From the NCBI GenBank assembly GCA_028288585.1, contig JAQBNL010000021.1, positions 9,221 through 73,220 on the forward strand: 64,000 bases of DNA, in the 5' to 3' direction. Shown one piece after another: positions 1 through 64,000 of the stretch. The DNA is from Chitinophagaceae bacterium. Lineage in GTDB: Bacteria > Bacteroidota > Bacteroidia > Chitinophagales > Chitinophagaceae. How positions within the stretch are numbered: the stretch's first letter is position 1; each line of letters begins with the position of its first letter. Under the pieces are notes generated by a model. That model saw nothing but the letters and a program-made list of their open reading frames with translations. It did not search any database and was not told the DNA's origin. A program made the translations under genes and the position numbers.

Positions 1-285
1 TTTTTGCCCACTGTAATCTTTTAAAATAACGCCTGAACCTTTTTTGGAGTCATAAATAGTTACTTCACTTCCTAACCCGCTAACCAGTTCACTCCTGCTT
101 TGGCTGCCCTTAATATAAATAGTAGTGGTAGCTCCATCGAGCATATCTGCCATCTTAGGCTCATTACTTCCTGTTTGAATAGAAATATTATAGAGTAAAG
201 TTCCTTCAGAAATTATTTTCTGGGCGCTTACTGTAAAAGTGCTTAGGAAAAGGGCAATGCTAAATCCAGTCTTTAAAATTTTCAT
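1..285 (-). CDS. Secreted hypothetical protein, 5' part only (runs off the left edge); possibly GLPGLI/DUF4412-like
   Basis: Manual translation from ATG at 285: MKILKTGFSIALFLSTFTVSAQKIISEGTLLYNISIQTGSNEPKMADMLDGATTTIYIKG..., open to base 1, with a signal peptide. Not in the ORF track. Confidence 0.75.
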   Translation of the reverse strand, partial: MKILKTGFSIALFLSTFTVSAQKIISEGTLLYNISIQTGSNEPKMADMLDGATTTIYIKGSQSRSELVSGLGSEVTIYDSKKGSGVILKDYSGQK

Positions 286-362
286 TTATCGAATTTTATA
301 ATCCCTTAGGAACTAATTAAAAGACTTAGTAACTTAATAAATGGTTGCAAATCAAGGTTTGG

Positions 363-2207
363 TTATCTTTTCCCTTTATTGGTTTTTTGTTTCATGGTTT
401 GCAATTTTTGATTATTTTCCTGCATAGCTGCAATCCTTTCCTGCCATTTACTTTTAACCGCCGGTTTCTTTTTATTGGCTTCCAGCTGAGCTAATATTTT
501 TTCGTGGTTAATTATATATTTCTGTATAACAAATTGAATAACTAAAGTAATAGCGTTAGAAACAGTATAATACCACGTTAAGGCTGCAGGCTGTGCATTA
601 AACACCCCCAATAAAATAACAGGGAAAATAAAGGGCATATACTTCATTACTGGGTTACTGTTATCCTGCATATTAGCCATGCCGTATAAGGAAATAAGTA
701 AACTTGTTACCACAGCAAAAATGGTAAATAAACTTATGTGACTTCCATATAAAGGAATATGAAAAGGAAGATCGTAAATGGAATCATATGCTGAGAGATC
801 TTTAGCCCACCAAAAACTTTGCCCCCGTAATGCAATATTTGAATTAAAGAAATTATATAAAGCAAAAAATATCGGTATTTGCAGCAAAGCTGGTATACAA
901 CCTCCCAAAGGATTTACACCTGCACTTTTAAATAATTTCATTTGCTCCATTCCAAAAGCCTGTTTATCATCCCCAAATTTTAGTTTTAAAGCATCTATTT
1001 CAGGCTTTAATAATTTCATTTTTGCTCCGCTTAAATAACTCTGGTATGTAAGTGGTGAAATTAATAACCTGATGATTATAGTTAGTAACGCAATTACCAA
1101 CCCGTAGCTCGCAAACTTACTGCCCAGGTAATTAAACACAGGCATTATGAACCCACGGTTAATATATTTCACAAAAGCAAAAACCCCACTACCCAGGGGC
1201 ACAATATTATGCATCTGGTTACCATAAGATTTTAAAATTTTATAATCACTTGGCCCATAAAATAATTGTAAAGGAACATTTGCCACTGATCCAGTAGGTA
1301 GATTTATCCTGCAATTAGAAGTTGCCTGAGCAATAACATGCAGGTTAGTATCTGATGGAACTGTCCACTGTATCTCTGCGCTTTCAAACTTATTTTTAGC
1401 AAGAATTGCGGTAGCAAAAAATTGTTGCTTTAATGTTATCCATTCTACAGGCTTATCAAATTTTTTGTCACCTCCTGAGCCCAGGTTCTCAAAATCATAA
1501 TCACCATCCTTTACATATGCTATATGCGATTGCTGGTTTTCATGTTGAATATCTTTTTCAACCTGTGGGGCTTGTGCCTGCCAGGTAAGGTTAAGCTTGT
1601 TTTGCGTGATCAATTTATCAGCGCCATTAAAAACTACATTAAAATCGAGCATATAACTGCTATCCGGCAAAGTATATTGATGTTCTATACTTTGTCCTTC
1701 AGCATTTTGAAGTGTAAAAGTAATAGCGTTTTTTCCGCTGCCGGTAGCCACTTGTTGAGGTTTAAAGAATAAATCAGCCGTTTGAGCTGTTTGATTTATT
1801 CCTGTATTTATGGGGTAAGATATTTTATTAAAACTTCCATTTTCAAGAATTAAAGGTTTACCATCAAAGGTTTTGAATTTTTTTAATTCTACAATCTTAG
1901 GTTGACCGCCTTTATTAGTGAAAACTATTTTTATTACCTGGTTTTCTAAAGTGATTAACTGCTCAGTATTTGTTGCAGAATCCTGTTGAAATGCAGAGGA
2001 AATTTGCTTTACAGTTGAATCTTTTTTAGCAGAATCTGGTTTAGCAATTATTGAATCCGTTTTTGGTTTTAACCTGTTGATGGAATCCTGTATATGCTGC
2101 TTATTTTTTTCTAAAACCAGCTGGCCTTGCCTGGTATAATAAAAATATCCAAAAAATAAAACTGCCAATAATACAAAGCCAATTATCGTATTTCTATCCA
2201 TTCCCAT
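363..2207 (-). CDS. yidC: Membrane protein insertase YidC
   Basis: N-terminal TM, large periplasmic domain, YidC core motifs (YFGP-like FYGP, GGCIPALLQIPIFFA, FWWAKDLS). Confidence 0.97.
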   Translation of the reverse strand: MGMDRNTIIGFVLLAVLFFGYFYYTRQGQLVLEKNKQHIQDSINRLKPKTDSIIAKPDSAKKDSTVKQISSAFQQDSATNTEQLITLENQVIKIVFTNKGGQPKIVELKKFKTFDGKPLILENGSFNKISYPINTGINQTAQTADLFFKPQQVATGSGKNAITFTLQNAEGQSIEHQYTLPDSSYMLDFNVVFNGADKLITQNKLNLTWQAQAPQVEKDIQHENQQSHIAYVKDGDYDFENLGSGGDKKFDKPVEWITLKQQFFATAILAKNKFESAEIQWTVPSDTNLHVIAQATSNCRINLPTGSVANVPLQLFYGPSDYKILKSYGNQMHNIVPLGSGVFAFVKYINRGFIMPVFNYLGSKFASYGLVIALLTIIIRLLISPLTYQSYLSGAKMKLLKPEIDALKLKFGDDKQAFGMEQMKLFKSAGVNPLGGCIPALLQIPIFFALYNFFNSNIALRGQSFWWAKDLSAYDSIYDLPFHIPLYGSHISLFTIFAVVTSLLISLYGMANMQDNSNPVMKYMPFIFPVILLGVFNAQPAALTWYYTVSNAITLVIQFVIQKYIINHEKILAQLEANKKKPAVKSKWQERIAAMQENNQKLQTMKQKTNKGKR

Positions 2208-2223
2208 ATTAAAAAATTAGTGG

Positions 2224-2231
2224 GCAAAGGT
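2224..2231 (-). promoter_or_regulatory. Bacteroidota sigma-70 -7 element (TACCTTTG) upstream of yidC
   Basis: Exact TAnnTTTG match 17 nt upstream of the ATG. Confidence 0.6.
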
Positions 2232-2261
2232 AAGCAAGTTTGCAGTTAATATTGGTAAGTC

Positions 2262-2295
2262 AAAAAATAGATATGCCCTCATTTGAGGGCATATC
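2262..2295 (-). terminator. Intrinsic terminator after rplY
   Basis: Stem GATATGCCCTC/GAGGGCATATC with a 4-nt loop, followed by a T-run on the minus strand. Confidence 0.8.
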
Positions 2296-2322
2296 ATAAG
2301 TATAAAATAAAAACTTAGTAGT

Positions 2323-2970
2323 TTATTTTTTGCCAGCTGGCGCAGCTGCAGCTTTAGCAGCGGGAGCAGGCGTTGCAGCTGCTGCAGCTGTGGGTGCTTT
2401 AACAGTTGTTGCTTCTTCCTGCTTTAACTGGCGTGTAAGTGTAACTGATGCAATGGGTATACGTGGCGAATTTAGAACTTCCATATTTGACGCCTCTACA
2501 TCCTGTACACGTAAATTATCATTAAGCTCCAGATGAGTTATATCTATTTCAATATTTTCACGCAAATATTTTGGCAGCGTTTTTATTTTTAGCGATTTCA
2601 TTTTAGTTACCAGCTTTCCTCCGGCCTTTACACCAGCGGGAACTCCTTTAAACTTTAAAGGAAGTGTTACAGTAACTTTTTTATCTTCAACCAACTCTAA
2701 AAAATCTACATGAATTAATTGATCGCTTACTTTACCAAACTGAATATCTTTTAATACACAACGGTATGGTGTGCCATCTATATTAATTTCGGCCAGCATA
2801 AAATCAGGTGTATAAACGATGTTTTTAAATGCCGTTGCAGGGGCCGAAAAGTTTATTTCCTTTGCACCGCCGTAAATTACACCTGGCACTTTTTCCTCAG
2901 AGCGAAGTTGGCGGGTGGCTGTTTTGCCAAACTCGGTCCTGAGTTGTCCTTTGATTGTAATAGTGTTCAT
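2323..2970 (-). CDS. rplY: 50S ribosomal protein L25 / general stress protein Ctc
   Basis: RxxxKVPGVIYG motif, IHVDF, GVKAGG, Ala/Lys-rich tail. Confidence 0.96.
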   Translation of the reverse strand: MNTITIKGQLRTEFGKTATRQLRSEEKVPGVIYGGAKEINFSAPATAFKNIVYTPDFMLAEINIDGTPYRCVLKDIQFGKVSDQLIHVDFLELVEDKKVTVTLPLKFKGVPAGVKAGGKLVTKMKSLKIKTLPKYLRENIEIDITHLELNDNLRVQDVEASNMEVLNSPRIPIASVTLTRQLKQEEATTVKAPTAAAAATPAPAAKAAAAPAGKK

Positions 2971-2994
2971 TTTATATAATTAATTTTTGAGGCG

Positions 2995-3002
2995 CAAAGG
3001 TA
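2995..3002 (-). promoter_or_regulatory. -7 promoter element (TACCTTTG) upstream of rplY
   Basis: Exact TAnnTTTG match. Confidence 0.6.
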
Positions 3003-3093
3003 GGAAATAAAATTTTCTGAACCATGATTTATCCTGCTCAATTTGGCCAGATAACAGGAAATTGCCTGATCGTAATCATAAATCCCGAAAGGA

Positions 3094-4050
3094 TTACTTT
3101 TTATTCAACATTTTACTACGCAGGAATAAGCTGTTAATACTTTTATTTTCAACAGCATTACGAATGGCAATAGCGAATAAATCTGCCACGGAAACTACTT
3201 TTATTTTGGGGATAGTATTTTTTACCGGGATAGTATCACAAACTACAAGTTCAATTAGTGCACTGTTTTCTATATTTTCATAAGCTTTGCCACTTAATAC
3301 CGGGTGAGTACAAAATGCTCTTACACTTCTTGCTCCTTTCTCTTTTAATAACCCTGCACTTTTTGCTAAAGTGCCTCCTGTATCACAGATGTCGTCTATT
3401 AAAACAATATCTCTATCAGTTACATCACCAATAACAACCATGCTGGTAATTTCATTGGCACGCTTTCGGGTTTTATCACAAATCACCATTTCTACTTCAA
3501 AATAACTGGCCACTTCCCTGATACGGTTAGCACTTCCCACATCCGGGGCCGCAAAAGTCAAATTTTTTAATTTAAGGTCTTCGATATATGGAATAAAAAT
3601 CGCCGAAGAATCCAAATGGTCTACAGGTATATCAAAATATCCCTGAATTTGTGGAGCATGCAAATCCATAGTTATTACCCTGTCTGCACCTGCTGCCGTT
3701 AACATATTTGCTACAAGTTTTGACCCGATTGCCACCCTGGGCCTGTCTTTTCTATCCTGCCGTGCATACCCATAATAGGGAATAACAGCAATCACTTTAT
3801 ATGCTGATGCTCTTTTTGCAGCATCAATCATCAAAAGCAATTCCATTAAGTTATCTGTTGGAGCAAAGGTGCTTTGCACTAAAAAAACAAATTGCCCTCT
3901 TATACTTTCCTGAAACTCTACGCTGATTTCTCCGTCGCTGAATTTTTGAATATTTATTTTGCCTAAAGGCTCACCAAACTTTAATGCAATTTGGTTTGAA
4001 AGCTGCCGGGACCCTGTGCCTGAAAAAATTTTTACGTTTGTATGGATCAT
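3094..4050 (-). CDS. prs: Ribose-phosphate pyrophosphokinase
   Basis: FSDGE, PYYGYARQDRK, DLHAPQIQG, DDICDTGGT, THPVLSG motifs. Confidence 0.98.
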   Translation of the reverse strand: MIHTNVKIFSGTGSRQLSNQIALKFGEPLGKINIQKFSDGEISVEFQESIRGQFVFLVQSTFAPTDNLMELLLMIDAAKRASAYKVIAVIPYYGYARQDRKDRPRVAIGSKLVANMLTAAGADRVITMDLHAPQIQGYFDIPVDHLDSSAIFIPYIEDLKLKNLTFAAPDVGSANRIREVASYFEVEMVICDKTRKRANEITSMVVIGDVTDRDIVLIDDICDTGGTLAKSAGLLKEKGARSVRAFCTHPVLSGKAYENIENSALIELVVCDTIPVKNTIPKIKVVSVADLFAIAIRNAVENKSINSLFLRSKMLNKK

Positions 4051-4123
4051 GAAGTTATTTTAAGAGGCAAATAAAATGTGTAGCGAAATTATAATTTAAA
4101 TTGCGATGAATTAACATGCAGGT

Positions 4124-4825
4124 ATGAAAAGTTTAAACAACTCTTCCACTTCCATTAAAAACTGGGCTTTAGACGACAGGCCAAGAGAAAAATTAATTAC
4201 GAAAGGTGCTGCGGTTTTAAGTGATTCAGAATTATTAGCAATTCTTATAAGCACAGGGAGTAAAAGTAAAAGTGCAGTTGAACTTGCAAAGGAAGTTTTA
4301 CAATTAGGCAAAAATAATTTAAATGAACTGGGTAAATTATCAGTGAATGATTTAATGACCATTAAAGGAATTGGAGAAGCAAAGGCTATTACACTGGTTG
4401 CCGCCCTGGAATTAGGGAGAAGAAGACAGGCTACTGCTTCTCTTGTAAAAACTAACATACAATCGAGTAATGATATTGCTGAATATTTAAAAGCAACTTT
4501 AAAAGATTATGCGTACGAAATTTTTGCAGTTGTATTTTTAAACAGGGCTAATAAAATTAATCACTTTGAAATCATCAGCAAAGGCGGGATAACAGGCACT
4601 GTGGCTGATCCGCGGGTGATTTTAAAAAGGGCTTTAGAGCATGACGCAACAGCAATTGTATTATGTCATAATCATCCTTCGGGTAATTTAAAGCCAAGTA
4701 AAGCGGATGAGGACCTGACATTAAAAATAAAAGAAGCAGCAAAGTATTTTGATATTCGTGTAATGGATCACATTATTGTAAGTGAAGATGGACATTACAG
4801 CTTTGCCGATGAAGGAATATTGTAA
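4124..4825 (+). CDS. radC: RadC family JAB-domain protein
   Basis: DRPREKL, GIGEAKA HhH, HNHPSG...PSxAD JAB motif, DHII. Confidence 0.95.
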   Translation: MKSLNNSSTSIKNWALDDRPREKLITKGAAVLSDSELLAILISTGSKSKSAVELAKEVLQLGKNNLNELGKLSVNDLMTIKGIGEAKAITLVAALELGRRRQATASLVKTNIQSSNDIAEYLKATLKDYAYEIFAVVFLNRANKINHFEIISKGGITGTVADPRVILKRALEHDATAIVLCHNHPSGNLKPSKADEDLTLKIKEAAKYFDIRVMDHIIVSEDGHYSFADEGIL

Positions 4826-4829
4826 TTAA

Positions 4830-5144
4830 TTAAGCCTGTGCTGTTGGTCCTCCAAAATTAAAGGGAAGTTCTACCGCTTCAATATCCTGGATGTTTCCAT
4901 TTACTGATTCAAATTTTTTTACATTATCTATCATTGCTTTCATAAAACGCTTGGCATGAGTAGGTGTCAAGATTATCCTGCTCTTAACTTTACTCTTCGG
5001 TGTTCCCGGCATTACATTTACAAAATCAACAATAAACTCAGCATGGCTATGCGTAATTATTGCGAGGTTAGCGTATACACCTTCAGAAATTTCTTCTGAA
5101 ATTTCAATATTTAATTGGTTGGGTTGATCTTTTGGGATATCCAT
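4830..5144 (-). CDS. DUF3467 family protein
   Basis: GVYANLAIITHSHAEFIVDF...SRIILTPxHAKR signature. Confidence 0.85.
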   Translation of the reverse strand: MDIPKDQPNQLNIEISEEISEGVYANLAIITHSHAEFIVDFVNVMPGTPKSKVKSRIILTPTHAKRFMKAMIDNVKKFESVNGNIQDIEAVELPFNFGGPTAQA

Positions 5145-5220
5145 TTAACAAAAATAAGAAAGAAGTTATTAGTGCAACTAAATTAGAAAGAGAAATATAA
5201 ATTGGATATAAGAGAATATA

Positions 5221-5248
5221 AAAAAAGCCGCCTCAAAATAGAGGCGGC
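5221..5248 (-). terminator. Intrinsic terminator after susD
   Basis: Stem GCCGCCTC/GAGGCGGC with a 6-nt loop, followed by a T6 run on the minus strand. Confidence 0.85.
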
Positions 5249-5270
5249 CTGTATAAACAAACATCTTTAA

Positions 5271-6749
5271 TTAAAATACATCCCAGAAAAGCTTAGTAGT
5301 AACCTTATCGGTACCAATAGCCGTTGCCGCAGCATTATAATTTGTAGTATTTATATTTTGCTCATCAACATTATACGTAAGGCGAACAGGGTAGGCTGTA
5401 AGGGCTGAAGACGGAGCCACGATAGCTGGCTGATCTAATCTTCTCTGTTCTATCCATTCGTCCCATCCGCGGTTATATAATGCGAAGTATTTTTGTGTAC
5501 CTATTTTTTGTTTGTAGGTACCAGCAGCTGTTGCATAATTTACAGCAGGCTGTGCTAAATAAGCGGCTGCCGATGCAGCACTTCCAGTCCAATACTGGAT
5601 TGAAGCTGTAATTGCATTATTATAGTGCGTTGCTGCAGTACCCCCAACATTATATCCTCTTTCTACTGCTTCTGCCAGAAAAAATTCAACTTCGTCATAA
5701 CTTAATAAAAGAGACGGAAAATCCGCATTAGTTATTCTTCCTATTGAACCTTTTACCAATGCAGAACCAGAAGGTTTTGAAAAGCTTGAATAATTACTGG
5801 ACGCACCAGGTGTAGCCCCTAAATAAGCCGCATTTGTCTCATTAACAGTTGTAAAATAATAAGGTAAACGGGGATCGTTTAAAGTTTTTAAGGGGTCTAT
5901 AATAGTTTTCGTTCCAACGAAATCTTTTCTTCCGCTTTGCACTAAATCTACCCATATAGGATTTGTATTTGGGGGACCGGTAAGATACCCATATTCAGCA
6001 TTGTCTGCATTTGAAGTAAATACACCTGTAGCAACTGCAGCTTCTACTGTAGTTTTAGAAAGAGCAGGATCAGCATCTGCCAATGTCATTCCTATTTTCA
6101 ATTTGAAAGAAGCAGCAAATTTTTTCCATGCTGTTGGATCACCTCCATAAATAACATCCGCATCTCCAAAACTTTCATTTGCAGTATTAAGTGCCGGTAT
6201 ATCAGCATCTAGCCTTTTTATAAGATCAACAAATATTGCTTTTTGGTCGTCATATTTTGGAAATGGTTTTTCAATATTTAATGCTTCACTATATGGAATA
6301 TTTCCAAAAGTAGTCACAAGATAATACCATGTATAAACTTCCATTATATCTACTATCGCTATCTCGTTCTTTTGTTTACCCGGGTCTAAAACTTGTGTAA
6401 CTGAATTTTTTACATCAGTAGGGATTAACTTTTTAGCTTCCTGAAAATCCCTCAATACATCTCTGTATAGCGCATTCCAAACACCTCGAGGAATCTGTCT
6501 TGTCTGCAAATCATAGTTGCTCTCATCAGTATAGGTAGTCTCTGTCCAGTATTGAACTATCAACCTGAAGATATTCAGGTTTACACTTGATGAGGTTAAT
6601 GTATTACTTAATGTATGTTGAGCATTGGTAAACAATGCGTAGGAAGGAACTGAACTAGGATTTTTGGGATCCTCGTTAAGACTAGTCAAGTTCTTCTTAC
6701 AACCTGCTATAAGCAGGAATAGAATTGATATTATTAATAATTTTTTCAT
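5271..6749 (-). CDS. susD: SusD/RagB family nutrient-binding lipoprotein (SusD-like 2)
   Basis: Lipobox LIAGC, FGNIPYSEAL, IGTQKYFALY...W.EQRR, KLFWDV; directly downstream of susC. Confidence 0.92.
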   Translation of the reverse strand: MKKLLIISILFLLIAGCKKNLTSLNEDPKNPSSVPSYALFTNAQHTLSNTLTSSSVNLNIFRLIVQYWTETTYTDESNYDLQTRQIPRGVWNALYRDVLRDFQEAKKLIPTDVKNSVTQVLDPGKQKNEIAIVDIMEVYTWYYLVTTFGNIPYSEALNIEKPFPKYDDQKAIFVDLIKRLDADIPALNTANESFGDADVIYGGDPTAWKKFAASFKLKIGMTLADADPALSKTTVEAAVATGVFTSNADNAEYGYLTGPPNTNPIWVDLVQSGRKDFVGTKTIIDPLKTLNDPRLPYYFTTVNETNAAYLGATPGASSNYSSFSKPSGSALVKGSIGRITNADFPSLLLSYDEVEFFLAEAVERGYNVGGTAATHYNNAITASIQYWTGSAASAAAYLAQPAVNYATAAGTYKQKIGTQKYFALYNRGWDEWIEQRRLDQPAIVAPSSALTAYPVRLTYNVDEQNINTTNYNAAATAIGTDKVTTKLFWDVF

Positions 6750-6760
6750 TGTATATTATT

Positions 6761-9700
6761 TTAAAACTTGAATTTAACATTAAATGCAATGGTTCGTGTA
6801 GTTGGATACGCACCACTCTGATAACCCTGATAATTACCCGAACTAATGTTTTCTTCAGGATCTGCATATGGTAAATTTTTGTGAATAAGCCAAAGGTTTC
6901 TTCCAATTAAGCTTAGGTCAATCCCTTTAAAGCCTGGTATATGATTCATTATATTCTTAGGCAGAGAATAGGTTAATACAGCCTCCCGAAGCTTAACATA
7001 ACTTGCATCGTAAATAAAGCCTGCGGCTGGAACTCTTCTATAACCATAGCTGCCAAATTCTGCATTGGTTACTCTTACCGTATTTACTTTACCGGTAGCA
7101 TCAACTCCCTGGTTAATAATACCGCCGCCGTTGGCGAGTGAATTTCTTGATGGTTTACCAAGATCATTAAGACCCGCAGTCTCAGGATACAATCCTGTAG
7201 CTAAGCCATAGTATAAGTCAAGAGAGAATAACTCTCCACCCTGGCGTACATCTATCAACCAGCTTAAAGAAAGATTTTTATATTTCAATGTATTATTAAT
7301 ACCACCTATCCAGTCTGGATTTGGATTGCCAATAACTTCATTGGATGTTGTAGAAAGTCTGTAGCGGCCATTTGCACTTGTTATTCTCTCCGCAGGAGTT
7401 CCTGATGTTTTAGTTTTTGTAGGACTATTTGCGTCAAAATATACAAAATTTTGTCCTCTTAAAGTGCCAAATGGTTGACCTAATGTTGCATTAATAGAAA
7501 CACCCCCCTGGAAGTTTGCCAATAATAGGTTGGAAGAACCTTCAAATAATGATTTCACTGTATTTCTGTTTCTTGTCCAGTTTAAGTTTATAGTCCAGGA
7601 AAAATCTTTTGTCTGAACTGGTGTGCCATATACAGATAATTCAATGCCTTTATTTACCATTGTCCCGGCATTTAAAAACTTAGAACTATAACCGGTAGCA
7701 GTTGAAACTGTTGTTGGCAATATCTGGTTAAAGCTTTCCGCATTGTAATAGGTTATATCAAAACCAGCACGTGATTTAAGAAATGCCATTTCCAAACCTA
7801 TCTCGGTGCTTTTAGTTTTTTCCGGTAGTAGATTCGGGTTATTTTTAGTACTAGCAACGGAGGCTTGCGGGTTTGAACCAAAAGGAGTAACAATATTGTA
7901 TACATCCAAAGTACTATAAACCGGGGCATCGGCACCAACCTCAGCATAATTTCCCCTTAATTTTCCGTAAGATAACCAGGTTGTAGTTGGAAGTAATTTT
8001 GAGAAAACCCAACCTAAAGATATGGAAGGATAATAATATGTATTATTTCCCTTTGGTAAAGTTGAAGATACGTCTCTTCTTAACGTAGCATCAAGGGTTA
8101 GCATATTTTTATAAGATATAGTAGCACCACCAAATATACCATCAACCTCTTTCCTTGCATCAGATTCAAAAGGTGCATTTACAGGATTTGCCGAGTTGGA
8201 AAGTGAATAAATTCTTGGCACTATTAACCCGCCATTTGTAGTTGCAGATATAGATTCTATATGCTGCTTACGAATGTTTCCTCCCAATAAGGCTTTAACA
8301 TTTAAATCTGTACTAATGTTCTTATCAAAATTTAATAACAGGTCATAATTGGTTTCCCTGTAACCACGGTTAAATCTTGAATAGGATGAAGTGGTTGTAC
8401 TGCTAAAGGCTTGTCTTTCCTCCTGGAGTTCATCATATGAATCCAAAGATACCCTACCCATAAGATTTAACGAGCTGGTTATTTTATAATTAAGAAGAGC
8501 ATTCCCAAAGTATCTGTTACGTGAATCATTTTCGTAATTTTCATAACGGTTAAAATATACATTATCCCAATAGATAGGAGTAGGATCCGTAGGATCTGCA
8601 GGGTTCCAGGTAACATTTTTCTTTTCTCTGAAATATGCCTCTTTTTGTTCTTTAATATCAGTATTTACCTGCCACCACTGTCTGAAATTATCTGCTACGT
8701 TCTTATCATCATAACCAGTTCCATATCTTCCAAGGCCTACAATGTTTGAGAAGTTAATATTAGCCGAGGCAGAAAGTTTGGAGGTTATGTTATAGGTACT
8801 TCCAAAATTGAAAATGTTTTTAGTAATCTTACTGTTAGGAAGAATACCCTTATCATCGTTGCGGGTAAATCCAACTTTAAATGAACCTTTATCTGATCCG
8901 CCATCAATATATATACTGTTGTTGAAAGAAATAGGTTTTTCAAAAAATGTGGTTGGGTCATTAGCAGCAGCTACCCACGGGCGGGCTTTTCCAAAGTTAG
9001 GAGAAGAAGGATCAAAAGCATCCCATTGATAAACCATTAAGTTCGGATCAAACCTTCCTCCATAAGAAGCATCTTCGCTCGTTGGGTATACTAATCTTCC
9101 TGCCGGGTTATTTGGAGCTACCGGGGCAAAACCATTTGCAGGGTCACGATAAAAAAAGTAACCTGTTGCGTCTTCATAAAATGGTCCATAACCGCCACCA
9201 TATTCTTTTTGATATTTTGCAAAAGTTGATTTATCCATAGCACCAGCGGAAATACCTGAATTAATTGTAATTCCCAGTCCTCTTGAACCTTTTTTAGTAT
9301 TTATTAAAATAACGCCATTGCTACCTCTTGACCCATACAATGCACTAGCAGCAGCGCCTTTTAATACAGTAATAGATTCAATATCATCAGGGTTAATATC
9401 AGCGGCAGCATTTCCATAGTCAAATCCTCCTCTACCAGTTCTCTGGTTGGTAGAATTGGTATTCGAGTTATCGAAAGGAACCCCATCTATCACAAATAAG
9501 GCCTGATTACTACCGGTAATTGATTTAGTTCCCCGCAAAATAACATTGGTAGAACCACCCAATGTATTTGTTTGGCGAAGCTCTAAGCCCGATACTTTTC
9601 CTGAAAGATTATTAATGAAATTAGATGAACGCGTTTTACTAACTTCCTCACCCAAAACCGACTGAGCAGCATAAGCCACCTGGTTACGGTTTCTTCTGAT

Positions 9701-10030
9701 ACCTAGGGCGGTTGTTATAGTAACCCCTGTTAATTCAGTTCCACTGCGTACTAAACTTACATTCACAGTAGATTGATTTCCCACTGCAACCTCTTGAGTG
9801 GTAATACCAACACCACTAAAAACAAGCGTTGAGCCTGATGGAACAGAAAGCCTGAAATTGCCCATTGCATCAGCAGCAGTTCCGGTTTTTGATCCTTTAA
9901 CCCTAACAGTTGCGCCTTCAATAGGCACTCCTTTATCATCAGTTACTGTACCGGTCACCACCCGGTCCTGGGCAAATGCTAATATTCCACTAAATATCAG
10001 CATTACAAACAGTGTTAAAAATTTTCTCAT
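6761..10030 (-). CDS. susC: SusC/RagA family TonB-dependent transporter
   Basis: CarboxypepD-like N-terminal domain, plug motif DINPDDIESITVLKGAAASALYGSRGSNGVILI, barrel ending in F. Confidence 0.97.
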   Translation of the reverse strand: MRKFLTLFVMLIFSGILAFAQDRVVTGTVTDDKGVPIEGATVRVKGSKTGTAADAMGNFRLSVPSGSTLVFSGVGITTQEVAVGNQSTVNVSLVRSGTELTGVTITTALGIRRNRNQVAYAAQSVLGEEVSKTRSSNFINNLSGKVSGLELRQTNTLGGSTNVILRGTKSITGSNQALFVIDGVPFDNSNTNSTNQRTGRGGFDYGNAAADINPDDIESITVLKGAAASALYGSRGSNGVILINTKKGSRGLGITINSGISAGAMDKSTFAKYQKEYGGGYGPFYEDATGYFFYRDPANGFAPVAPNNPAGRLVYPTSEDASYGGRFDPNLMVYQWDAFDPSSPNFGKARPWVAAANDPTTFFEKPISFNNSIYIDGGSDKGSFKVGFTRNDDKGILPNSKITKNIFNFGSTYNITSKLSASANINFSNIVGLGRYGTGYDDKNVADNFRQWWQVNTDIKEQKEAYFREKKNVTWNPADPTDPTPIYWDNVYFNRYENYENDSRNRYFGNALLNYKITSSLNLMGRVSLDSYDELQEERQAFSSTTTSSYSRFNRGYRETNYDLLLNFDKNISTDLNVKALLGGNIRKQHIESISATTNGGLIVPRIYSLSNSANPVNAPFESDARKEVDGIFGGATISYKNMLTLDATLRRDVSSTLPKGNNTYYYPSISLGWVFSKLLPTTTWLSYGKLRGNYAEVGADAPVYSTLDVYNIVTPFGSNPQASVASTKNNPNLLPEKTKSTEIGLEMAFLKSRAGFDITYYNAESFNQILPTTVSTATGYSSKFLNAGTMVNKGIELSVYGTPVQTKDFSWTINLNWTRNRNTVKSLFEGSSNLLLANFQGGVSINATLGQPFGTLRGQNFVYFDANSPTKTKTSGTPAERITSANGRYRLSTTSNEVIGNPNPDWIGGINNTLKYKNLSLSWLIDVRQGGELFSLDLYYGLATGLYPETAGLNDLGKPSRNSLANGGGIINQGVDATGKVNTVRVTNAEFGSYGYRRVPAAGFIYDASYVKLREAVLTYSLPKNIMNHIPGFKGIDLSLIGRNLWLIHKNLPYADPEENISSGNYQGYQSGAYPTTRTIAFNVKFKF

Positions 10031-10161
10031 GTGTAATTTAGTTTTTTTTTGAATTTGTAAATATAGCAGATTTTTTGAAATGCCAAAAAAGCGTTAAATA
10101 TTTTATATGGCATTATCTCTCACATAAAAGGACAAGGAGCCGGATAAAAGTGCTGCGTAGG

Positions 10162-12237
10162 TTAAAAATTAAAAATACCCTGTAGCCTTATCTCAGTTTT
10201 TTTATTCCCGTTTATCTCGTCTAATCCACTTCCGATTATATCTTTTTCGGGATAAATTGTTTGAGCAACACGTAACCACAATGACAATTTCCTGGATATA
10301 TCATAATTGAGATTGATATAATACCGGTAACCTTTATCATAAAATACCGGGATGGAAAAGCTATAAAGCACATCATTCTCATAAGCATACATCCGGGTAT
10401 TATAACTATCCGTTTCAAAATATTGTAACCTTATATTACCGGAATAAGCTTTTCGCTGAGGCTTATATATTATATCTGCATAAGTTAGAAACCCTTGTTC
10501 GGGAGTAATCCCTTTTTTATCATACCACAATAATTCAACTCTGGTTCTAAACGTAAAAGCAGGATTTAATTTACAACTTAACTGCGTTCTCCAGTTTTGT
10601 TTTGGCTTAAGCACTACCGGGTTTAATACTAATCCATCAGGGTTATAATTAATAGCTTTTCTTTCTGAATGATACCTGGAATAAATTTCAATTTGCCTAT
10701 TCGGTTTATATGTTACCTGTAATAAATAATCATTACCGGCTGTAGGGGCGTCGGTTCTAAACTTCAACCAGGGAAATTTATATAAATCTGCATAGGCATC
10801 TATTCTCCACACATCAGTTGGGTTAATACTTATGCCTGCATAAAAACCACTTTCATTGGTGGGAAAAGTACTTTCTGTAAAAGCGTTGGTATAAAGTGAT
10901 TGGTAACCTTTGGAAATCTTTCTATATACAAAACTCATATCAACCCTGGCATCAGTACTTATCAATAATCCATTAATAAATGCTTTGTCTAATTTTTGAG
11001 TAGTTGCGGCTTCTCCAAAAAAATGCATGTTTTTATAGGTGTAACTATAGTCAATACTATAATTACCCCAGCTGTTTCCATTTAATGCATACTTATTATA
11101 TATATCGGCAGCTTTAATAATGGGATAGTTAAAATGATAGTGTACACCATTCAATCCAACATGAAATTTATTTTTTGTAAAAGAAACATTTCCTCCAAAA
11201 GTAAACTGGCGCTGAATATTTTTATCAGCCGCTTCACTATAAGTTCGATGGTACCCTGATGTTTGTAAAGAAGAAACAAAATCCTCGTTATTTAAAGTGT
11301 CAACAACAAAATTTGCATCCAGCTTACGATAACTTATAAATGCTGTTGCTTCTAAAAATTTCTTTTGCAGTGTAATGCCGGCGCCGCGATGGAAATAAAT
11401 TTCCCCTGCAGAATTATAAGGCCTGAGAACATCAGATTGCCTTTTTATATTTAAAACATCTGAACTTTTTTTAAATGCCAGCCCCATCCATTGGGTTAGT
11501 CCCTGCCCAAAATTTACATTAAAATCTCCAAGTGCCAGCGATTTTATTACCCCGATATTTCTTACAAAAAAATGTGCTGAATAAAAATCAAATCCGGATT
11601 TTTGTGTGCCTCTAAAAAATTGTTCGCCTGCATCTTTCTCAGCAGTTATACCATACTGCAACAGGTTTTTATAAGAATATTTATAACGGATAAAAACCTT
11701 TTGAGGGCTGCCGGGGTAAAGGCTTTTTGCATTACTGCTATCTAATAAATGACCTTTTGACTTTTCCAACACCTGCGTAACCCTTGCCAGCACGCTTTTT
11801 TCGCCGTTTTTTAATCTTTTACCTAATGATGCAAATAAGGCTGGCTGATCATTCACAGTAACATAAGGCCGTATCCGTCTTATCATTGATACATTCCAGG
11901 CGGGTATTGCCTGGAGCTCATAAATATTAATAAGGTTTCCAAAAAGATTTCTATATGAAATTAAATTCTGAATCTGTAACGCCGTAAGCACTTTTAATTC
12001 TTTTAAATCACTTTCAGTAGCAGTATTCAGGTTTATGGGGTCATCAAGAAAATGCTGCATTTCCTGCAGGTAGGAATCATCTTCTGTTTCTACGTCCTCA
12101 TTATTCTCAGTTAGATTTTCTAATTGCTGTTCAATAATACCGGGAGGAGTTACGGGTGTTTCCTGCGCATTTGCTGAATAATTATATTGTAACAGGAACC
12201 CCAGAAATACAATTTTTATATAGAAGTATTTTTTCAC
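10162..12237 (-). CDS. Helix-hairpin-helix (ComEA-like) domain fused to a predicted outer-membrane beta-barrel
   Basis: Signal peptide, PINLNTATESDLKEL...YELQAIP HhH segment, amphipathic strands, terminal F. The GTG start overlaps the upstream TGA (GTGA). Confidence 0.8.
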   Translation of the reverse strand: MKKYFYIKIVFLGFLLQYNYSANAQETPVTPPGIIEQQLENLTENNEDVETEDDSYLQEMQHFLDDPINLNTATESDLKELKVLTALQIQNLISYRNLFGNLINIYELQAIPAWNVSMIRRIRPYVTVNDQPALFASLGKRLKNGEKSVLARVTQVLEKSKGHLLDSSNAKSLYPGSPQKVFIRYKYSYKNLLQYGITAEKDAGEQFFRGTQKSGFDFYSAHFFVRNIGVIKSLALGDFNVNFGQGLTQWMGLAFKKSSDVLNIKRQSDVLRPYNSAGEIYFHRGAGITLQKKFLEATAFISYRKLDANFVVDTLNNEDFVSSLQTSGYHRTYSEAADKNIQRQFTFGGNVSFTKNKFHVGLNGVHYHFNYPIIKAADIYNKYALNGNSWGNYSIDYSYTYKNMHFFGEAATTQKLDKAFINGLLISTDARVDMSFVYRKISKGYQSLYTNAFTESTFPTNESGFYAGISINPTDVWRIDAYADLYKFPWLKFRTDAPTAGNDYLLQVTYKPNRQIEIYSRYHSERKAINYNPDGLVLNPVVLKPKQNWRTQLSCKLNPAFTFRTRVELLWYDKKGITPEQGFLTYADIIYKPQRKAYSGNIRLQYFETDSYNTRMYAYENDVLYSFSIPVFYDKGYRYYINLNYDISRKLSLWLRVAQTIYPEKDIIGSGLDEINGNKKTEIRLQGIFNF

Positions 12238-13058
12238 TCCTCCTTTTTATTAAAATTTATCATTAACAATAACCCGGGAGTAAAGCCTAGTTGCGGATGA
12301 TAACCGCCTGTAATATCTAAACGAAAACTTTTCCAGCTTATCCCTGCGCCTATGTAACTGTTTGTTGTTTCTGTTGAGATGCCAGCTCTCACAAAGAACT
12401 GTTTCATGAAATTGTATTGAAATCCTACGTCAATATTTACCGGCTGACTTTCTTCTTTGATTATTTCTGTGCTTACCAAAAACTTTTCCGAAGCTTCGTA
12501 ACCTATTCCGAACTTATAAACAGAACTTAATTTTTCATTATTAGTATTTGACAATTTACCACCAACCGGATTATATGCATGAATGCCAACATGTAATTTT
12601 TCTGAAAGATGTGCAATAGCGCCTATTTCAAAATTTATTGCAGATGAATTTCCATAAGCAGGAATACGAAATCCATAATAATTAAATTTTATACCAATAT
12701 CCAGCTTGCTTCCAATACTTCTTGCATAAGCTATCCCGATCTGGGATTCATTGTAATTTTTATATCCAAAATAATCCGCCTGCAAACCAAAATTTCCCTG
12801 TTTGGTTGGTAAAACAGCAACGGCAGAATAGAGGTTCGTTGAGGAAAGTAAAAAGCGCTTTTCTCCATACACACCAACTGCAGTAGTTTTTATTTGAGCC
12901 AGTGCAGCCTGGTTCGAAGTAAAAGAAAAAGCATCCACATGATTAATACTATAAGCGCCTAAACCGATATAGCGTGCCGCTATGGGCTGCCGAACCGCCT
13001 GGCTAAAACTGATTAGCCAAAATAAAATGAAGAGAAGAGCAAAATAAAACTTTCTCAA
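12234..13058 (-). CDS. Predicted outer-membrane beta-barrel protein, translationally coupled to the HhH gene
   Basis: Signal peptide, alternating aromatic/Gly strands, 4-bp overlap with the downstream gene. Confidence 0.7.
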   Translation of the reverse strand: MRKFYFALLFILFWLISFSQAVRQPIAARYIGLGAYSINHVDAFSFTSNQAALAQIKTTAVGVYGEKRFLLSSTNLYSAVAVLPTKQGNFGLQADYFGYKNYNESQIGIAYARSIGSKLDIGIKFNYYGFRIPAYGNSSAINFEIGAIAHLSEKLHVGIHAYNPVGGKLSNTNNEKLSSVYKFGIGYEASEKFLVSTEIIKEESQPVNIDVGFQYNFMKQFFVRAGISTETTNSYIGAGISWKSFRLDITGGYHPQLGFTPGLLLMINFNKKEE

Positions 13059-13141
13059 TGCAGCGGTATTAAATAGAAAAATAACTGGATAAATTTAATT
13101 GTTATCTTTTAAATAAAACAAATTAAACGGATGCTGATAGC

Positions 13142-13149
13142 TAATTTTG
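13142..13149 (+). promoter_or_regulatory. -7 promoter element (TAATTTTG) upstream of folD
   Basis: Exact TAnnTTTG match 4 nt before the ATG. Confidence 0.55.
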
Positions 13150-13153
13150 CAGC

Positions 13154-14035
13154 ATGAAATTATTAGATGGAAAGCTTGCATCACAGGCCATCAAAGATGA
13201 TCTGAAAACTAAAGTAGAGGAATTAAAGAAGCTGGGAAATAAAATTCCTCACCTGGCTGCTGTTTTAGTTGGAAATAACGGCGCTAGCGAAACGTATGTT
13301 GCCTCTAAAGTAAAAAGTTGCGAAGAGATCGGCTTTAAATCAACCTTAATTCGGTTAGAAGACACAATTAGTGAAGCCGCGTTATTAGAAGTGATCCATA
13401 AATTAAATTATGATAATGATGTAGATGGAATACTGGTACAACTTCCATTACCAAAACATATCTCCGAAGAAAAAGTGATAGATCTTATTGATGCTGCTAA
13501 AGATGTTGATGGCTTTCATCCTGTAAATATTGGCAAGATGGTGCAGGGATCAGAAACTTTTGTTTCCGCAACACCCTATGGCATACTACTATTATTACAA
13601 CATTATAAAATTGAAACAAAAGGGAAACATGCAGTAGTAATTGGCAGAAGCAATATTGTAGGCAGACCCATAAGCATTTTATTAAGCAGGAATGATGATC
13701 CCGGCAATTGCACGGTAACGCTTTGCCATTCTCACACAAAAAATTTAAAAGAAATTTGTTTGCAGGCAGATATAATTATTGCTGCATTAGGTAAACCCGA
13801 ATTTTTAAAAGCAGACATGGTAAAACAGGATGCAGTTATTATAGATGTGGGCATTACACGGATTACGGATGCATCAAAAAAAAGCGGCTATGCAATAAAA
13901 GGCGATGTTGATTTTGAGAATGTATCTCCAAAGTGCAGCTACATAACGCCTGTTCCCGGGGGTGTAGGGCCAATGACCATTGCAGCATTACTTATGAATA
14001 CTTATAAAGCAAATAGTCTGAACCATGATTTATAA
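13154..14035 (+). CDS. folD: Bifunctional methylenetetrahydrofolate dehydrogenase/cyclohydrolase
   Basis: YVxx[38 protein letters not shown] motifs. Confidence 0.98.
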
Positions 14036-14076
14036 GATTAAAGGATTTATAGGATTAAAGAATTATTCAAATCATG
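14016..14076. repeat. Degenerate copy of the GTCTGAACCATGATTT MITE-like family, supplying the last codons and stop of folD
   Basis: GTCTGAACCATGATTT at 14016-14031; partial inverted arm AAATCATG at 14069-14076. Confidence 0.7.
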
Positions 14077-14100
14077 CTACTCTTTTAAGCTACCCAAATT

Positions 14101-14742
14101 ATGGTTCAGAATAATACAACTACATCTCTTCCTGTAATGGAAGCATTTTACACGTTACAGGGTGAAGGATATTACCAGGGAAGAGCTGCTTATTTTATCC
14201 GCCTTGGCGGCTGCGATGTTGGCTGTGTATGGTGCGATGTAAAAGAAAGCTGGGATGTTACAAAACATCCTTTAAAAACGATTGATGAAATTGTAGAAGA
14301 CGCAAAACTAATCTCATCCCCCACCGGGAGAGGCAGGGAAGGAGCTTTGGTTGTTGTTACAGGTGGTGAACCTCTAATGCATGATCTTACAGAATTAACA
14401 AACGCATTACATAAAGCAGGCTTTCAAACAAATATTGAAACATCAGGCTCTTCTCCCCTGTCAGGAAATTGGGATTGGATATGTCTTTCTCCAAAAAAAT
14501 TTAAAGCGCCGTTGCCGGAAATATTACAAAAGGCGCATGAGTTAAAAGTTGTTGTTTTTAATAAATCCGATCTTGATTGGGCCGAAAAATATGTTGCATT
14601 AGTTGCACCGGATTGTAAACTTTACCTGCAACCCGAATGGGAAAAAGCATCCATGGTTACCCCAATGATAATTGATTATATAAAATCAAATCCCAAATGG
14701 GAATTATCATTGCAGATACATAAGTACATTAATGTTCCCTAA
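14101..14742 (+). CDS. queE: 7-carboxy-7-deazaguanine synthase (radical SAM)
   Basis: FYTLQGEG, CDVGCVWCD (CxxxCxxC), TGGEPL, IETSG, SLQIHK. Confidence 0.95.
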   Translation: MVQNNTTTSLPVMEAFYTLQGEGYYQGRAAYFIRLGGCDVGCVWCDVKESWDVTKHPLKTIDEIVEDAKLISSPTGRGREGALVVVTGGEPLMHDLTELTNALHKAGFQTNIETSGSSPLSGNWDWICLSPKKFKAPLPEILQKAHELKVVVFNKSDLDWAEKYVALVAPDCKLYLQPEWEKASMVTPMIIDYIKSNPKWELSLQIHKYINVP

Positions 14743-14862
14743 GGTACACGTACGATATTTGATATGAGACATACGATGTACTAACTTACGTTAACATTGT
14801 ATTACATCTGCCACAGCATAATTCTTGCTAATTTTGCTCTTCCTAATATTTTAAACTTCCTA

Positions 14863-16824
14863 ATGAAAAAAACTGTCCCCACATCGTACTTCTTACATCG
14901 TACATCGTACATTTTATTCTTCTTACTTCTTATATCGTACATGGCTAACGCCCAATGGTACGATCCTTTAAAAGTAAAAACAAAGGCAACAGATATTTAT
15001 TTACAGGCAATAAGTAAAGCGCAAAATGGTGACTTAACCACTGCGATAAAAATGATAAACGATGCACTGAAGATTGAGCCAAAATTTGTTGATGCATATA
15101 TTTCGATAGCAGGAATGTATGCTGAGCTAAAAAATTATAATGAATCCGTAAACCAATATGAAAAAGCATTTTCACTCGATAATACTTATTCAAAAACTTA
15201 TCTTCTTCCCTATTCAATTTCTTTGGCAGGTGCAGGAAAATTTGATAAAGCATTAAATGCAGTAACTGCTTTTCTTGCTATTCCTAAATTAAATGAGCGG
15301 AGTATTAAAGCGGCAGAATTCAGGAAAAAAACATATGAATTTGCAATCGACTACGAAAAGAATCATCCAAAAAATTATGTTTTCAATCCACAGAATTTAG
15401 GAGAAAATATTAATACAAAAGATCTTGAATACTATCCTTCTCTTACCATCGATGGTAAAAAAATGGTTCTTACCAGAAGAGTTAATTCCAGCATTGGTAA
15501 AGGAAAAGAAGAATTTTTTGAAAGCACTTTTACAAATGGAAATTGGAGCAATGCAACCCTACTGGAAGGAAATATAAGTACGGGTGAAAATAATGGCGGC
15601 GCCGATAATATTTCGCAGGATGGGAAATGGATCGTTTTTGCCGGCTGTAATTTCCCGGATGGAATGGGCAGTTGTGATATCTATATTTCTTATTTAACCA
15701 AACAGGGATGGAGCACTCCTGAGAACCTCGGCCCTAATGTCAATTCTGAATTTTGGGAAACATCTCCTTCCCTTTCTCCTGATAAAAAAGATCTTTACTT
15801 CAGCAGTACTGTGCCCGGTGGTTTTGGAGCAAGTGACATCTGGGTTTCTCACCGTAATACAAATGGCAAATGGGGATCTGCACAAAATCTTGGGCCGCAA
15901 ATAAATACTTCCGGCGAAGAAGGCAGTCCTTTTATTCATGCAGATAATCAAACATTATATTTTAACTCCAATGGCCACCAGGGATATAGTGAAAAATCTG
16001 ATCTCTTTGTTTCGCACAAACAACCAGACGGTACATGGAGTACGCCTGAAAATTTAGGCTATCCCATAAACACCATTGATGATGAGGGTTCTTTAATAGT
16101 AGCTGCAGATGGCAAAACTGCTTACTATGCAAGTGAGCGAAGCGATTCAAAGGGCGGGCTTGATATCTATACATTTGAATTAAGAGAAGATGTTCGTCCT
16201 GCTAAAACTTTATGGGTTAAAGGAAAAGTTTTTGACAAGAAAACACTAAACGGATTACCCTCTTCAGTACAACTTACTGATGTTGTAAGTAAACAGCCAA
16301 TAAGCAGGTTACAAACCGATGAAGATGGAAATTATTTAGTTACACTTCCCGTAGGAAAAGAGTATGCTTTTAATGTTAACCGCAAAGGATATTTATTTTA
16401 TTCAGCCAATTTTAACCTTGCTAAAAATGCTCCTGATTCAGTGTATCAAATTGATATTCCCTTACAACCTATTGAAGCAAATGCAAGCATTATTTTAAAG
16501 AATGTTTTCTTTGATACAAAGCAAACCCAGCTAAAGCCTGAATCAATAACAGAGCTGGATAATGTTGTGTTGCTGATGAATGAAAATCCTAAATTAAAGA
16601 TCCAGATAGGCGGGCATACTGATAATATTGGTAAGCCCGAAGACAATGTAAAGCTCTCTTTAGGAAGAGCTGTTGCTGTAGTAAATTATTTATTAGGAAA
16701 GGGAATAAAAAATGACCGGCTCACCTTTAAAGGATTCGGAGAGACAAAACCAATTGCTGATAATAAAACTGAGCAAAGCAGGGCGCTGAACAGGAGAACT
16801 GAACTGATTGTTATCAGTAATTAA
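14863..16824 (+). CDS. OmpA-family protein with TPR and PD40 repeats (PorE-like architecture)
   Basis: TPR-like N-terminus, PD40 repeats (PSLSPD), C-terminal OmpA domain (IGGHTDNIG, LSLGRA, NRRTEL). Likely start is the ATG at 14863; a TAATTTTG promoter element lies at 14829-14836. Confidence 0.9.
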   Translation: MKKTVPTSYFLHRTSYILFFLLLISYMANAQWYDPLKVKTKATDIYLQAISKAQNGDLTTAIKMINDALKIEPKFVDAYISIAGMYAELKNYNESVNQYEKAFSLDNTYSKTYLLPYSISLAGAGKFDKALNAVTAFLAIPKLNERSIKAAEFRKKTYEFAIDYEKNHPKNYVFNPQNLGENINTKDLEYYPSLTIDGKKMVLTRRVNSSIGKGKEEFFESTFTNGNWSNATLLEGNISTGENNGGADNISQDGKWIVFAGCNFPDGMGSCDIYISYLTKQGWSTPENLGPNVNSEFWETSPSLSPDKKDLYFSSTVPGGFGASDIWVSHRNTNGKWGSAQNLGPQINTSGEEGSPFIHADNQTLYFNSNGHQGYSEKSDLFVSHKQPDGTWSTPENLGYPINTIDDEGSLIVAADGKTAYYASERSDSKGGLDIYTFELREDVRPAKTLWVKGKVFDKKTLNGLPSSVQLTDVVSKQPISRLQTDEDGNYLVTLPVGKEYAFNVNRKGYLFYSANFNLAKNAPDSVYQIDIPLQPIEANASIILKNVFFDTKQTQLKPESITELDNVVLLMNENPKLKIQIGGHTDNIGKPEDNVKLSLGRAVAVVNYLLGKGIKNDRLTFKGFGETKPIADNKTEQSRALNRRTELIVISN

Positions 16825-16876
16825 TTTTTTCGGATGTGATTTAATTTTCTTTTATTCGTTGTGAGAATGTTTTCCA

Positions 16877-17977
16877 ATGCACAACGATCTCTTATACCAG
16901 ATTGCACTAACGCTTATCCCTAACATCGGTGATGTACATGCAAAAGCATTGGTTACCCATTTTGGTAATGCCCAAAATATTTTTAAAGCAAAGAAAAAAG
17001 ACCTGGGAGAAATTGAAGGCATCGGCTCAATCCGGGCTACATCCATAAAAGAATATGTTGATTTTACAATAGCTGAGGAAGAAATCACTTTCATAGAAAA
17101 ATATAAGATCACTCCTCTTTTCATTACTGGTGAAAACTATCCGCAACGTTTACTCAATTGTTATGATAGCCCGATAATGCTCTATTACAGGGGTAATGCA
17201 GATCTTAATCAATCTAAAATTGTAGCAATAGTTGGCACAAGAAATAATAATGAATATGGCAAAGCAGTATGTGAAAAACTGGTTGAGGATCTTGCCAACG
17301 AAAATATTTTAATTGTAAGCGGACTTGCATTTGGCATTGACAGCTTTGCACATAAGACAGCATTAAAGAATGATATGAAAACGGTAGCAGTTCTTGCTCA
17401 TGGGTTAGACCGCATTTACCCTTCTCAAAATAAATCGCTTGCAAAAGAAATAATTGAGCAGGGTGGCTTACTTACTGATTTCAAAAGCAAAACAAATCCA
17501 GACAAACAAAATTTTCCTAAACGTAACCGGATCGTAGCGGGTATCAGTGATGCAATTGTTGTGGTGGAATCAGGATTAAAAGGAGGTTCATTAATTACAG
17601 CTGAATTGGGCAACGGCTATAACAAAGATGTTTTTGCAATTCCCGGCAGAACGAATGATACAAAAAGCGAGGGATGTAATTATCTTATAAAAAATAATAA
17701 AGCCTGCCTTATCACTTCTGCAGAAGATATTCTGGAAAATATGGGGTGGAAGGAACACAAAAAGTCTTCTGCAAAAAAACAGCGTGAATTATTTATTGAA
17801 CTCTCTGACGACGAAAAGATTGTTATCAATATCCTTCAGCAACAGGAACAAATTCATATTGATGAGTTGTACCTTAAGAGCGGCTTAAGCAGCAGTGCCG
17901 TGGCTTCTGCGTTACTAACTTTAGAAATGCAATCTGTAATCAGTTCATTGCCTGGTAAAATGTATAAGATGGTGTAA
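16877..17977 (+). CDS. dprA: DNA-processing protein DprA
   Basis: VAIVGTR, VSGLAFGID, FPKRNRIVAG, GGSLITA, FAIPG; C-terminal winged helix. Confidence 0.97.
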   Translation: MHNDLLYQIALTLIPNIGDVHAKALVTHFGNAQNIFKAKKKDLGEIEGIGSIRATSIKEYVDFTIAEEEITFIEKYKITPLFITGENYPQRLLNCYDSPIMLYYRGNADLNQSKIVAIVGTRNNNEYGKAVCEKLVEDLANENILIVSGLAFGIDSFAHKTALKNDMKTVAVLAHGLDRIYPSQNKSLAKEIIEQGGLLTDFKSKTNPDKQNFPKRNRIVAGISDAIVVVESGLKGGSLITAELGNGYNKDVFAIPGRTNDTKSEGCNYLIKNNKACLITSAEDILENMGWKEHKKSSAKKQRELFIELSDDEKIVINILQQQEQIHIDELYLKSGLSSSAVASALLTLEMQSVISSLPGKMYKMV

Positions 17978-18030
17978 CAAAAATTTTATATGCCTTGATT
18001 GGATTGTATGTTTGCAAATTAAAAGATTGT

Positions 18031-19290
18031 ATGATACAAATAAACGGGAACAGCATTACCGAACGGTTCATGAGATATGTGCAGATCGATACGCAAAGCG
18101 ACCCTCAAAGCAATGCACAGCCAACCACCCAAAAACAAAAAGACCTAAGCAAAATATTGTTGTCTGAATTACAACAAACCGGCATAACAGCAGAGCTGGA
18201 TGAGCATGGATATGTGTATGCAACAATTCCTTCCAACACTGATAAAAATGTTCCAATCATTTGTTTTTGCAGCCATGTTGATACAGCGCCTGATTGCAGC
18301 GGAACCAATGTAAAACCTATTCTTCATAAAAATTATAGTGGAGAAGATATTATACTGCCCGATGATAATTCACAGGTTTTAAAATTATCAGAGGCTCCCT
18401 ATTTAAAACATCATATTGGCAGTGATATAATTACTGCAAGCGGAAATACTTTGCTAGGCGCAGATGATAAAAGTGGTGTAGCCGCCATTATGGAAGCCGC
18501 TTCTTATTTAATAAACAATCCTGACTTAAAACATGGAGAGATAAGAATTGTATTTACCCCTGATGAAGAAGTGGGCAAAGGCACTGCGAAAATTGATATG
18601 CAGAAAGTAAATGCAAAGTTTGGTTATACATTGGATGGCGGCGAAGCAGGTAGTTTGGAAGATGAAACCTTTAGTGCGGATTTTGCAAGTATAATTATTA
18701 ATGGTGTTATTGCTCACCCCGGTTATGCAAAAGGTAAATTGGTAAATGCCATAAAAATTGCAGGAGAAATTTTAGATACGCTGCCAAAAAATGAATGGGC
18801 GCCTGAAGTAACAGAAAAGAAAGAAGGCTTTGTACATCCTGTAAGAGTTGAAGGAATTGCAGAGAGAGCAACAGTAGAATTTATCGTTAGAGATTTTGAT
18901 AATGATAAATTGAAACAGCATGGCGAAAGATTAAAAAAACTTGCAGAAGATGTAATGAAAAAATATCCTGGAGCCACAATGGAGTTTACAATTAAAGAGC
19001 AGTATAGAAATATGAAAGGAGTTTTGGATAAACATCCTGAAGTGGTTGCCTATGCTGCAGAAGCAATCGAACGAACAGGATTAAAAGTAAAGACCGAAAG
19101 CATCCGGGGCGGCACTGATGGAAGCCGGCTTAGTTATATGGGTTTGCCTTGTCCGAATATTTTTACCGGCATGCAGGGCATACACTCAAAGCTGGAATGG
19201 ATAGGTGTAAAAGATATGGTGAAAGCTTCTGAAACGATTGTGCATTTAAGTATGATTTGGGAGGAAGCCCCACCAAACCTCCCCCAATAG
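18031..19290 (+). CDS. pepT: Peptidase T (tripeptide aminopeptidase, M20)
   Basis: SHVDTA, LGADDKSG, FTPDEEVG, YTLDGG, IRGGTDGSRLS, PNIFTG. Likely start 18031. The last codons come from a repeat element. Confidence 0.96.
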   Translation: MIQINGNSITERFMRYVQIDTQSDPQSNAQPTTQKQKDLSKILLSELQQTGITAELDEHGYVYATIPSNTDKNVPIICFCSHVDTAPDCSGTNVKPILHKNYSGEDIILPDDNSQVLKLSEAPYLKHHIGSDIITASGNTLLGADDKSGVAAIMEAASYLINNPDLKHGEIRIVFTPDEEVGKGTAKIDMQKVNAKFGYTLDGGEAGSLEDETFSADFASIIINGVIAHPGYAKGKLVNAIKIAGEILDTLPKNEWAPEVTEKKEGFVHPVRVEGIAERATVEFIVRDFDNDKLKQHGERLKKLAEDVMKKYPGATMEFTIKEQYRNMKGVLDKHPEVVAYAAEAIERTGLKVKTESIRGGTDGSRLSYMGLPCPNIFTGMQGIHSKLEWIGVKDMVKASETIVHLSMIWEEAPPNLPQ

Positions 19291-19298
19291 TGAAGGCT
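19266..19298. repeat. REP-like element supplying the pepT C-terminus (APPNLPQ*)
   Basis: GCCCCACCAAACCTCCCCCAATAGTGAAGGCTT resembles the element at 57317 (GCCCCCTCTAAATCTCC...GAGAGACTTT). Confidence 0.55.
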
Positions 19299-19421
19299 TG
19301 CTAACACATAAAGCCGTTTATGCTGAATAAAAAAGACCAATATTTACAGAAGGTTTGCTGAAATTTATTTTGCTGATGATGTGGTAGATATAATGTTTGG
19401 ATTTGCACAAATGTGCTGCTT

Positions 19422-19452
19422 CTTCTCTTTTGGAGAGGGAATGAGGGTGAGG
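19422..19452. repeat. REP-like hairpin
   Basis: CTTCTCTTTTGGAGAGGGAATGAGGGTGAGG; same CTCT..GGAGAGGG..GAGG pattern as at 14313 and 24481. Confidence 0.55.
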
Positions 19453-19458
19453 CTAAAC

Positions 19459-19502
19459 GAAACAATTGTGCATTTGAGTATGATTTGGAAGAGAAGGCAT
19501 AA
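19459..19502 (+). pseudogene. Orphan second copy of the pepT 3' end
   Basis: 28/30 nt identical to 19231-19260, with both differences at third codon positions. Continues as TGG-AA-GAG-AAG-GCA-TAA, which reads WEEKA* if one G is restored. Confidence 0.75.
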
Positions 19503-19636
19503 TGGTTACGGCTTGGCAGATGCGGGGGTATTAGGAAAACGTCAGCCGTTGACCAAAGCCAAATTAAAAAACTAATGTTGAACAATTTCCTTTTTTTACA
19601 ATCGGCTGCTTTATTGTTGTTGATGTGCGAACTGAT

Positions 19637-20554
19637 TTAGATCTGGAAAGGACTTTTTTTTACATAAAAAGATATGAATTTGTCACCTGTCTTTAGCCAT
19701 GATATTGTGCTTGAGATTAAATTAAGACCGCCTGGTGTGTGATTTACAATTCCTAAATGTGCTGATTTAGGATTTCTAATATTTTTCATTGGGATAAGCC
19801 ACATTCCTGCACATTTAAATGCTCTGTCAAGAGCTACGACTATTAAATAGTCAGCAGATTTACCGTCAAGATTGTTTAGTCGCCTTGCTTCACTTAGCCG
19901 TCGGCCGCTTTTATAAACCCGTCTCGTTTTGATTTCAAACGTCAAACCGTTTTTATGCCGTGCATCAATACCTTTTTCAGTTTTATTACTGCTGATTTCT
20001 AAATCTAAGTGTCTGCAAGCATAAAACTCTCCGATGTCGCCTACAATTCGTCGGCTTCTTATAATTCCATTTTCTTCAAGTTCAATATAAGCTTTGGCAA
20101 ATTCGCTTATTGCCTTTTTTTCTTTTGTTGGTAATTTGATTTCTGATTTACCAATGACTTCAATACCTGAGTTTAAATATGAAGAAGTAACAAGAATTTT
20201 TCCGTCTTTAATTTTATTAGAGGGAATACGAACAATTTTTATCGGACAATAGTTTCGGTCAAAATATACGATTACTAAATAATGAAAGGAAGTCGTGTCA
20301 AGTTTGCCAATATTGTAATTGAAATTATTATTGGATACAACTTTAGCTTTCACTTGATAGTTATTACCTAATTCACAAACTCCGTCTATAGCTCTTGTTA
20401 CCCGGTCTGACTTTTTAAGCTTGAAATGTCTGCAAGCAACATATTCTCCAATTTCGCCGGTGAAGCTGTCTGTAGTAGTGATGTTTAAGTTAAACAGTTG
20501 GTCACTAAGATCTGCAAACTTGTCAAGCAATTCTTCTTGTCGCTTTGTGAACAT
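19637..20554 (-). CDS. Tandem two-domain PD-(D/E)xK nuclease-like protein (DUF6998-like)
   Basis: Internal duplication: TGEIGEYVACRHFKL..RAIDG..YQVKA and VGDIGEFYACRHLDL..KGIDA..FEIKTR. Confidence 0.7.
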   Translation of the reverse strand: MFTKRQEELLDKFADLSDQLFNLNITTTDSFTGEIGEYVACRHFKLKKSDRVTRAIDGVCELGNNYQVKAKVVSNNNFNYNIGKLDTTSFHYLVIVYFDRNYCPIKIVRIPSNKIKDGKILVTSSYLNSGIEVIGKSEIKLPTKEKKAISEFAKAYIELEENGIIRSRRIVGDIGEFYACRHLDLEISSNKTEKGIDARHKNGLTFEIKTRRVYKSGRRLSEARRLNNLDGKSADYLIVVALDRAFKCAGMWLIPMKNIRNPKSAHLGIVNHTPGGLNLISSTISWLKTGDKFISFYVKKSPFQI

Positions 20555-20703
20555 AGTGATGGTTGTGATAAGCTTACCGCTAATTCGTGAATTTACGAAA
20601 CTCTAATATAATATATTTCGCAAAGGAACTCAAATGAGGTTGATTAAAGAGTAAAATGCTCCCTATATAAATATCACTACCTTGAGTAAAATTTATAACT
20701 GCA

Positions 20704-21639
20704 ATGAAAGAATTCCTTATTAATTACTGGTGGCTGATACTTATAGTATTTGCCTTTTTAGGATGTTTTGTAACGGTTAACCAGGGAACAATTGGTGTGG
20801 TTACCATGTTTGGAAAATACAGGCGTATCATGCTTCCGGGTTTAAATTTCAAACTTCCTTTTTTAGAACAGATCTATAAGAAAATAAGTATTCAAAACCG
20901 TTCTGTTGAACTGGAGTTCCAGGCAATAACGGTTGACCAGGCGAATGTTTATTTTAAAAGCATGCTGCTGTATTCGGTACAAAATGCAAATGAAGAAACC
21001 ATTAAAAAAGTAGCCTTTAAATTCATCAGCGATAAAGACCTTATGCAAAGTCTGGTAAGAACGGTTGAAGGTTCTATCAGGGCTTTTGTTGCCTCAAAAA
21101 GGCAGGCAGAAATTTTAACGCTGAGAAAAGAAATTGTTCTTTTTGTAAAAGAGCAAATTGATTTTGCATTGGAAGAATGGGGTTATCATTTGATAGACCT
21201 GCAGATAAACGACATCACTTTTGATACTGCTATTATAGAAAGTATGAGCCGCGTGGTGGCAAGTAATAATTTAAAAGCTGCCGCTGAAAATGAAGGACAG
21301 GCTTTGCTTATAACAAAAACCAAAGCTGCCGAAGCAGAAGGTAATGCCATAAAAATTGCAGCAGAAGCAGAGAGACAGGCTGCTCAATTGCGTGGACAGG
21401 GTGTTGCATTATTCAGAGAAGAGGTTGCAAAAGGTATGAGCCAGGCTGCTGAACAAATGAAGCAGGCAAACCTTGATACCAACGTTATCCTTTTCAGCAT
21501 GTGGACAGAGGCCATTAAAAACTTTGCTGAGTATGGCAAAGGCAATGTAATATTTTTAGATGGCAGCAGCGATGGCATGGAAAAAACAATGCGCCAAATA
21601 ATGGCTATGCAGCAAATGGGCGATAAAAAAAATATGTAA
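20704..21639 (+). CDS. SPFH/Band 7 domain protein
   Basis: N-terminal TM, FGKY..LPGL.FK.PF, DLQINDI, Ala/Glu-rich coiled coil. Confidence 0.92.
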   Translation: MKEFLINYWWLILIVFAFLGCFVTVNQGTIGVVTMFGKYRRIMLPGLNFKLPFLEQIYKKISIQNRSVELEFQAITVDQANVYFKSMLLYSVQNANEETIKKVAFKFISDKDLMQSLVRTVEGSIRAFVASKRQAEILTLRKEIVLFVKEQIDFALEEWGYHLIDLQINDITFDTAIIESMSRVVASNNLKAAAENEGQALLITKTKAAEAEGNAIKIAAEAERQAAQLRGQGVALFREEVAKGMSQAAEQMKQANLDTNVILFSMWTEAIKNFAEYGKGNVIFLDGSSDGMEKTMRQIMAMQQMGDKKNM

Positions 21640-21663
21640 ATTAAAATTATAAGTCGAATTGTA

Positions 21664-21694
21664 AAGTGCCGTAATATTGCGGCACTTTTCTTTT
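21664..21694 (+). terminator. Intrinsic terminator after the SPFH gene
   Basis: Stem AAAGTGCCG/CGGCACTTT followed by TCTTTT. Confidence 0.8.
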
Positions 21695-21706
21695 TAAAAC
21701 TTTTGT

Positions 21707-22084
21707 ATGAATTATTTTAAGCAGGATAAACCATTTGTTGTCCCCACCACAGATGGCAAATTAATAGAAGAACATTTTGGTTTGGCAACAACAAAAACTC
21801 CTGAATTAAGTATTGCTCATATGGTTGCACCGCCGGGCTGGAGTGAGCCTCATCAGAACCCTGAATTTGATGAATACACTTTAATAAGCCGCGGCAAAAA
21901 AAAATTTGAAGTAGATGGCGAAGAAATTACTGTATCAGCAGGGCAAAGCATTCTGATAAAAAAAGGAAGCCGCGTTCGTTACTCAAATCCTTTTGATGAA
22001 GAATGCGAATACTGGAGTGTATGTCTTCCTGCTTTTTCTTTGGACCTGGTCCATCGTGAAAATCAGGTGTCAGGCAACTCATAG
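21707..22084 (+). CDS. Cupin domain protein (EutQ-like)
   Basis: APPGWSEPHQNPEFDEYT...VRYSNPF...EYWSVCLPAFS. Confidence 0.85.
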   Translation: MNYFKQDKPFVVPTTDGKLIEEHFGLATTKTPELSIAHMVAPPGWSEPHQNPEFDEYTLISRGKKKFEVDGEEITVSAGQSILIKKGSRVRYSNPFDEECEYWSVCLPAFSLDLVHRENQVSGNS

Positions 22085-22159
22085 TTGTCAGACACCGCGG
22101 CACCTGTTAACAATTACGTTAAAATTATTTTTGCAACTAAGCTTTAATAGATTACTGTT

Positions 22160-22167
22160 TACATTTG
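22160..22167 (+). promoter_or_regulatory. -7 promoter element (TACATTTG) upstream of exbB
   Basis: Exact TAnnTTTG match. Confidence 0.55.
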
Positions 22168-22185
22168 CCCTAAACCAAAATCTCC

Positions 22186-22857
22186 ATGCCATTATTTTTT
22201 CTTCAAACCGATTCTGCTGCAGCCACTTCCTCACCACAAATGCAATCACTTTGGGATATTTTAATGAAGGGTGGTGTGCTTATGATACCTCTTGCGCTGT
22301 TGTTTGTAGCGGCCATTTTCTTTTTTATTGAAAGATTGATTGCCATACGCAAGGCAGGCAAAATAGAAGATAATTTCATGAGCATTATCCGGGATAATAT
22401 TGTAACAGGGAACATTGCCGCAGCCAGGAGTTTTTCAAAAAATAATTCTCATCCTGTTGCAAGGATAATTGACAAAGGCATTCAGCGAATCGGTAAACCC
22501 ATTGATGCCATTGAGAAAAGTATGGACAATGTAGGTGTACTGGAAATGTATAAGATGGAAAAAAATCTTCCCGTGCTTTCTATCATCGCACGAATTGCTC
22601 CTTTATTCGGATTCCTGGGAACCATCGTTGGTATGCTCCAGTTATTTAAAGGTATAGCAGGAAGCAGTGAGTATAATTTCAACACCATTGCTGATGGTAT
22701 TTATGTAAAGATGATAACCTCGGCAACAGGTTTAATCATTGGTATATTAACGTTCATCGCTCATAGCTACCTTACTGCGCAAATAAATCATGTAGAGAAT
22801 AAAATGGATGTTGCCAGCGCAGAATTTATTGACATATTACAGGAGCCAACTAAATAA
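22186..22857 (+). CDS. exbB: MotA/TolQ/ExbB proton channel
   Basis: APLFGFLGTIVGM, GIYVKMITSATGL, three TMs. Confidence 0.9.
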   Translation: MPLFFLQTDSAAATSSPQMQSLWDILMKGGVLMIPLALLFVAAIFFFIERLIAIRKAGKIEDNFMSIIRDNIVTGNIAAARSFSKNNSHPVARIIDKGIQRIGKPIDAIEKSMDNVGVLEMYKMEKNLPVLSIIARIAPLFGFLGTIVGMLQLFKGIAGSSEYNFNTIADGIYVKMITSATGLIIGILTFIAHSYLTAQINHVENKMDVASAEFIDILQEPTK

Positions 22858-22965
22858 TTGTCTGAACCGGGATTTTTGGATTAATGAGATTAATAGGAAA
22901 ATAAAAGTTCTAATGCATCACAGAGATACAACTACAAACCACCAACTACAAACCACAAACTTTAA

Positions 22966-23370
22966 ATGAGTTTAAGAAAAAAATTAAAAGAGCAGCATGC
23001 AGAACTGGATACGGGTCCGTTAAACGATATCTTATTCATCCTCATGTTTTTCTTTTTGATAATTTCCACGCTGGCAAATCCAAATGTTATACGGGTGAGC
23101 AATCCAAAGGCAAAGAGCGATGCAAAAGCGAAGCAAAGCGTAATTGTGAGCATTGATAAGAACAAACAAATTTATGTTGGCCAGCATAAAATTATTTTCG
23201 ACTCTCTTGAAAGTGCATTGAGAAGCCATATACATGTAGGCGACAGTATAAAACCTGCTGTGGTAGTAAATGCAGATTCATTGGTTAGCTGGGGCGATAT
23301 TGTTAGAGTGATGCAGGTAGCAAAAAGATTAGGCGCAACCACATCGGCATCAGTTGCAGGGCAGAAGTAG
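22966..23370 (+). CDS. exbD: ExbD/TolR biopolymer transporter
   Basis: LNDILFILMFFFLI TM with conserved Asp; NAD...V.VM motif. Confidence 0.9.
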   Translation: MSLRKKLKEQHAELDTGPLNDILFILMFFFLIISTLANPNVIRVSNPKAKSDAKAKQSVIVSIDKNKQIYVGQHKIIFDSLESALRSHIHVGDSIKPAVVVNADSLVSWGDIVRVMQVAKRLGATTSASVAGQK

Positions 23371-23402
23371 ATTATGATTTATTGGATTAATGGATTATAG
23401 GA

Positions 23403-23463
23403 TTATTGTTTATATGCTTTGATCATTCTTTCTCTACCATAAATATCTTTTCTGATTTCTGTT
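23403..23463 (-). pseudogene. Orphan second copy of the prmC 3' end (TEIRKDIYGRERMIKAYKQ*)
   Basis: 23419-23463 matches 23536-23580 at 44/45 nt; further differences fall at third codon positions of KAY. Confidence 0.8.
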
Positions 23464-23476
23464 GTAAAATTTTTTT

Positions 23477-23520
23477 GTCTGAACCATGATTTTTGGGATT
23501 ACAGGATTAATAGGATTTTT
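23477..23520. repeat. Half copy of the MITE-like family between the two prmC ends
   Basis: GTCTGAACCATGATTT...GATTAATAGGATTT matches the right arm of the element at 43548-43688. Confidence 0.75.
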
Positions 23521-23522
23521 AA

Positions 23523-24419
23523 TTATTTGTAAGCCTTGATCATTCTTTCTCTGCCATAAATATCTTTTCTGATTTCTGTTTTAAATTCTTTTTGTGCAAA
23601 TATTTGTTGAACCGCACTTGCATAATCTTCATGTACTTCAACAAATATTTCCCCTTTTTTGTTTAAATGTTTCTCAGCAAAGGATCCAATTTTTTTATAG
23701 AAAATAAATGGGTCACCATTAGCAACAAACAAAGCAGCATGTGGTTCATACTCAACAACATTTTTGGCAAGCTTGTTTTTTTCATTTTCAGGAATATAAG
23801 GAGGGTTACTGGTTATAATATTAAATGATGGTAATGATGGCCATAATTTTTCATTCAAAAAATCTAATTGGCTAAAATCAATTTTTACATTTTGATAAGC
23901 GGCGTTTTGCCTGGCAACCTTCAATGCATCTTCGCTCACATCAATTGCAAAAATTGTCGTATCAGGTAATTCTTTTTTTAAAGCAATTGCAATGCATCCG
24001 CTTCCGGTACCAATATCAAGAATTGCGAGTTGTGAATTGCGGGTTGCGGGTTGTACTTTCTTATTTCTAATTTCTAATTTCTTATTTCTTATTTCTTCAA
24101 CAATCCATTCTACCAATTCTTCCGTCTCAGGCCTGGGAATTAGTACATCCTCATTTACTTTTAATTTCATTTTATAAAACCATACTTCTCCTAAAACATA
24201 TTGTACGGGTTTATGTTGTAACAGTTGCTGCAGTGCAATGCTTAACTGTTCTATCGTTGAATTGTTTAATAGCTTTTGCTTATCTATAACTCTGTCTAAT
24301 CTTTTAATACCTGCAATGCTTTCAAAAACCCAGTCAGCAATATTGCCCGATTCTCTTTCATCGTAAATTGACCTTAATCTTTCAACAAAATTTTTATACG
24401 ATCCATCAATTGTCATCAT
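23523..24419 (-). CDS. prmC: Release factor glutamine methyltransferase
   Basis: PVQYVLG, VLIPRPETEEL, LDIGTGSGCIA, SNPPY; carries an in-frame heptamer-repeat insertion. Confidence 0.97.
   Translation of the reverse strand: MMTIDGSYKNFVERLRSIYDERESGNIADWVFESIAGIKRLDRVIDKQKLLNNSTIEQLSIALQQLLQHKPVQYVLGEVWFYKMKLKVNEDVLIPRPETEELVEWIVEEIRNKKLEIRNKKVQPATRNSQLAILDIGTGSGCIAIALKKELPDTTIFAIDVSEDALKVARQNAAYQNVKIDFSQLDFLNEKLWPSLPSFNIITSNPPYIPENEKNKLAKNVVEYEPHAALFVANGDPFIFYKKIGSFAEKHLNKKGEIFVEVHEDYASAVQQIFAQKEFKTEIRKDIYGRERMIKAYK
24023..24098. repeat. Tandem heptamer arrays inside prmC
   Basis: Five TTG(C/T)NNN units (TTGCGAG TTGTGAA TTGCGGG TTGCGGG TTGTACT) followed by six TTTCT(T/A)N units. Confidence 0.8.
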
Positions 24420-24452
24420 TCAAAAATAACAGAAGAAAATTATACACTGCTA

Positions 24453-24524
24453 CTCATTCTCCTTAACCTTCGCAATCAACCTTCTCTCCCAAAGTTTCGG
24501 GATAGGGAAGGGAAAGTGATGAGG
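24453..24524. repeat. REP-like palindromic element upstream of prmC
   Basis: CTCATTCTCCTT...CTTCTCTCCCAAAGTTTCGGGATAGGGAAGGGAAAGTGATGAG; imperfect nested inverted repeat. Confidence 0.5.
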
Positions 24525-24540
24525 TATGCCTATAATTAAG

Positions 24541-24570
24541 AAAACCCCTCCGAATTAACGGAGAGGTTAT
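24541..24570 (-). terminator. Probable terminator after porP/sprF
   Basis: Stem CTCCG/CGGAG extended by AACC/GGTT, followed by a T-run on the minus strand. Confidence 0.6.
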
Positions 24571-24639
24571 TCTCATCCAAACAATCCAAAATTAAGAGTT
24601 CTTACGCGTTAGACACTTTGCAGAACTGGATTGCCGGCT

Positions 24640-25680
24640 TTAAAATCTTGGGCAGCGTGTTTTATCCTGTGATGAATTAAATCTGTTGAAAAAAGTTTGG
24701 TAAGAAATTGATATTTCAAATCCGCCACGGCCATTGCTGGCAGTTTTTAATTGTGATACATTAGCATCGTAACTAACGGATATAGTAACAGGCTTGTATT
24801 CCATTTTGGCCACAGGTATTATAGCATCTTTCCATCTTATGAATGCACCTGCTGAAAAAATATATTTCGGGTCTGTGGGATCATCCAGTTTGTATGAATA
24901 TAATGCTCCGCCAATCGTTTCTGTACTGGTACCCTGTTTAGAATAATCTCCATGAAATGTTACATAAGAATAATCCGTTACTCCCATGCGAAGTCCGGCG
25001 GAAAAAACCCATTTCGGCATGAGTTCTATTTGCTGATTTTGATAAAAAGAAATTTTGTTAGAATGATTAACGTGATGATATGCTGCGCCGATAAAAAGAT
25101 TATCATCTTCGCTTTCGCCAACCTGCGAGTTAAAACTTATCCCAACACTTCCATCAAAATAGGTGTAACCTGAGTTTGGAAAAGTTTCGCCATCATTTAA
25201 AGTACCGTCATAAGATGATCCATTGTACTGGCTGTTAGTTGTCATTTTTGAGCGGTCTATTCTTCTTTGAACAAGGCCACCCATAAAGCCAAGTGACAGG
25301 TACATATTTTTTTCTTCGCTTAAAGATTTGTGGTAATTAACTGTTGGCAAAATATGTGTTGCAGTTAATGCAACAGTTCCGGCTTTATCATATAATATTT
25401 CACCGCCTATACTTAAAAAATCATTTGTGCTTCCTATTGGTAATTTATATTCTGCATTAACAGAGCCTGTTTGATAAGGCACCGTAACGCTGTTCCATTG
25501 CGTGCGATAAACTCCCTGTACTCTTAAGTCGCCTGTAAAAATGCCTGCAAGAGCAGGGTTACGGAGTAATGGTGTTTCAAAAAATTGTGAAAAATGTATA
25601 TCCTGGCAAAATCCCGGAGAAGAAATGGTGAGGGTAATTAATATGTAGAAAAAACCTTTGTGTAAAATGTTTTTCATCAT
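24640..25680 (-). CDS. PorP/SprF family T9SS membrane protein
   Basis: QDIHFSQF...LRNPALAG, YRTQW, SYD.N.S.L...GGFEI; directly downstream of a type-B CTD cargo gene. Likely start 25680. Confidence 0.92.
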   Translation of the reverse strand: MMKNILHKGFFYILITLTISSPGFCQDIHFSQFFETPLLRNPALAGIFTGDLRVQGVYRTQWNSVTVPYQTGSVNAEYKLPIGSTNDFLSIGGEILYDKAGTVALTATHILPTVNYHKSLSEEKNMYLSLGFMGGLVQRRIDRSKMTTNSQYNGSSYDGTLNDGETFPNSGYTYFDGSVGISFNSQVGESEDDNLFIGAAYHHVNHSNKISFYQNQQIELMPKWVFSAGLRMGVTDYSYVTFHGDYSKQGTSTETIGGALYSYKLDDPTDPKYIFSAGAFIRWKDAIIPVAKMEYKPVTISVSYDANVSQLKTASNGRGGFEISISYQTFFNRFNSSQDKTRCPRF

Positions 25681-25842
25681 GTGGATTTTGGATATCAGGA
25701 TAACAAGTGTTATCAAAATATTAAACGCTGAACGGCATATTTTATTTTAAAATAGATATTCTTTTTATTTTATCATTGGTCATTAAGTCAATAGTCATAT
25801 AGTTTAGTTTCAATTTGACTATTGACCAGGTAAAAAGCAAAA

Positions 25843-25860
25843 GGCTGAATAAATTCAGCC
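25843..25860 (-). terminator. Hairpin between the PKD cargo gene and porP/sprF
   Basis: Stem GGCTGAAT/ATTCAGCC followed by TTTTGCTTTTT on the minus strand. Confidence 0.5.
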
Positions 25861-25892
25861 AGTTGCAGTCATTATAAAACCAAGCGTCTTTA

Positions 25893-28800
25893 TTATTGTA
25901 TCAATGCTATATTTCCTTTATAATTTAATATGGTATTATTTTCACACATTATATCAATTGTATAAACAAACACATCGGGATTCAATTTTTTTCCTTTGAA
26001 TGTTCCATCCCATCCTGCTGATGCATCATTTGCATTAAAGTTTGCTTTTTCATATACCACTTCGCCCCAGCGGTTAAATATCCTGAATGTTTTAATGCTG
26101 AATACACCTGTTCCCCGTGGATAAAAAACATCATTTGCCCCGTCGCCATTTGGCGAAAATGTATTGGGTATAAAAACATTTGCATTATTACACAGCACAT
26201 ATACTGTAACCTTATCTCTTGCCCTGCAACCACCGTCATTCGTTACTTCCACTGTATATTCTGTTGTTTGCGGTGGCTTAACGGTTATCCCGGGAAACCT
26301 GTTTCTAAAAATTCCTGATGTTGGTGTCCATACTGTATTGGTAACATCAGTTGAAAGAGTTGGGTCAATGTCAAGTGTTTGGCCAATATTAATTGTTTTA
26401 TCACTGCCGGCATTTACTGTTGGTATTGGATAAACTTTAAGTGGCACAAATGCTGAATCTTTAAAACATCCTTTATCATCTTTACCTACAACCATATAAT
26501 TTGTAGAGGATAAAGGTGTAGCCACAGGATTCGCAATGGCTGCATTACTAAGCCCGGTGGAAGGTGACCATACGTATGTGTTGGCGCCGCTTACAGAAAT
26601 TTGTGCTGATTCCCCTTTACATAAAGTATCGCCGGCGCTAACCCGCATTTTAAAAGGTAGCCTTACTGATAATGTTACACTATCCCATCCAATACATCCG
26701 TTTGTGCTGGTGCCTTTAACTGTGTATTGGATATTGCTATCCGGCCTTGCGACCGGGTTTGCACAATTACTGCATGATAATCCTGTAGTAGGGAACCATG
26801 TGTAAGAAGATGCACCTGTTGCTTTTAAATTTATCGTTTGTCCCAGGCATATAGTTGAATCAGTATTTGCTTTTACTGCAGGTAATGGATATGTCTCGAT
26901 TATTTTGGTTGCTGAATCTTTACATCCACTGCTGTTAGTTGCTATTGCTTTAATTGTATAGGAACCGGCCCCGAAATAAACCTGTGCCTGTGGATTTTGT
27001 TGAGTAGACAAGCTGCCATTTCCAAAATTCCAGTTCCATTTTAAAGACGAAGTATCGGGTGTTAATATTTGCCCTGTAAAATTTATTATAGCGGGTATGC
27101 AAACCCCATTATTTGATGCAATACCAATCTTTGGACTGGCAACAATTTTTATAGGAGTAGGAGCTATTGCAGTATCAGTACAACCTGCATTTGTAGTAAC
27201 TTTTAAAGTAGTATTATAAATTCCTGTTGAGCTATAAGAATGAACAGGGTTTTGCTGAGTAGATGTACTGCCATCTCCGAAGCTCCACAAATAAGTTGTA
27301 ATAATATCATTGCTATTACTATGCTCTGTAAAAGTAACATAACCTGAATCACATAGTGTAGTGGTTGTGCTGCTGAAATCAGCTTTTACGCCATATACTT
27401 TTATTGTATCTGTTCCTACAATTGGAACCTGGCATCCACTTTTATCCACCAAAATCATTTTAGGCAGATAAAATCCCGGATTTGTATAAGTATGTGAAAC
27501 AGCAGAATCAGTTGTTGATGATGTAGCACCATCATTAAAATCCCAGATAAAGGAAATATCGTCCTGGCTTGTACCTATAAAATCGGTTTTTAAAGGATTA
27601 CAGCCTATTATATTAGTATAAGTAAAAGAGCCTTTAGGACCTCTTACAATTATCTGTTTTGTTTTTGTATCAACACAACCATTGTACCCCGTAACAGTTA
27701 ATACAATATTATATGTACCGGGAATGGAATAAAAATGCGTTGGATTATCCAATGAAGAAGAAGTGCCATCACCAAAATTCCACGAACGGCTTACAAAATT
27801 TTTTGAAAGATTTGTAAATGTGATAACCAGCGGCGGACAAGTGCTTACAGTATCGCTCAATGAAAAATCCGCCTTAGGGTCTGCCACTGTTACATAATTA
27901 TTTTTTACAACTTTATCTGTACATCCGTATTCATCTGTTATAGTTAAGCTAATAGGGTATACGCCTTGCGTTGCATACTGATGAACCGGGTTAACTGCAG
28001 TGGATGTAGTTCCATCACCAAAATCCCAGTTATAAGTAAGATTAGGGCCGGTTGATAAATTAGTAAAACTGATTACCTGTAAATGACAAGACATTGTATC
28101 TGCAGAAGCAAAATCTGCTACAGGTTTTGAAATCATTAATGTATTGGTTTGCAGTAAACTGTCAGAACATCCTTTACTATCAATTACTGTAAGCATAACT
28201 GAATAAACTCCCGGGGCAGCATAGGTATGCTGAAATGGCGGTGCGATAAAAGTTTGCGTTATTCCATCACCGAAATTCCATATCCATTTTTGTATCGGGT
28301 ATCCATCGGCCAATGAACTATCAGTAAAAGTTATCGCCTTATTTAAACATATGCCTGGTGTGCTGCTTTTAAATGCTGCTGCAGGGCTGCCTACTCTTAT
28401 TTCTTTTACAATACTATCTATACAACCTGCCATAGCTGTAATCACCAGTGTAACATTATACTTACCCGCATTAGTATAAATATGGTTTACTGTAGAACTG
28501 TCGAAGGCTTCTGTACCATCTCCAAATTTCCAATGGTAAGAAGTTACATTTGCAGTATTCATATTTACGGCATGAAAATTTACACTTGATCCTTTACAAA
28601 TGGCGGTATCACTTGCCACAAAATCTGCTTTTTCAATTCCTATTATTACTGTTTGTGTTTGCTTATGAGAACAACCAGTTTTAAAATTGGTTACAATAAG
28701 GGTAACCTGGTATGTGCCCATGTTAGCATACGTATGAATTGGAGGATTTTGTTGAGTTGAAGTAGCTCCATCTCCAAAATCCCACTGCCATGCATCAGCT

Positions 28801-30692
28801 CCGATAGAATGATCTATAAATTCTCTTTGTTTTGGAGTACTGCAATCGGAACCTACGGCAAATATTGCAATCGGCGGACTTATATGTATGTAATCTGTAA
28901 ATTTTAAAGTATCGGGGCAGCCATTATTCCAAACAATTAATGTAATATCAAAATAACCTGTGTCCTGGTAAGGATGACTGGGATTTTGTTGAGTTGATGT
29001 AGTGCCATCCCCAAAATCCCATAACCATTTATCCGGAATCCCGCCTGTGGAAGAATCAGTAAAATTCACATTTTTATAAGCACATACATCCCGTGGAGTT
29101 GCGCTAAAGTTTAGGTTAAGTTTATTACCTGCGAGAATTCCATTAGCAACGGTTGTAGTTGCTGTACATCCACCGGCCGTATTAACAGTTACACTAATTG
29201 TATAACTTCCAGCAGCAAATGTATGGGTCGGATTTGCAAGGGTAGAAGTGCCGCCGTCTCCAAAATCCCACAAATACCCGGTTACAGGATCAACGGCATT
29301 TACATTTGCCGTAAAAGCAAAAGTAAATGGCGCACAATCTTTAGCCGGCAAATTAGGTATGCTTACTGTTGGGGTTTGCAGTTTTATATATCCGGGCTTA
29401 ATTAAAGAATCTTTACATCCTGCAGCATTGGTTGCTACAAGTTTTACATCATATACTCCTAATGCAGAATAAGTATGTGAAGGATTTTGTTGAGTTGACG
29501 TACTGCCATCACCAAAATCCCAAAAATAAAGACTCCCACCCGCTACTATCCCTGTAAAATTTACTGTTAGTGGCGCTGTGCAGGAACCGGTTTTATCAGC
29601 TGTGAAAGAAATTACAGGTTTAGGTAATACAGTTATTGGCTTTGATAAAGAATCTGCACATGCTCCGAAGCCGGCAACCATTTTAATAATAAAATTACCT
29701 GTAGTACTGTATGTTTTAGTTGGATTAATAACAGTAGAAGTAGTACCATCACCAAAATTCCATGTAACATTTGCAGGCACAGGAGTACTGGTATTATTAA
29801 TAGTGAATGATGAATTCTCGCAGATAATTGCAGGAGTTGAAAAATTTGCTTTTACGTTACCAACAGTAATGGCATTTACTTTAGTAAGCGTATCAGTACA
29901 TCCTGTAGAATTAACTATGATCAATCTTACTGTATATGTTCCTGCAGTTGTATAAGTATGCGACGGATTTTGCTGGGTTGAAGTTGAACCATCTCCAAAA
30001 TCCCATTGATATGTAAGAGCCCCACTGCCGGTAGAAGTATTTGTAAAATTAACCGTAGAAGGAACAGTACATGAATTAGGTGCAGAAAAAATGAAGGCTG
30101 CTTTAGCACCATTTCCTATCTGGATATATTGAGGTTTTGTAACTGTGGTTACACAGCCAAATGTATTGGTTGCTCTTAATGATACATTAAAATTTCCCGG
30201 ACCTAAATATACATGTGATGGGCTTTGTGTTGAAGATAGATTGCCATCACCAAAGTCCCATTCCCATTTATTAATACTGCCGCTGCCCGGAGTGCTTTGA
30301 TCAGTAAACTGAACCGGTAAAGGAAAACACCCATTAGGAGGAGTGCCGGTAAAATTTACGGCAGGTACAGCATAAACAGTAATAAATTGACTTTTTATAA
30401 TTTCGTTAGAGCCATTTGCATTAGTCACTATCAACTTTACATTGTATTGCCCGGGAGCAAAATAAGTAACTGCGGGATTTTTTAAAAAGGAGATAGTTCC
30501 ATTTCCAAGATCCCATTTCCAACTGGTGGGATTACCTGTAGAAGAATCAGTAAAATTTACAAGAAGTGGTGCACAACCTGATATAGGTATTGCAGAAAAA
30601 TTTGCACTAAGCTGTGCCCTGGAAATAAATGCCTGGGAAAATAAAATAAAAAATAGAAGCCATTTGCAGTTAGCTGCTTTACGGACTACCAT
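25893..30692 (-). CDS. Large multi-PKD surface protein with a gliding-motility-associated (type B) T9SS C-terminal domain
   Basis: More than a dozen W.WDFGDG..ST.QNP.H.Y PKD repeats; C-terminal IPNTFSPNGDGANDVF...IFNRWG...GWDG. Confidence 0.93.
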   Translation of the reverse strand: MVVRKAANCKWLLFFILFSQAFISRAQLSANFSAIPISGCAPLLVNFTDSSTGNPTSWKWDLGNGTISFLKNPAVTYFAPGQYNVKLIVTNANGSNEIIKSQFITVYAVPAVNFTGTPPNGCFPLPVQFTDQSTPGSGSINKWEWDFGDGNLSSTQSPSHVYLGPGNFNVSLRATNTFGCVTTVTKPQYIQIGNGAKAAFIFSAPNSCTVPSTVNFTNTSTGSGALTYQWDFGDGSTSTQQNPSHTYTTAGTYTVRLIIVNSTGCTDTLTKVNAITVGNVKANFSTPAIICENSSFTINNTSTPVPANVTWNFGDGTTSTVINPTKTYSTTGNFIIKMVAGFGACADSLSKPITVLPKPVISFTADKTGSCTAPLTVNFTGIVAGGSLYFWDFGDGSTSTQQNPSHTYSALGVYDVKLVATNAAGCKDSLIKPGYIKLQTPTVSIPNLPAKDCAPFTFAFTANVNAVDPVTGYLWDFGDGGTSTLANPTHTFAAGSYTISVTVNTAGGCTATTTVANGILAGNKLNLNFSATPRDVCAYKNVNFTDSSTGGIPDKWLWDFGDGTTSTQQNPSHPYQDTGYFDITLIVWNNGCPDTLKFTDYIHISPPIAIFAVGSDCSTPKQREFIDHSIGADAWQWDFGDGATSTQQNPPIHTYANMGTYQVTLIVTNFKTGCSHKQTQTVIIGIEKADFVASDTAICKGSSVNFHAVNMNTANVTSYHWKFGDGTEAFDSSTVNHIYTNAGKYNVTLVITAMAGCIDSIVKEIRVGSPAAAFKSSTPGICLNKAITFTDSSLADGYPIQKWIWNFGDGITQTFIAPPFQHTYAAPGVYSVMLTVIDSKGCSDSLLQTNTLMISKPVADFASADTMSCHLQVISFTNLSTGPNLTYNWDFGDGTTSTAVNPVHQYATQGVYPISLTITDEYGCTDKVVKNNYVTVADPKADFSLSDTVSTCPPLVITFTNLSKNFVSRSWNFGDGTSSSLDNPTHFYSIPGTYNIVLTVTGYNGCVDTKTKQIIVRGPKGSFTYTNIIGCNPLKTDFIGTSQDDISFIWDFNDGATSSTTDSAVSHTYTNPGFYLPKMILVDKSGCQVPIVGTDTIKVYGVKADFSSTTTTLCDSGYVTFTEHSNSNDIITTYLWSFGDGSTSTQQNPVHSYSSTGIYNTTLKVTTNAGCTDTAIAPTPIKIVASPKIGIASNNGVCIPAIINFTGQILTPDTSSLKWNWNFGNGSLSTQQNPQAQVYFGAGSYTIKAIATNSSGCKDSATKIIETYPLPAVKANTDSTICLGQTINLKATGASSYTWFPTTGLSCSNCANPVARPDSNIQYTVKGTSTNGCIGWDSVTLSVRLPFKMRVSAGDTLCKGESAQISVSGANTYVWSPSTGLSNAAIANPVATPLSSTNYMVVGKDDKGCFKDSAFVPLKVYPIPTVNAGSDKTINIGQTLDIDPTLSTDVTNTVWTPTSGIFRNRFPGITVKPPQTTEYTVEVTNDGGCRARDKVTVYVLCNNANVFIPNTFSPNGDGANDVFYPRGTGVFSIKTFRIFNRWGEVVYEKANFNANDASAGWDGTFKGKKLNPDVFVYTIDIMCENNTILNYKGNIALIQ

Positions 30693-30825
30693 TGGGTTGC
30701 TTGGTTTTTATAATGATGCTTGGACTAACAGGTTACCCTGTCACTTAGTAATAACTGAAAACCGTAGAAAAAATTGTATAGACAGTAGTTTTTTTAGGAG
30801 TTAATTCCATTTCCTAAAGTGATTT

Positions 30826-31551
30826 TTAGTAATCACCATGCAGTAAACGCATTCTATAGGCATTCATGGCAGTAATGCCCAGTTTTTTTATCAACCTGTA
30901 ATTTACTACTACACCAACCGGGGCGCCAATCACCGGGATTAGCTGTGCCATCTTTGCAAGATCAATATAGTCCCTATACTCCTGCTGAAATGTACGCCAG
31001 TCAAATTGATGAATATCATCAGGAAGGTGTTTGCTTTTTTCATCCCAGTTATCCATCTTAAGGTAAACATTTCTTCTTTCCTCATGGCTGCAAAATGCAA
31101 GTTGAAAAATATGAAGTATATAAAGTCTCTCCTTGTAATCATCAGTATTGTATCCATATAATGCCGCGATTTCGAAAAGCAGTTTTATTTTTATCACAAG
31201 TAGTAATGGAAAATCTGCCAGGCCAAGTAAGATACCTCCTGCACCTGTAATACCACCTTCAACAGCGGCAGTAGTTCTGTAAAATTTTATTCTTTCATAT
31301 ATCCTTATTTCCATTATCTCAATATCATTTTCTTTTACTGGATTTTGTGTGGTGTACTTTGCTCCAAATAAAACTGCTCTTACCATTTGTTTAATGGTTG
31401 CGGTTATTGCCTGGTGAACTCTTTCAGGTATCCAACTGTTTATTTTCGTTTGCATTTTTTTGGCAAGATTATTTAACAGTGAAGGTTTGGCAAGCATTTG
31501 CTTTTGCCATACGCTAACTTCCCTCCTGATGTTTTCTTTATACCAATGCAT
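30826..31551 (-). CDS. EcsC family protein
   Basis: EGGITGAGGILLGLAD, KLLFEIAALYG, QLIPVIGA. Likely start at MHWYKE (31551). Confidence 0.88.
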   Translation of the reverse strand: MHWYKENIRREVSVWQKQMLAKPSLLNNLAKKMQTKINSWIPERVHQAITATIKQMVRAVLFGAKYTTQNPVKENDIEIMEIRIYERIKFYRTTAAVEGGITGAGGILLGLADFPLLLVIKIKLLFEIAALYGYNTDDYKERLYILHIFQLAFCSHEERRNVYLKMDNWDEKSKHLPDDIHQFDWRTFQQEYRDYIDLAKMAQLIPVIGAPVGVVVNYRLIKKLGITAMNAYRMRLLHGDY

Positions 31552-31633
31552 ATACAAATAATGAATTATAAAGTTAGAACTACCATAGCCAATATGCGTT
31601 TTGATAGAATGAAAATTGTGATAATTACTTAAC

Positions 31634-34465
31634 TTGAACAAAAAAGGTATGTCATTTAACCATGGAAAGGCATTGTTATTTTTGCTGTTTTTTATCTCCT
31701 CAATATCTTATGCGCAACAATTTGGCGGCAATCCTCCTTCTATAAAATGGAGCCAGGTAAACACGGCTGATGTAAAAATTATTTTTCCGCAACAACTGGA
31801 TTCTTCTGCAACAAGAATTGCAAATATCATTTCTTATATGAGCGGGCCGATGCAACATACTATCGGGAGCAGGCAGAAAAAAATAAGTATAGTCTTAAAA
31901 AACCAGACTACTATCTCAAATGGCTTTGTAACACTTGCACCTTTTCACAGCGAATTTTTTTTAACGCCATTACAAAATAATTTTGAGCTGGGAAGCATCC
32001 CATGGATCGAAGCCCTTAGTGTTCATGAGTTCAGGCATGTACAGCAGTTCAATAATTTTAATGTAGGGTTATCCAAATTATTTCACATCCTGTTTGGAGA
32101 AGCAGGGCAGGCATTTGCCAATAATGTAGCCGTACCTAACTGGTTCTTTGAGGGAGATGCAGTGTTCAATGAAACAAATGTAACCATGCAGGGGCGTGGA
32201 AGGCTACCATTTTTTTATAACGCTTTTCGCTCTTTATGGCAGGCAGATAGAAAATACAGCTGGATGAAACTGCGAAACGGCTCATACAAAGATTTTGTTC
32301 CTGATCATTATCCTTTAGGTTATCTGTTGGTGGCCTATGGCAGAGAAAAATATGGTGATGAATTCTGGAAAGATGTAACACAGGATGCAGCAGCATTCAA
32401 AGGGTTATTTTATCCATTTCAAAAAGCAATAAAAAAATATTCAGGTAAAAATTATGTGCAGTTCAGAACTGATGCAATGAATTATTTTAAAGATAAATTC
32501 AAACCGAAAAGTGAAAAACAAAAGATTACTTCCTCTAAAGTCATTAACGAAGAATACCCGGCTTTTGTTGATGAGCATACAATTGTATATGTAAAAAGCA
32601 GCTACAATAAAATTCATTCATTTGTTATCCGTAATGGAAAGGAAGAGAAAAAGATAAGGGTAAAAGATGTTTCACTTGATAATCATTTTTCCTATCGCAA
32701 CGGCAAGTTGGTATATGCATCGTACCAGCCGGACATACGATGGGGAAGCAGGGATTATAGTGATCTGCAAATACTGGATATTAAAACAGGCACACAACAA
32801 ACACTAACTCACCATACAAAATATTTTGCCCCTGATATTAATGATGATGGAAGTAAAATAGTTGCAGTAGGGGTAAATGCCGATGGCAGTTCTGTGCTGC
32901 AAATACTTAATACAACCAATGGCGACATTGTAACGTCAGTCCCTAATCCACAGAATGTATTTTATACCTATCCAAAATTTTATGGAGATAAAATAATATG
33001 CGCTGTTAAAAACAGTAAAGGAAAAATGAGCCTGGCAATCATCAATTCATCAACTGGCAGTGCAGATCATCTTACACCATTCTCTTTTAATGTTATTGGT
33101 TTTCCGTCAGTCTCTCATGATACTGTTTATTTTTCGGCAGCTAACGGGGAAGAGGATAAACTTTTTGCATGCAATCTTATAAATAAAAAATTGTTTGAGC
33201 TAATACCAAAAAATACACAAATTGGTTTGGGAAAATACCAGCTATCAGCTATGGGGAATAAATTAGTATGGACAACTTTTACTGCTTATGGTTATCGCTT
33301 ACAGGAGGGGAATATTAATTCTGTTGAATGGAAACCGGTTGACCAGCAATATTTCCAACAACCACTTTCTGATTTTGAAATTACTTCTCTTGATAAAACC
33401 AATGCCAACCTGCTGGAAAAGGTTGCTGGCTCTCCTTTGCAGGTAACGAAGTATTCAAAAACAACGGGACTAATTAACTTTCATAGTTTGATCCCGGGCA
33501 TAGATGATCCTGAATATTCCGTGACTTTAATAGGGAGTAATATATTAACCACCATGCAGACTTCATTGGCATTTACCTACGACCGTGCAGAGAAGTGGAA
33601 AAGGATCGGGCTTGGAATTGATTACGCTGCCCTCTTTCCTTTTATTTCTGCAGGGGTTGATTATACTATTGACAGAAGAGGAAGATATCATGGCAAAACC
33701 GTTTACTGGAATGAGCTTGAACCGCGGGGAGGCATTAGTATACCTTTGAATTTGAGTAAAGGAAGATCTTTAACCTTTATGAATATAGGCAGCAATTATG
33801 TTTATAATCAATCCAATTTTAAAGGTGCTTATAAAGACACTTTGGGAAAGATATCTTATAGCTATTTAAGTAATTTATTTACTATCACCAACCAGGTACA
33901 AAAAGCACGTCAAAATATTTATCCCCGCTTTGCACAGACGTTATCACTGGGCTATAAAACAGCATTAACCAAATACAACAGCTCACAATTTGTTGCAAAT
34001 GCAAACTTATACCTCCCCGGCTTTTTAACCAATCATAATATTGTTTTTAATGCCGCTTATTTAAAAAAGGATACCATCGGGCAACTTAATTTTTCCAGCG
34101 GATTTCCTTTTTCAAGAGGATACCAGGCAGAAAATTTACATGAAATGATAAAGTGGGGAGCCAATTATCATTTACCATTGCTCTACCCTGATGCAGGCTT
34201 TGCTAATATTATTTACCTGCTAAGATTGAGAGCAAATTTATTTTACGATCATACCCATGTAAATGATTTTTATACTAATGGAAACCCGTTTACAGCAAAT
34301 TTCAGATCAACAGGCGCAGAATTATATTTTGATACCAAATGGTGGAACGAAGCCAGTGTAACTTTTGGAATCCGGTACAGCTATTTATTGGACAAGGATC
34401 TGTTTGGGGCCACAGGCAAAAACAGGTGGGAATTAATTTTACCGGTTAATCTATTCGATCAATAG
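31634..34465 (+). CDS. Large envelope protein: HExxH zinc-peptidase-like N-terminus, TolB-like propeller and predicted C-terminal barrel
   Basis: Signal peptide; VHEFRH...WFFEGDAV; P.F.DE/APDINDDG propeller-like repeats; aromatic beta-strands at the C-terminus. Confidence 0.65.
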   Translation: MNKKGMSFNHGKALLFLLFFISSISYAQQFGGNPPSIKWSQVNTADVKIIFPQQLDSSATRIANIISYMSGPMQHTIGSRQKKISIVLKNQTTISNGFVTLAPFHSEFFLTPLQNNFELGSIPWIEALSVHEFRHVQQFNNFNVGLSKLFHILFGEAGQAFANNVAVPNWFFEGDAVFNETNVTMQGRGRLPFFYNAFRSLWQADRKYSWMKLRNGSYKDFVPDHYPLGYLLVAYGREKYGDEFWKDVTQDAAAFKGLFYPFQKAIKKYSGKNYVQFRTDAMNYFKDKFKPKSEKQKITSSKVINEEYPAFVDEHTIVYVKSSYNKIHSFVIRNGKEEKKIRVKDVSLDNHFSYRNGKLVYASYQPDIRWGSRDYSDLQILDIKTGTQQTLTHHTKYFAPDINDDGSKIVAVGVNADGSSVLQILNTTNGDIVTSVPNPQNVFYTYPKFYGDKIICAVKNSKGKMSLAIINSSTGSADHLTPFSFNVIGFPSVSHDTVYFSAANGEEDKLFACNLINKKLFELIPKNTQIGLGKYQLSAMGNKLVWTTFTAYGYRLQEGNINSVEWKPVDQQYFQQPLSDFEITSLDKTNANLLEKVAGSPLQVTKYSKTTGLINFHSLIPGIDDPEYSVTLIGSNILTTMQTSLAFTYDRAEKWKRIGLGIDYAALFPFISAGVDYTIDRRGRYHGKTVYWNELEPRGGISIPLNLSKGRSLTFMNIGSNYVYNQSNFKGAYKDTLGKISYSYLSNLFTITNQVQKARQNIYPRFAQTLSLGYKTALTKYNSSQFVANANLYLPGFLTNHNIVFNAAYLKKDTIGQLNFSSGFPFSRGYQAENLHEMIKWGANYHLPLLYPDAGFANIIYLLRLRANLFYDHTHVNDFYTNGNPFTANFRSTGAELYFDTKWWNEASVTFGIRYSYLLDKDLFGATGKNRWELILPVNLFDQ

Positions 34466-34514
34466 TATAAGTCATCAGTTCAGGCGTGGGGATGACTTTC
34501 TTATTCCTTATTGA

Positions 34515-35243
34515 TTATTTATCCGAAATCAACCCTATCATCTCCTTTGCATTTTTTACTGCCGATACGTCAATATCATTATTAAAATAGATGAAAGCTT
34601 TTTTAGTTTTTTCCGAAGTTTCAATTTCATTTATTATTTTTTTAAGTGTTGAAAGTTTATAAGGTGACTGGTATAAGTTGGGTACCCCATGCATTCGGTA
34701 ATATAGAACCGATGTGTTCTGAATTATATCACAAGGCAGATCCGGATGACTCATACCGCAAAAACTTATTTTATTTTTTGCCAGTTCCTTATACACTTCC
34801 GCATTCCACCAGCTAACATGCCTAAATTCAAGTACGTTATTAAATGAAGTATCAAGGCTGTTAATAATTTTTTCAAGACGTTCGTCTGTATAATTAAACC
34901 GCGGCGGCATTTGAAAAAGTACGCAGCCTAATTTTTCTTTTAACCCTTCTTCTATAGTATTGTAAAAATCCGAGATCAGTCTTTCAGTATCATTAAATTT
35001 TTTGTAATGAGTAATGGCTCTCGGGGCTTTTACGGCAAATCGAAAAACAGCTGTACTTTTTTTATACCATGTTTGCAAAAAAGATAGCTGCGGAAAACGG
35101 TAAAATGTAACATTCAATTCAAGTGTATTAAAATGCTCACAATAAAAATCGAACCATTTATTTTGTGGAAGATCATGTGGGTAAAAAATCCCTTTCCAAT
35201 GCTTATAATGAAACCCGGAACAGCCAATGAACCATTTTACCAT
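34515..35243 (-). CDS. DUF72 family protein
   Basis: IGCSGFHY..W.G.FYP, ELNVTFYR, LFQMPP, EFRH.SW, YFNND. Confidence 0.93.
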   Translation of the reverse strand: MVKWFIGCSGFHYKHWKGIFYPHDLPQNKWFDFYCEHFNTLELNVTFYRFPQLSFLQTWYKKSTAVFRFAVKAPRAITHYKKFNDTERLISDFYNTIEEGLKEKLGCVLFQMPPRFNYTDERLEKIINSLDTSFNNVLEFRHVSWWNAEVYKELAKNKISFCGMSHPDLPCDIIQNTSVLYYRMHGVPNLYQSPYKLSTLKKIINEIETSEKTKKAFIYFNNDIDVSAVKNAKEMIGLISDK

Positions 35244-35363
35244 ACATTATCCTGTTAATTTTTTCTATCTCTGCAAGTTTAAAGCCACAGATGTTATGGC
35301 ATGATTTTATATGTTTATTAGACGATTCATCAAATTACTGTTACTTATTTTCAACCATTATTT

Positions 35364-36359
35364 ATGAGTAGTCAAATAAATTTTCAAAAGAAAACAACAA
35401 CAAATTTTTTCCCGGTGGCACCCGGCGTTTGGGGTATGAAAGATGTTTTTGTAAATATTTATATGGTGCTTAATCCATTTGATGGCACGTGGGTTTTAGT
35501 AGATGCAGGACTTAAATGGTCAGCGCCAAAAATTAAAAAAATGGCGCAGCAGCTTTTCGGCGATTCAAAACCATCGGCAATAATTCTAACACACGGGCAT
35601 TTTGATCATGTTGGTTCTTTACAAAAACTTATTGAAGTATGGAATGTGCCTGTGTATGCACATTATCTTGAAATACCTTACCTGACAGGTAAGTCTTCAT
35701 ATCCCCCACCTGATCCATCAGTTGGCGGTGGTTTAATGTCGCTGATGGCATGGGCATATCCTAACAGCCCTATTAATATATGGAACCATATAAATGTTTT
35801 ACCGGATAACGGAGGCGTTCCGGGCTTACCGGAGTGGAGATCTTTACACACACCCGGCCATACTCCCGGTCATATAAGTTTATACAGAGAAAGTGACGGC
35901 GTATTAATTGCCGGTGATGCATTTGTAACCACTAAAGCTGAGTCTGTAATTTCTGTAATGCTTCAATTAAAAACAGTTAGCGGACCACCAAAATACTTAA
36001 CCACTGATTGGGCGCAGGCACGGCAGTCAGTTAAAGACTTAATGAAACTGGAACCGGAAATTGTAGCAACAGGACATGGAAAACCAATGCATGGATCTGA
36101 AGTGAGAAGATCGCTGCATAAATTATCAGAAAGATTTTATGAGCTGGCGGTTCCTTCTTGCGGTAGATATATTGATGAACCTGCAGTGGCCGATGCTACC
36201 GGTGTTATATATGTTCCGGAAAATAATATAAATAAAAGATCTATGATACTAAAATCTCTCGCTGTAATAGCTATGGCTGCAACAGCCTTTGTTTTGTTAA
36301 ATGAAAAACAAAAGAAAACTAAGAAAACAAAAGAAGCGCTGGCTTACGAAGTTTGGTAA
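35364..36359 (+). CDS. MBL-fold metallo-hydrolase with a C-terminal membrane anchor
   Basis: LTHGHFDH, HTPGHTPGH, GDAF, ATGHG; hydrophobic SLAVIAMAATAFVLL near the C-terminus. Confidence 0.9.
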   Translation: MSSQINFQKKTTTNFFPVAPGVWGMKDVFVNIYMVLNPFDGTWVLVDAGLKWSAPKIKKMAQQLFGDSKPSAIILTHGHFDHVGSLQKLIEVWNVPVYAHYLEIPYLTGKSSYPPPDPSVGGGLMSLMAWAYPNSPINIWNHINVLPDNGGVPGLPEWRSLHTPGHTPGHISLYRESDGVLIAGDAFVTTKAESVISVMLQLKTVSGPPKYLTTDWAQARQSVKDLMKLEPEIVATGHGKPMHGSEVRRSLHKLSERFYELAVPSCGRYIDEPAVADATGVIYVPENNINKRSMILKSLAVIAMAATAFVLLNEKQKKTKKTKEALAYEVW

Positions 36360-37019
36360 TCATTCCGCCACTGTTCCATCTTCAAAAATAATTTTTACAG
36401 GATTCCATAGAACCCGTAAATCAACCAGATCTTTTGACCTGATGCGTTTATCATTCTCATTACTGTGATCGTACTCAACTGTAAATGTTTTTTTTAAAAT
36501 TGAGTTTGCCCTCAGTTGCTCATCTAATACAATTTGTATGCTTTTAATTTCCCTGTCCAAAAGGTCATTCAGGCTAATGCTGCCTACTATCATTTTAATA
36601 TTTTTGGAAGAAATATTTTGAAAGAGGACTGTGTAAATAAAACAATCTTTGTTATTAACTTTTGAAAATATCTTCTCAGATAAATTAACTCTTAAATAAG
36701 AACTCATTCGTTCTCTCAATGCCTCCCGTTCCATTTTTATTTGATCACCTTCATCGGTGTTGGCTTTTCTAATGTTTTTAATTTTCTCAAGTATTTCATC
36801 GTATGTTTTTCCCTGCAGATCATTTCCTGCAATTTTAGAAAGAGCAATATACCTGGTGAGTAATTCAATATCCTCGTAACTCGTTTTATTACTTTCTCTT
36901 ATTGCCGCGATATCATCAAGATAAGATGCGGCATTATAAGTTTTATCCATAGGATTATTGCAGGAGGAAAAAATTACGGGTAATAAAACAGTAAAGAATA
37001 TGAATAAAAAATTTCGCAT
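36360..37019 (-). CDS. Hypothetical lipoprotein
   Basis: Lipobox IFSSC; its stop abuts the convergent MBL gene stop. Confidence 0.7.
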   Translation of the reverse strand: MRNFLFIFFTVLLPVIFSSCNNPMDKTYNAASYLDDIAAIRESNKTSYEDIELLTRYIALSKIAGNDLQGKTYDEILEKIKNIRKANTDEGDQIKMEREALRERMSSYLRVNLSEKIFSKVNNKDCFIYTVLFQNISSKNIKMIVGSISLNDLLDREIKSIQIVLDEQLRANSILKKTFTVEYDHSNENDKRIRSKDLVDLRVLWNPVKIIFEDGTVAE

Positions 37020-37113
37020 AGCATTAAAAAAAATAAACGGCTAAAAATAGAATAAAGTATTTGTATACAGGGATTACGGAAATCATAATTTTATCTTTGC
37101 TTAAAAAAATATA

Positions 37114-37584
37114 ATGAATATTGAAACAGGATCAAAAGCCCCGATGTTTAGTTTATATACCTCAGAAAAAAATAAAGTTTCATTAAATGATTACCGGGGA
37201 AAGAATGTTTTACTGCTGTTCTTCCCGCTTGCGTTTACCACAACCTGTACAAAAGAATTGTGCAGCGTACGGGATAACATAAACCAATACAATAACAGCA
37301 ATGTACAAGTGCTTGGTATTTCAGTTGATTCGCTTTATACGCTGGCAAAATATAAAGAAGAGCAGCATTTAAATTTCCCTTTGCTAAGCGATTTTAATAA
37401 AGAAGTTTCAGCTGCATATGGCTCATTATATCCAACTTTCGCTTTCGGGATGCAGAAGGTAAGCAAGAGAAGCGCTTTTGTAATTGACAAGGAAGGTGTA
37501 ATACGATATGTGGAGATACTTGAGAATGCCAGTGAAATAGCAGATTTTGAAGCTATACAAAAAACGCTGTCCCAATGCAATTAA
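37114..37584 (+). CDS. Peroxiredoxin (AhpC/TSA, AhpE-like)
   Basis: FFPLAFTTTCTKELC (PxxxTxxC), LLSDFN, RSAFVID; promoter element TATCTTTG at 37092-37099. Confidence 0.9.
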   Translation: MNIETGSKAPMFSLYTSEKNKVSLNDYRGKNVLLLFFPLAFTTTCTKELCSVRDNINQYNNSNVQVLGISVDSLYTLAKYKEEQHLNFPLLSDFNKEVSAAYGSLYPTFAFGMQKVSKRSAFVIDKEGVIRYVEILENASEIADFEAIQKTLSQCN

Positions 37585-37694
37585 TCTCCCTTTTAAACGT
37601 TTTTTTAAAGAAATTTTATAATAGTCAGCACTTATGAAGGTTGCATTAAGGCTAAAATGTTGCTATCTTTAAATAAAAAATCTAATTTTACGTA

Positions 37695-38039
37695 TTGAAG
37701 AAAATTTTTTACATATTTATTTTTACTGTTTTATTTGTTTCGGGAGGTTTAGCCCAGAATAAAATCGTAGCAGGCGCCTCAGATCCTGCTGTAAAATATA
37801 TGCGGTTTTACCCCAATCCTGCCGTTAGCGTAATTAATTTCGAATTTCAAAAAGGCTACGATAAATTTTTCTCCTTCCAGGTTTTCAATTTTATAGGCAA
37901 AAAGGTGCTGGATCTAAAATCAGTTACTCCAAAAATTAATATTCCCCTTACTGATTTTTACAGGGGAGTTTATATTTACCAGCTTCGTGACAGGAGCGGA
38001 AGGATTGTTGACTCCGGTAAATTCCAGGTGGTTAAATAA
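37695..38039 (+). CDS. Small protein: signal peptide plus a lone T9SS type-A sorting domain
   Basis: FYPNPA...FNFIGKKV...GVYIYQL...KFQVVK; TTG start. Confidence 0.8.
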   Translation: MKKIFYIFIFTVLFVSGGLAQNKIVAGASDPAVKYMRFYPNPAVSVINFEFQKGYDKFFSFQVFNFIGKKVLDLKSVTPKINIPLTDFYRGVYIYQLRDRSGRIVDSGKFQVVK

Positions 38040-38108
38040 CCCCATTATCCCTTATTTTCTTGTGTCAATTTGTCCAATATTTCTAATTGGCAAAATGTTT
38101 GACTAACC

Positions 38109-38116
38109 TACCTTTG
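38109..38116 (+). promoter_or_regulatory. -7 promoter element (TACCTTTG) upstream of grpE-dnaJ
   Basis: Exact TAnnTTTG match. Confidence 0.6.
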
Positions 38117-38132
38117 CAGCCAATTTTACGAT

Positions 38133-38690
38133 ATGGAAACAAATAAAAATAAATACGATAATTCATCAGAAGACATCAATTCTCCAAACCAAACTTCTAT
38201 AAATGAAATTGAGGGTGATTCCGAAAGTAATTTGCCGGGAGAGGATGAACTGGCGAAGCTTAACAAAGAGCTGGAAATACAAAAAGATAAGTATCTGAGG
38301 CTTGTTGCTGAATTTGATAATTTTAAAAGAAGAACGGCCAAAGAGAGAATGGAGTTAATACAAACCGCAGGAAAGGATGTAATCACTTCGATGCTTGATG
38401 TATTGGATGATTGTGACAGGGCAGAAAAGCAAATGAACAGTGATAACCCGGATCAAATAAAAGAAGGTGTTCAGCTTGTTTTTAATAAGCTTAGAAACAC
38501 GCTGCAATCAAGAGGATTAAAACCGATGAATAGTATTGATACGGATTTTGATGTTCATAAACACGAAGCAATAGCCGAAGTTCCTGTTAACGATGAAAGT
38601 AAAAAAGGTAAAGTAATTGACGAGATTGTAAAGGGATATTATTTAAATGATAAGTTGATCAGGTTTGCCAAAGTTATTGTGGGTAAATAA
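38133..38690 (+). CDS. grpE: Nucleotide exchange factor GrpE
   Basis: YLRLVAEFDNFKRR, FD...HEAI, KGYYLNDKLIRFAKV. Confidence 0.97.
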   Translation: METNKNKYDNSSEDINSPNQTSINEIEGDSESNLPGEDELAKLNKELEIQKDKYLRLVAEFDNFKRRTAKERMELIQTAGKDVITSMLDVLDDCDRAEKQMNSDNPDQIKEGVQLVFNKLRNTLQSRGLKPMNSIDTDFDVHKHEAIAEVPVNDESKKGKVIDEIVKGYYLNDKLIRFAKVIVGK

Positions 38691-38754
38691 TCACTAACTG
38701 CAATTATTAATAATCATTAATTTTTTTTAATAATAAATTCGATAGTAAATAGGT

Positions 38755-39912
38755 ATGGCAAAAAGAGACTTTTACGAGATATTGGGAGTAAGCAAAAGCG
38801 CATCAGCAGATGAGATAAAAAAAGCTTACAGAAAAGTTGCCATGCAATTTCATCCTGACAGAAACCCCGGCGATAAACCTGCAGAAGAAAAATTTAAAGA
38901 AGCTGCCGAAGCTTATGAAATATTAAGTGACGCTGATAAAAGAGCTCAATACGACAGGTTTGGACACAGCGCTTTTGGGGCAGGCCGTGGCGGAGGCTTT
39001 GGTGGCGGAATGAATACCGATGATATATTCAGCCAGTTTGGAGATATTTTCGGGGATGACATGTTCGGTAATTTTTTCGGAGGCGGAGGCAACAGGAGCC
39101 ACGGCGGCAGAAGCAAAGGCGTTAGAGGCAGCAACCTCAGGATTAAAATAAAAGTAAATTTTGAAGAGATTGCCAAAGGCACTACCAAAACCGTTAAAGT
39201 AAAAAAATATATTTCGTGCAGTACATGCAGTGGCTCCGGCGCAAAAGATAAAAACAGCGTACAAACATGCGGCACTTGCGGAGGTAACGGCCAGGTAAGA
39301 AGAGTGCAAAATACTTTTTTGGGCCAGATGCAAACTGTTACTACCTGCCCTGCCTGTAACGGCGAAGGAAATACAATAACCAATAAATGCACGGCATGTA
39401 AAGGTGAAGGCAGAGTATATGGCGAGGAAACAGTTACGCTGGATATACCGGCAGGCGTACAGAATGGGATGCAGCTTAGCATGAGCGGCAAAGGTAATGT
39501 TGGTGAACGTGGCGGACCGGCAGGGGACCTGATAATATTAATTGAAGAAGAGGAACATGAATTCCTGCAGAGAGAAGGATTGAATGTTGCTTTTGATCTT
39601 TACATATCATTTCCTGATGCCGTATTTGGCACCCATGTGGAAGTGCCCACAATTGACGGAAGGGCAAAAATAAAAATTCCCGCAGGCACGCAAAGCGGTA
39701 AAATTTTCAGGTTAAAAGGGAAAGGATTCCCCGGGATAAACAGTTATGAAAAAGGAGACCAGCTTATACATGTAAATGTATGGACTCCGCAACATGTATC
39801 ATCAGATGAAAAAGATACCCTGGAGAAGATGCAGGAAAGCAAAAACTTTCAGCCACATCCTGATAAAAACGATAAATCTTTTTGGGAAAAAATAAGGGAG
39901 ACTTTTAATTAA
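38755..39912 (+). CDS. dnaJ: Chaperone DnaJ
   Basis: J domain with HPD, G/F-rich linker, four CxxCxGxG repeats. Confidence 0.98.
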
Positions 39913-41714
39913 TACTTACCCGCAATTTTCTTTTTACTCTTTTTTGAATAGAGTTTTTTTGCATTGTCAACAATGGTTAAAAATTCATTTTGAAGATAGT
40001 TATCTGCATTTGCAGATTCCTTTGCTATTTTTTCTACATCATTCCACGATGCAAATGAAGCATACTTTGATCCTCTTAAAAGCAAACTAAACATGGTAAG
40101 CGATGTTGCAAACTTTAGATCGGGGGGAATGTTTTTAAAATCTTTATAATTATCAGTACAGATGTATTCATAGTATTGCCGGGTACTGTCATTAGGCAAA
40201 CGGAAACTTAGCTTTACAGCAGCAATGTCATCCTGCAGAAATGGATCATCATAATATAAATTATCTTCTGTTGGAATTATTTCAAATATTGCTGTAATAC
40301 CACTTGCTGAACCAATTTCACCGCCTTCCAGTGTGCTCGATGAATCTGTTATTACATTCTTTTTATTATCGTATCCGAGCAGCCTGTAGTCTTTTACCAT
40401 TTCAGGATTGAACCTTACGTTCATGGACACATCGTTGGCAACCGTGTATAATGTTTGAGTAAGCTCTTTCACTAAAATCTTTTCCCCTTCTTTAATATCA
40501 TCCAGGTAAGCAAAATTTCCATTCCCCCTTTTAGCCAATGCTTCTATTTTTGAGTCTTTGTAATTTCCCATTCCTACACCAAGGCAGGTAAGATAAATGC
40601 CGGATTGCCTTTCTTTAGTGATCAATTCCTCCAGTTCTTTTTCGGTAGTTTGTCCAACATTAAAATCACCATCCGTTGCCAGGATGATCCTGTTATTCCC
40701 ACCTTCAATAAAAGTATTTTTTGCAAGCTTATAAGCAGCCCGCAGTGCGGCTTCGCCGGGGGTATCACCTGCAGCGTTTAATTCTTCAATTGCTTTAATA
40801 ATTTTTTGTTTTTCTGCACCGCTTGTAGGCGGCAGCCATATACCAACCGAGCCGCCATAAGTTACGATGGATATAGTATCCTTATCACGCAAATTTTTTA
40901 CGAGTGATTGAAAAGATGTTTTTAGAAGCGGTAAACGGTTAGGCAAATCCATACTGCCTGACACATCTATAAGAAAAACAAAATTGCCGGGAGGTACCTT
41001 ATCAAAATTTAATTTTTTTGCACTTACATTAATAAATAAAAGCTGGTGATTATTATTCCATGGACAGGATGTTACCTGGGATTCTATATTGAAAGTTTTA
41101 TTTTCACCAGGTTCTTTATAATTAAGATTAAAATAGTTCAGCATCTCTTCTATCCTTACCGCATCAACAGGTACTGTAGTCTTTTGATTGATAAACCTGC
41201 GGATATTTGTATAGGAGGCTTTATCCACTCTTAATGAAAATTCAGTAGCAGGAAATTTATCAGCCTTAATAAAATTGTTTTCTATAAGATTGCTGTATGA
41301 TTCATTACCAAATGCATTCCGGTCATCATTATTATCCATGCCGCCTGAAATAGAAATAAGTGTTTGCTTTTGCAGGGTTGTATTCGGGAACAACAATTTC
41401 AGATTTACTTCCTGGTAAGTATCGGCCTTTACACTTATGGATTTTGGCTCATAACCATCTGCATTAAAAGTTAATGAGTCAAAGAATTTTGAAGTAAGAA
41501 TTCCAAAACCACCTGTATTGCCGCTAAAATAAAGTAACCGGTTAGAATGCAGGTAGATCTTTACGTTTTGCAAGGGTTCATTCTTTTCATTCTTCACTTC
41601 ACCCCTGATATAATATTGAGCAGGCAGGTTAAAATACAGGATTAAAAAAAGAGTTGTAAGTAAGAGTTTCTGCAACGGGCTTTTATTACATGTAATATGA
41701 AAATTACATTTCAT
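39909..41714 (-). CDS. vWA domain protein, YfbK-like (vWF_A + VWA + DUF3520)
   Basis: [51 protein letters not shown]. Confidence 0.9.
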
Positions 41715-41732
41715 TCAAGATAAGGTATTAAT

Positions 41733-41818
41733 CGTGAAACCTGAGACGGTAAACGTGAGGAGCGATACTTCTCATCAAAATTTCATCTCTTCACTCTTCA
41801 CCTTTTACGTCTCACGCT
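41733..41818. repeat. Inverted heptamer-arm palindrome between hpt and the vWA gene
   Basis: Left arm GTGAAACCTGAGACGGTAAACGTGAG versus right arm CTTCACCTTTTACGTCTCACG. Confidence 0.55.
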
Positions 41819-41822
41819 TGTA

Positions 41823-42356
41823 TCACACCAGTTGGTATATCTCTTTTATATTTCGCCCTAATCCATCATAATCCAATCCATAGCCTAATAAAAATTTATT
41901 GGGAACGCTAAAGCCCAGGTAATCAATTTTAATAGGGTGAATCATCGCTTCGGGTTTATGTAAAAGGGCGGCTATTTTTAATGAGGCAGGATGATGATGG
42001 TAAATTTGCGGCAAAAATTTTGAAAGCGTATTGCCTGTATCAACAATATCTTCAATTACTATTATTTCCCTGCCTACAAGATCCACATCGAGGCCTATAG
42101 CGGTAATAACCTGGCCTGATGATTTTGTTCCTTTATAGGAAGCGAGTTTTATAAAACAAATCTCTGCTTCAATATTTATTTCTTTAAAAAGATCAGCTGC
42201 AAACATAAAAGAACCATTAAGTATGGCTATGAATAAAGGCTTTTTCCCCGCATAATCTTTATTGATCTCTAAAGCAACTCTTTTCACTTCTTCACTGATT
42301 TTATCAGCAGAAATGTAAGGCTTAAATTCTTTATCGTGAACCCTGATAAACTCCAT
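41823..42356 (-). CDS. hpt: Hypoxanthine phosphoribosyltransferase
   Basis: ILNGSFMFAADL, IEDIVDTGNT, GYGLDY. Confidence 0.97.
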   Translation of the reverse strand: MEFIRVHDKEFKPYISADKISEEVKRVALEINKDYAGKKPLFIAILNGSFMFAADLFKEINIEAEICFIKLASYKGTKSSGQVITAIGLDVDLVGREIIVIEDIVDTGNTLSKFLPQIYHHHPASLKIAALLHKPEAMIHPIKIDYLGFSVPNKFLLGYGLDYDGLGRNIKEIYQLV

Positions 42357-42359
42357 ATA

Positions 42360-43517
42360 TTATTTTGAGACGATGAGTTGCTGGCCAACTTTTAAATTAT
42401 CATCAGTTAAGTTATTCCATTCTTTTAATTGCGCAACGGTAACGCCATATCTTTTAGATATGGTATAAAGTCCTTCTTTTGGTTGCACAGCGTAAGTTTT
42501 TACCGCAGTAATTTCAAACGTTTGTTTTACAATAACCGGTGGCGCTTTGGATGCAGCTTTTAAATTCAATTTACTTCCTGCAGATATTTTTTCATCACCT
42601 CTCAACTCATTGTATTCATACAAATTCTGCAACCGGATGCCGTTTTTTTGAGCCACATCGTAAAGGCTTTCATTGTTTTGAACAATATAAAAATCCTTAT
42701 CTCCCTCTTTTGATTTTTTCTCCAGGAAAATAAACTGGTCTTCTTCCAGCAAACCATCTTTTTGCATATCGTTATATTCCAAAAGTTTATTCAGGTTGAT
42801 ATTATTTTCTGTTGCAATTGCCAGCAATGATCTTCCCTTTGTTTCATAAATGGCTTTGCTTCCATTAATATCAATTTTTTCTTTTGGGGTATTTAAAACC
42901 ATATCTGCCTGTTGTATATTAGAAGACCCTTTGCCTTTCACTAATTCAGCAAAGGCTTTATCTTCAGGATCGGATTGGTATTTTGATGCATCAAAAACGG
43001 GAACTTCATTAACCGCCACCATAGTATACTGCTGGAGGTTATTTTCCTCTATATTTTTTATAAGGATTTCAGGATACTTTGGATTGGTTGCATAACCTGC
43101 TCTTTTTAAACCGTATGCCCATCCTTTATAATCTCTTGGATCAAGCTTAAATAAAAAAGCATAGCGGTCGTTACCGCGTAAATAATTTGAATGATCCCTG
43201 TACGATCCTTCTGCATCTTTATAGGTACGGAAACATTCACCTAAGGCATCATCATCATGGCTAACACCTTCAGCCGTCCAGCTGCTTTTGCATTTAATGC
43301 CAAAATGATTATTTGATTTTCTTAAAAGTTCACTGTTGCCATTTTCAGTTTCCAGCAAACCTTGAGCAAGTGTAATGGCTGCAGGTATACCCATACGCTT
43401 CATTTCACGTATGGCATATTCTTTATAAGTTTGAATGTATTGTTCCTTCGAAATTTTTTGAGAAAACGCTGCCGGTATACAATAAAGTGAAATAAAAAAA
43501 AGAATAGCTTTTTTCAT
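42360..43517 (-). CDS. GH73 glucosaminidase (peptidoglycan hydrolase) with LysM domains
   Basis: AQGLLE, NNHFGIKC, AGYATNPKY; LysM repeats such as LYTISKRYGVTVAQLKEWN. Confidence 0.93.
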   Translation of the reverse strand: MKKAILFFISLYCIPAAFSQKISKEQYIQTYKEYAIREMKRMGIPAAITLAQGLLETENGNSELLRKSNNHFGIKCKSSWTAEGVSHDDDALGECFRTYKDAEGSYRDHSNYLRGNDRYAFLFKLDPRDYKGWAYGLKRAGYATNPKYPEILIKNIEENNLQQYTMVAVNEVPVFDASKYQSDPEDKAFAELVKGKGSSNIQQADMVLNTPKEKIDINGSKAIYETKGRSLLAIATENNINLNKLLEYNDMQKDGLLEEDQFIFLEKKSKEGDKDFYIVQNNESLYDVAQKNGIRLQNLYEYNELRGDEKISAGSKLNLKAASKAPPVIVKQTFEITAVKTYAVQPKEGLYTISKRYGVTVAQLKEWNNLTDDNLKVGQQLIVSK

Positions 43518-43547
43518 ATAACTGGGTTAGGGTTTTTTATGGGGTTT

Positions 43548-43688
43548 GTCTGAACCATGATTTGGGGAGATTTAGAAAATTATCAGGATTATAAATATTA
43601 ACGTTGAAAACTAATAATTAATTATCCCTAAAAACAAAATTCGATTTTCTTTTAAATCCTATTAATCTACCCAAATCATGGTTCAGAC
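43548..43688. mobile_element. 141-bp MITE-like element with 19-bp perfect terminal inverted repeats
   Basis: GTCTGAACCATGATTTGGG (43548-43566) and CCCAAATCATGGTTCAGAC (43670-43688); no ORF; TT on both flanks; abuts the stop codon at 43689. Confidence 0.75.
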
Positions 43689-44327
43689 TTATAATTTCCT
43701 TATTAAAAATAATCCATCTCTTACTGTTAGCATCACCTGCTCCACTCTTTTATCATTGGCTATATGTTCGTTAAATGCCTGGATAGCTTTTGCATTTTTG
43801 CCCTTGATATTTTCCTCTAAAACTTCGCCGTGAAATAATACGTTATCAGCTATTATAAGTCCGTTTGGTTTTACGTGCGGCAAAGTTAATTCGTAATAAT
43901 CAATATAACTTACTTTATCCGCATCAATAAATACAATATCCCACTCTTCATCTAAAGCTGGTATAATATCCAACGCATTGGATACGTGTAAAACTATTTT
44001 ATTATTCTGTAAAGATTTGCTAAAAAAATTACGGGCAGTTTTAGCATCTTCTTCTCTTAATTCTATTGTATGCAATACTCCATCTGGTTGCAAACCTTTT
44101 GCAAGGCATAAAGCGCTATAGCCCGTGAATGTTCCTATCTCCAAAATTTTTTTTGGCTGCAGCAGGCAGCTTATTGTTTCTAATATTTTTCCCTGTACAT
44201 GCCCGCTAAGCATTTGTGAATGCGGATGCTGGTTAGTGTATGCTGCAATCTCAGCCAGCAATTCATTTTCCTTTGAAGAAAAATTTTGTGCGTAAGCTTC
44301 AGCCTTTTTATTTATCAGTTCCATCAT
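43689..44327 (-). CDS. O-methyltransferase (Methyltransf_3 family)
   Basis: MLSGHVQG, ILEIGTFTGYSA, FIDADK, ADNVL, VRDGL. Confidence 0.93.
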   Translation of the reverse strand: MMELINKKAEAYAQNFSSKENELLAEIAAYTNQHPHSQMLSGHVQGKILETISCLLQPKKILEIGTFTGYSALCLAKGLQPDGVLHTIELREEDAKTARNFFSKSLQNNKIVLHVSNALDIIPALDEEWDIVFIDADKVSYIDYYELTLPHVKPNGLIIADNVLFHGEVLEENIKGKNAKAIQAFNEHIANDKRVEQVMLTVRDGLFLIRKL

Positions 44328-45798
44328 GTAGTATTGACTTTACTTCAGCGGAAATAGGAATTGGTTTTGAAATTAAATATAGCCCGATGAAAGTCAGGAG
44401 ACCATTAATTATAAGTAGCTCAAGTCCTATTTCATATTTCCCGAAAATATCTTTTTGAAACCTGTCCAGGAAAAAACAAATAACAGGGGCAAGAACACAA
44501 ACAACAGGAACGAATTTATCAATGACCTTTCTTTTCGTTAATATTCCAAAAGAGAATAAACCCAATAATGGGCCGTAAGTATACGCAGCCACTTTCAGAA
44601 TTACACCTATCATACTGGGATTATTTACCCATTTAAACACCATAACAAATACAAGAAATATAAAAGCAACAGTAAGGTGAATTCTTTGTCTCACTTTTTT
44701 CTTTTTTGCCTCGTCCCAATCATCTCTTCTTTTTAAACCAAGAATATCAATACAAAAAGATGATGTTAATGCTGTGATCGCTCCATCCGCACTCGGGAAT
44801 AAAGCAGAGATCAATGCTATGATAAAGATCACCGAGATCAATGGGGGCATATGATGCAGTGCTATCTCGGGGAATAATTTATCGCCTGTTACCGTTACAC
44901 CCTGCTGGCCTGCGTACAAATATAGCAATCCTCCTAAAAACAGGAAAAGCAACAGAACGATAGCAAGTATGAAGGACATGGTAAGAACATTTTTTTTGGA
45001 ATTTCCTAATGTTCTTACTGAAAGATTCTTTTGCATCATTTCCTGGTCCATGCCCGTCATGGTAATGGTAATGAATGCGCCGGCTAAAATTTGTTTTACA
45101 AAAAACAATTTGCTGTTAACGTCAGTGAAAAATATTTTGCTGTAACCTTTTTCTCTCATCTGCCCCAGACTGTCAGTAAAATTCAGCCCCATTTTATTAA
45201 GTATAAAAATCACGCAAATTACAAGCCCTGCCAACATGCAGGAGGTTTGTAAAGTGTCCGTCCACACAATTGTTTTCACCCCGCCTTTGTAGGTGTACAA
45301 TAATATCATAACAAGAATGATAACCGTTGTTAACCAGAAAGGAACATGAAAAGATTCAAGGATAGAGTACTGCAATATTTCCACTACAAGGTATAGCCTC
45401 GCTGTTGCGCCTAACGTCCTGGACAGTATAAAAAATGCCGAACCGGTTTTATAAGAATTGAACCCAAACCTTGTACTTAAATAATGATATATGGAAGTGA
45501 CGTTCAGCCTGTAATACAGTGGAAGCAGTACAAAGGCAATGATTGCGTAACCGATCAGGTAGCCTATTGTTATTTGAAAGTAAGCAAATGCTTCTCTTCC
45601 AACTGCACCGGGAACACTAACAAATGTAACGCCGCTTAACGAAGTACCTATCATACCAAAGGCAACCAGCATCCAGTTGGAACTGCGGTTACCGATAAAA
45701 AAACTTTCGTTATTAGAGTTGCGGGAAGTGCGGTTAGCAACAATAAGGAGGATAATAAAATAACCGATCACAAAAGAGAACAACATTAATGGAGACAT
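44308..45798 (-). CDS. Sodium:solute symporter
   Basis: Many TMs; GTSLSGVTFVSVPG, GGVKTIVWTDTLQ, TGMDQEMMQK, SADGA. Confidence 0.93.
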   Translation of the reverse strand: MSPLMLFSFVIGYFIILLIVANRTSRNSNNESFFIGNRSSNWMLVAFGMIGTSLSGVTFVSVPGAVGREAFAYFQITIGYLIGYAIIAFVLLPLYYRLNVTSIYHYLSTRFGFNSYKTGSAFFILSRTLGATARLYLVVEILQYSILESFHVPFWLTTVIILVMILLYTYKGGVKTIVWTDTLQTSCMLAGLVICVIFILNKMGLNFTDSLGQMREKGYSKIFFTDVNSKLFFVKQILAGAFITITMTGMDQEMMQKNLSVRTLGNSKKNVLTMSFILAIVLLLFLFLGGLLYLYAGQQGVTVTGDKLFPEIALHHMPPLISVIFIIALISALFPSADGAITALTSSFCIDILGLKRRDDWDEAKKKKVRQRIHLTVAFIFLVFVMVFKWVNNPSMIGVILKVAAYTYGPLLGLFSFGILTKRKVIDKFVPVVCVLAPVICFFLDRFQKDIFGKYEIGLELLIINGLLTFIGLYLISKPIPISAEVKSILHDGTDK

Positions 45799-45854
45799 AT
45801 TATCTGATTACTTTTGAATAATATATTGGATAAAAAAACAAGATAAATAAAATT

Positions 45855-46391
45855 ATGTCAATTAAATCTTTAGCCGTTTTTTGTGGCTCAAAAAGTGGTG
45901 TTAATCCTTTGTATGTTGAGCATGCAAAACAACTCGGGTATATTCTTGCAGAAAAAAATATAACGCTTGTTTATGGCGGAAGCACTAAAGGAATTATGGG
46001 AGCAGTTGCCAATGCTGCTTTGGAAAAGAAAGGAAAAGTAATTGGTGTAATGCCTAAGGTTTTGGTTGAATGGGAACACCAGCATTTGGGTTTGACAGAG
46101 TTGCACGAAGTAGCGGATATGCATGTACGCAAAGCATTACTGTATGAAAAGTGTGATGCAGCGCTCATTTTGCCCGGTGGCTATGGAACGCTTGATGAGT
46201 TTTTTGAAATGCTTACATGGAACCAGCTAAGCATTCATGATAAAAAAATATTTGTATTGAACAGCGATGGCTTTTATGATCACCTTATTGCACACATGAA
46301 AAAAATGGAAGAAGAAAAATTTTTATACGATACAGTTGTGGAGAGGATGACGATAATTAAGGAGCCGGCGGAGTTAGGGAAGTATTTGTAA
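45855..46391 (+). CDS. LOG family nucleotide 5'-monophosphate nucleosidase (TIGR00730)
   Basis: AVFCGS, LVYGG, MHVRK, PGGYGTLDE. Confidence 0.93.
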   Translation: MSIKSLAVFCGSKSGVNPLYVEHAKQLGYILAEKNITLVYGGSTKGIMGAVANAALEKKGKVIGVMPKVLVEWEHQHLGLTELHEVADMHVRKALLYEKCDAALILPGGYGTLDEFFEMLTWNQLSIHDKKIFVLNSDGFYDHLIAHMKKMEEEKFLYDTVVERMTIIKEPAELGKYL

Positions 46392-46431
46392 TATAGTTGC
46401 ACATTAAATTAAGAGAAAATAATAATAATAA

Positions 46432-47307
46432 TCACCTCGCCATCGCAGGGCATCCAACTTTACTTTTTCTTCCCGAGCCTCTTCCTCCACCACCTCCGCC
46501 TCCACTTCCTAATCTGAAAGAAAGAGTTAATCCAGTGAAGTAATACCAGTCGTTACCATCCAAAGTAGCTCTTGGTGTACCTGTCACAGGATATGGACCT
46601 GCACCAACTTCATCACCACGATATGCAAGATCAACAGACTGCTGGCCTTTGGCTGCAAGCAAAATATTCTCATCTACATAAGTTGTACTTACATCATCCA
46701 GGTAATCAGTAAATGTTTTTCGTAAGCTCAGTTCAATACCAACCCGAACATCATCACTTAATGATAATTTTATTCCGCCACCAAATGGTATTGCAAACTG
46801 TGAAAGATTATAAGGGTCTCTGCCTGCACCAAAACCTTCTCCTTCCGTACTTAATGGCTGGAGAAAAACTTTTTGCCTTGCCGCATCAAAAGTATATGGA
46901 TTGAAATGAAAGTAAGCTGCTCCTGCAAATATATAAGGCGTAATCATGTGTGTATAAGGATCAAGAATGTAATACTCTGCGCCCAGCATCACATCAAATA
47001 TGGGGGAACTGAAATTTAAATTTCTTTGCTGCTGCCCGGGTTGCTTTTTATCATCTGCACCTATCTTACCTAACATAATACCCAAACGTGCATACAGCTT
47101 ATTGGAAATTTCATATTCCAGCCCGATACCGGCTGCAAAATTTGGCTGCTTAAAACTGATCTGTTTACCGCCCTTGGGATTATACTGAAGGTCGCCTTTG
47201 TAATTGGCGATTCCTCCAAAAAAATTCAAATGCAGGTTTTGGCAATATCCCCGGAAGGCAAAAAAAGATAGAGCAGTAACCAGAAATAGTTTCTTTACAT
47301 TCTTCAT
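46432..47307 (-). CDS. DUF6089-like outer-membrane beta-barrel protein
   Basis: Signal peptide, GIANYKGDL, RNLNFSS, PLSTEGEG, TFTDYLDDVS. Confidence 0.75.
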   Translation of the reverse strand: MKNVKKLFLVTALSFFAFRGYCQNLHLNFFGGIANYKGDLQYNPKGGKQISFKQPNFAAGIGLEYEISNKLYARLGIMLGKIGADDKKQPGQQQRNLNFSSPIFDVMLGAEYYILDPYTHMITPYIFAGAAYFHFNPYTFDAARQKVFLQPLSTEGEGFGAGRDPYNLSQFAIPFGGGIKLSLSDDVRVGIELSLRKTFTDYLDDVSTTYVDENILLAAKGQQSVDLAYRGDEVGAGPYPVTGTPRATLDGNDWYYFTGLTLSFRLGSGGGGGGGRGSGRKSKVGCPAMAR

Positions 47308-47310
47308 TAT

Positions 47311-47976
47311 CTATTTTCTTTTTCCCCTGTTTAAACCAATATTTATGCCTGCTCTTATAATAGGTAAAAGATTTCCATAGCCATCTACATAAGGGGAGTT
47401 AACATCTTTTATCACATCAACCAAAATACTTAAGTAGGTAAAAGAATTTTTATCAGAACGGGAAGTAGTGTAGCCCCCGCCTAACAGTAAACTTGGAGCA
47501 TGTAATGTTTGCCTGAGCGTGGTATTGGAATTATTAGGAATAAATTTTTGAGCAATGAAATTATATTCCGGCTCTGCCTGTATAAAAAGAAAGTGAACAG
47601 GAAATATTCTTGTAAAAGCACCAAGCCCATAAATGGTTGTGCGGTATTTATTATTATACCCATCCCGCTGGCTTTGGTATTCAAAATTTGCAACGCCTGC
47701 AAAATCTATCCATTTAGCAACTGTATATCCATAATGCGGATGCACACCAAAATTAAAAGTACCGTTGCCGGCGCCTAAGGAAATGCTTCCGCCGGTAAAC
47801 CAATTGGAGGGATCGTATCCTTTTTGTTTTTCAGGTTCGTCCTGCGCATGAAGAGAAGTGGCAATCAGCAAGCTACAGGCTGCGAGCACTATTGATTTAA
47901 ATATTTTCATAATGGTATTTTTAAAAAATAAACTATAGGCCAGATGCGGAAATGATAAAGATAGTTGGCCATTCAT
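47311..47976 (-). CDS. Hypothetical outer-membrane beta-barrel protein
   Basis: Signal peptide, amphipathic strands. The true start is probably MKIFK (aa 23). Confidence 0.65.
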   Translation of the reverse strand: MNGQLSLSFPHLAYSLFFKNTIMKIFKSIVLAACSLLIATSLHAQDEPEKQKGYDPSNWFTGGSISLGAGNGTFNFGVHPHYGYTVAKWIDFAGVANFEYQSQRDGYNNKYRTTIYGLGAFTRIFPVHFLFIQAEPEYNFIAQKFIPNNSNTTLRQTLHAPSLLLGGGYTTSRSDKNSFTYLSILVDVIKDVNSPYVDGYGNLLPIIRAGINIGLNRGKRK

Positions 47977-47987
47977 AATTGATAACT

Positions 47988-49406
47988 CTATTCAATATCA
48001 AAAATCTTTCCTGCGTTTAAAATATTATTGGGATCAAAAACCTTTTTTATTCCTCTCATTAATTGCAGTTGTGTTTTATCGAATACAATATCCATAAAAT
48101 TTTTTTGCACCAATCCTATGCCGTGCTCACCACTAACCGTACCACCCAGTTTTTTTACTAATGTAAATAATGCTCTCAGAGATTGTATTATTTCCGGATC
48201 ATCCTGGCTGTTTTCTGTGCCTTCTTTTTTTATGCGTATGTGCAGGTTGCCATCACCAGCATGGCCATAACACACTGCTTTAAAGCCAAATTGTTTTCCC
48301 AGTTCTTTTACGCCATGCACCAATGCAGGCAATTCGGCCCGGGGCACTACGGTATCTTCTTCAATGGTATATCCATCAATTTTTACAGCTTCGGCTACCA
48401 GCCTTCTCAGCTTCCACAATTCAGCTTTCTGTGTTGCATTATCTGCAAAATATATCTCACCGCAATCATATTGGCCAAGCAATTCTGATATGGCTTCCAT
48501 TTCCTGCATTAATGTTTCCAGGTGATTTCCATCTACTTCAATTATTAAATGTGCTGCGGTACCTTCGGTTATAGGCACTGCTGTGCTGCCAACAAATTTA
48601 CTTACAATTAAAAGCGCATCTATTTCCACCAGCTCTAATGCACTTGGCGTATATCCTGCCCTGAAAATTGCACTTACAGCTTCGCTTGCTTTTTCCAAAT
48701 TTGTAAATGGCACCAACATCAGCAGGTCGTACATGGGTAAAGGAATCAGGCGCAAAACAATTTTTGTAACAATACCCAGCGTGCCCTCACTGCCAATCAT
48801 CAGTTGCGTTAAATTATATCCCGTAGAATTTTTTAAAACATTTGCTCCTGTCCAGATAATTTCACCGGTTGGTAAAACCACCTCAAGATTAATTACATAA
48901 TCTTTTACCACGCCATATTTTACCGCTTTTGGTCCGCCACTGTTTTCGGCAACATTACCACCAATAAAACAGGAGCCGCGGCTGCTGGGGTCAGGCGGAT
49001 AGAACAAGCCTTTTTCTTTTACCCCGTTTTGTAATATTTCAGTTATTACTCCCGGCTCTGTTGTTACCTGCAAATTTCTTTCATCAATATGGAGTATAGA
49101 ATTCATTCTTTCTGTAGAAATTAATACACCTCCTAAGTGCGGTAAAGCCCCGCCACTAAGCCCTGTGCCGGCCCCTCTTGGGGTAACCGGTATTTTATAT
49201 TGATTGCATATCTTAAATATTTCACTTATTTCTCCAGCAGAGCGGGGTTTAATTACAACCTCAGGCAAGTAGTGGAGATTCTCTGTTTCATCATGAGAAT
49301 ATTTATACAGGTTTTCTTCATCTGCAAAAACAAATTGCTCCCCTACGATGGTTTTAAATGCTTCTATATGTTGCCCGCTTAATAAAGACCTGGTACTTAC
49401 TTCCAT
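47988..49406 (-). CDS. FAD-linked oxidase, GlcD/D-lactate dehydrogenase family
   Basis: RGAGTGLSGG, PPDPSS, GHAGDGNLH, SGEHGIG, LNAGKI. Confidence 0.92.
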   Translation of the reverse strand: MEVSTRSLLSGQHIEAFKTIVGEQFVFADEENLYKYSHDETENLHYLPEVVIKPRSAGEISEIFKICNQYKIPVTPRGAGTGLSGGALPHLGGVLISTERMNSILHIDERNLQVTTEPGVITEILQNGVKEKGLFYPPDPSSRGSCFIGGNVAENSGGPKAVKYGVVKDYVINLEVVLPTGEIIWTGANVLKNSTGYNLTQLMIGSEGTLGIVTKIVLRLIPLPMYDLLMLVPFTNLEKASEAVSAIFRAGYTPSALELVEIDALLIVSKFVGSTAVPITEGTAAHLIIEVDGNHLETLMQEMEAISELLGQYDCGEIYFADNATQKAELWKLRRLVAEAVKIDGYTIEEDTVVPRAELPALVHGVKELGKQFGFKAVCYGHAGDGNLHIRIKKEGTENSQDDPEIIQSLRALFTLVKKLGGTVSGEHGIGLVQKNFMDIVFDKTQLQLMRGIKKVFDPNNILNAGKIFDIE

Positions 49407-49570
49407 TATAAATTTTATAGCGGTTAAAATTAATCATTTGTAATTAAGCTTAAAAAAAGCCGTAAAAAGGTGTGTGTGGAAAAATATTTTTCAAGGAAAT
49501 GTAACCTAATACGAAATCAATCGTATATTTGGTTCTCAGATATACTTTCTCATAATAAAATAATACAGCA

Positions 49571-50368
49571 ATGAAAAAGCAACATGTAAACAGGAACATT
49601 TTATTTGGAATTTCTTTTTGTATCCTTCTTGCCATAACTGCAATGGCCTTTCAGGATTCTTCAAAAATTAATAAGCAGCCCCGGCAAACCAAGCTGGATA
49701 CTGTACCCAAAAACAATAATGCAGATATCCGGATAGATATGAAAGACCTGGATCAAACTATTAAAAAAAGTTTAGAGATAGCTGAGAAAAGTTTAAGAGA
49801 AATTGACTGGAATAAAATATCCAAACAGGTTGAGATAAGTATGAAGCAAATTGATATGGCAAAACTGCAAATGGAAATTGATAAATCAATGAAGTCAATT
49901 GACTGGAATAAAATGAAAACAGAATTAGACAGGTCAATGAAAGAACTAGATAAGGCTAAAATGAAAATGGATATTGAAAAAGAGGTAACAGATGCCATGA
50001 AAAGCATTAACATGGATGAGATGAAAAAGAGCCTTGAAGAAATGAAAAAAATAAATTTTGATGAGCTTAAAAAAGAAATGGAGAAACTGAAAATAGAAAT
50101 GGAATTAAATAAAGATCATCTTACAATAGAAATGAATAAGGCAAAACTGGAAATGCTGGAAGCAAAAAAAGGATTAAGTGAGTTAAAAGAAATGACCACA
50201 GAAATGGAAAAAGACGGATTGATAAATAAAAAAGAAAGCAATACGATTGAATATAAAAACAAGGAGTTATTAATCAACGGGAAAAAACAATCACAGGAAG
50301 TAACTGAAAAATACCGCAAATATTTTAAGGGAGATAATTCTAAATTTAAATTTAACGGGGAAGATTAA
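49571..50368 (+). CDS. Secreted Met/Lys/Glu-rich helical-repeat protein
   Basis: Signal peptide, repeated IDWNK/IDMAK/INMDE/INFDE units, C-terminal DGLI...LLINGKKQ...KY segment. Confidence 0.7.
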   Translation: MKKQHVNRNILFGISFCILLAITAMAFQDSSKINKQPRQTKLDTVPKNNNADIRIDMKDLDQTIKKSLEIAEKSLREIDWNKISKQVEISMKQIDMAKLQMEIDKSMKSIDWNKMKTELDRSMKELDKAKMKMDIEKEVTDAMKSINMDEMKKSLEEMKKINFDELKKEMEKLKIEMELNKDHLTIEMNKAKLEMLEAKKGLSELKEMTTEMEKDGLINKKESNTIEYKNKELLINGKKQSQEVTEKYRKYFKGDNSKFKFNGED

Positions 50369-51387
50369 AAGCTTGGACAAAGGGTTTGACGGTCGCTGCC
50401 TACACCATAAAACCCTTTCTTCATTATATTAAACTCACTGGCGCCCCTGTAACCATTAAAATTATGAAGAGACGAGGTAGTTACATCGTAGCTGAAGGTG
50501 AAACGAACATTATTTAATTCAAAACCGATCATCGGTACAATCGCATCGCCTAAGCGATAATATAATCCTCCTATCAATTGTTTCTGGCCATCGCCGGAAA
50601 GATTGTAAGCCCCGTTCATCCCGATAACAAGTTCGCTTGCCTTTGCCTGGGTAGTAAAATATGCATTGGGGTTAATGATAATATTATCATTTACTTTAAG
50701 GATAGCATTCAAAAATCCAATGTGGCGCATAGCAATTCTTGTAGTATCTGCCGACGCATCAAGAAAACTTTCCAGCGGCCGGTTAACATGCTGAATTGAA
50801 TAGCCTGCATTGATATAAATATTTTCGGTTGGAAAATAAGCATAATTCATTCCTACCTGTATATCAAAATAGCTAACATTATTATTAGTCAATACCACGC
50901 TGGTAGGAATATTGGTATCAAAAAATTTCCCATCAAACTGGTCGGGGAATTTTAATTTAGTTTGATCAATTCTTTTATTTGCCCAGCCCACATTAAAGCC
51001 TGCTGTAAGTAAACTGCTATTGCCCAGCATTTGATGATAGGCAACAGAGGCGTATGCTTTTGTAGAAGTGAGGCTTCCACTGCCTGCCACATCTCTTAAA
51101 ATTACGCCTCCTAAACCAAGCCATCCATTCTCTAACTTATCCCTGAAAACCTGTGCATCCCCGTAAATACTTATGGTTTTATAAGGCGTAGCCATTATGG
51201 AAGAATATTGATTTCTATAGTGGGCACCTATACGATAATCTGCATCCGGAATAAAACCTGTATTGGCAGGATTAGTTGTTAAAGGTGAATTGAAGAACTG
51301 GGAAAAATGAAGATCCTGGCCATGAAGGCAGGTTATAAGTAATACGTTATACGTAATAAGTACGAGTATGTATTTTAGATTTCTCAT
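50365..51387 (-). CDS. PorP/SprF family T9SS membrane protein
   Basis: QDLHFSQFFNSPLTTNPANTG, YRNQY, FSYDVTTSSL; downstream of a type-B cargo gene. Confidence 0.92.
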   Translation of the reverse strand: MRNLKYILVLITYNVLLITCLHGQDLHFSQFFNSPLTTNPANTGFIPDADYRIGAHYRNQYSSIMATPYKTISIYGDAQVFRDKLENGWLGLGGVILRDVAGSGSLTSTKAYASVAYHQMLGNSSLLTAGFNVGWANKRIDQTKLKFPDQFDGKFFDTNIPTSVVLTNNNVSYFDIQVGMNYAYFPTENIYINAGYSIQHVNRPLESFLDASADTTRIAMRHIGFLNAILKVNDNIIINPNAYFTTQAKASELVIGMNGAYNLSGDGQKQLIGGLYYRLGDAIVPMIGFELNNVRFTFSYDVTTSSLHNFNGYRGASEFNIMKKGFYGVGSDRQTLCPSF

Positions 51388-51430
51388 TTATTCATTTGCA
51401 AAATTGCATATTTATTCATTGCACATTTCC

Positions 51431-54400
51431 TTATCTTATTAAAGTTATATCTCCTGCTTTTCTAATTTTATTTCCGTCAGAAAAAATCACATCAAGGGTA
51501 TATGTATAAACATCCATTTGCTGCAATTTACCTTTGTAATAACCATCCCATCCATTTGCCGGGGATGTGGACTCAAATACTTTTTGTCCCCACCGGTTAT
51601 ATATAATCCAGTGCATCTCTTTTATTCCAAACCCTTTCACCTTTACTATTGCATTAATGCCAAATTTACCCGGGGTAAAAGCAGATGGCACATCAAGTAA
51701 TGGGTTTATTATAGCCCTTACCTGGATACAGGTATCATCGCTGCAACCGGCATCATTTATTGCTGTAAGACATACATTATAAATACCCGTTGCATTAAAT
51801 AAATGCTGTGGATTTACCTCATTTGAACTATCCCCATCACCAAAATGCCATACATAATTTGTAGCTCCAAATGACTGGTTGGTGAATTGTGTAGGCGTAT
51901 TTTCCAATGGAGGATCAGGGCTAAAAGTAAAAGATGCAATAGGTATAGGCACTACAGAAATTGTGAAAGTGGTGGAATCTAATTTATTGCATGATGTAGA
52001 ATCGAATGCATAAAGTTTTACAATATAGTTTCCTACAACCGTATACAAATGAGTTGGATTATCTGCAGTTGAAGTTGTACCGTCACCAAAATCCCATAAA
52101 AAATTTAGTCCTCCCGCAGATGTATTTTCAAAAACTGCATCATAAGGCACACAACCTGCGGCAGGCGTATTAAATTGTGCTTTTACTATTGGCGATAGTC
52201 TTATTGTTTTAGATACACTGTCAGGCGAATTACAAAAAGAAGTATCCTTTAATATCAATTTTACAATATAAGTTCCGGGGCCAGCGTAGGTATGGGTTAC
52301 CGGTGGAGTTTGCCCCGCTATTATTCGGGGGGAGCCATCACCAAAATCCCAGGTAAAACTATTTGATTTAAAAGGTACGGAGGAAGCAGATGATGTATTA
52401 GTAAATATGTAAGAAAGATCTGTACACAACCCAGTCTTTGCGGGAATAAAATTCAGTGTTGCTATATTATCCCCTGCTTTTATAGTTAAGTAAGCTGTAT
52501 CAGCAATATTACAGGTTGTACTGTCTATCGCAACAAGAGATACAAGGTAAGTGCCTACAGTATTATAAGTGTGAGAAATATTGAAGGAAGTTGTTTTAAT
52601 CTTGGGGGAACCATCTCCGAAATCCCATATAAAGCTTTTACCGTTTTGAACAGTATCAGTAAAATTAACGGTAAGCGGTATGCAACCTAAGGTATCATTA
52701 ACTACGCCATTAATGGAGGCCTGGGGGCCGGCTTCCACCCCAGCAAAATTCATCCTGATTTTTAGCATTCCTAAATTACATTGTCCTCTGCCCGGTGAAG
52801 ATGACCAGGAACCAGGCGTACCCGGGAAATTTACCGGCTTACCACAGTTTGCGCAAATAGCCTGGTATATTACTCCATTTTTATCAAACCTGCTGGTACC
52901 TCCGTCAACATGCTCACCGTAATTTGGATTGTCCTGAACAGGAAGACCATTGTCCTCGCCAAAAAAAGTACCATACAATTGTGTAGCAGCGTCCTTTTTA
53001 ATAACGATAAAATAGAAGTCAGTGCCGGATACATCTGTTACAGGCTTAATAGCATCTGCAGTAACCGGCATGCCCTTAACTGAACGTGCGCCAAAACCCA
53101 GGAGTGAATTTATGTTACCGCCCCAACCGGATACATACACATTTTCGCACCTGTCTACTAAAAATGCAGTAGGTGAAATATTGGGAAGAGAAGAACCTGA
53201 GCCAAATGTGGTTGAATAAATATATGCACTAAGATTAGGATCTAATTTTGAAATAAATTGCTTTGAATTAGCAGGCCCGAATATACTTGCGTTCAGCACC
53301 GGCCAGCTTCCTTCTGTGGTACCCATTACATAAATATTTCCTGCTTTATCGGTTTGTATTCCATATACCTGATCTGCCCTTTGCGTTCCAAGATAAGTTC
53401 CTTTAAGTGCAGCTGATCCATTATTAGTTAATTCAATAATAAATCCATCACAGGAGTCAGATGAATTTACGGAACGTGTGGGTTGTATAACGCCTGCCGC
53501 AGAAATCTCAGGCAGATCTATGCTTTCAGTACCGCCGGCTACATACACATTATTATTGTTTCCTAAAACTAAAACATAGGCTGCATCATTGCCTGCTCCA
53601 CCCAAAAAACTACTCCATATAACATTCTTACAATCGGGCGTTAATTTTATAACTACCCCATCCTGGGCCTTCCCAGGATTGGGTTGAAACACTCCTGCTG
53701 TGGTAGGAAATCTGTCGATAGGCACTGTGCCCGTAGATTGTGTGCAGGAGGCAACATAAATACTGCCGGCACCATCAATAATTACTTCACTTCTTGCATC
53801 ATCTCCGTAATTTCTTTTTAACGAAGTCACCCCTGTTTCCGAAGTTGTTATATTCACTCCATCATCATTGGTTCCACCTATTTTCATAGACCCTATTAAT
53901 TTATTACCGGCCGCATTTAATTTGGTTACTACTATATCCCATCCCCCTCCTTTTCCTAATGTACCGGTAACAGGATAATCGTCTGATTTTGTTCTTCCTG
54001 CCATAATTAAATTTCCCTGCGGATCTACTATAAGACTATGTGGTTGCTCATTACCAGTACCCCCAATGTAAGTTGCGTATACACGGTTTTTCCCGTCAGG
54101 CGTAAGTTTCATTATCGCTATATCCCTTTCGCCGCCCGCAAAAGCTGTTTGATATGCTCCTGTAGAAACACGAAAGCCATTACCAAATGCAATACCACCG
54201 GAAAAAAAACTCCCATCAGGACCATAGGTGGCAGTAAATCCCCAGTTATCTACATCACTCCCTGTATAAGTATAGAATATTAAACTTGGATCAATAACAA
54301 GGGTACTGCCCGGGGAATAATCTTTTACTTTAAATCTTACTACATCGCCTTTAATTTCATATTTAGTTTCAACTTCTGCACGCTGATTATCTATTACCTG

Positions 54401-55048
54401 GTAAGTATATGGGGACAGCTCTTTATTGTCTCCAACTGATGTTTTAATAATGAGTTCCTTATTTTTTATAAGAAGCCCATCGGCGCCTTTATATTGTAAT
54501 GCAATCCTGTTAATATCACCACCCGGATGAACAATAATGTCGTATTTTAAATGAGCACCTGCATCTGAGTAATAGCGAACATCCACATTTGGATAAATAT
54601 TTTTATATGTTACGCCACCATACATTTTACAATCACTTGCCCATTTGCTTTTATCATTACCAATAAAATAATTATTTACAGAAGGCAAAACTTTATCAGG
54701 AATTATCTCGGCATTATCATTAGCGCCAACAAACTGCACCGTGTATGTATGCGAACGCAGTATGGTTTTTTCAAGCGCTGAATTCATCGCATCTTTAATA
54801 CGGCTATGACCGTGCATAATTTTTTCAAAATCTGCCGGGTTATGTTGCAATACAGTAAAGCCTTTATTTTGAAGAAAGAAAGCTCCATTACCGGCATTGG
54901 TCATAAACTTAACCTGCTTATCCCATTGGCCTTTATTTTCAATAAATTCAGTTTGAGAAAATGCAGTGCCTGCAACAAAAAAATTTGCTGACACAAGAAG
55001 AAAGAAAAATAATTTAAAAAATTTCAATGAGAAATTATTTTTTACCAA
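51431..55048 (-). CDS. T9SS type-B cargo: DUF7948-like N-terminus, SBBP-like propeller and PKD repeats
   Basis: FIENKGQW, IDPSLIF, YATYIGG.G.E repeats, WDFGDG PKDs, VPSAFTPG...IYNRWG...GWDG. Confidence 0.9.
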   Translation of the reverse strand: MVKNNFSLKFFKLFFFLLVSANFFVAGTAFSQTEFIENKGQWDKQVKFMTNAGNGAFFLQNKGFTVLQHNPADFEKIMHGHSRIKDAMNSALEKTILRSHTYTVQFVGANDNAEIIPDKVLPSVNNYFIGNDKSKWASDCKMYGGVTYKNIYPNVDVRYYSDAGAHLKYDIIVHPGGDINRIALQYKGADGLLIKNKELIIKTSVGDNKELSPYTYQVIDNQRAEVETKYEIKGDVVRFKVKDYSPGSTLVIDPSLIFYTYTGSDVDNWGFTATYGPDGSFFSGGIAFGNGFRVSTGAYQTAFAGGERDIAIMKLTPDGKNRVYATYIGGTGNEQPHSLIVDPQGNLIMAGRTKSDDYPVTGTLGKGGGWDIVVTKLNAAGNKLIGSMKIGGTNDDGVNITTSETGVTSLKRNYGDDARSEVIIDGAGSIYVASCTQSTGTVPIDRFPTTAGVFQPNPGKAQDGVVIKLTPDCKNVIWSSFLGGAGNDAAYVLVLGNNNNVYVAGGTESIDLPEISAAGVIQPTRSVNSSDSCDGFIIELTNNGSAALKGTYLGTQRADQVYGIQTDKAGNIYVMGTTEGSWPVLNASIFGPANSKQFISKLDPNLSAYIYSTTFGSGSSLPNISPTAFLVDRCENVYVSGWGGNINSLLGFGARSVKGMPVTADAIKPVTDVSGTDFYFIVIKKDAATQLYGTFFGEDNGLPVQDNPNYGEHVDGGTSRFDKNGVIYQAICANCGKPVNFPGTPGSWSSSPGRGQCNLGMLKIRMNFAGVEAGPQASINGVVNDTLGCIPLTVNFTDTVQNGKSFIWDFGDGSPKIKTTSFNISHTYNTVGTYLVSLVAIDSTTCNIADTAYLTIKAGDNIATLNFIPAKTGLCTDLSYIFTNTSSASSVPFKSNSFTWDFGDGSPRIIAGQTPPVTHTYAGPGTYIVKLILKDTSFCNSPDSVSKTIRLSPIVKAQFNTPAAGCVPYDAVFENTSAGGLNFLWDFGDGTTSTADNPTHLYTVVGNYIVKLYAFDSTSCNKLDSTTFTISVVPIPIASFTFSPDPPLENTPTQFTNQSFGATNYVWHFGDGDSSNEVNPQHLFNATGIYNVCLTAINDAGCSDDTCIQVRAIINPLLDVPSAFTPGKFGINAIVKVKGFGIKEMHWIIYNRWGQKVFESTSPANGWDGYYKGKLQQMDVYTYTLDVIFSDGNKIRKAGDITLIR

Positions 55049-55188
55049 TGTACGATTTTTAAAATCAAAATGTTAGCAACTGAAGATGAACTGTATTAAG
55101 TTAAACCAGATGCTAAATTTACGAAACTAAGATTACCAAAGTTTTTAAAACGCTGGGTGCATTATTCAATTTAATACCACCTTAACAT

Positions 55189-57315
55189 TCACGAAATTTT
55201 GCTCCACATCGTTTTGCCCTTTTGCAATTGAAGAAAATTCTTTAACCGGTAATTTTCCGGTGAACTTAACCCCGGGTCATTCTCAATTATCTTCTCTGCA
55301 ATATCCTTTGCTTCTTCCAATAACGCTTTATCATTAACAATATTGGCCAGTTTAAAATCCAGTACCCCGCTTTGTTTTGTGCCTTCAATATCACCCGGTC
55401 CACGCATTTCCAGGTCCTTTTCAGCTATTTTAAATCCATCATTGGTTTCGCACATTATTTTTAAACGCTGTCTTGCCTCAGCGGATATTTTGGTAGAGGT
55501 TAATAATACACAAAAGCTTTTTTCACTTCCCCTCCCTACCCTGCCCCTCAACTGGTGCATTTGCGGCAACCCGAACTTTTCTGCGCTTTCAATTACCATT
55601 ACAGAAGCATTAGGCACATCCACCCCAACTTCTATTACCGTTGTTGAAACCATTATTTGTGTTTCCCCTTTTACAAAACGCTGCATGTTTGCTTCCTTTT
55701 GTGCAGCTTTCATCCTGCCATGAACCATGCTTATCCAGTATGCAGGCTCAGGAAAAAATGCTTTCACTTCCTCATACCCTTTCATCAAATTTTCAAAATC
55801 CATTTTGGCAGATTCTTCTATTAAAGGATAAATAATATATGCCTGTCTTCCTTTTTTTATTTCATCTTTTATAAAGTCCATTACCTGTGGCCTCTTATAT
55901 TCATAACGATGAACTGTGGTAATTGGATGCCTGCCTGGTGGCATTTCATCCATAATACTATAATCAAGATCGCCATAAGCCGTAAGCGCAAGCGTCCTGG
56001 GAATAGGGGTTGCTGTCATCACTAAAATATGCGGATGCACCTCGTTTTTTTTCCAAAGCTTGGACCGCTGCTCAACTCCAAACCTATGTTGCTCATCTAC
56101 AATTGCCAATCCTAAATTTTTAAACTGTACTGTATTTTCAATAACCGCATGGGTACCAATTAAAATATGCATTTCCCCATTCTCACACATTTGCAAAACC
56201 TCTCTTCTTGTTTTGGCAGAAGATGAGCCGGTATGTAATCTTACAGTAATGGCCATATCTTTCAGCAGCTTTGTAATACTATTATAATGTTGTTGGGCTA
56301 AAATTTCTGTTGGTGCCATTAAACAACTTTGAAATCCATTATCGGCCGCAATCAACATACTCAGTAATGCTACCATTGTTTTCCCGCTGCCTACGTCCCC
56401 TTGTAAGAGGCGGTTCATTTGCCTGCCGCTGCCTGCATCTTTTCTTATCTCTTTTAAAACTCTTTTTTGAGCCCCTGTTAATTGAAAGGGCAAATAATTT
56501 TTATAAAATGTATTGAATAATTCTCCTACTTTATTAAATACCAATCCCCTGGAAAAACGATGCCTTTCAAAACGAAGCATGCCCAATCTTAACTGGGATA
56601 TAAATATTTCCTCAAACTTTAACCTGCTAACCGCGGCATAATATTCATCGGCATTTACCGGGAAATGTATTTGTTTAAAAGCTTTGTACCGGGAAATAAA
56701 TTTGTATTTATCAAGTATGGGCTGTGGCAAATTCTCCTCTAATTCCCTCTCATTTAATACAGTAAAAAGATTGAATGTTAGTTTACCAATCTGCCTTCCG
56801 CTTAAGCTTCTTGCTTTTAATTTTTCTGTGCTGGGATAAATAGGTTCTAAAAAACTTTTAGCACCCGCCGTTTCTGCTGTCATAATTTCCATTTCGGGAT
56901 GGGTTATCTGCGGCTGATTCATAAAAAACCCGGCTCGGCCAAAAACCAGGTATTGGCTGCCAACACTTAATGTTTTTTCTATCCAGTTTATACCCTGGAA
57001 CCAAACCAATTCCAATTCTCCCGTATCATCCTGCAGATAAGCCACCAGGCGTCTCCCTCTTTTTTCCCCAACAATATCAAATTGGGTAAGCTTACCTTTT
57101 ACCTGTACATATTCAGTGCCTTCAGTAATGTTTGCAATTTTAGTAATCTGCGTTTTATCAATATGCCTGTATGGAAACAGTTCCAGCAGATCTTTAAATG
57201 TAAAAATGCCAAGTTCTTTTTTTAAAAGATCGGCCCTTTGCGGACCAACGCCTTTTAAATATTCGATCGGGTTTAATAATATGGTGGCAGTATTATTGAT
57301 GTTTGCAATATACAA
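55189..57315 (-). CDS. recG: ATP-dependent DNA helicase RecG
   Basis: LKGVGP, LLQGDVGSGKT, DEQHRFG, MTATPIPRTL, QLRGRVGRG, RGPGD. Confidence 0.98.
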   Translation of the reverse strand: MYIANINNTATILLNPIEYLKGVGPQRADLLKKELGIFTFKDLLELFPYRHIDKTQITKIANITEGTEYVQVKGKLTQFDIVGEKRGRRLVAYLQDDTGELELVWFQGINWIEKTLSVGSQYLVFGRAGFFMNQPQITHPEMEIMTAETAGAKSFLEPIYPSTEKLKARSLSGRQIGKLTFNLFTVLNERELEENLPQPILDKYKFISRYKAFKQIHFPVNADEYYAAVSRLKFEEIFISQLRLGMLRFERHRFSRGLVFNKVGELFNTFYKNYLPFQLTGAQKRVLKEIRKDAGSGRQMNRLLQGDVGSGKTMVALLSMLIAADNGFQSCLMAPTEILAQQHYNSITKLLKDMAITVRLHTGSSSAKTRREVLQMCENGEMHILIGTHAVIENTVQFKNLGLAIVDEQHRFGVEQRSKLWKKNEVHPHILVMTATPIPRTLALTAYGDLDYSIMDEMPPGRHPITTVHRYEYKRPQVMDFIKDEIKKGRQAYIIYPLIEESAKMDFENLMKGYEEVKAFFPEPAYWISMVHGRMKAAQKEANMQRFVKGETQIMVSTTVIEVGVDVPNASVMVIESAEKFGLPQMHQLRGRVGRGSEKSFCVLLTSTKISAEARQRLKIMCETNDGFKIAEKDLEMRGPGDIEGTKQSGVLDFKLANIVNDKALLEEAKDIAEKIIENDPGLSSPENYRLKNFLQLQKGKTMWSKIS

Positions 57316-57316
57316 A

Positions 57317-57356
57317 GCCCCCTCTAAATCTCCTCCGCCAGTTGGCGGAGAGACTT
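57317..57356. repeat. REP-like element with a nested CCGCCAGTTGGCGG palindrome between divergent recG and nei
   Basis: GCCCCCTCTAAATCTCCT-CCGCCAGTTGGCGG-AGAGACTTT. Confidence 0.6.
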
Positions 57357-57390
57357 TCGGAGATTCTAAAATTTGTAAGTTTAAGAAAAT

Positions 57391-58122
57391 ATGGAAGGGC
57401 CATCATTAGTTATTTTAAAAGAAGAAATTAAGTCTTTCAAAGGAAAGAAAATTATAGAGGTCTCGGGGAATACTAAAATTGAAAAAGAAAGATTTAAAAA
57501 TAAAACGGTAAGAGATTTTAAAAGCTGGGGGAAACATTTTCTTATTTGCTTTGATAAGTTCTTTGTAAGAATTCATTTTTTAATGTTTGGCAGCTACAGG
57601 GTTAATGAACAAAAAGAAAATAGGGTGCCGAGGCTTAGCCTTGTTTTTAAAAATGGAGAAATAAATTTTTATACATGCTCAGTTAAAATTGTTGAAGGCA
57701 GTCCTGATGATGTGTATGATTGGGAACTTGATGTGATGTCAGATAAATGGAATCCTAAAAAAGCACTTGCTTCTCTTAAAAAAATGAAGGATGTGATGGT
57801 TTGTGATGCCTTGCTCGATCAAAATATTTTTGCCGGGGTAGGTAATATCATTAAGAATGAAGTTCTTTTCAGAATTAAACTTCATCCTGAAACTCTGGCA
57901 GGCGCTGTAAAATCCAGCCAGCTAAAAAATCTCGTAGAAGAAGCAAAGAATTACAGCTTCGATTTTTATAAATGGAAAAAGATATACCAGCTTAGAAAAC
58001 ACTGGCTTATTTATAAAAAAAGAAAATGCCCGAGATGTGAGATCCCTGTCATTACAAAACATACAGGCAAAGGGAAGAGGTATAGTTTTTTTTGTGAGAA
58101 TTGCCAGGAAAAACCAACTTAA
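57391..58122 (+). CDS. Fpg/Nei family DNA glycosylase (endonuclease VIII-like) lacking the N-terminal Pro
   Basis: MEGPSL start, WGKHFL, H2TH motif LLDQNIFAGVGNIIKNE, zinc finger CPRC...CENCQ. Confidence 0.88.
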   Translation: MEGPSLVILKEEIKSFKGKKIIEVSGNTKIEKERFKNKTVRDFKSWGKHFLICFDKFFVRIHFLMFGSYRVNEQKENRVPRLSLVFKNGEINFYTCSVKIVEGSPDDVYDWELDVMSDKWNPKKALASLKKMKDVMVCDALLDQNIFAGVGNIIKNEVLFRIKLHPETLAGAVKSSQLKNLVEEAKNYSFDFYKWKKIYQLRKHWLIYKKRKCPRCEIPVITKHTGKGKRYSFFCENCQEKPT

Positions 58123-58141
58123 CTTTTTACTACTTTTAATT

Positions 58142-58867
58142 ATGCTTAGATATGTACGCCATGGAGTAAAAAGAGTCTACGCAGCAATTGCGCTTTTATC
58201 AATAGAAATAATTGTACTACTGGGCGTATTCAGCCTTGCATTGCTTGCATTTATCGGTATTGCCAAAATGATTTTTAAAGAAAAGAAAGAGGATTTTGAT
58301 CTGCATGCTTTTAATTTTCTGGCCAGCCATGTAAGTGATATAAATACAGATGTAATGCAGGTATTTACTTTTTTGGGCACACATACATTTCTCATTCCTG
58401 CAAATCTTATGTTAGTTGCTTATTTTTTATTTATAAAAAAACATCGCTGGTATTCTATAAAAGTGCCTGTAGTTGCACTTAGCAGCTTATTGCTTATGTT
58501 TTGTTTAAAATTAATTTTTCATCGTGATCGTCCTTTAACACCTTTGCTTGAAGCAGCCCAGGGTTACAGTTTCCCGAGCGGCCATGCTACCATGAGCATA
58601 ACTTTTTATGGACTCATAATATTTTTGGTTTGGCAAAATGAAAAGAAAGCCTGGGTAAAATGGATACTTACTATTGCACTTGTACTGCTTATTAATTTTA
58701 TTGGTGTTAGCCGGGTATATTTAAGAGTGCATTATGCAAGTGATGTACTCGCTGGCTTTTGTGTAGGTTTAATGTGGCTCTTCCTTTCTCTTTGGATATT
58801 AAGAAAAATTGAAACCTTTAGCCGCAAAAAAGTTGACCCTGTCGTGCAACAGGCCCCGGCTGCGTAG
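58142..58867 (+). CDS. PAP2 family phosphatase
   Basis: KLIFHRDRP, SFPSGH, SRVYLRVHYASDV. Likely start is the ATG at 58142. Confidence 0.93.
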   Translation: MLRYVRHGVKRVYAAIALLSIEIIVLLGVFSLALLAFIGIAKMIFKEKKEDFDLHAFNFLASHVSDINTDVMQVFTFLGTHTFLIPANLMLVAYFLFIKKHRWYSIKVPVVALSSLLLMFCLKLIFHRDRPLTPLLEAAQGYSFPSGHATMSITFYGLIIFLVWQNEKKAWVKWILTIALVLLINFIGVSRVYLRVHYASDVLAGFCVGLMWLFLSLWILRKIETFSRKKVDPVVQQAPAA

Positions 58868-58915
58868 TCATCTCTTCCATATTCTCTATATTTGAAATCT
58901 AATGCTTTAAATGCA

Positions 58916-60211
58916 ATGAAGATTACAGCTTCTTTTAGCAAACTGTTTGAACTGGAGACACTGCAAAGTGAAAAGTTAAGAGCAGCAATTTTGGCTTCCT
59001 ATGCATTGTTTACGGGTTTGTACATTTTAGTGATAAGCTATTTAATAAAAAACGACACAGCCACAGGAATTCAGTTTACATTACCTCATACATTGCTTTT
59101 TCTTTTAGCAGGCCTGTTTATTTACGAGGTTACCATCAACAGGATTTTAAATCACAGGGCAGTAAAATTTGGCAAATCTATCCATCCGGATTTTAAATAT
59201 GCAAATGCATTTATTGAGCTGGCGATTATTACTGTAATGCTTTATGTTTATACAGTTTACTTTAAGCACAACTCTTTTTTATCTGATATAATAATGGTAA
59301 GCCTGTATTACCTCATAGTATTTCTATCAGCATTTTATCTTGACAAATATATCAGCGTGATAACAGGAATTATTGCAGCATGTGGCTATACATGTTTGCA
59401 TTTGATAAATCACAAAACAGGTTCTTCTACTGATATGATTGAAGAAATTTTATATAATAAATATTTCGTTTACGCTACAGGTATTTTACTTTTTTTATGC
59501 GGAATAGCAGCAGCATTTATGGCTAACCAGCTTCAGAAAAGTATACAGCGCACTGTTGAATTAGTGGAAGACGAAAACAAATTATTCAATTTATTCAGCA
59601 GGCAGATATCAAAGGAAGTAGCACAGGAATTATTGGATAAGGATGGTAAAATGCCCAGTGAGCTTAGGTTTGTGAGTGTTATGTTCATTGATATAAGAAA
59701 TTTTACTGTGTATGCTGAAACGCAGGAACCCGAGGCAATTGTTGAATTTCAAAATACATTTTTTGGAATAATTACCGGTGTTGTACATAAGTATGAGGGT
59801 ATTGTAAACCAGTTTTTGGGAGATGGCTGCATGGTAACTTTTGGCGCTCCTGTTACCGTAGATAATCCTGCAGCCAATGCGGTTAATGCTGCGCTTGAAA
59901 TAAATAAAATTATTGATGATAAAATTGCAAATAAAGAACTTCATTTATTTACCATCGGGATAGGCATACATTGCGGGGAGGCGGTTACCGGTAACATAGG
60001 AACGATTTTAAAAAGCGAGTATTCAATAACCGGCGGGGTAGTTATTCTTGCCGCAAGAATTGAATCAGAAAATAAAACTTACCACACAAAAATACTCATC
60101 TCAAAGGAAGCGCTGGAAGCAGCAGGTGTAAAAGGAATTAATGCAGTCTCTATGGGTGTATCACATTTAAAGGGCTGGAGTCACCCGGTAGAATTGTATA
60201 AACTGGCTTAG
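58916..60211 (+). CDS. Membrane-anchored class III adenylate/guanylate cyclase with atypical residues
   Basis: About six TMs, then FIDIRNFT, QFLGDG, IGIHCG, LAARIE. Likely start is the ATG at 58916. Confidence 0.9.
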   Translation: MKITASFSKLFELETLQSEKLRAAILASYALFTGLYILVISYLIKNDTATGIQFTLPHTLLFLLAGLFIYEVTINRILNHRAVKFGKSIHPDFKYANAFIELAIITVMLYVYTVYFKHNSFLSDIIMVSLYYLIVFLSAFYLDKYISVITGIIAACGYTCLHLINHKTGSSTDMIEEILYNKYFVYATGILLFLCGIAAAFMANQLQKSIQRTVELVEDENKLFNLFSRQISKEVAQELLDKDGKMPSELRFVSVMFIDIRNFTVYAETQEPEAIVEFQNTFFGIITGVVHKYEGIVNQFLGDGCMVTFGAPVTVDNPAANAVNAALEINKIIDDKIANKELHLFTIGIGIHCGEAVTGNIGTILKSEYSITGGVVILAARIESENKTYHTKILISKEALEAAGVKGINAVSMGVSHLKGWSHPVELYKLA

Positions 60212-61005
60212 TCTTCCTGCAAATAATGTTGTTTCCATTTTTGAAAAATATCCTGCTGCATTTGAATTTTCAATTCACCTGAGATGTTTGTCTGCAGCAG
60301 CTTAAGATCTTTTAAAATTTGCTTACGGTCGCTTTTGCCGGCTATCAAAAAATAAAAATATTTTTCTTTAGGTTGGCGTGTACCTGATTCTTCAGCTTTC
60401 CATTTATAAATGTTACCGGGCAAAAAATTATTTTTTGTAACATCAACCTGTAATGAAGTGGCGCTGTTTAAAATAGTATCCAATATTTTCTCATCTGCAT
60501 TATTTAAAATAACCAGGTGCACGGGTATTTTTCCGGCAGGCTTTTTCCATCCCAGCATAAAAGCATCAGCAATGATGATTGTATTATCAGCAGGTAGCTT
60601 CATTAATTCATCTCCCCGGAATACAACGGGAGTTACAGAAAGCTTATCTTCTTTTTTTCCTGAAAATAAATTGCTATAAACGTAACTAAAAAACTTTTGG
60701 GTAACGCCGGTATTGGCGGCACTTGACATCATCTTTTGCAATGTTTCAAATGTATAAGTGCCTGCTGAATTAACCTGCAGCGACTTACCGTTTTCTTCAA
60801 TAAGCATACAGGTGCCCTGCTTTACCTGTAAAGAATTATTTTTTACCAGGATATCGCCCCGCTTTGCGGCCGATGATTTATTAGCGGTAATAATATTTAC
60901 GTTGCCGGCTACATGATATACAACAAGGGATTTTTGTGCTGATGCTGCAGCAGCAATCAAAACAAAAAACAGTAGCAGGTATTTTATTTTAGTGTGCACC
61001 TTCAA
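60208..61005 (-). CDS. Secreted protein with a FecR-like N-terminus and a DUF928-like C-terminal region
   Basis: Signal peptide; VYHVAGNV...KRGDIL...LQV beta-rich segment; VFRG motif; W...YKWK Ig-like tail. The family call is pattern-based. Confidence 0.55.
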   Translation of the reverse strand: MKVHTKIKYLLLFFVLIAAAASAQKSLVVYHVAGNVNIITANKSSAAKRGDILVKNNSLQVKQGTCMLIEENGKSLQVNSAGTYTFETLQKMMSSAANTGVTQKFFSYVYSNLFSGKKEDKLSVTPVVFRGDELMKLPADNTIIIADAFMLGWKKPAGKIPVHLVILNNADEKILDTILNSATSLQVDVTKNNFLPGNIYKWKAEESGTRQPKEKYFYFLIAGKSDRKQILKDLKLLQTNISGELKIQMQQDIFQKWKQHYLQED

Positions 61006-62191
61006 AAAATTTTGAGTGAAACTTCCATTTTAATTTATGCCTTAAATACTGAACTATGCTATCATAAAACAAAATAAAATCTCCCAGCAATAAAACTGCA
61101 ACCAAAACTGCCGATGATTCGATTTTTAAATTTGCCTTTGCATATAATAAGATAGTTAAAAAAACGAACATAATGCTTACTGTTACCTGGAGCAACATTG
61201 TATACAGGTGAAACCATACGGCTTTATGCACCCACCATTTTATAAACAATGGTAAAATTATCCAGCTGAGAATAAATGCCAGCAGCCAGTTAAGCCATGC
61301 CGGAAAAGAATAGATATAATCTTCATCCAGCGCCATTCTTAAAATATTTGCATGAATAATACTGCCGTACATATCAGGATAACTGCGGCCGGAAAGGCGT
61401 GGATTCAACGGCGTAAAAAACCTGTCGTCATCCAGTAAGCCTTTATTTCCACCTGCACTGCCCATATAACCCAGTAATACAATTTTATCTTTTACAATTC
61501 CCGGATTGAAAGAGGGGTTGATTACTTCATCAAAAGTTTGGTAAGCAAAATTTTGAGTATTCCCAAAGTAACGGATCTCAGTTTTTCGCTGTTTCTTTAA
61601 TAATGCCGCAGCCTTAGACGAATCGTACATTTTTATAACAGCTGTGGTAAATGCCTGCACATTATTATAAACGGGATAATAATACCGTATGGTAGAATAC
61701 TGCCTGTCTTCACCAATTAGATTTACAAATGCGGTAGATTTTGTTTGAAAATATTCGTGATTCCTGGTTTCAGTAATCGTGCTGTCAAAAGATGCGATAT
61801 AGGGTAAAACAATATTAGTATAGCGGGCAAAAGTTTGCTTTAAGATTTCATCGGAAGCAGAATCTTTTTTATCAGGAAAAATAATGTCAAGGCCGATAAC
61901 CTTTGGCTTTCCTTCTTCCAGTCTTTGCAACAAAAAAGCAATTTCTTCACGGCTCTTATTTTCTACATTTATTAATACCAGCGGGCCTTTGTATATCCTG
62001 CTCTGGTTTATAATCTTTGCATAATATATATCTGTTAAAGTAAAATCTTTAAAAGCCTGGGTAAAGTGATTAAAAATAGAAACATTAAAAAATAGAAAAG
62101 ATAACACCCCGATGCCCGCAAAAACAAACAGGTTTACAATAAAATATTCCAGCCGGTGAGATTTTTTGGCACGGTGTAACTGTTTCTTCAT
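60989..62191 (-). CDS. Stand-alone CHASE2 domain membrane protein
   Basis: N-terminal TM, LVLINVE, KPKVIGLDIIF, VKDKIVLLG, D.FFTP, YGSIIHANIL, three C-terminal TMs and only a short cytoplasmic tail. Confidence 0.85.
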   Translation of the reverse strand: MKKQLHRAKKSHRLEYFIVNLFVFAGIGVLSFLFFNVSIFNHFTQAFKDFTLTDIYYAKIINQSRIYKGPLVLINVENKSREEIAFLLQRLEEGKPKVIGLDIIFPDKKDSASDEILKQTFARYTNIVLPYIASFDSTITETRNHEYFQTKSTAFVNLIGEDRQYSTIRYYYPVYNNVQAFTTAVIKMYDSSKAAALLKKQRKTEIRYFGNTQNFAYQTFDEVINPSFNPGIVKDKIVLLGYMGSAGGNKGLLDDDRFFTPLNPRLSGRSYPDMYGSIIHANILRMALDEDYIYSFPAWLNWLLAFILSWIILPLFIKWWVHKAVWFHLYTMLLQVTVSIMFVFLTILLYAKANLKIESSAVLVAVLLLGDFILFYDSIVQYLRHKLKWKFHSKFFEGAH

Positions 62192-62221
62192 TTTTTAATT
62201 TTATTATTTACATAAGCAAAA

Positions 62222-62253
62222 AAGGTATAAACAGGCGATCCCATTTATACCTT
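62222..62253 (-). terminator. Possible terminator between the small secreted gene and CHASE2
   Basis: Stem AAGGTATAAA/TTTATACCTT with a 12-nt loop, followed by a T-run on the minus strand. Confidence 0.5.
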
Positions 62254-62272
62254 CTTTACAATCTTGATAAAC

Positions 62273-62677
62273 TTATTGCTTCAGGTTAATAGTAAATACC
62301 CTGCTGTCGTTACAGTAACTATCGTTTTGCCAATAGTAAGTTCCGCCTGCAGTTTTTGCGTACCATTTTGTCCAGTTACCCGGAGTCCATACATCAAAGC
62401 GAACAGATGTTGCATACGGTGAAAGACGTCCCTGGTATTGATTTTCTACCCAAACATCTACATAATAACCTGTGTAGTTGTCAAGATAAAGATAGCAATA
62501 CCCTCTTTTTTTAGATTTAGGACGAACCTGGTCTTCAGAAGGCGCAGACATACTGCCATCACCTGAACCTGATTTGCCATAAACCGCAACTTTCTTTTTG
62601 GCTTGCGCAAATGATTGGTTTTGGAAGGCCAGTGAAAGGCCCAAAACCGCAATAAAAAGTAATAGTAACTTTTTCAT
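62273..62677 (-). CDS. Small secreted hypothetical protein
   Basis: Signal peptide, Gly/Ser linker, basic KSKKRG, then an aromatic-rich beta domain with two Cys. Confidence 0.75.
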   Translation of the reverse strand: MKKLLLLFIAVLGLSLAFQNQSFAQAKKKVAVYGKSGSGDGSMSAPSEDQVRPKSKKRGYCYLYLDNYTGYYVDVWVENQYQGRLSPYATSVRFDVWTPGNWTKWYAKTAGGTYYWQNDSYCNDSRVFTINLKQ

Positions 62678-62730
62678 AATTGATGTGTTTTTGAATTTAA
62701 AAATATAATAAATAATAATTCCCTGGTTAA

Positions 62731-64000
62731 TTACTTCACTTCATCCTTCTTCACAATATGAAACGGAACAGTCATAATATTTACTGCATCCGGTTGAATT
62801 GCCTCTTCCTGCGGGCCACGTTTTTTATTTCCCTCAGCATTATATGTCCCTTCTACAATTTTTTCAAATGGGCTTTTGCCCCTGCCCCTTGTTCCGGCTG
62901 CTTTTCCCCTGCTCTCAAAAATATTCCTGAGGTCAAGCGGAACATCAGAAGCAATTATTTTTAAAACATCAACACCATACGGGGGGCCTATTGTAAAAAT
63001 TTTTTCAAGCTTGATAGTATCTTCCTGTGATATCAAAAAATCTTCAGGCTGATCTCTTCTCCCCGGTATTAAAACATTTACCTGGTTATCGGGCTGAATA
63101 TCCACTATGGTATAATACAGTCTTTTTTGGTCACTGTGGTTGATAATATTCAAACGGAATTTATCTCCATTCTTAAAAAATATATTTCCTGCAACATCCA
63201 TTTTTGATTTTATTTTATCATCCAGGTATTGTGCAGTGCGGGGGTTATCACAATTTGCCACGCATTTAAGCGGAACAAATTGTAATGACACTTTATACTC
63301 GGGATTGGCAAGAGATAAATTACGGAGATATTTTGCCCTTGCATAATCGCCCACTTTCATGGCAAGTGTATCATATAAATTTTGATTAGCAATATTTTTA
63401 TTTGTTTGCCAGATGATCATCTGTCCTGAATTTACCAGGTAAATTGAATCACCGGAAAATGTATTCAACCCGCTTTCTAAAAAAAGATCAGCAGCTTCAT
63501 TGCTGAGGGTAGCCTGCCTGATATTATTGAATGCAGCTATAAGATTTTTTTTAATTTCAGCATCTGCTACATTCAATTTTACTTTTACGCCCAGGTCGCC
63601 ATAATTAATTTCATCAAGATAAACCCATGCAGATTTTATTTCTGCATCAGTTAATTTTTTATCCAGTTTTACCTCTGATGCATACTCACCTGCATTGGTA
63701 ATAATGCCTGTGGCCAAAGGTTTGGTGCCTGCCGTATCTCTTGTATCAGCCTTATATAATTTTAAAGTGGTGTTACCAAATATCCCAAAAATCTTCCCTA
63801 CAGGAATAGAAAGAATATTTGTTTTTTCATCTTTTTGAAGAAGGTAATAGGCAGGCTTACTCATTGCCTTTCCTCCAAACAAAGTATAATCAAGATCACC
63901 TTCAGCTAATGGTGTTTGCTGGGAAACAAGCGAACTCATCTCTAATTTAATATCGTCGAACAAACCGCGATAGCTGGTGCTTTTATCTGCTTTGGCAAGT
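62731..64000 (-). CDS. 3' part of a probable caspase-family (C14) protein with a DUF4384-like domain; start lies outside the window
   Basis: The frame stays open to base 64000 (LAKADKSTSYRGLFDDIK...QTPLAEG), resembling the end of a metacaspase domain. KNGDKFRLNI..YYTIVDIQPDN..VLIP is DUF4384-like. The catalytic His/Cys are not visible in the window. Confidence 0.65.
   Translation of the reverse strand, partial: LAKADKSTSYRGLFDDIKLEMSSLVSQQTPLAEGDLDYTLFGGKAMSKPAYYLLQKDEKTNILSIPVGKIFGIFGNTTLKLYKADTRDTAGTKPLATGIITNAGEYASEVKLDKKLTDAEIKSAWVYLDEINYGDLGVKVKLNVADAEIKKNLIAAFNNIRQATLSNEAADLFLESGLNTFSGDSIYLVNSGQMIIWQTNKNIANQNLYDTLAMKVGDYARAKYLRNLSLANPEYKVSLQFVPLKCVANCDNPRTAQYLDDKIKSKMDVAGNIFFKNGDKFRLNIINHSDQKRLYYTIVDIQPDNQVNVLIPGRRDQPEDFLISQEDTIKLEKIFTIGPPYGVDVLKIIASDVPLDLRNIFESRGKAAGTRGRGKSPFEKIVEGTYNAEGNKKRGPQEEAIQPDAVNIMTVPFHIVKKDEVK

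Follow-up and report, generated by a model that had tools for sequence, protein, structure and literature searches.

The window analysed is the whole 64,000-nucleotide stretch of Chitinophagaceae DNA, and the gene under study is a complete open reading frame on its minus strand, found where the first-pass annotation had placed it (Table 1). The neighbouring genes are folD, queE, an OmpA/TPR protein, dprA, pepT, an SPFH protein, a cupin, exbB/exbD and prmC. As had been claimed, the gene runs antisense to housekeeping neighbours, with the flanking pepT and SPFH genes on the plus strand, and no DNA methyltransferase lies within ∼6 kb. The product of prmC, in which the PrmC_N domain is present, is a protein methyltransferase.

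Repeats had also been reported at the borders of the gene. They are present on the 3′ side, where the 3′ end of pepT is duplicated (19231–19263 and 19459–19491, 91% identity) and is accompanied by a 26-nt REP-like element (19432–19457) with two further copies elsewhere in the genome, but not on the 5′ side (20555–20703), for which no repeat was found genome-wide. No direct or inverted repeat pair bracketing the gene was found, and a mobile-element bracket was dropped as an explanation because the repeats occupy one side only and consist of the pepT 3′ duplication and the REP-like element. The sigma-70-like match upstream of the start codon does not exceed the shuffle expectation, in a scan whose consensus does not cover Bacteroidota promoters.

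Table 1. Coordinates of the tandem nuclease gene and its predicted features within the window
Feature	Position	Strand	Details
Whole gene (P0001)	19637..20554	-	305 codons + TAA stop; tandem BisI-like / DUF6998 nuclease, one chain
N-terminal nuclease domain, residues 1–142	20129..20554	-	α0 4–22, α1 31–43, β core (AF2)
C-terminal nuclease domain, residues 143–305	19640..20128	-	α0 143–161, α1 170–183, β core (AF2)
Predicted active site 1, E..D..QxK	20348..20446	-	E37 20444–20446, D57 20384–20386, Q67 20354–20356, K69 20348–20350
Predicted active site 2, E..D..ExK	19928..20029	-	E176 20027–20029, D197 19964–19966, E207 19934–19936, K209 19928–19930
Duplication trace at DNA level	20007..20041	.	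pairs with 20424–20458, 80% identity
N-half α0–α1 linker, residues 23–31, LNITTTDSF	20462..20488	-	D29 aligns with NhoI Asn42
C-half α0–α1 linker, residues 164–171, IIRSRRIV	20042..20065	-	R169 aligns with NhoI Asn42
A8 homopolymer (T8 on plus strand)	19654..19661	-	core/tail junction
Weak sigma-70-like promoter match, TTGAGT-17-TATATT	20605..20633	-	∼50 nt upstream of ATG

Internal duplication and family relationships

The protein is an internal duplication, as first noticed from the sequence: residues 1–142 and 143–305 are 26% identical over 120 residues (BLASTP, E 1e-12), and comparison of half-alignment with half-alignment gives a probability of 98.3% (hhalign, E 1.7e-14). A trace survives at the DNA level (repeat family D2), with a spacing of 417 nt, equal to 139 codons, and codes for GDIGEFYACRH in one copy and GEIGEYVACRH in the other. 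The C-half is the better conserved, with a mean column identity of 80% compared with 68% for the N-half. In a half-domain tree the N-halves from 23 family members form a single clade (support 97/98), and the C-halves form another (100/96) that adjoins single-domain relatives (grouping 98/79). The tree shows that the fused tandem family arose once. Natural evolution from homodimer to fused pseudo-dimer is also documented by it for this restriction-enzyme fold, at least three times over.

The likeness to DUF6998 is upheld by Pfam, in which DUF6998 (PF22522) matches two stretches of the protein (E 3.9e-18) at 66.1 bits, above the gathering threshold of 27. PDDEXK_16 (PF25941) gives only a faint precomputed match, on homologues, and NCBIfam has zero matches to the 305-residue protein. 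The PADLOC check that had been proposed was run, and mREase_II (Type II methyl-directed) matches the C-half with E 1e-24 and the N-half with E 1.4e-11. By phmmer, the only PDB sequence matches are Eco15I (E 2e-8) and NhoI (E 1.4e-4), BisI-family enzymes that depend on m5C; a profile of the N-half matches both (E 7e-9 and 3e-6, respectively) and a profile of the C-half matches Eco15I (E 4.8e-9). Similarity to the BisI family is significant though remote, with 22–26% identity between the tandem protein and characterised BisI-family enzymes.

The description of the gene as an orphan holds in that it lacks a methyltransferase, but not as to kin, with at least 282 homologue clusters (90% identity) matched at E ≤ 0.001. 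The 120 matches listed cover 92–100% of the query at 56–84% identity and come from many hosts, including a Clostridiales MAG; the named records of the tandem family among those listed read ‘hypothetical protein’ or ‘DUF6998 domain-containing protein’ throughout. No mention of DUF6998, PDDEXK_16, PF22522 or PF25941 was found in the literature, and none of the fused tandem architecture in the literature searched. The word ‘tandem’ is absent from the BisI-family papers searched, in which a lone ‘duplication’ and a few uses of ‘fusion’ are unrelated to any tandem form.

Fold, active sites and DNA-facing residues

The AlphaFold (AF2) model (pLDDT 88.5, pTM 0.84) has a restriction-endonuclease-like fold, as the first reading had expected, and the leading Foldseek matches are single-chain PvuII, Eco15I, NhoI, PvuII and DpnI. 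NhoI and Eco15I match per domain (TMt 0.61–0.70), and among conventional enzymes the BisI-family structure paper places PvuII nearest to that family. The best full-length PDB match is the engineered single-chain PvuII (3ksk; 295 of 305 columns, E 1.8e-9), and its TM of only 0.47 makes the modelled inter-domain geometry no more than suggestive. In this enzyme two PvuII-like subunits likewise follow one another, head to tail, in a single polypeptide; however, it is artificial, with identical subunits, a palindromic site and modification-independent cleavage, whereas the tandem protein is a natural fusion of one origin with diverged halves.

The motifs E..D..Q-V-K and E..D..E-I-K reported for the two copies are present, with their codons verified (Table 1). 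Both halves carry a predicted PD-(Q/E)xK site, with Glu on α1, Asp, and Q/E-x-K on β3, and both predicted active sites are intact. Both align to E49, D69, Q79 and K81 of Eco15I, the residues mutated as ‘catalytic mutants’ in that enzyme (PMC11347163). Among 132 homologues, E37, D57, Q67 and K69 of site 1 are conserved in 132, 131, 132 and 132, and E176, D197, E207 and K209 of site 2 in 131, 132, 132 and 131, respectively; the difference between Q in the N-half and E in the C-half is fixed (132/132). As QxK is the usual catalytic motif in the BisI family (PMC11347163), the ExK half is no more canonical than the QxK half.

In NhoI and Eco15I the α0–α1 linker touches the minor groove. The tandem protein has two dissimilar linkers at this position: D29 of the N-half is invariant (132/132), and the C-half linker, unlike that of the N-half, is Arg-rich, with R166 found in 128, R168 in 120 and R169 in 116 of the 132 homologues. 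The equivalent of NhoI Arg84, two residues past the catalytic Lys, is R211 in the C-half (132/132), and the N-half position is K71. Long invariant segments are predicted to face DNA (IIRSRRIVGD; KTRRVYESGRR.SETRRLNNL; NPKSA.L..VN.T).

The internal methyl pocket of NhoI and Eco15I is built by an (H/R)(V/I/T/M) di-residue, for which no clear match was found in either half, the alignment register being ambiguous and a 4-residue gap being required. In this ambiguous register the pocket regions of Eco15I (...SDHVNAHIVN...) and NhoI (...SQHVRGYTVY...) stand against ...NPKSAHLGIVN... (C-half) and ...KIKDGKILVT... (N-half); the ungapped pocket position of the C-half, subject to the same ambiguity, is K-(I/V) in most homologues and G268-I269 here. 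Mapping of the BisI pocket and base-contact residues onto the halves by sequence was abandoned: the catalytic region maps cleanly but the C-terminal hairpin region fails, and consequently no specificity is predicted.

Distribution and alternative readings

The patchiness among related genomes that was to be checked is pronounced, as none of the 40 relatives and none of the 400 other phylum genomes searched carries the gene. These 440 genomes include 24 congeners, one of which (G019) has an empty site (pepT–151 bp–SPFH) and another (G018) a PIN-domain ORF in the same chromosomal slot. It does not belong to a syntenic core, and a core or housekeeping nuclease was rejected given the absence of the gene from the 440 genomes together with the empty congener site. 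Exact insertion breakpoints could not be defined, because the nearest congener's intergenic sequence has diverged too far. A phage origin was rejected, as tblastn gave no match among 50,697 phage records and the BFVD fold matches are generic single-domain nucleases only.

Homologues are solitary in 11 varied loci, with a different insertion site at every locus examined. Their neighbours include GmrSD (once full, and once as a weakly matched N-terminal domain), AbiGi, an EcoRII–Vsr–Dcm cassette and an integrase/Mob_Pre integrative element. A Dcm-type methylase adjoins a 78%-identical homologue, and a RelE/HTH toxin–antitoxin pair adjoins the homologue borne on a 7.4-kb mobilizable Bacteroidales plasmid. 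No dedicated partner methyltransferase was found in the window, at the 11 other loci or on this plasmid. A classical restriction–modification pair with an overlooked methyltransferase was rejected, since the neighbours here are housekeeping genes, prmC acts on protein, and neither the 11 loci nor the plasmid has an operonic one. The gene is rare, horizontally acquired, accessory and of defence type.

A solitary gene of this kind could instead encode a modification-independent rare cutter, either a homing-endonuclease-like selfish gene or an inter-element weapon, whose long asymmetric site is missing from the host and makes a methyltransferase needless. This would suit its position alone among housekeeping genes without an integrase here, the lone insertions at two other loci (L021, L014), and the high conservation of the near-full-length matches listed across many hosts, which fits recent spread. 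It would also suit the unrecognisable BisI-family methyl-pocket motif, the cleavage of unmodified DNA by two BisI homologues, and the presence of the PD-(D/E)xK homing endonuclease I-Ssp6803I at rank 31 of the Foldseek fold matches. We nevertheless regard it as unlikely, because the 50,697 phage records, a typical home of free-standing homing endonucleases, yield no match, the differing insertion sites of the loci examined give no common target gene, and homologues lie near defence genes, Type IV enzymes among them. In addition, by analogy with the 5-bp GCNGC of the BisI dimer, half-domains this small would be expected to read a short site, which a genome of 3.3 Mb would hardly lack.

The single-gene arrangement beside AbiGi, and on a small plasmid by a toxin–antitoxin pair, is also what might be seen for a latent toxin or abortive-infection effector, that is, a nuclease kept inactive by localisation or until triggered, and degrading DNA non-specifically upon infection. 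A basic linker and C-terminal transmembrane helix in 51 of the 132 homologues suggests controlled localisation, and the PIN-domain ORF in the same slot of congener G018 fits this too. However, a conserved partner, antitoxin or sensor gene is absent from all 11 other loci examined, the nearest characterised relatives are sequence-specific restriction enzymes, and the long invariant segments predicted to face DNA point to specific recognition, leaving such an effector a distinctly improbable reading.

Proposed mechanism and the C-terminal tail

We consider it probable, though well short of certain, that the protein is a monomeric one-chain pseudo-dimer of a BisI-family-like (PvuII-like) restriction endonuclease, probably modification-dependent and acting at an asymmetric site (Type IIM, with a Type IIT-like organisation). 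NhoI and Eco15I act as pairs of identical subunits, each ∼150–190 residues long, that dock via α0, enclose the DNA and cut one strand each. The tandem protein consists of two diverged copies of such a subunit fused head to tail. The DNA channel would have the two α0 helices (4–22 and 143–161) as its floor, the α0–α1 linkers (TTDSF and RSRRI) would turn towards the minor groove, and β3 of each half would bring its active site, QVK or EIK, to a single strand. With one active site per strand, a single bound molecule would make a double-strand break in or beside its site. We infer both the pseudo-dimer geometry, from the model, and the cleavage of both DNA strands.

As the halves differ in DNA-facing residues (D29 versus R169; K71 versus R211), the recognised site is probably asymmetric, as in Type IIT enzymes. 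Type IIT fusions such as Mva1269I, BsrI, BtsCI and AciI likewise have two non-identical catalytic sites in one polypeptide, one per strand, and the pairing of QVK and EIK in 26%-identical halves conforms to this definition. Several Type IIT fusions are said to join different nuclease types; the tandem protein differs from Type IIT enzymes in duplicating one domain type and in lacking a partner methyltransferase, and the likeness drawn here is one of organisation. Where a natural enzyme carries two different catalytic sites on a single chain, the sequence it recognises is asymmetric (Type IIT; PMC4081073).

Because no cognate methyltransferase travels with the gene, the enzyme most likely cuts modified DNA only, the modification probably being 5-methyl- or 5-hydroxymethyl-cytosine, as suggested by homology and the missing methyltransferase; its role would be to defend the cell, in the manner of a Type IIM or Type IV system, when phage or plasmid DNA bearing modifications enters. 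This is consistent with the observation that most BisI homologues occur without a methyltransferase of their own, alongside C5 methyltransferases whose specificity differs (PMC4926085). However, Bce1273I and Bth171I, both characterised BisI homologues, accept unmodified DNA as substrate (PMC4926085), and membership of the BisI family is thus no guarantee of modification dependence. Elsewhere in the host genome, on contig C40, lies a C5 methyltransferase gene that is intact; given this enzyme and the Dcm-type methylase beside the 78%-identical homologue, any m5C dependence must be context-specific.

The modification-dependent (Type IIM) BisI family (BisI, NhoI, Eco15I; PDB 8q5m, 8q5n, 8q5o, 8rpx) shares its fold and the E..D..(Q/E)xK motif with both halves, and has in common with the tandem protein an α0 helix ahead of the core and a solitary mobile gene without a partner methyltransferase. 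Its members, however, are homodimers of 150–190-residue subunits that act on near-palindromic GCNGC, as opposed to one 305-residue chain with diverged halves, and the place of their methyl-pocket motif is ambiguous in the tandem protein. To our knowledge, every BisI-type enzyme characterised so far is a symmetric homodimer, and its near-palindromic site must carry two to four methyl groups. If our proposal is correct, a single-chain version with differing halves would extend methyl-directed restriction to asymmetric sites, and inactivation of one site would give strand-specific, methylation-dependent nicking enzymes useful for DNA methylation mapping. LAGLIDADG homing endonucleases occur as homodimers (I-CreI) and as single-chain pseudo-dimers (I-SceI, I-AniI), in which duplication with fusion lets the halves diverge and read an asymmetric target. 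The tandem protein follows the same evolutionary logic with an unrelated fold and biology, and the comparison is an analogy only; the step from homodimer to pseudo-dimer, known in LAGLIDADG enzymes and imitated in single-chain PvuII, is here a natural one in a restriction-enzyme fold. Possibly, although we hold it doubtful, this is the founding natural family of monomeric two-site methyl-directed enzymes, in which an asymmetric modified site is read by the two diverged halves, perhaps with modification sensed on one strand only. In this reading a C-terminal anchor holds ∼40% of members at the membrane, and the poly-A at the junction perhaps switches between anchored and soluble forms. Such membrane-anchored isoforms prompt a separate question, namely whether the cell envelope is a place of action for some restriction enzymes.

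The copy under study has lost the C-terminal tail borne by 51 of the 132 homologues. The +2 frame past the A8 tract continues with a basic linker-like peptide (KKVLSRSKSVRTSTTIKQPIVKKG...) that resembles the tails of two homologues (P0004, P0011), a weak match (tblastn, E 0.004–0.005, 409-nt target). Together with the decayed pepT 3′ copy 150 bp away, this might mark the gene as a functionless, decaying remnant that lost its tail by frameshift in the A8 tract and has scars alongside. That reading is very unlikely, as the 305-codon frame is fully open with all eight catalytic residues intact, and the nearest homologues (P0002 and P0003, 84% identical) are also without a tail. A nearly tail-less form, with fewer than 20 residues past residue 296, occurs in 70 of the 132 family members and is apparently a common, viable isoform. 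Many homologues terminate right after a KK(K) junction.

Two halves with different active sites

The two halves of the tandem nuclease (residues 1–142 and 143–305) share 26% identity across 120 residues (E 1e-12), and comparison of the half-alignments profile to profile gives a probability of 98.3% (E 1.7e-14). This bears out the internal duplication proposed in the first-pass annotation, which was made without database searches, and its assignment to a DUF6998-like fold also stands, as the Pfam DUF6998 model matches the protein twice (66 bits; cut-off, 27). The motifs read as they had been written, E37..D57..Q67-V-K69 in the N-half and E176..D197..E207-I-K209 in the C-half. Coordinates of the gene and of associated features are collected in the table.

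Table. Features of the tandem nuclease gene and its downstream border (window coordinates)
Feature	Position	Strand	Remarks
Tandem nuclease ORF	19637..20554	-	305 aa; codon positions checked directly
DNA remnant of the duplication	20007-20041 + 20424-20458		spacing 417 nt = 139 codons
A8 homopolymer, core/tail junction	19654-19661		A8 on coding strand
Duplicated pepT 3' end	19231-19263 / 19459-19491		downstream of the tandem nuclease stop
26-nt element	19432-19457		just upstream of the second pepT-end copy; copies with 100% identity on host contigs C95 and C8

The tandem nuclease belongs to the wider DUF6998/PDDEXK_16 superfamily. Its only sequence relatives across the whole PDB are Eco15I and NhoI, which belong to the BisI family of 5-methylcytosine-dependent Type IIM enzymes and are its two members of known structure (PMC11347163). 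Profiles of the two halves match Eco15I about equally (E 7e-9 for the N-half, 4.8e-9 for the C-half), and identity to characterised BisI-family enzymes is only 22–26%. These enzymes are homodimers of PD-QxK nucleases that dimerise via an N-terminal α0 helix, touch the minor groove with the α0–α1 linker, place the QxK strand at the scissile phosphate and cut within GCNGC given two to four methylated cytosines (PMC11347163). Residues E49, D69, Q79 and K81 of Eco15I, mutated as ‘catalytic mutants’ (PMC11347163), align with E37, D57, Q67 and K69 of the N-half and with E176, D197, E207 and K209 of the C-half; the usual motif of the family is therefore QxK, and the C-half carries the classical ExK variant. 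Both variants are found among single-domain relatives.

The tandem nuclease would resemble a BisI-family enzyme in the way it works. It is not a small homodimer, and the (H/R)(V/I/T/M) methyl-pocket motif of the family could not be located in either half; we therefore class it as a new architectural variant beside the BisI-family enzymes, and not as a plain member. The BisI-family papers searched make no mention of a tandem or fused form (‘tandem’ is absent, and ‘duplication’ and ‘fusion’ are used otherwise), and no mention of DUF6998 was found in the literature searched.

Predicted structure and mode of cleavage

AlphaFold2, run on an alignment of 20 sequences, gave a confident model (pLDDT 88.5, pTM 0.84) with a helix–helix–β-core pattern in each half. 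Its fold is restriction-endonuclease-like, as the first-pass annotation had supposed: the best Foldseek match in the PDB is an engineered single-chain PvuII (3ksk; 295 of 305 columns, E 1.8e-9, TM 0.47), followed by Eco15I and NhoI chains, each covering one half (TMt 0.61–0.70), and then by PvuII and DpnI. PvuII is the closest conventional enzyme to the BisI family (PMC11347163), and the full-length match to 3ksk therefore places the halves roughly as the subunits of a PvuII/BisI-type dimer, an arrangement that the model suggests and does not prove because the TM-score is moderate.

In the mechanism that we propose, the protein acts as a monomeric pseudo-dimer, in which the two α0 helices would pack as in the BisI dimer and each half, with its own active site, would cut one strand, leaving a double-strand break at or beside the recognition site. 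The elements that face the DNA are not the same in the two halves. Where NhoI has Asn42, a minor-groove G:C sensor (PMC11347163), the N-half has an invariant Asp (D29, in TTDSF) and the C-half an Arg (R169, in RSRRI); where NhoI has Arg84, which belongs to the external methyl pocket (PMC11347163), the N-half has Lys71 and the C-half the invariant Arg211. The recognition site is therefore probably asymmetric, judging from these substitutions. In this the protein would be similar to Type IIT enzymes, single polypeptides that combine two distinct catalytic sites (PMC4081073).

That the tandem nuclease is a two-site DNA endonuclease of BisI/PvuII fold is, in our assessment, very probable; the full statement, which adds modification dependence, is held with moderate confidence. 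We infer such dependence from the BisI-family relationship, from the PADLOC ‘Type II methyl-directed restriction enzyme’ models, which match both halves (E 1e-24 for the C-half, 1.4e-11 for the N-half) in agreement with the defence role first suggested, and from the fact that a partner methyltransferase is consistently missing, also from a 7-kb plasmid. Three points keep it at the level of inference: the methyl-pocket motif was not located, the identity is low, and two characterised BisI homologues cleave unmodified DNA (PMC4926085). Defence-annotation models already flag the protein, and single-chain restriction enzymes and Type IIM enzymes are established concepts; it is nevertheless an attractive and testable subject for restriction-enzyme specialists, and may find use as an asymmetric methyl-directed cutter or nickase.

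Family, origin of the fusion and C-terminal tails

At E ≤ 0.001, a word-index search matched 282 proteins. Among the 120 matches listed, query coverage is 92–100% and BLASTP identity about 58–84%, the sources are mostly Bacteroidota metagenomes with one Clostridiales MAG, and all named records are ‘hypothetical protein’ or ‘DUF6998 domain-containing protein’. Exhaustive search of 50%-identity representatives gave ∼20 tandem clusters of near-full length, the most distant at 37% identity, and below these many single-domain proteins of ∼140–180 aa that match mainly the C-half. Each of the eight catalytic residues is kept in 131–132 of 132 aligned members, Q67 being never E and E207 never Q, and mean column identity is higher in the C-half (80%) than in the N-half (68%).

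In a maximum-likelihood tree of half-domains, all N-halves form one clade (97/98) and all C-halves another (100/96), the latter grouped with single-domain proteins (98/79), and a single fusion event at the base of the family is therefore indicated. Other tandem DUF6998 proteins are independent: P0161 and P0174 have the order ExK then QxK, the halves of P0167 are nearly identical and sisters in the tree, indicating a recent duplication, and the second copy of P0241 is degenerate, its catalytic motif lost. Single-chain fusion recurs within the superfamily.

In 51 of the 132 homologues the core is followed by a basic, low-complexity linker of 60–90 residues and a C-terminal transmembrane helix, and 70 have almost no tail. 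Tailed members would be tail-anchored, membrane-tethered restriction-type nucleases; they include P0004, P0007, P0011, P0020–P0029 and P0065, an example of the tail being ...GCLVGTIMIIVILYLLGMLLE. The window protein is without linker and helix, its coding sequence stopping just past the A8 tract. After this tract the +2 frame encodes a linker-like peptide for 31 codons, with weak resemblance to the tails of P0004 and P0011. Many tail-less homologues likewise end within a few to ∼20 residues of the KK(K) junction, with short endings that are unrelated, which suggests recurrent frameshifts by slippage in a poly-A tract. Such slippage could toggle the protein between an anchored and a soluble form; the pattern may represent phase variation, mutational decay or assembly error. 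That the gene is a decaying remnant has, in our assessment, lower odds than the proposed two-site endonuclease. The +2-frame basic linker seems to carry on within 19545-19653 (KKVLSRSKSVRTSTTIKQPIVKKG...), and after the TAA stop the in-phase frame is open for 111 further codons, to 19301.

Genomic setting and mobility

As the first-pass annotation had it, the gene is antisense to housekeeping neighbours (pepT and an SPFH/Band-7 gene, both on the plus strand) and no DNA methyltransferase lies nearby, the sole methyltransferase being PrmC (PrmC_N domain), which acts on protein. The surrounding genes are folD, queE, an OmpA/TPR protein, dprA, a cupin, exbB/exbD and prmC. Of the repeats reported at its borders, those downstream of the stop are present, namely the pepT 3' duplicate and the 26-nt element, which occurs at two further places in the host genome; upstream of the gene there is none, and no repeat pair brackets it. 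The last 11 codons of pepT (ETIVHLSMIW..) are present twice within 19231-19491, 228 bp apart and 91% identical. The second copy, with one lost base counted, would read ..IWEEKA*, compared with ..IWEE(R/K).. in congeners; the live pepT ends ..EEAPPNLPQ*.

The gene is patchy, not core: none of the 40 relatives whose genomes were searched has it, 24 of these being species of its own genus, and it is likewise missing from 400 further genomes covering 180 genera of the phylum. In the congener G019 the site is empty, pepT (74% identical) being followed after 151 bp by the SPFH gene (88% identical), and in the congener G018 it is occupied by a 133-aa PIN-domain ORF (L003 2475-2876); the slot is thus a hot spot, or recurrent landing site, for small accessory genes.

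Across eleven other homologue loci no neighbour is conserved, and none of them has an operonic DNA methyltransferase. At one (L005 1-10230), a 78%-identical homologue lies inside a dense defence island, pP_pnuc included, flanked on one side by AbiGi, a GmrSD_N-like gene and hypothetical ORFs, and on the other by a complete EcoRII–Vsr–Dcm cassette. Elsewhere, the homologue is separated from a full GmrSD gene by a CoiA_N gene (one locus), adjoins or is near a KilA-N gene (two loci), or belongs to an integrative mobilizable element that also encodes an integrase and Mob_Pre (one locus); at the remainder it is amid IS elements or merely housekeeping genes. P0102 (L016 / L017, 6001-7179), which has a 98-aa N-terminal extension and is found in 55 blocks of the collection, lies in an integrase/Mob_Pre/KilA-N/VapE element of gut Bacteroidales.

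A 7.4-kb mobilizable plasmid of Parabacteroides distasonis and Phocaeicola vulgatus (NZ_CP103186.1) carries a family member as cargo (L018 1053-2069; 338 aa, 57% identical to the window protein), adjoining a 277-aa protein without Pfam match; its other genes include btgB, rep and a RelE/HTH pair, and no methyltransferase could be recognised on it. A tblastn search of 50,697 phage records gave no match. The protein might instead be a rare-cutting selfish nuclease or a latent toxin, to each of which we give lower odds than to the proposed two-site endonuclease.

A modification-dependent endonuclease would share the host with one intact C5 methyltransferase, encoded on contig C40 and not near the tandem nuclease. 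There is precedent for such coexistence, BisI occurring alongside a Dcm-like methylase of other specificity, and a companion methylase is absent for most BisI homologues (PMC4926085). The host enzyme (416 aa, its only PF00145 protein; L012 3001-8366) is clustered with Vsr, a 753-aa protein with two HATPase_c-type domains (HATPase_c_3) and a 356-aa protein without Pfam match, and this cluster may be an unusual methylase-linked system that sets the host's own m5C pattern.

What the first reader, a model, noticed from the sequence alone, without database searches (positions are those of the whole stretch)
58916..64000. Candidate protease-gated signalling system: caspase/DUF4384, small secreted protein, output-less CHASE2, FecR-like protein and a convergent cyclase
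Seen: four co-oriented minus-strand genes end tail-to-tail (4-bp stop overlap at 60208-60211) with a plus-strand membrane class III cyclase. The CHASE2 and FecR-like genes overlap by 17 bp. Known: CHASE2 normally carries its own cytoplasmic output domain (cyclase, kinase, GGDEF), and CHASE2-cyclases occur with FecR-like, DUF928 or CHAT/caspase partners in rhizobia and cyanobacteria. Inference: this is a split version in which sensor and cyclase are separate membrane proteins, and an extracytoplasmic caspase-like protease generates or releases the signal. I do not recognise this arrangement as a characterised Bacteroidota system.
Basis: partly seen in the sequence, partly recalled or inferred. 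Interest (0 to 1): 0.8.

Follow-up and report, generated by a model that had tools for sequence, protein, structure and literature searches.

The report
Exported caspase operon with output-less CHASE2
Four genes for an exported caspase-type protease, a small secreted pro-protein, a CHASE2 membrane protein with no output domain and its periplasmic partner form a conserved, unstudied cell-envelope module, while the neighbouring cyclase is only a chromosomal neighbour and not its missing output.

Summary
The genes and both overlaps are as described. The sequence beyond the window shows the predicted caspase domain, with an invariant His-Gly/Cys dyad and a signal peptide. The "FecR-like" label fails. 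No member of that family hits FecR, and its model is a beta domain, an FN3-like sandwich and a helical tail, the domain order published for MtxA.

The conserved unit is the four-gene cassette caspase, small protein, CHASE2, partner. Its core is the CHASE2-partner pair, present in 75 of 84 loci across Bacteroidota and Ignavibacteria/Kapaibacteria, often beside exported proteases.

- The cyclase belongs to a conserved RecG-PAP2-cyclase backbone.
- Its orthologues sit in the same place without the cassette in several relatives.
- Five same-genus genomes have the cyclase but no close CHASE2 homologue.
- About 30 Lacibacter-type loci have the cassette but no cyclase.
- About 70 loci of the wider cyclase family never adjoin CHASE2.

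The likely mechanism is inferred, not shown. The Arg/Lys-specific protease would cleave the small protein at an almost invariant K-x-R-G site, and probably itself and the partner, acting with the CHASE2-partner complex. It is a new variant of known CHASE2-partner and prokaryotic caspase systems, of moderate interest.

The parts
62731..64000 (-). 3' part (422 codons) of the exported C14 caspase-family protease. The gene continues past the window end to window-equivalent 64758 (likely start, M32 of the longest ORF) or 64851 (first ATG). Layout: signal peptide, p20-like catalytic domain, about 200-aa middle region, DUF4384, conserved C-terminal strand.
   Evidence: PF00656 at 1.2e-21 and PF14326; invariant H104-G105, C169, acidic DDNGDExDGxDE pocket motif, invariant R182-G183 in the linker after the catalytic Cys, and R647 invariant with G648 nearly invariant near the C-terminus.
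62273..62677 (-). Small secreted protein (134 aa). Layout: signal peptide, variable Lys-rich segment of about 35 aa, conserved K-x-R-G-x-C junction (G59 and C61 invariant, K56 and R58 in at least 90%), then a beta-rich domain of about 75 aa. Candidate pro-protein substrate, or reactive-site inhibitor, of the protease.
   Evidence: no Pfam family; alignment of 18 homologues down to 27% identity; present in 38 loci, next to the caspase.
60989..62191 (-). Output-less CHASE2 membrane protein (400 aa). Layout: short N-terminal cytoplasmic stretch, TM1, periplasmic CHASE2 domain, three TM helices, tail of about 15 aa.
   Evidence: PF05226, 87 bits; family of 395-450-aa proteins. AF2 pLDDT 84.8 with helices 13-36, 298-322, 324-353 and 359-385; hydrophobic segments.
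60208..61005 (-). Periplasmic partner of CHASE2 ('P265', 265 aa), overlapping the CHASE2 gene by 17 bp. Layout: signal peptide, N-terminal beta domain (27-85), helices, disordered linker with V-x-[RK]-[GA], FN3-like sandwich (142-221), helical tail (TPR-like in longer relatives). The domain order matches MtxA; it is not FecR.
   Evidence: found in 75 of 84 loci; 74 ORFs lie directly downstream of CHASE2 on the same strand. AF2 pLDDT 88.7 with FN3 matches; no FecR; weak hit to MtxA 4z29; basic residue in the linker in 38 of 45.
58916..60211 (+). Adjacent convergent 6TM class III cyclase homologue (431 aa from the start used by homologues). Judged a syntenic neighbour and not a component of the module.
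   Evidence: PF00211; family-wide Gln, Ser and Ile at the Lys, Asp and Asn positions; occurs without the cassette and vice versa.

Best explanation
The four minus-strand genes form a self-contained, vertically inherited cell-envelope cassette of Chitinophagaceae. All four products face the periplasm. They are an exported caspase-family (C14, orthocaspase-like) protease with a DUF4384 tail, a small secreted pro-protein, a CHASE2 membrane protein with no cytoplasmic output domain, and a periplasmic partner with the MtxA domain order, likely translationally coupled to CHASE2. The CHASE2-partner pair is the ancient core, and exported proteases are recurrent add-ons (C14 caspases; M48-TPR proteins in Saprospiraceae/Lewinellaceae loci). 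The convergent cyclase is a backbone gene of the RecG-(Nei)-PAP2-cyclase block. It lies next to the cassette only because both are old neighbours of recG.

The mechanism below is inferred. The protease, which has an intact His/Cys dyad and an acidic pocket like that of Arg/Lys-specific metacaspases, would autoprocess at its invariant Arg-Gly sites. It would then cut the small protein at its almost invariant K-x-R-G junction, releasing a 75-aa domain. It may also cut the basic site in the partner's disordered linker. The CHASE2-partner complex at the inner membrane would either bind the released domain or tether and gate the protease. The read-out is therefore extracytoplasmic, or passes through the membrane helices to an unlinked partner, and is not a fused enzyme domain.
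For: Shown: domain calls and dyad. Hydrophobic N-terminal leaders on three proteins, and the 1+3 TM topology of CHASE2. Operon-like spacing of 53 bp, 81 bp and a 17-bp overlap. The same gene order recurs in about 32 Chitinophagaceae loci, and the same four genes recur in variant order in three Bacteroidales MAG loci. The CHASE2-P265 pair is in 75 of 84 loci across several orders and phyla, and caspase-domain genes are in 57 loci. M48-TPR and further caspase genes lie in Saprospiraceae/Lewinellaceae clusters. Conserved basic sites: small protein K56 and R58 (>=90%) with G59 invariant; caspase R182-G183 invariant, R647 invariant and G648 nearly so; P265 linker basic in 38 of 45, in a segment with pLDDT below 50. 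Orthocaspases and metacaspases cleave after basic residues, and the one characterised orthocaspase autoprocesses (PMC5756287).

Cyclase exclusion. MtxA, a secreted protein with a beta region, an alpha/beta region and a helical region, is encoded next to a CHASE2-cyclase gene (PMC4439547). LysM-FecR proteins are encoded next to CHASE2 kinases (PMC5192318). A periplasmic partner for CHASE2 is therefore a known theme.
Against: Signal peptides were read by eye and by hydropathy, not with a dedicated predictor. Arg-Gly dipeptides are short, and their role as cleavage sites is inference from conservation and position. The similarity of P265 to MtxA is statistically insignificant (E=0.11 and 0.9). 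The CHASE2 model has no structural relative in the PDB, so nothing is known about what it binds. About 15 Kapaibacteria/Ignavibacteria loci have the CHASE2-P265 pair with no caspase nearby, and one relative (L204) keeps the pair without caspase or small protein. The pair must therefore have a protease-independent role. Within the window's own clade the cassette, when present, is almost always beside the cyclase (about 17 contigs, partly inferred from shared contig lengths). In L002 the two stay adjacent without PAP2 or RecG. A clade-specific functional link therefore cannot be fully excluded.
Confidence: 0.6

Rival explanations
1. One reading: a split CHASE2-cyclase receptor. The output-less CHASE2 protein senses a protease-generated signal and activates the separately encoded 6TM cyclase through membrane contacts.
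For: The tail-to-tail adjacency with overlapping stops recurs in the window, L120, L205, L204 and L002. In L002 the two remain adjacent in a different chromosomal context. CHASE2 is fused to class III cyclases elsewhere (Sinorhizobium CyaD1/D2/K; the Magnetospirillum mtx cluster).
Against: The genes are convergent, so not co-transcribed. Cyclase orthologues at 68-84% identity sit in the identical RecG-PAP2-cyclase context without the cassette, as does L135. The cassette was lost at least 2-3 times independently on the cyclase tree. Five same-genus genomes have the cyclase and no CHASE2 homologue at E<=1e-30, and three have a distant CHASE2 without the cyclase. About 30 cassette loci lack any cyclase. 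About 70 loci of the wider cyclase family have no CHASE2, P265 or caspase neighbour. The cassette is also a recG neighbour where no cyclase exists, so shared synteny explains the adjacency. The cyclase lacks the canonical substrate Lys and catalytic Asn throughout its family.
Confidence: 0.1
2. An envelope protein-processing or quality-control machine and not a signalling device. The CHASE2-P265 complex is a membrane anchor or regulator for exported proteases. The small protein is a dedicated inhibitor or chaperone with a reactive-site Arg-Gly loop that keeps the caspase silent until it reaches its site of action.
For: There is no cytoplasmic output at all. The pair recurs with unrelated exported proteases, including M48-TPR proteins, an architecture that from my own knowledge resembles BepA (not tested here), and with several caspase paralogues in Saprospiraceae/Lewinellaceae. 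The small protein always adjoins the protease gene and is duplicated in L036. From my own knowledge, protease plus small-inhibitor gene pairs are common. An operon type combining protease and protease-inhibitor functions with a metacaspase gene is reported in Rhizobium (PMC3501461).
Against: The conserved site lies at a junction between a variable segment and a folded domain, which fits a propeptide better than an inhibitor loop. No similarity to any known inhibitor family was found. The pair also exists with no protease nearby.
Confidence: 0.25
3. A caspase-based conflict, defence or programmed-cell-death system.
For: The caspase domain hits a PADLOC caspase model (1.6e-11). The distribution is patchy: none of 60 same-genus genomes has a close homologue of the CHASE2 gene. 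Caspase-CHASE2 fusions occur in systems discussed as conflict systems (PMC8195603).
Against: All four proteins are exported or periplasm-facing, whereas known caspase-type defence effectors act in the cytoplasm. The other three proteins have no PADLOC hit. The locus is stably syntenic next to recG across a family, not in a mobile or defence-island context. No NTPase, nuclease, gasdermin or sigma-factor partner is present.
Confidence: 0.05

Closest known systems
mtxA and CHASE2-adenylate cyclase gene pair of Magnetospirillum (MtxA structure 4Z29; PMC4439547)
   Same: A secreted protein is encoded next to a CHASE2 membrane protein. Its layout is a signal peptide, an N-terminal beta region, an alpha/beta (Ig-like) region and a helical C-terminal region. 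P265 has the same domain order, and its only non-TPR hit in the PDB is the MtxA N-terminus.
   Different: The similarity is not significant (E=0.11 to 0.9). In Magnetospirillum CHASE2 is fused to a cyclase and mtxA precedes it. Here CHASE2 has no output domain and the partner gene follows it. The paper describes no caspase or small pro-protein gene with mtxA.
LysM-FecR protein plus CHASE2 histidine kinase operon (Burkholderia 'BiofilmReg'; related two-gene operon in P. aeruginosa PAO1; PMC5192318)
   Same: A periplasmic accessory protein is encoded directly beside a CHASE2 membrane protein in one operon.
   Different: That partner carries recognisable LysM and FecR domains and the CHASE2 protein is a kinase with a response regulator. 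Here the partner has neither domain and there is no kinase.
Sinorhizobium meliloti CyaD1/CyaD2/CyaK CHASE2 cyclases with NsrA (PMC13001267 and its references)
   Same: CHASE2 signalling there is triggered by a signal of protein nature via an envelope accessory protein. This parallels the idea that a protein fragment is the ligand here.
   Different: Those are fused CHASE2-cyclases that raise cAMP, with an outer-membrane beta-barrel partner and no protease. Here there is no fused output, and the nearby cyclase is not linked.
Prokaryotic caspase homologues: orthocaspases and metacaspases of MEROPS family C14, including caspase-CHASE2 fusion proteins (PMC3501461, PMC5756287, PMC8195603)
   Same: A p20-type domain with the His/Cys dyad, C-terminal accessory domains, frequent N-terminal helix or signal peptide, and basic P1 specificity for the family. 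Caspase and CHASE2 are already known to be fused in Trichodesmium and in EACC2 proteins.
   Different: In the fusions the caspase is predicted to be cytoplasmic and would act as the output of CHASE2. Here the caspase is a separate, exported protein on the same side of the membrane as CHASE2.

Membership tests
Peptidase C14 (caspase/metacaspase/orthocaspase) | Match to the family profile above its curated threshold | tested here: met
   PF00656 at 78 bits against a cut-off of 21.4, E=1.2e-21, on the full-length protein
Peptidase C14 (caspase/metacaspase/orthocaspase) | Catalytic His-(Gly) and Cys dyad | tested here: met
   H104-G105 and C169 are invariant in 16 homologues
Peptidase C14 (caspase/metacaspase/orthocaspase) | Proteolytic activity and basic P1 specificity | not testable with these tools
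   Only the conserved acidic DDNGDExDGxDE motif and family knowledge (PMC5756287) are available
CHASE2 receptor | [quoted passage not shown] | tested here: met
   PF05226 at 87 bits against a cut-off of 26.3; helices 13-36, 298-322, 324-353 and 359-385
CHASE2 receptor | Cytoplasmic output domain (cyclase, kinase, GGDEF, phosphatase) after the last helix | tested here: not met
   The protein ends about 15 residues after TM4, and the whole family is 395-450 aa
FecR (PF04773) | Sequence or profile similarity of the 265-aa protein to the FecR domain | tested here: not met
   0 of 45 members hit PF04773 at E<=0.01. 59 homologues have no Pfam domain. hhalign against FecR domains from this and same-genus genomes gives about 1% probability. 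A PF04773 scan of this genome rings at three other places only.
MtxA-like periplasmic partner of CHASE2 | Signal peptide, beta region, Ig-like region, helical region, and a gene next to a CHASE2 gene | tested here: met
   AF2 model, FN3-type fold matches, TPR-like tail in the family, adjacency in 74 ORFs; MtxA description in PMC4439547
MtxA-like periplasmic partner of CHASE2 | Significant sequence or structure similarity to MtxA (4Z29) | tested here: inconclusive
   Profile hit to 4z29_A residues 25-71 at E=0.11 and 0.9. 4Z29 is not among the top 50 Foldseek matches.
Class III nucleotidyl cyclase | Profile match and the two metal-binding Asp residues | tested here: met
   PF00211 at 76 bits; D259 (FIDIR) and D303 (LGDG) are invariant
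Class III nucleotidyl cyclase | Canonical substrate-specifying Lys/Asp (or Glu/Cys) pair and the transition-state Asn | tested here: not met
   Gln299, Ser370 and Ile377 occupy these positions, while Arg381 is kept. All four are invariant in 24 family members down to 37% identity. Mapping to the canonical positions rests on my reading of the motifs.
   each occurs without the other, with at least 2-3 independent losses. Of 60 other same-genus genomes, 5 have the cyclase only, 3 have a distant CHASE2 only, and none has both.
Pycsar (PycC cyclase plus effector) | Cyclase gene adjacent to a cNMP-binding effector gene | tested here: not met
   PycC models hit the cyclase (9.6e-19), but at a score no higher than the general PF00211 match. 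The neighbours are PAP2 and the cassette. No cNMP-binding family was reported for the neighbours that were scanned.

The most novel reading that the evidence does not exclude
Output-less CHASE2 proteins with their MtxA-like partners are a widespread class of envelope receptors. In this phylum they are commoner than CHASE2 proteins fused to an output domain. Their ligand would be a protein fragment matured by a dedicated exported caspase-type protease: here the 75-aa domain released from the small secreted protein at K-x-R-G. This would give the first defined ligand and maturation pathway for a CHASE2 domain. The signal would either pass through the membrane helices to unlinked partners or act outward on the protease.
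Probability: 0.25. Interest if true: 0.8.

Novelty: new variant of a known kind. Interest (0 to 1): 0.5.

Why it matters
What CHASE2 domains sense has been open since the domain was described, and papers in the searched library still call it unknown. The best-studied case, in Sinorhizobium, points to a protein signal. This cassette offers a compact, testable candidate: one protease, one small secreted protein with a conserved basic cleavage junction, one CHASE2 protein and one partner, all on the same side of the membrane. It also shows that in Bacteroidota the output-less form is common (26 of 401 sampled genomes), so CHASE2 cannot be treated only as the input module of a fused enzyme. Finally, it adds an extracytoplasmic, non-suicidal context to the debate on what bacterial caspase homologues do. 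The negative result matters too. A tight tail-to-tail adjacency with overlapping stops, conserved in about 17 contigs, turned out to be inherited synteny and not a functional link.

Tried and rejected
1. FecR identity of the 265-aa protein was rejected: Pfam on 45 members, profile against the PDB, and hhalign against FecR domains taken from this and same-genus genomes. In that hhalign run only the plus-strand loci translated cleanly, so the FecR profile held about 13 sequences.
2. I asked whether the CHASE2 fold resembles a caspase or another known fold. The AF2 model is good (pLDDT 84.8), but Foldseek against the PDB gave nothing below E=0.7.
3. The Foldseek search with the P265 model returned only generic FN3/Ig matches for the second domain.
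4. Defence-system reading: PADLOC hits only the caspase domain and PycC-type models for the cyclase, and the context does not fit.
5. I considered a NarL-type two-component system as the missing output. Response-regulator and HisKA_3 kinase genes lie convergent to the cassette in 15 Lacibacter-type loci and in L203. They are absent from the window and from many other loci, so this is recorded as a lead only.
7. Literature searches for CHASE2 with caspase, FecR, DUF4384, CHAT or DUF928 found fusion proteins and CHASE2-partner operons, but no description of this cassette.


Full report
**1. What is in the sequence**

The window is C30:9221-73220 of a 3.3-Mb assembly with 98 contigs. The closest protein relatives carry Chitinophagaceae names.

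ORF listing and Pfam/NCBIfam scans give these genes:
- A plus-strand ORF at 58892-60211. Homologues start at M9, position 58916, giving 431 aa. It has PF00211 (3.8e-21) and six hydrophobic segments.
- A minus-strand 265-aa ORF at 60208-61005, with no Pfam family.
- A 400-aa CHASE2 protein at 60989-62191 (PF05226, 87 bits).
- A 134-aa ORF at 62273-62677, with no family.
- An ORF that runs off the window at 64000 and carries DUF4384.

The cyclase TAG (60209-60211) and the 265-aa gene's TAA (60208-60210 on the minus strand) overlap, so the genes share 4 bp. The CHASE2 and 265-aa genes overlap by 17 bp. The other gaps are 81 and 53 bp.

I fetched the contig beyond the window (L001). The last gene is 706 aa from the first ATG. 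Sixteen homologues start at MRLHFLLFLFTVISLKAAAQ, which is residue 32. It has Peptidase_C14 (1.2e-21) plus DUF4384. Upstream and divergent lie pxpB, pxpC, pxpA and an Nramp gene, so the caspase gene heads the operon.

**2. The four proteins**

*Caspase.* H104-G105 and C169 are invariant. The acidic DDNGDExDGxDE stretch resembles the basic-P1 pocket region of metacaspases; this comparison is my own reading. R182-G183 is invariant in the linker after the catalytic Cys. R647 is invariant and G648 nearly invariant near the C-terminus.

*Small protein.* After a signal peptide comes a variable, Lys-rich stretch of about 35 residues. Next is a K-x-R-G-x-C junction in which G59 and C61 are invariant and K56 and R58 are present in at least 90% of sequences. 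A conserved beta-rich domain of about 75 residues follows. The junction is kept down to 27% identity.

*CHASE2.* The AF2 model has pLDDT 84.8. [quoted passage not shown] Foldseek finds no PDB relative (best E=0.7).

*The 265-aa protein, P265.* The AF2 model has pLDDT 88.7. It has a signal peptide, a beta domain (27-85), two helices and a disordered linker (120-131). An FN3-like sandwich (142-221; FN3 matches) and a helical tail follow. The tail is TPR-like in longer relatives. The linker carries V-x-[RK]-[GA], with a basic residue in 38 of 45 sequences.

P265 is not FecR by any test I could run:
- None of 45 members hits PF04773.
- Fifty-nine database homologues have no Pfam domain and are named 'hypothetical protein' where named at all.
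- hhalign against FecR domains taken from this genome and same-genus genomes gives about 1% probability.

Its only non-TPR hit in the PDB is the N-terminus of MtxA (4z29), at E=0.11 and 0.9. That is not significant. MtxA is, however, a secreted protein with the same order of beta, alpha/beta and helical regions, and it is encoded next to a CHASE2-cyclase gene (PMC4439547).

**3. What is conserved across genomes**

The CHASE2 protein belongs to a tight family of 395-450-aa proteins.

A scan of species-representative genomes returned 80 loci. I built local profiles from the window's proteins and mapped them onto these loci and the other loci fetched by then, 84 CHASE2-bearing loci in all:
- P265 is in 75 of the 84 loci, and 74 P265 ORFs lie directly downstream of CHASE2 on the same strand.
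- Caspase-domain genes are in 57 loci.
- The small protein is in 38 loci.
- The cyclase is in 4 loci, representing three genomes.

The caspase, small, CHASE2, P265 order recurs in about 32 Chitinophagaceae loci (Lacibacter and kin). The same four genes recur in variant order in three Bacteroidales MAG loci.

Saprospiraceae/Lewinellaceae loci have larger clusters with two P265 copies, M48-TPR proteins and several caspase-TPR proteins.

Kapaibacteria/Ignavibacteria loci have only the pair. It sits between UvrD-like/M16 and NfeD/Band-7 genes.

In a sample of 401 genomes of the phylum, 26 have the strong output-less type, in 394-595-aa open frames. A further 17 have weaker matches, mostly in 720-780-aa frames. 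Output-less CHASE2 is therefore not an oddity here.

**4. Is the cyclase a partner?**

From the cyclase side, there is a tight orthologue group at 60% identity or more, then a drop to about 41%.

A metagenome scan returned 80 loci. The roughly 70 loci of the wider family (31-50% identity) have no CHASE2, P265 or caspase neighbour. Among the orthologues in that scan:
- L120 has the full arrangement.
- L135 (73% identity, 7-kb flanks) does not.
- In L121 (74%), the 800 bp downstream of the cyclase shows no P265.

Look-ups of orthologues on long contigs gave two groups:
- P0131 (84%), P0152 (75%) and P0171 (68%) lie in the same CHU_C/PKD protein, RecG, (Nei), PAP2, cyclase block as in the window. 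They are followed by a beta-lactamase, a HEAT-like protein plus OEP/ABC/MacB genes, or PDT/ilv genes, and not by the cassette.
- L205 matches the window exactly. L204 has only P265 and CHASE2. L203 has the cassette 4 kb away, behind a two-component system.

On a tree of 22 orthologues the 'no cassette' state needs three changes, and well-supported branches force at least two.

Across 61 genomes of the genus, five others have the cyclase orthologue (69-84% identity) and none of them has a CHASE2 homologue at E<=1e-30. Two of these genomes are 98% complete. Three further genomes have only a distant CHASE2 (28-30% identity) and no cyclase orthologue.

The cassette sits next to recG in the Lacibacter group too, where there is no cyclase, and in L010. 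The simplest account is that the cassette and the PAP2-cyclase pair are both old neighbours of recG.

The counter-evidence is limited:
- About 17 contigs of the window's clade keep the two together.
- In L002 they stay adjacent without PAP2 or RecG.

I put a functional link at about 10%.

**5. How it most likely works**

Shown: the gene order, the export signals, the intact dyad, the conserved basic sites and the pairing of CHASE2 with P265.

Inferred: orthocaspases and metacaspases cut after Arg/Lys, and the one characterised orthocaspase autoprocesses (PMC5756287). The invariant Arg-Gly sites in the protease are therefore likely autoprocessing sites. The K-x-R-G junction of the small protein is a likely maturation site. 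The basic site in the P265 linker is a possible third target.

The CHASE2-P265 complex would then either receive the released 75-aa domain or hold and gate the protease at the membrane. Because there is no cytoplasmic domain, any inward signal must use the membrane helices and an unlinked partner.

The main rival is that the small protein is an inhibitor and the whole module is a processing machine. It cannot be separated from this model with the present data.

A defence or cell-death reading is unlikely. Every component faces the periplasm, and only the caspase domain hits PADLOC.

**6. Comparison with what is known**

The known themes are:
- A periplasmic partner gene beside CHASE2: MtxA and LysM-FecR with a CHASE2 kinase.
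- A protein-nature signal for CHASE2 cyclases in Sinorhizobium.
- Caspase-CHASE2 fusions with a cytoplasmic caspase.

I found no paper describing an exported caspase, a small pro-protein, an output-less CHASE2 and a partner with the MtxA domain order as one unit.

Earlier notes of this scan report the same theme in other lineages. I treated them as leads. My own data agree on the pair and on 'MtxA-like, not FecR'.

**7. Verdict**

I class it as a new variant of known kinds, with interest 0.5.

Noticed in passing
window 58916-60211: The cyclase and its whole family, down to 37% identity (for example Siphonobacter), keep Gln at the substrate Lys position, Ser at the Asp/Thr position and Ile at the transition-state Asn. 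The two metal Asp residues and the Arg are retained. This is a conserved variant active site, not decay. PADLOC PycC (pyrimidine cyclase) models hit at 9.6e-19, no better than the general class III model.
   Followed up: partly
L204:9281-12001: One relative keeps RecG, PAP2, cyclase, P265 and CHASE2 but has no caspase gene. An unrelated 183-aa gene stands in place of the small protein. This is a natural 'pair only' derivative within the cassette clade.
   Followed up: partly
L004:10981-17197, L006, L013, L015, L027, L031; L203:10376-12909: NarL-type response regulators and PAS/HisKA_3 kinases lie convergent to the 3' end of the cassette in 15 Lacibacter-type loci, and between cyclase and cassette in L203. 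They may be a recurrent neighbour or just synteny.
   Followed up: no
L042-L050, L056, L061, L063, L070, L072, L075 (about 1-17000 in each): Saprospiraceae/Lewinellaceae loci carry a conserved larger cluster. Its order is: a large caspase protein (about 1200 aa), M48-TPR, an unannotated 526-aa protein, CHASE2, P265, M48-TPR, a second P265, then a caspase-TPR protein on the other strand. L046 and L049 have two tandem CHASE2 genes.
   Followed up: partly
L057, L059, L060, L068, L071, L076, L080: In Kapaibacteria/Ignavibacteria the CHASE2-P265 pair has no caspase nearby. It sits in a fixed context: UvrD-like helicase/nuclease and M16 peptidase on one side, NfeD and Band-7/SPFH on the other.
   Followed up: no
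window-equivalent 64870-69391 (L001:6870-11391): The block between the cassette and the OEP/ABC/MacB genes holds pxpB, pxpC, pxpA, an Nramp gene, a 168-aa ORF and a 247-aa ORF. pxpB has no match in the three same-genus genomes searched. In L201 the OEP/ABC/MacB genes follow the cyclase after a single 253-aa gene. The region downstream of the cyclase is therefore a variable spot.
   Followed up: partly
window-equivalent 64758-64851 (L001:6758-6851): The longest ORF of the caspase gene adds 31 N-terminal residues before the signal peptide. Homologues start at the internal Met, so a gene call from the first ATG would mask the signal peptide.
   Followed up: yes
whole genome and genus: None of 60 other genomes of the same genus has a close homologue of this CHASE2 gene. 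Three have only 28-30% identical output-less CHASE2 genes. Close relatives of the cassette appear mainly in metagenome contigs.
   Followed up: partly
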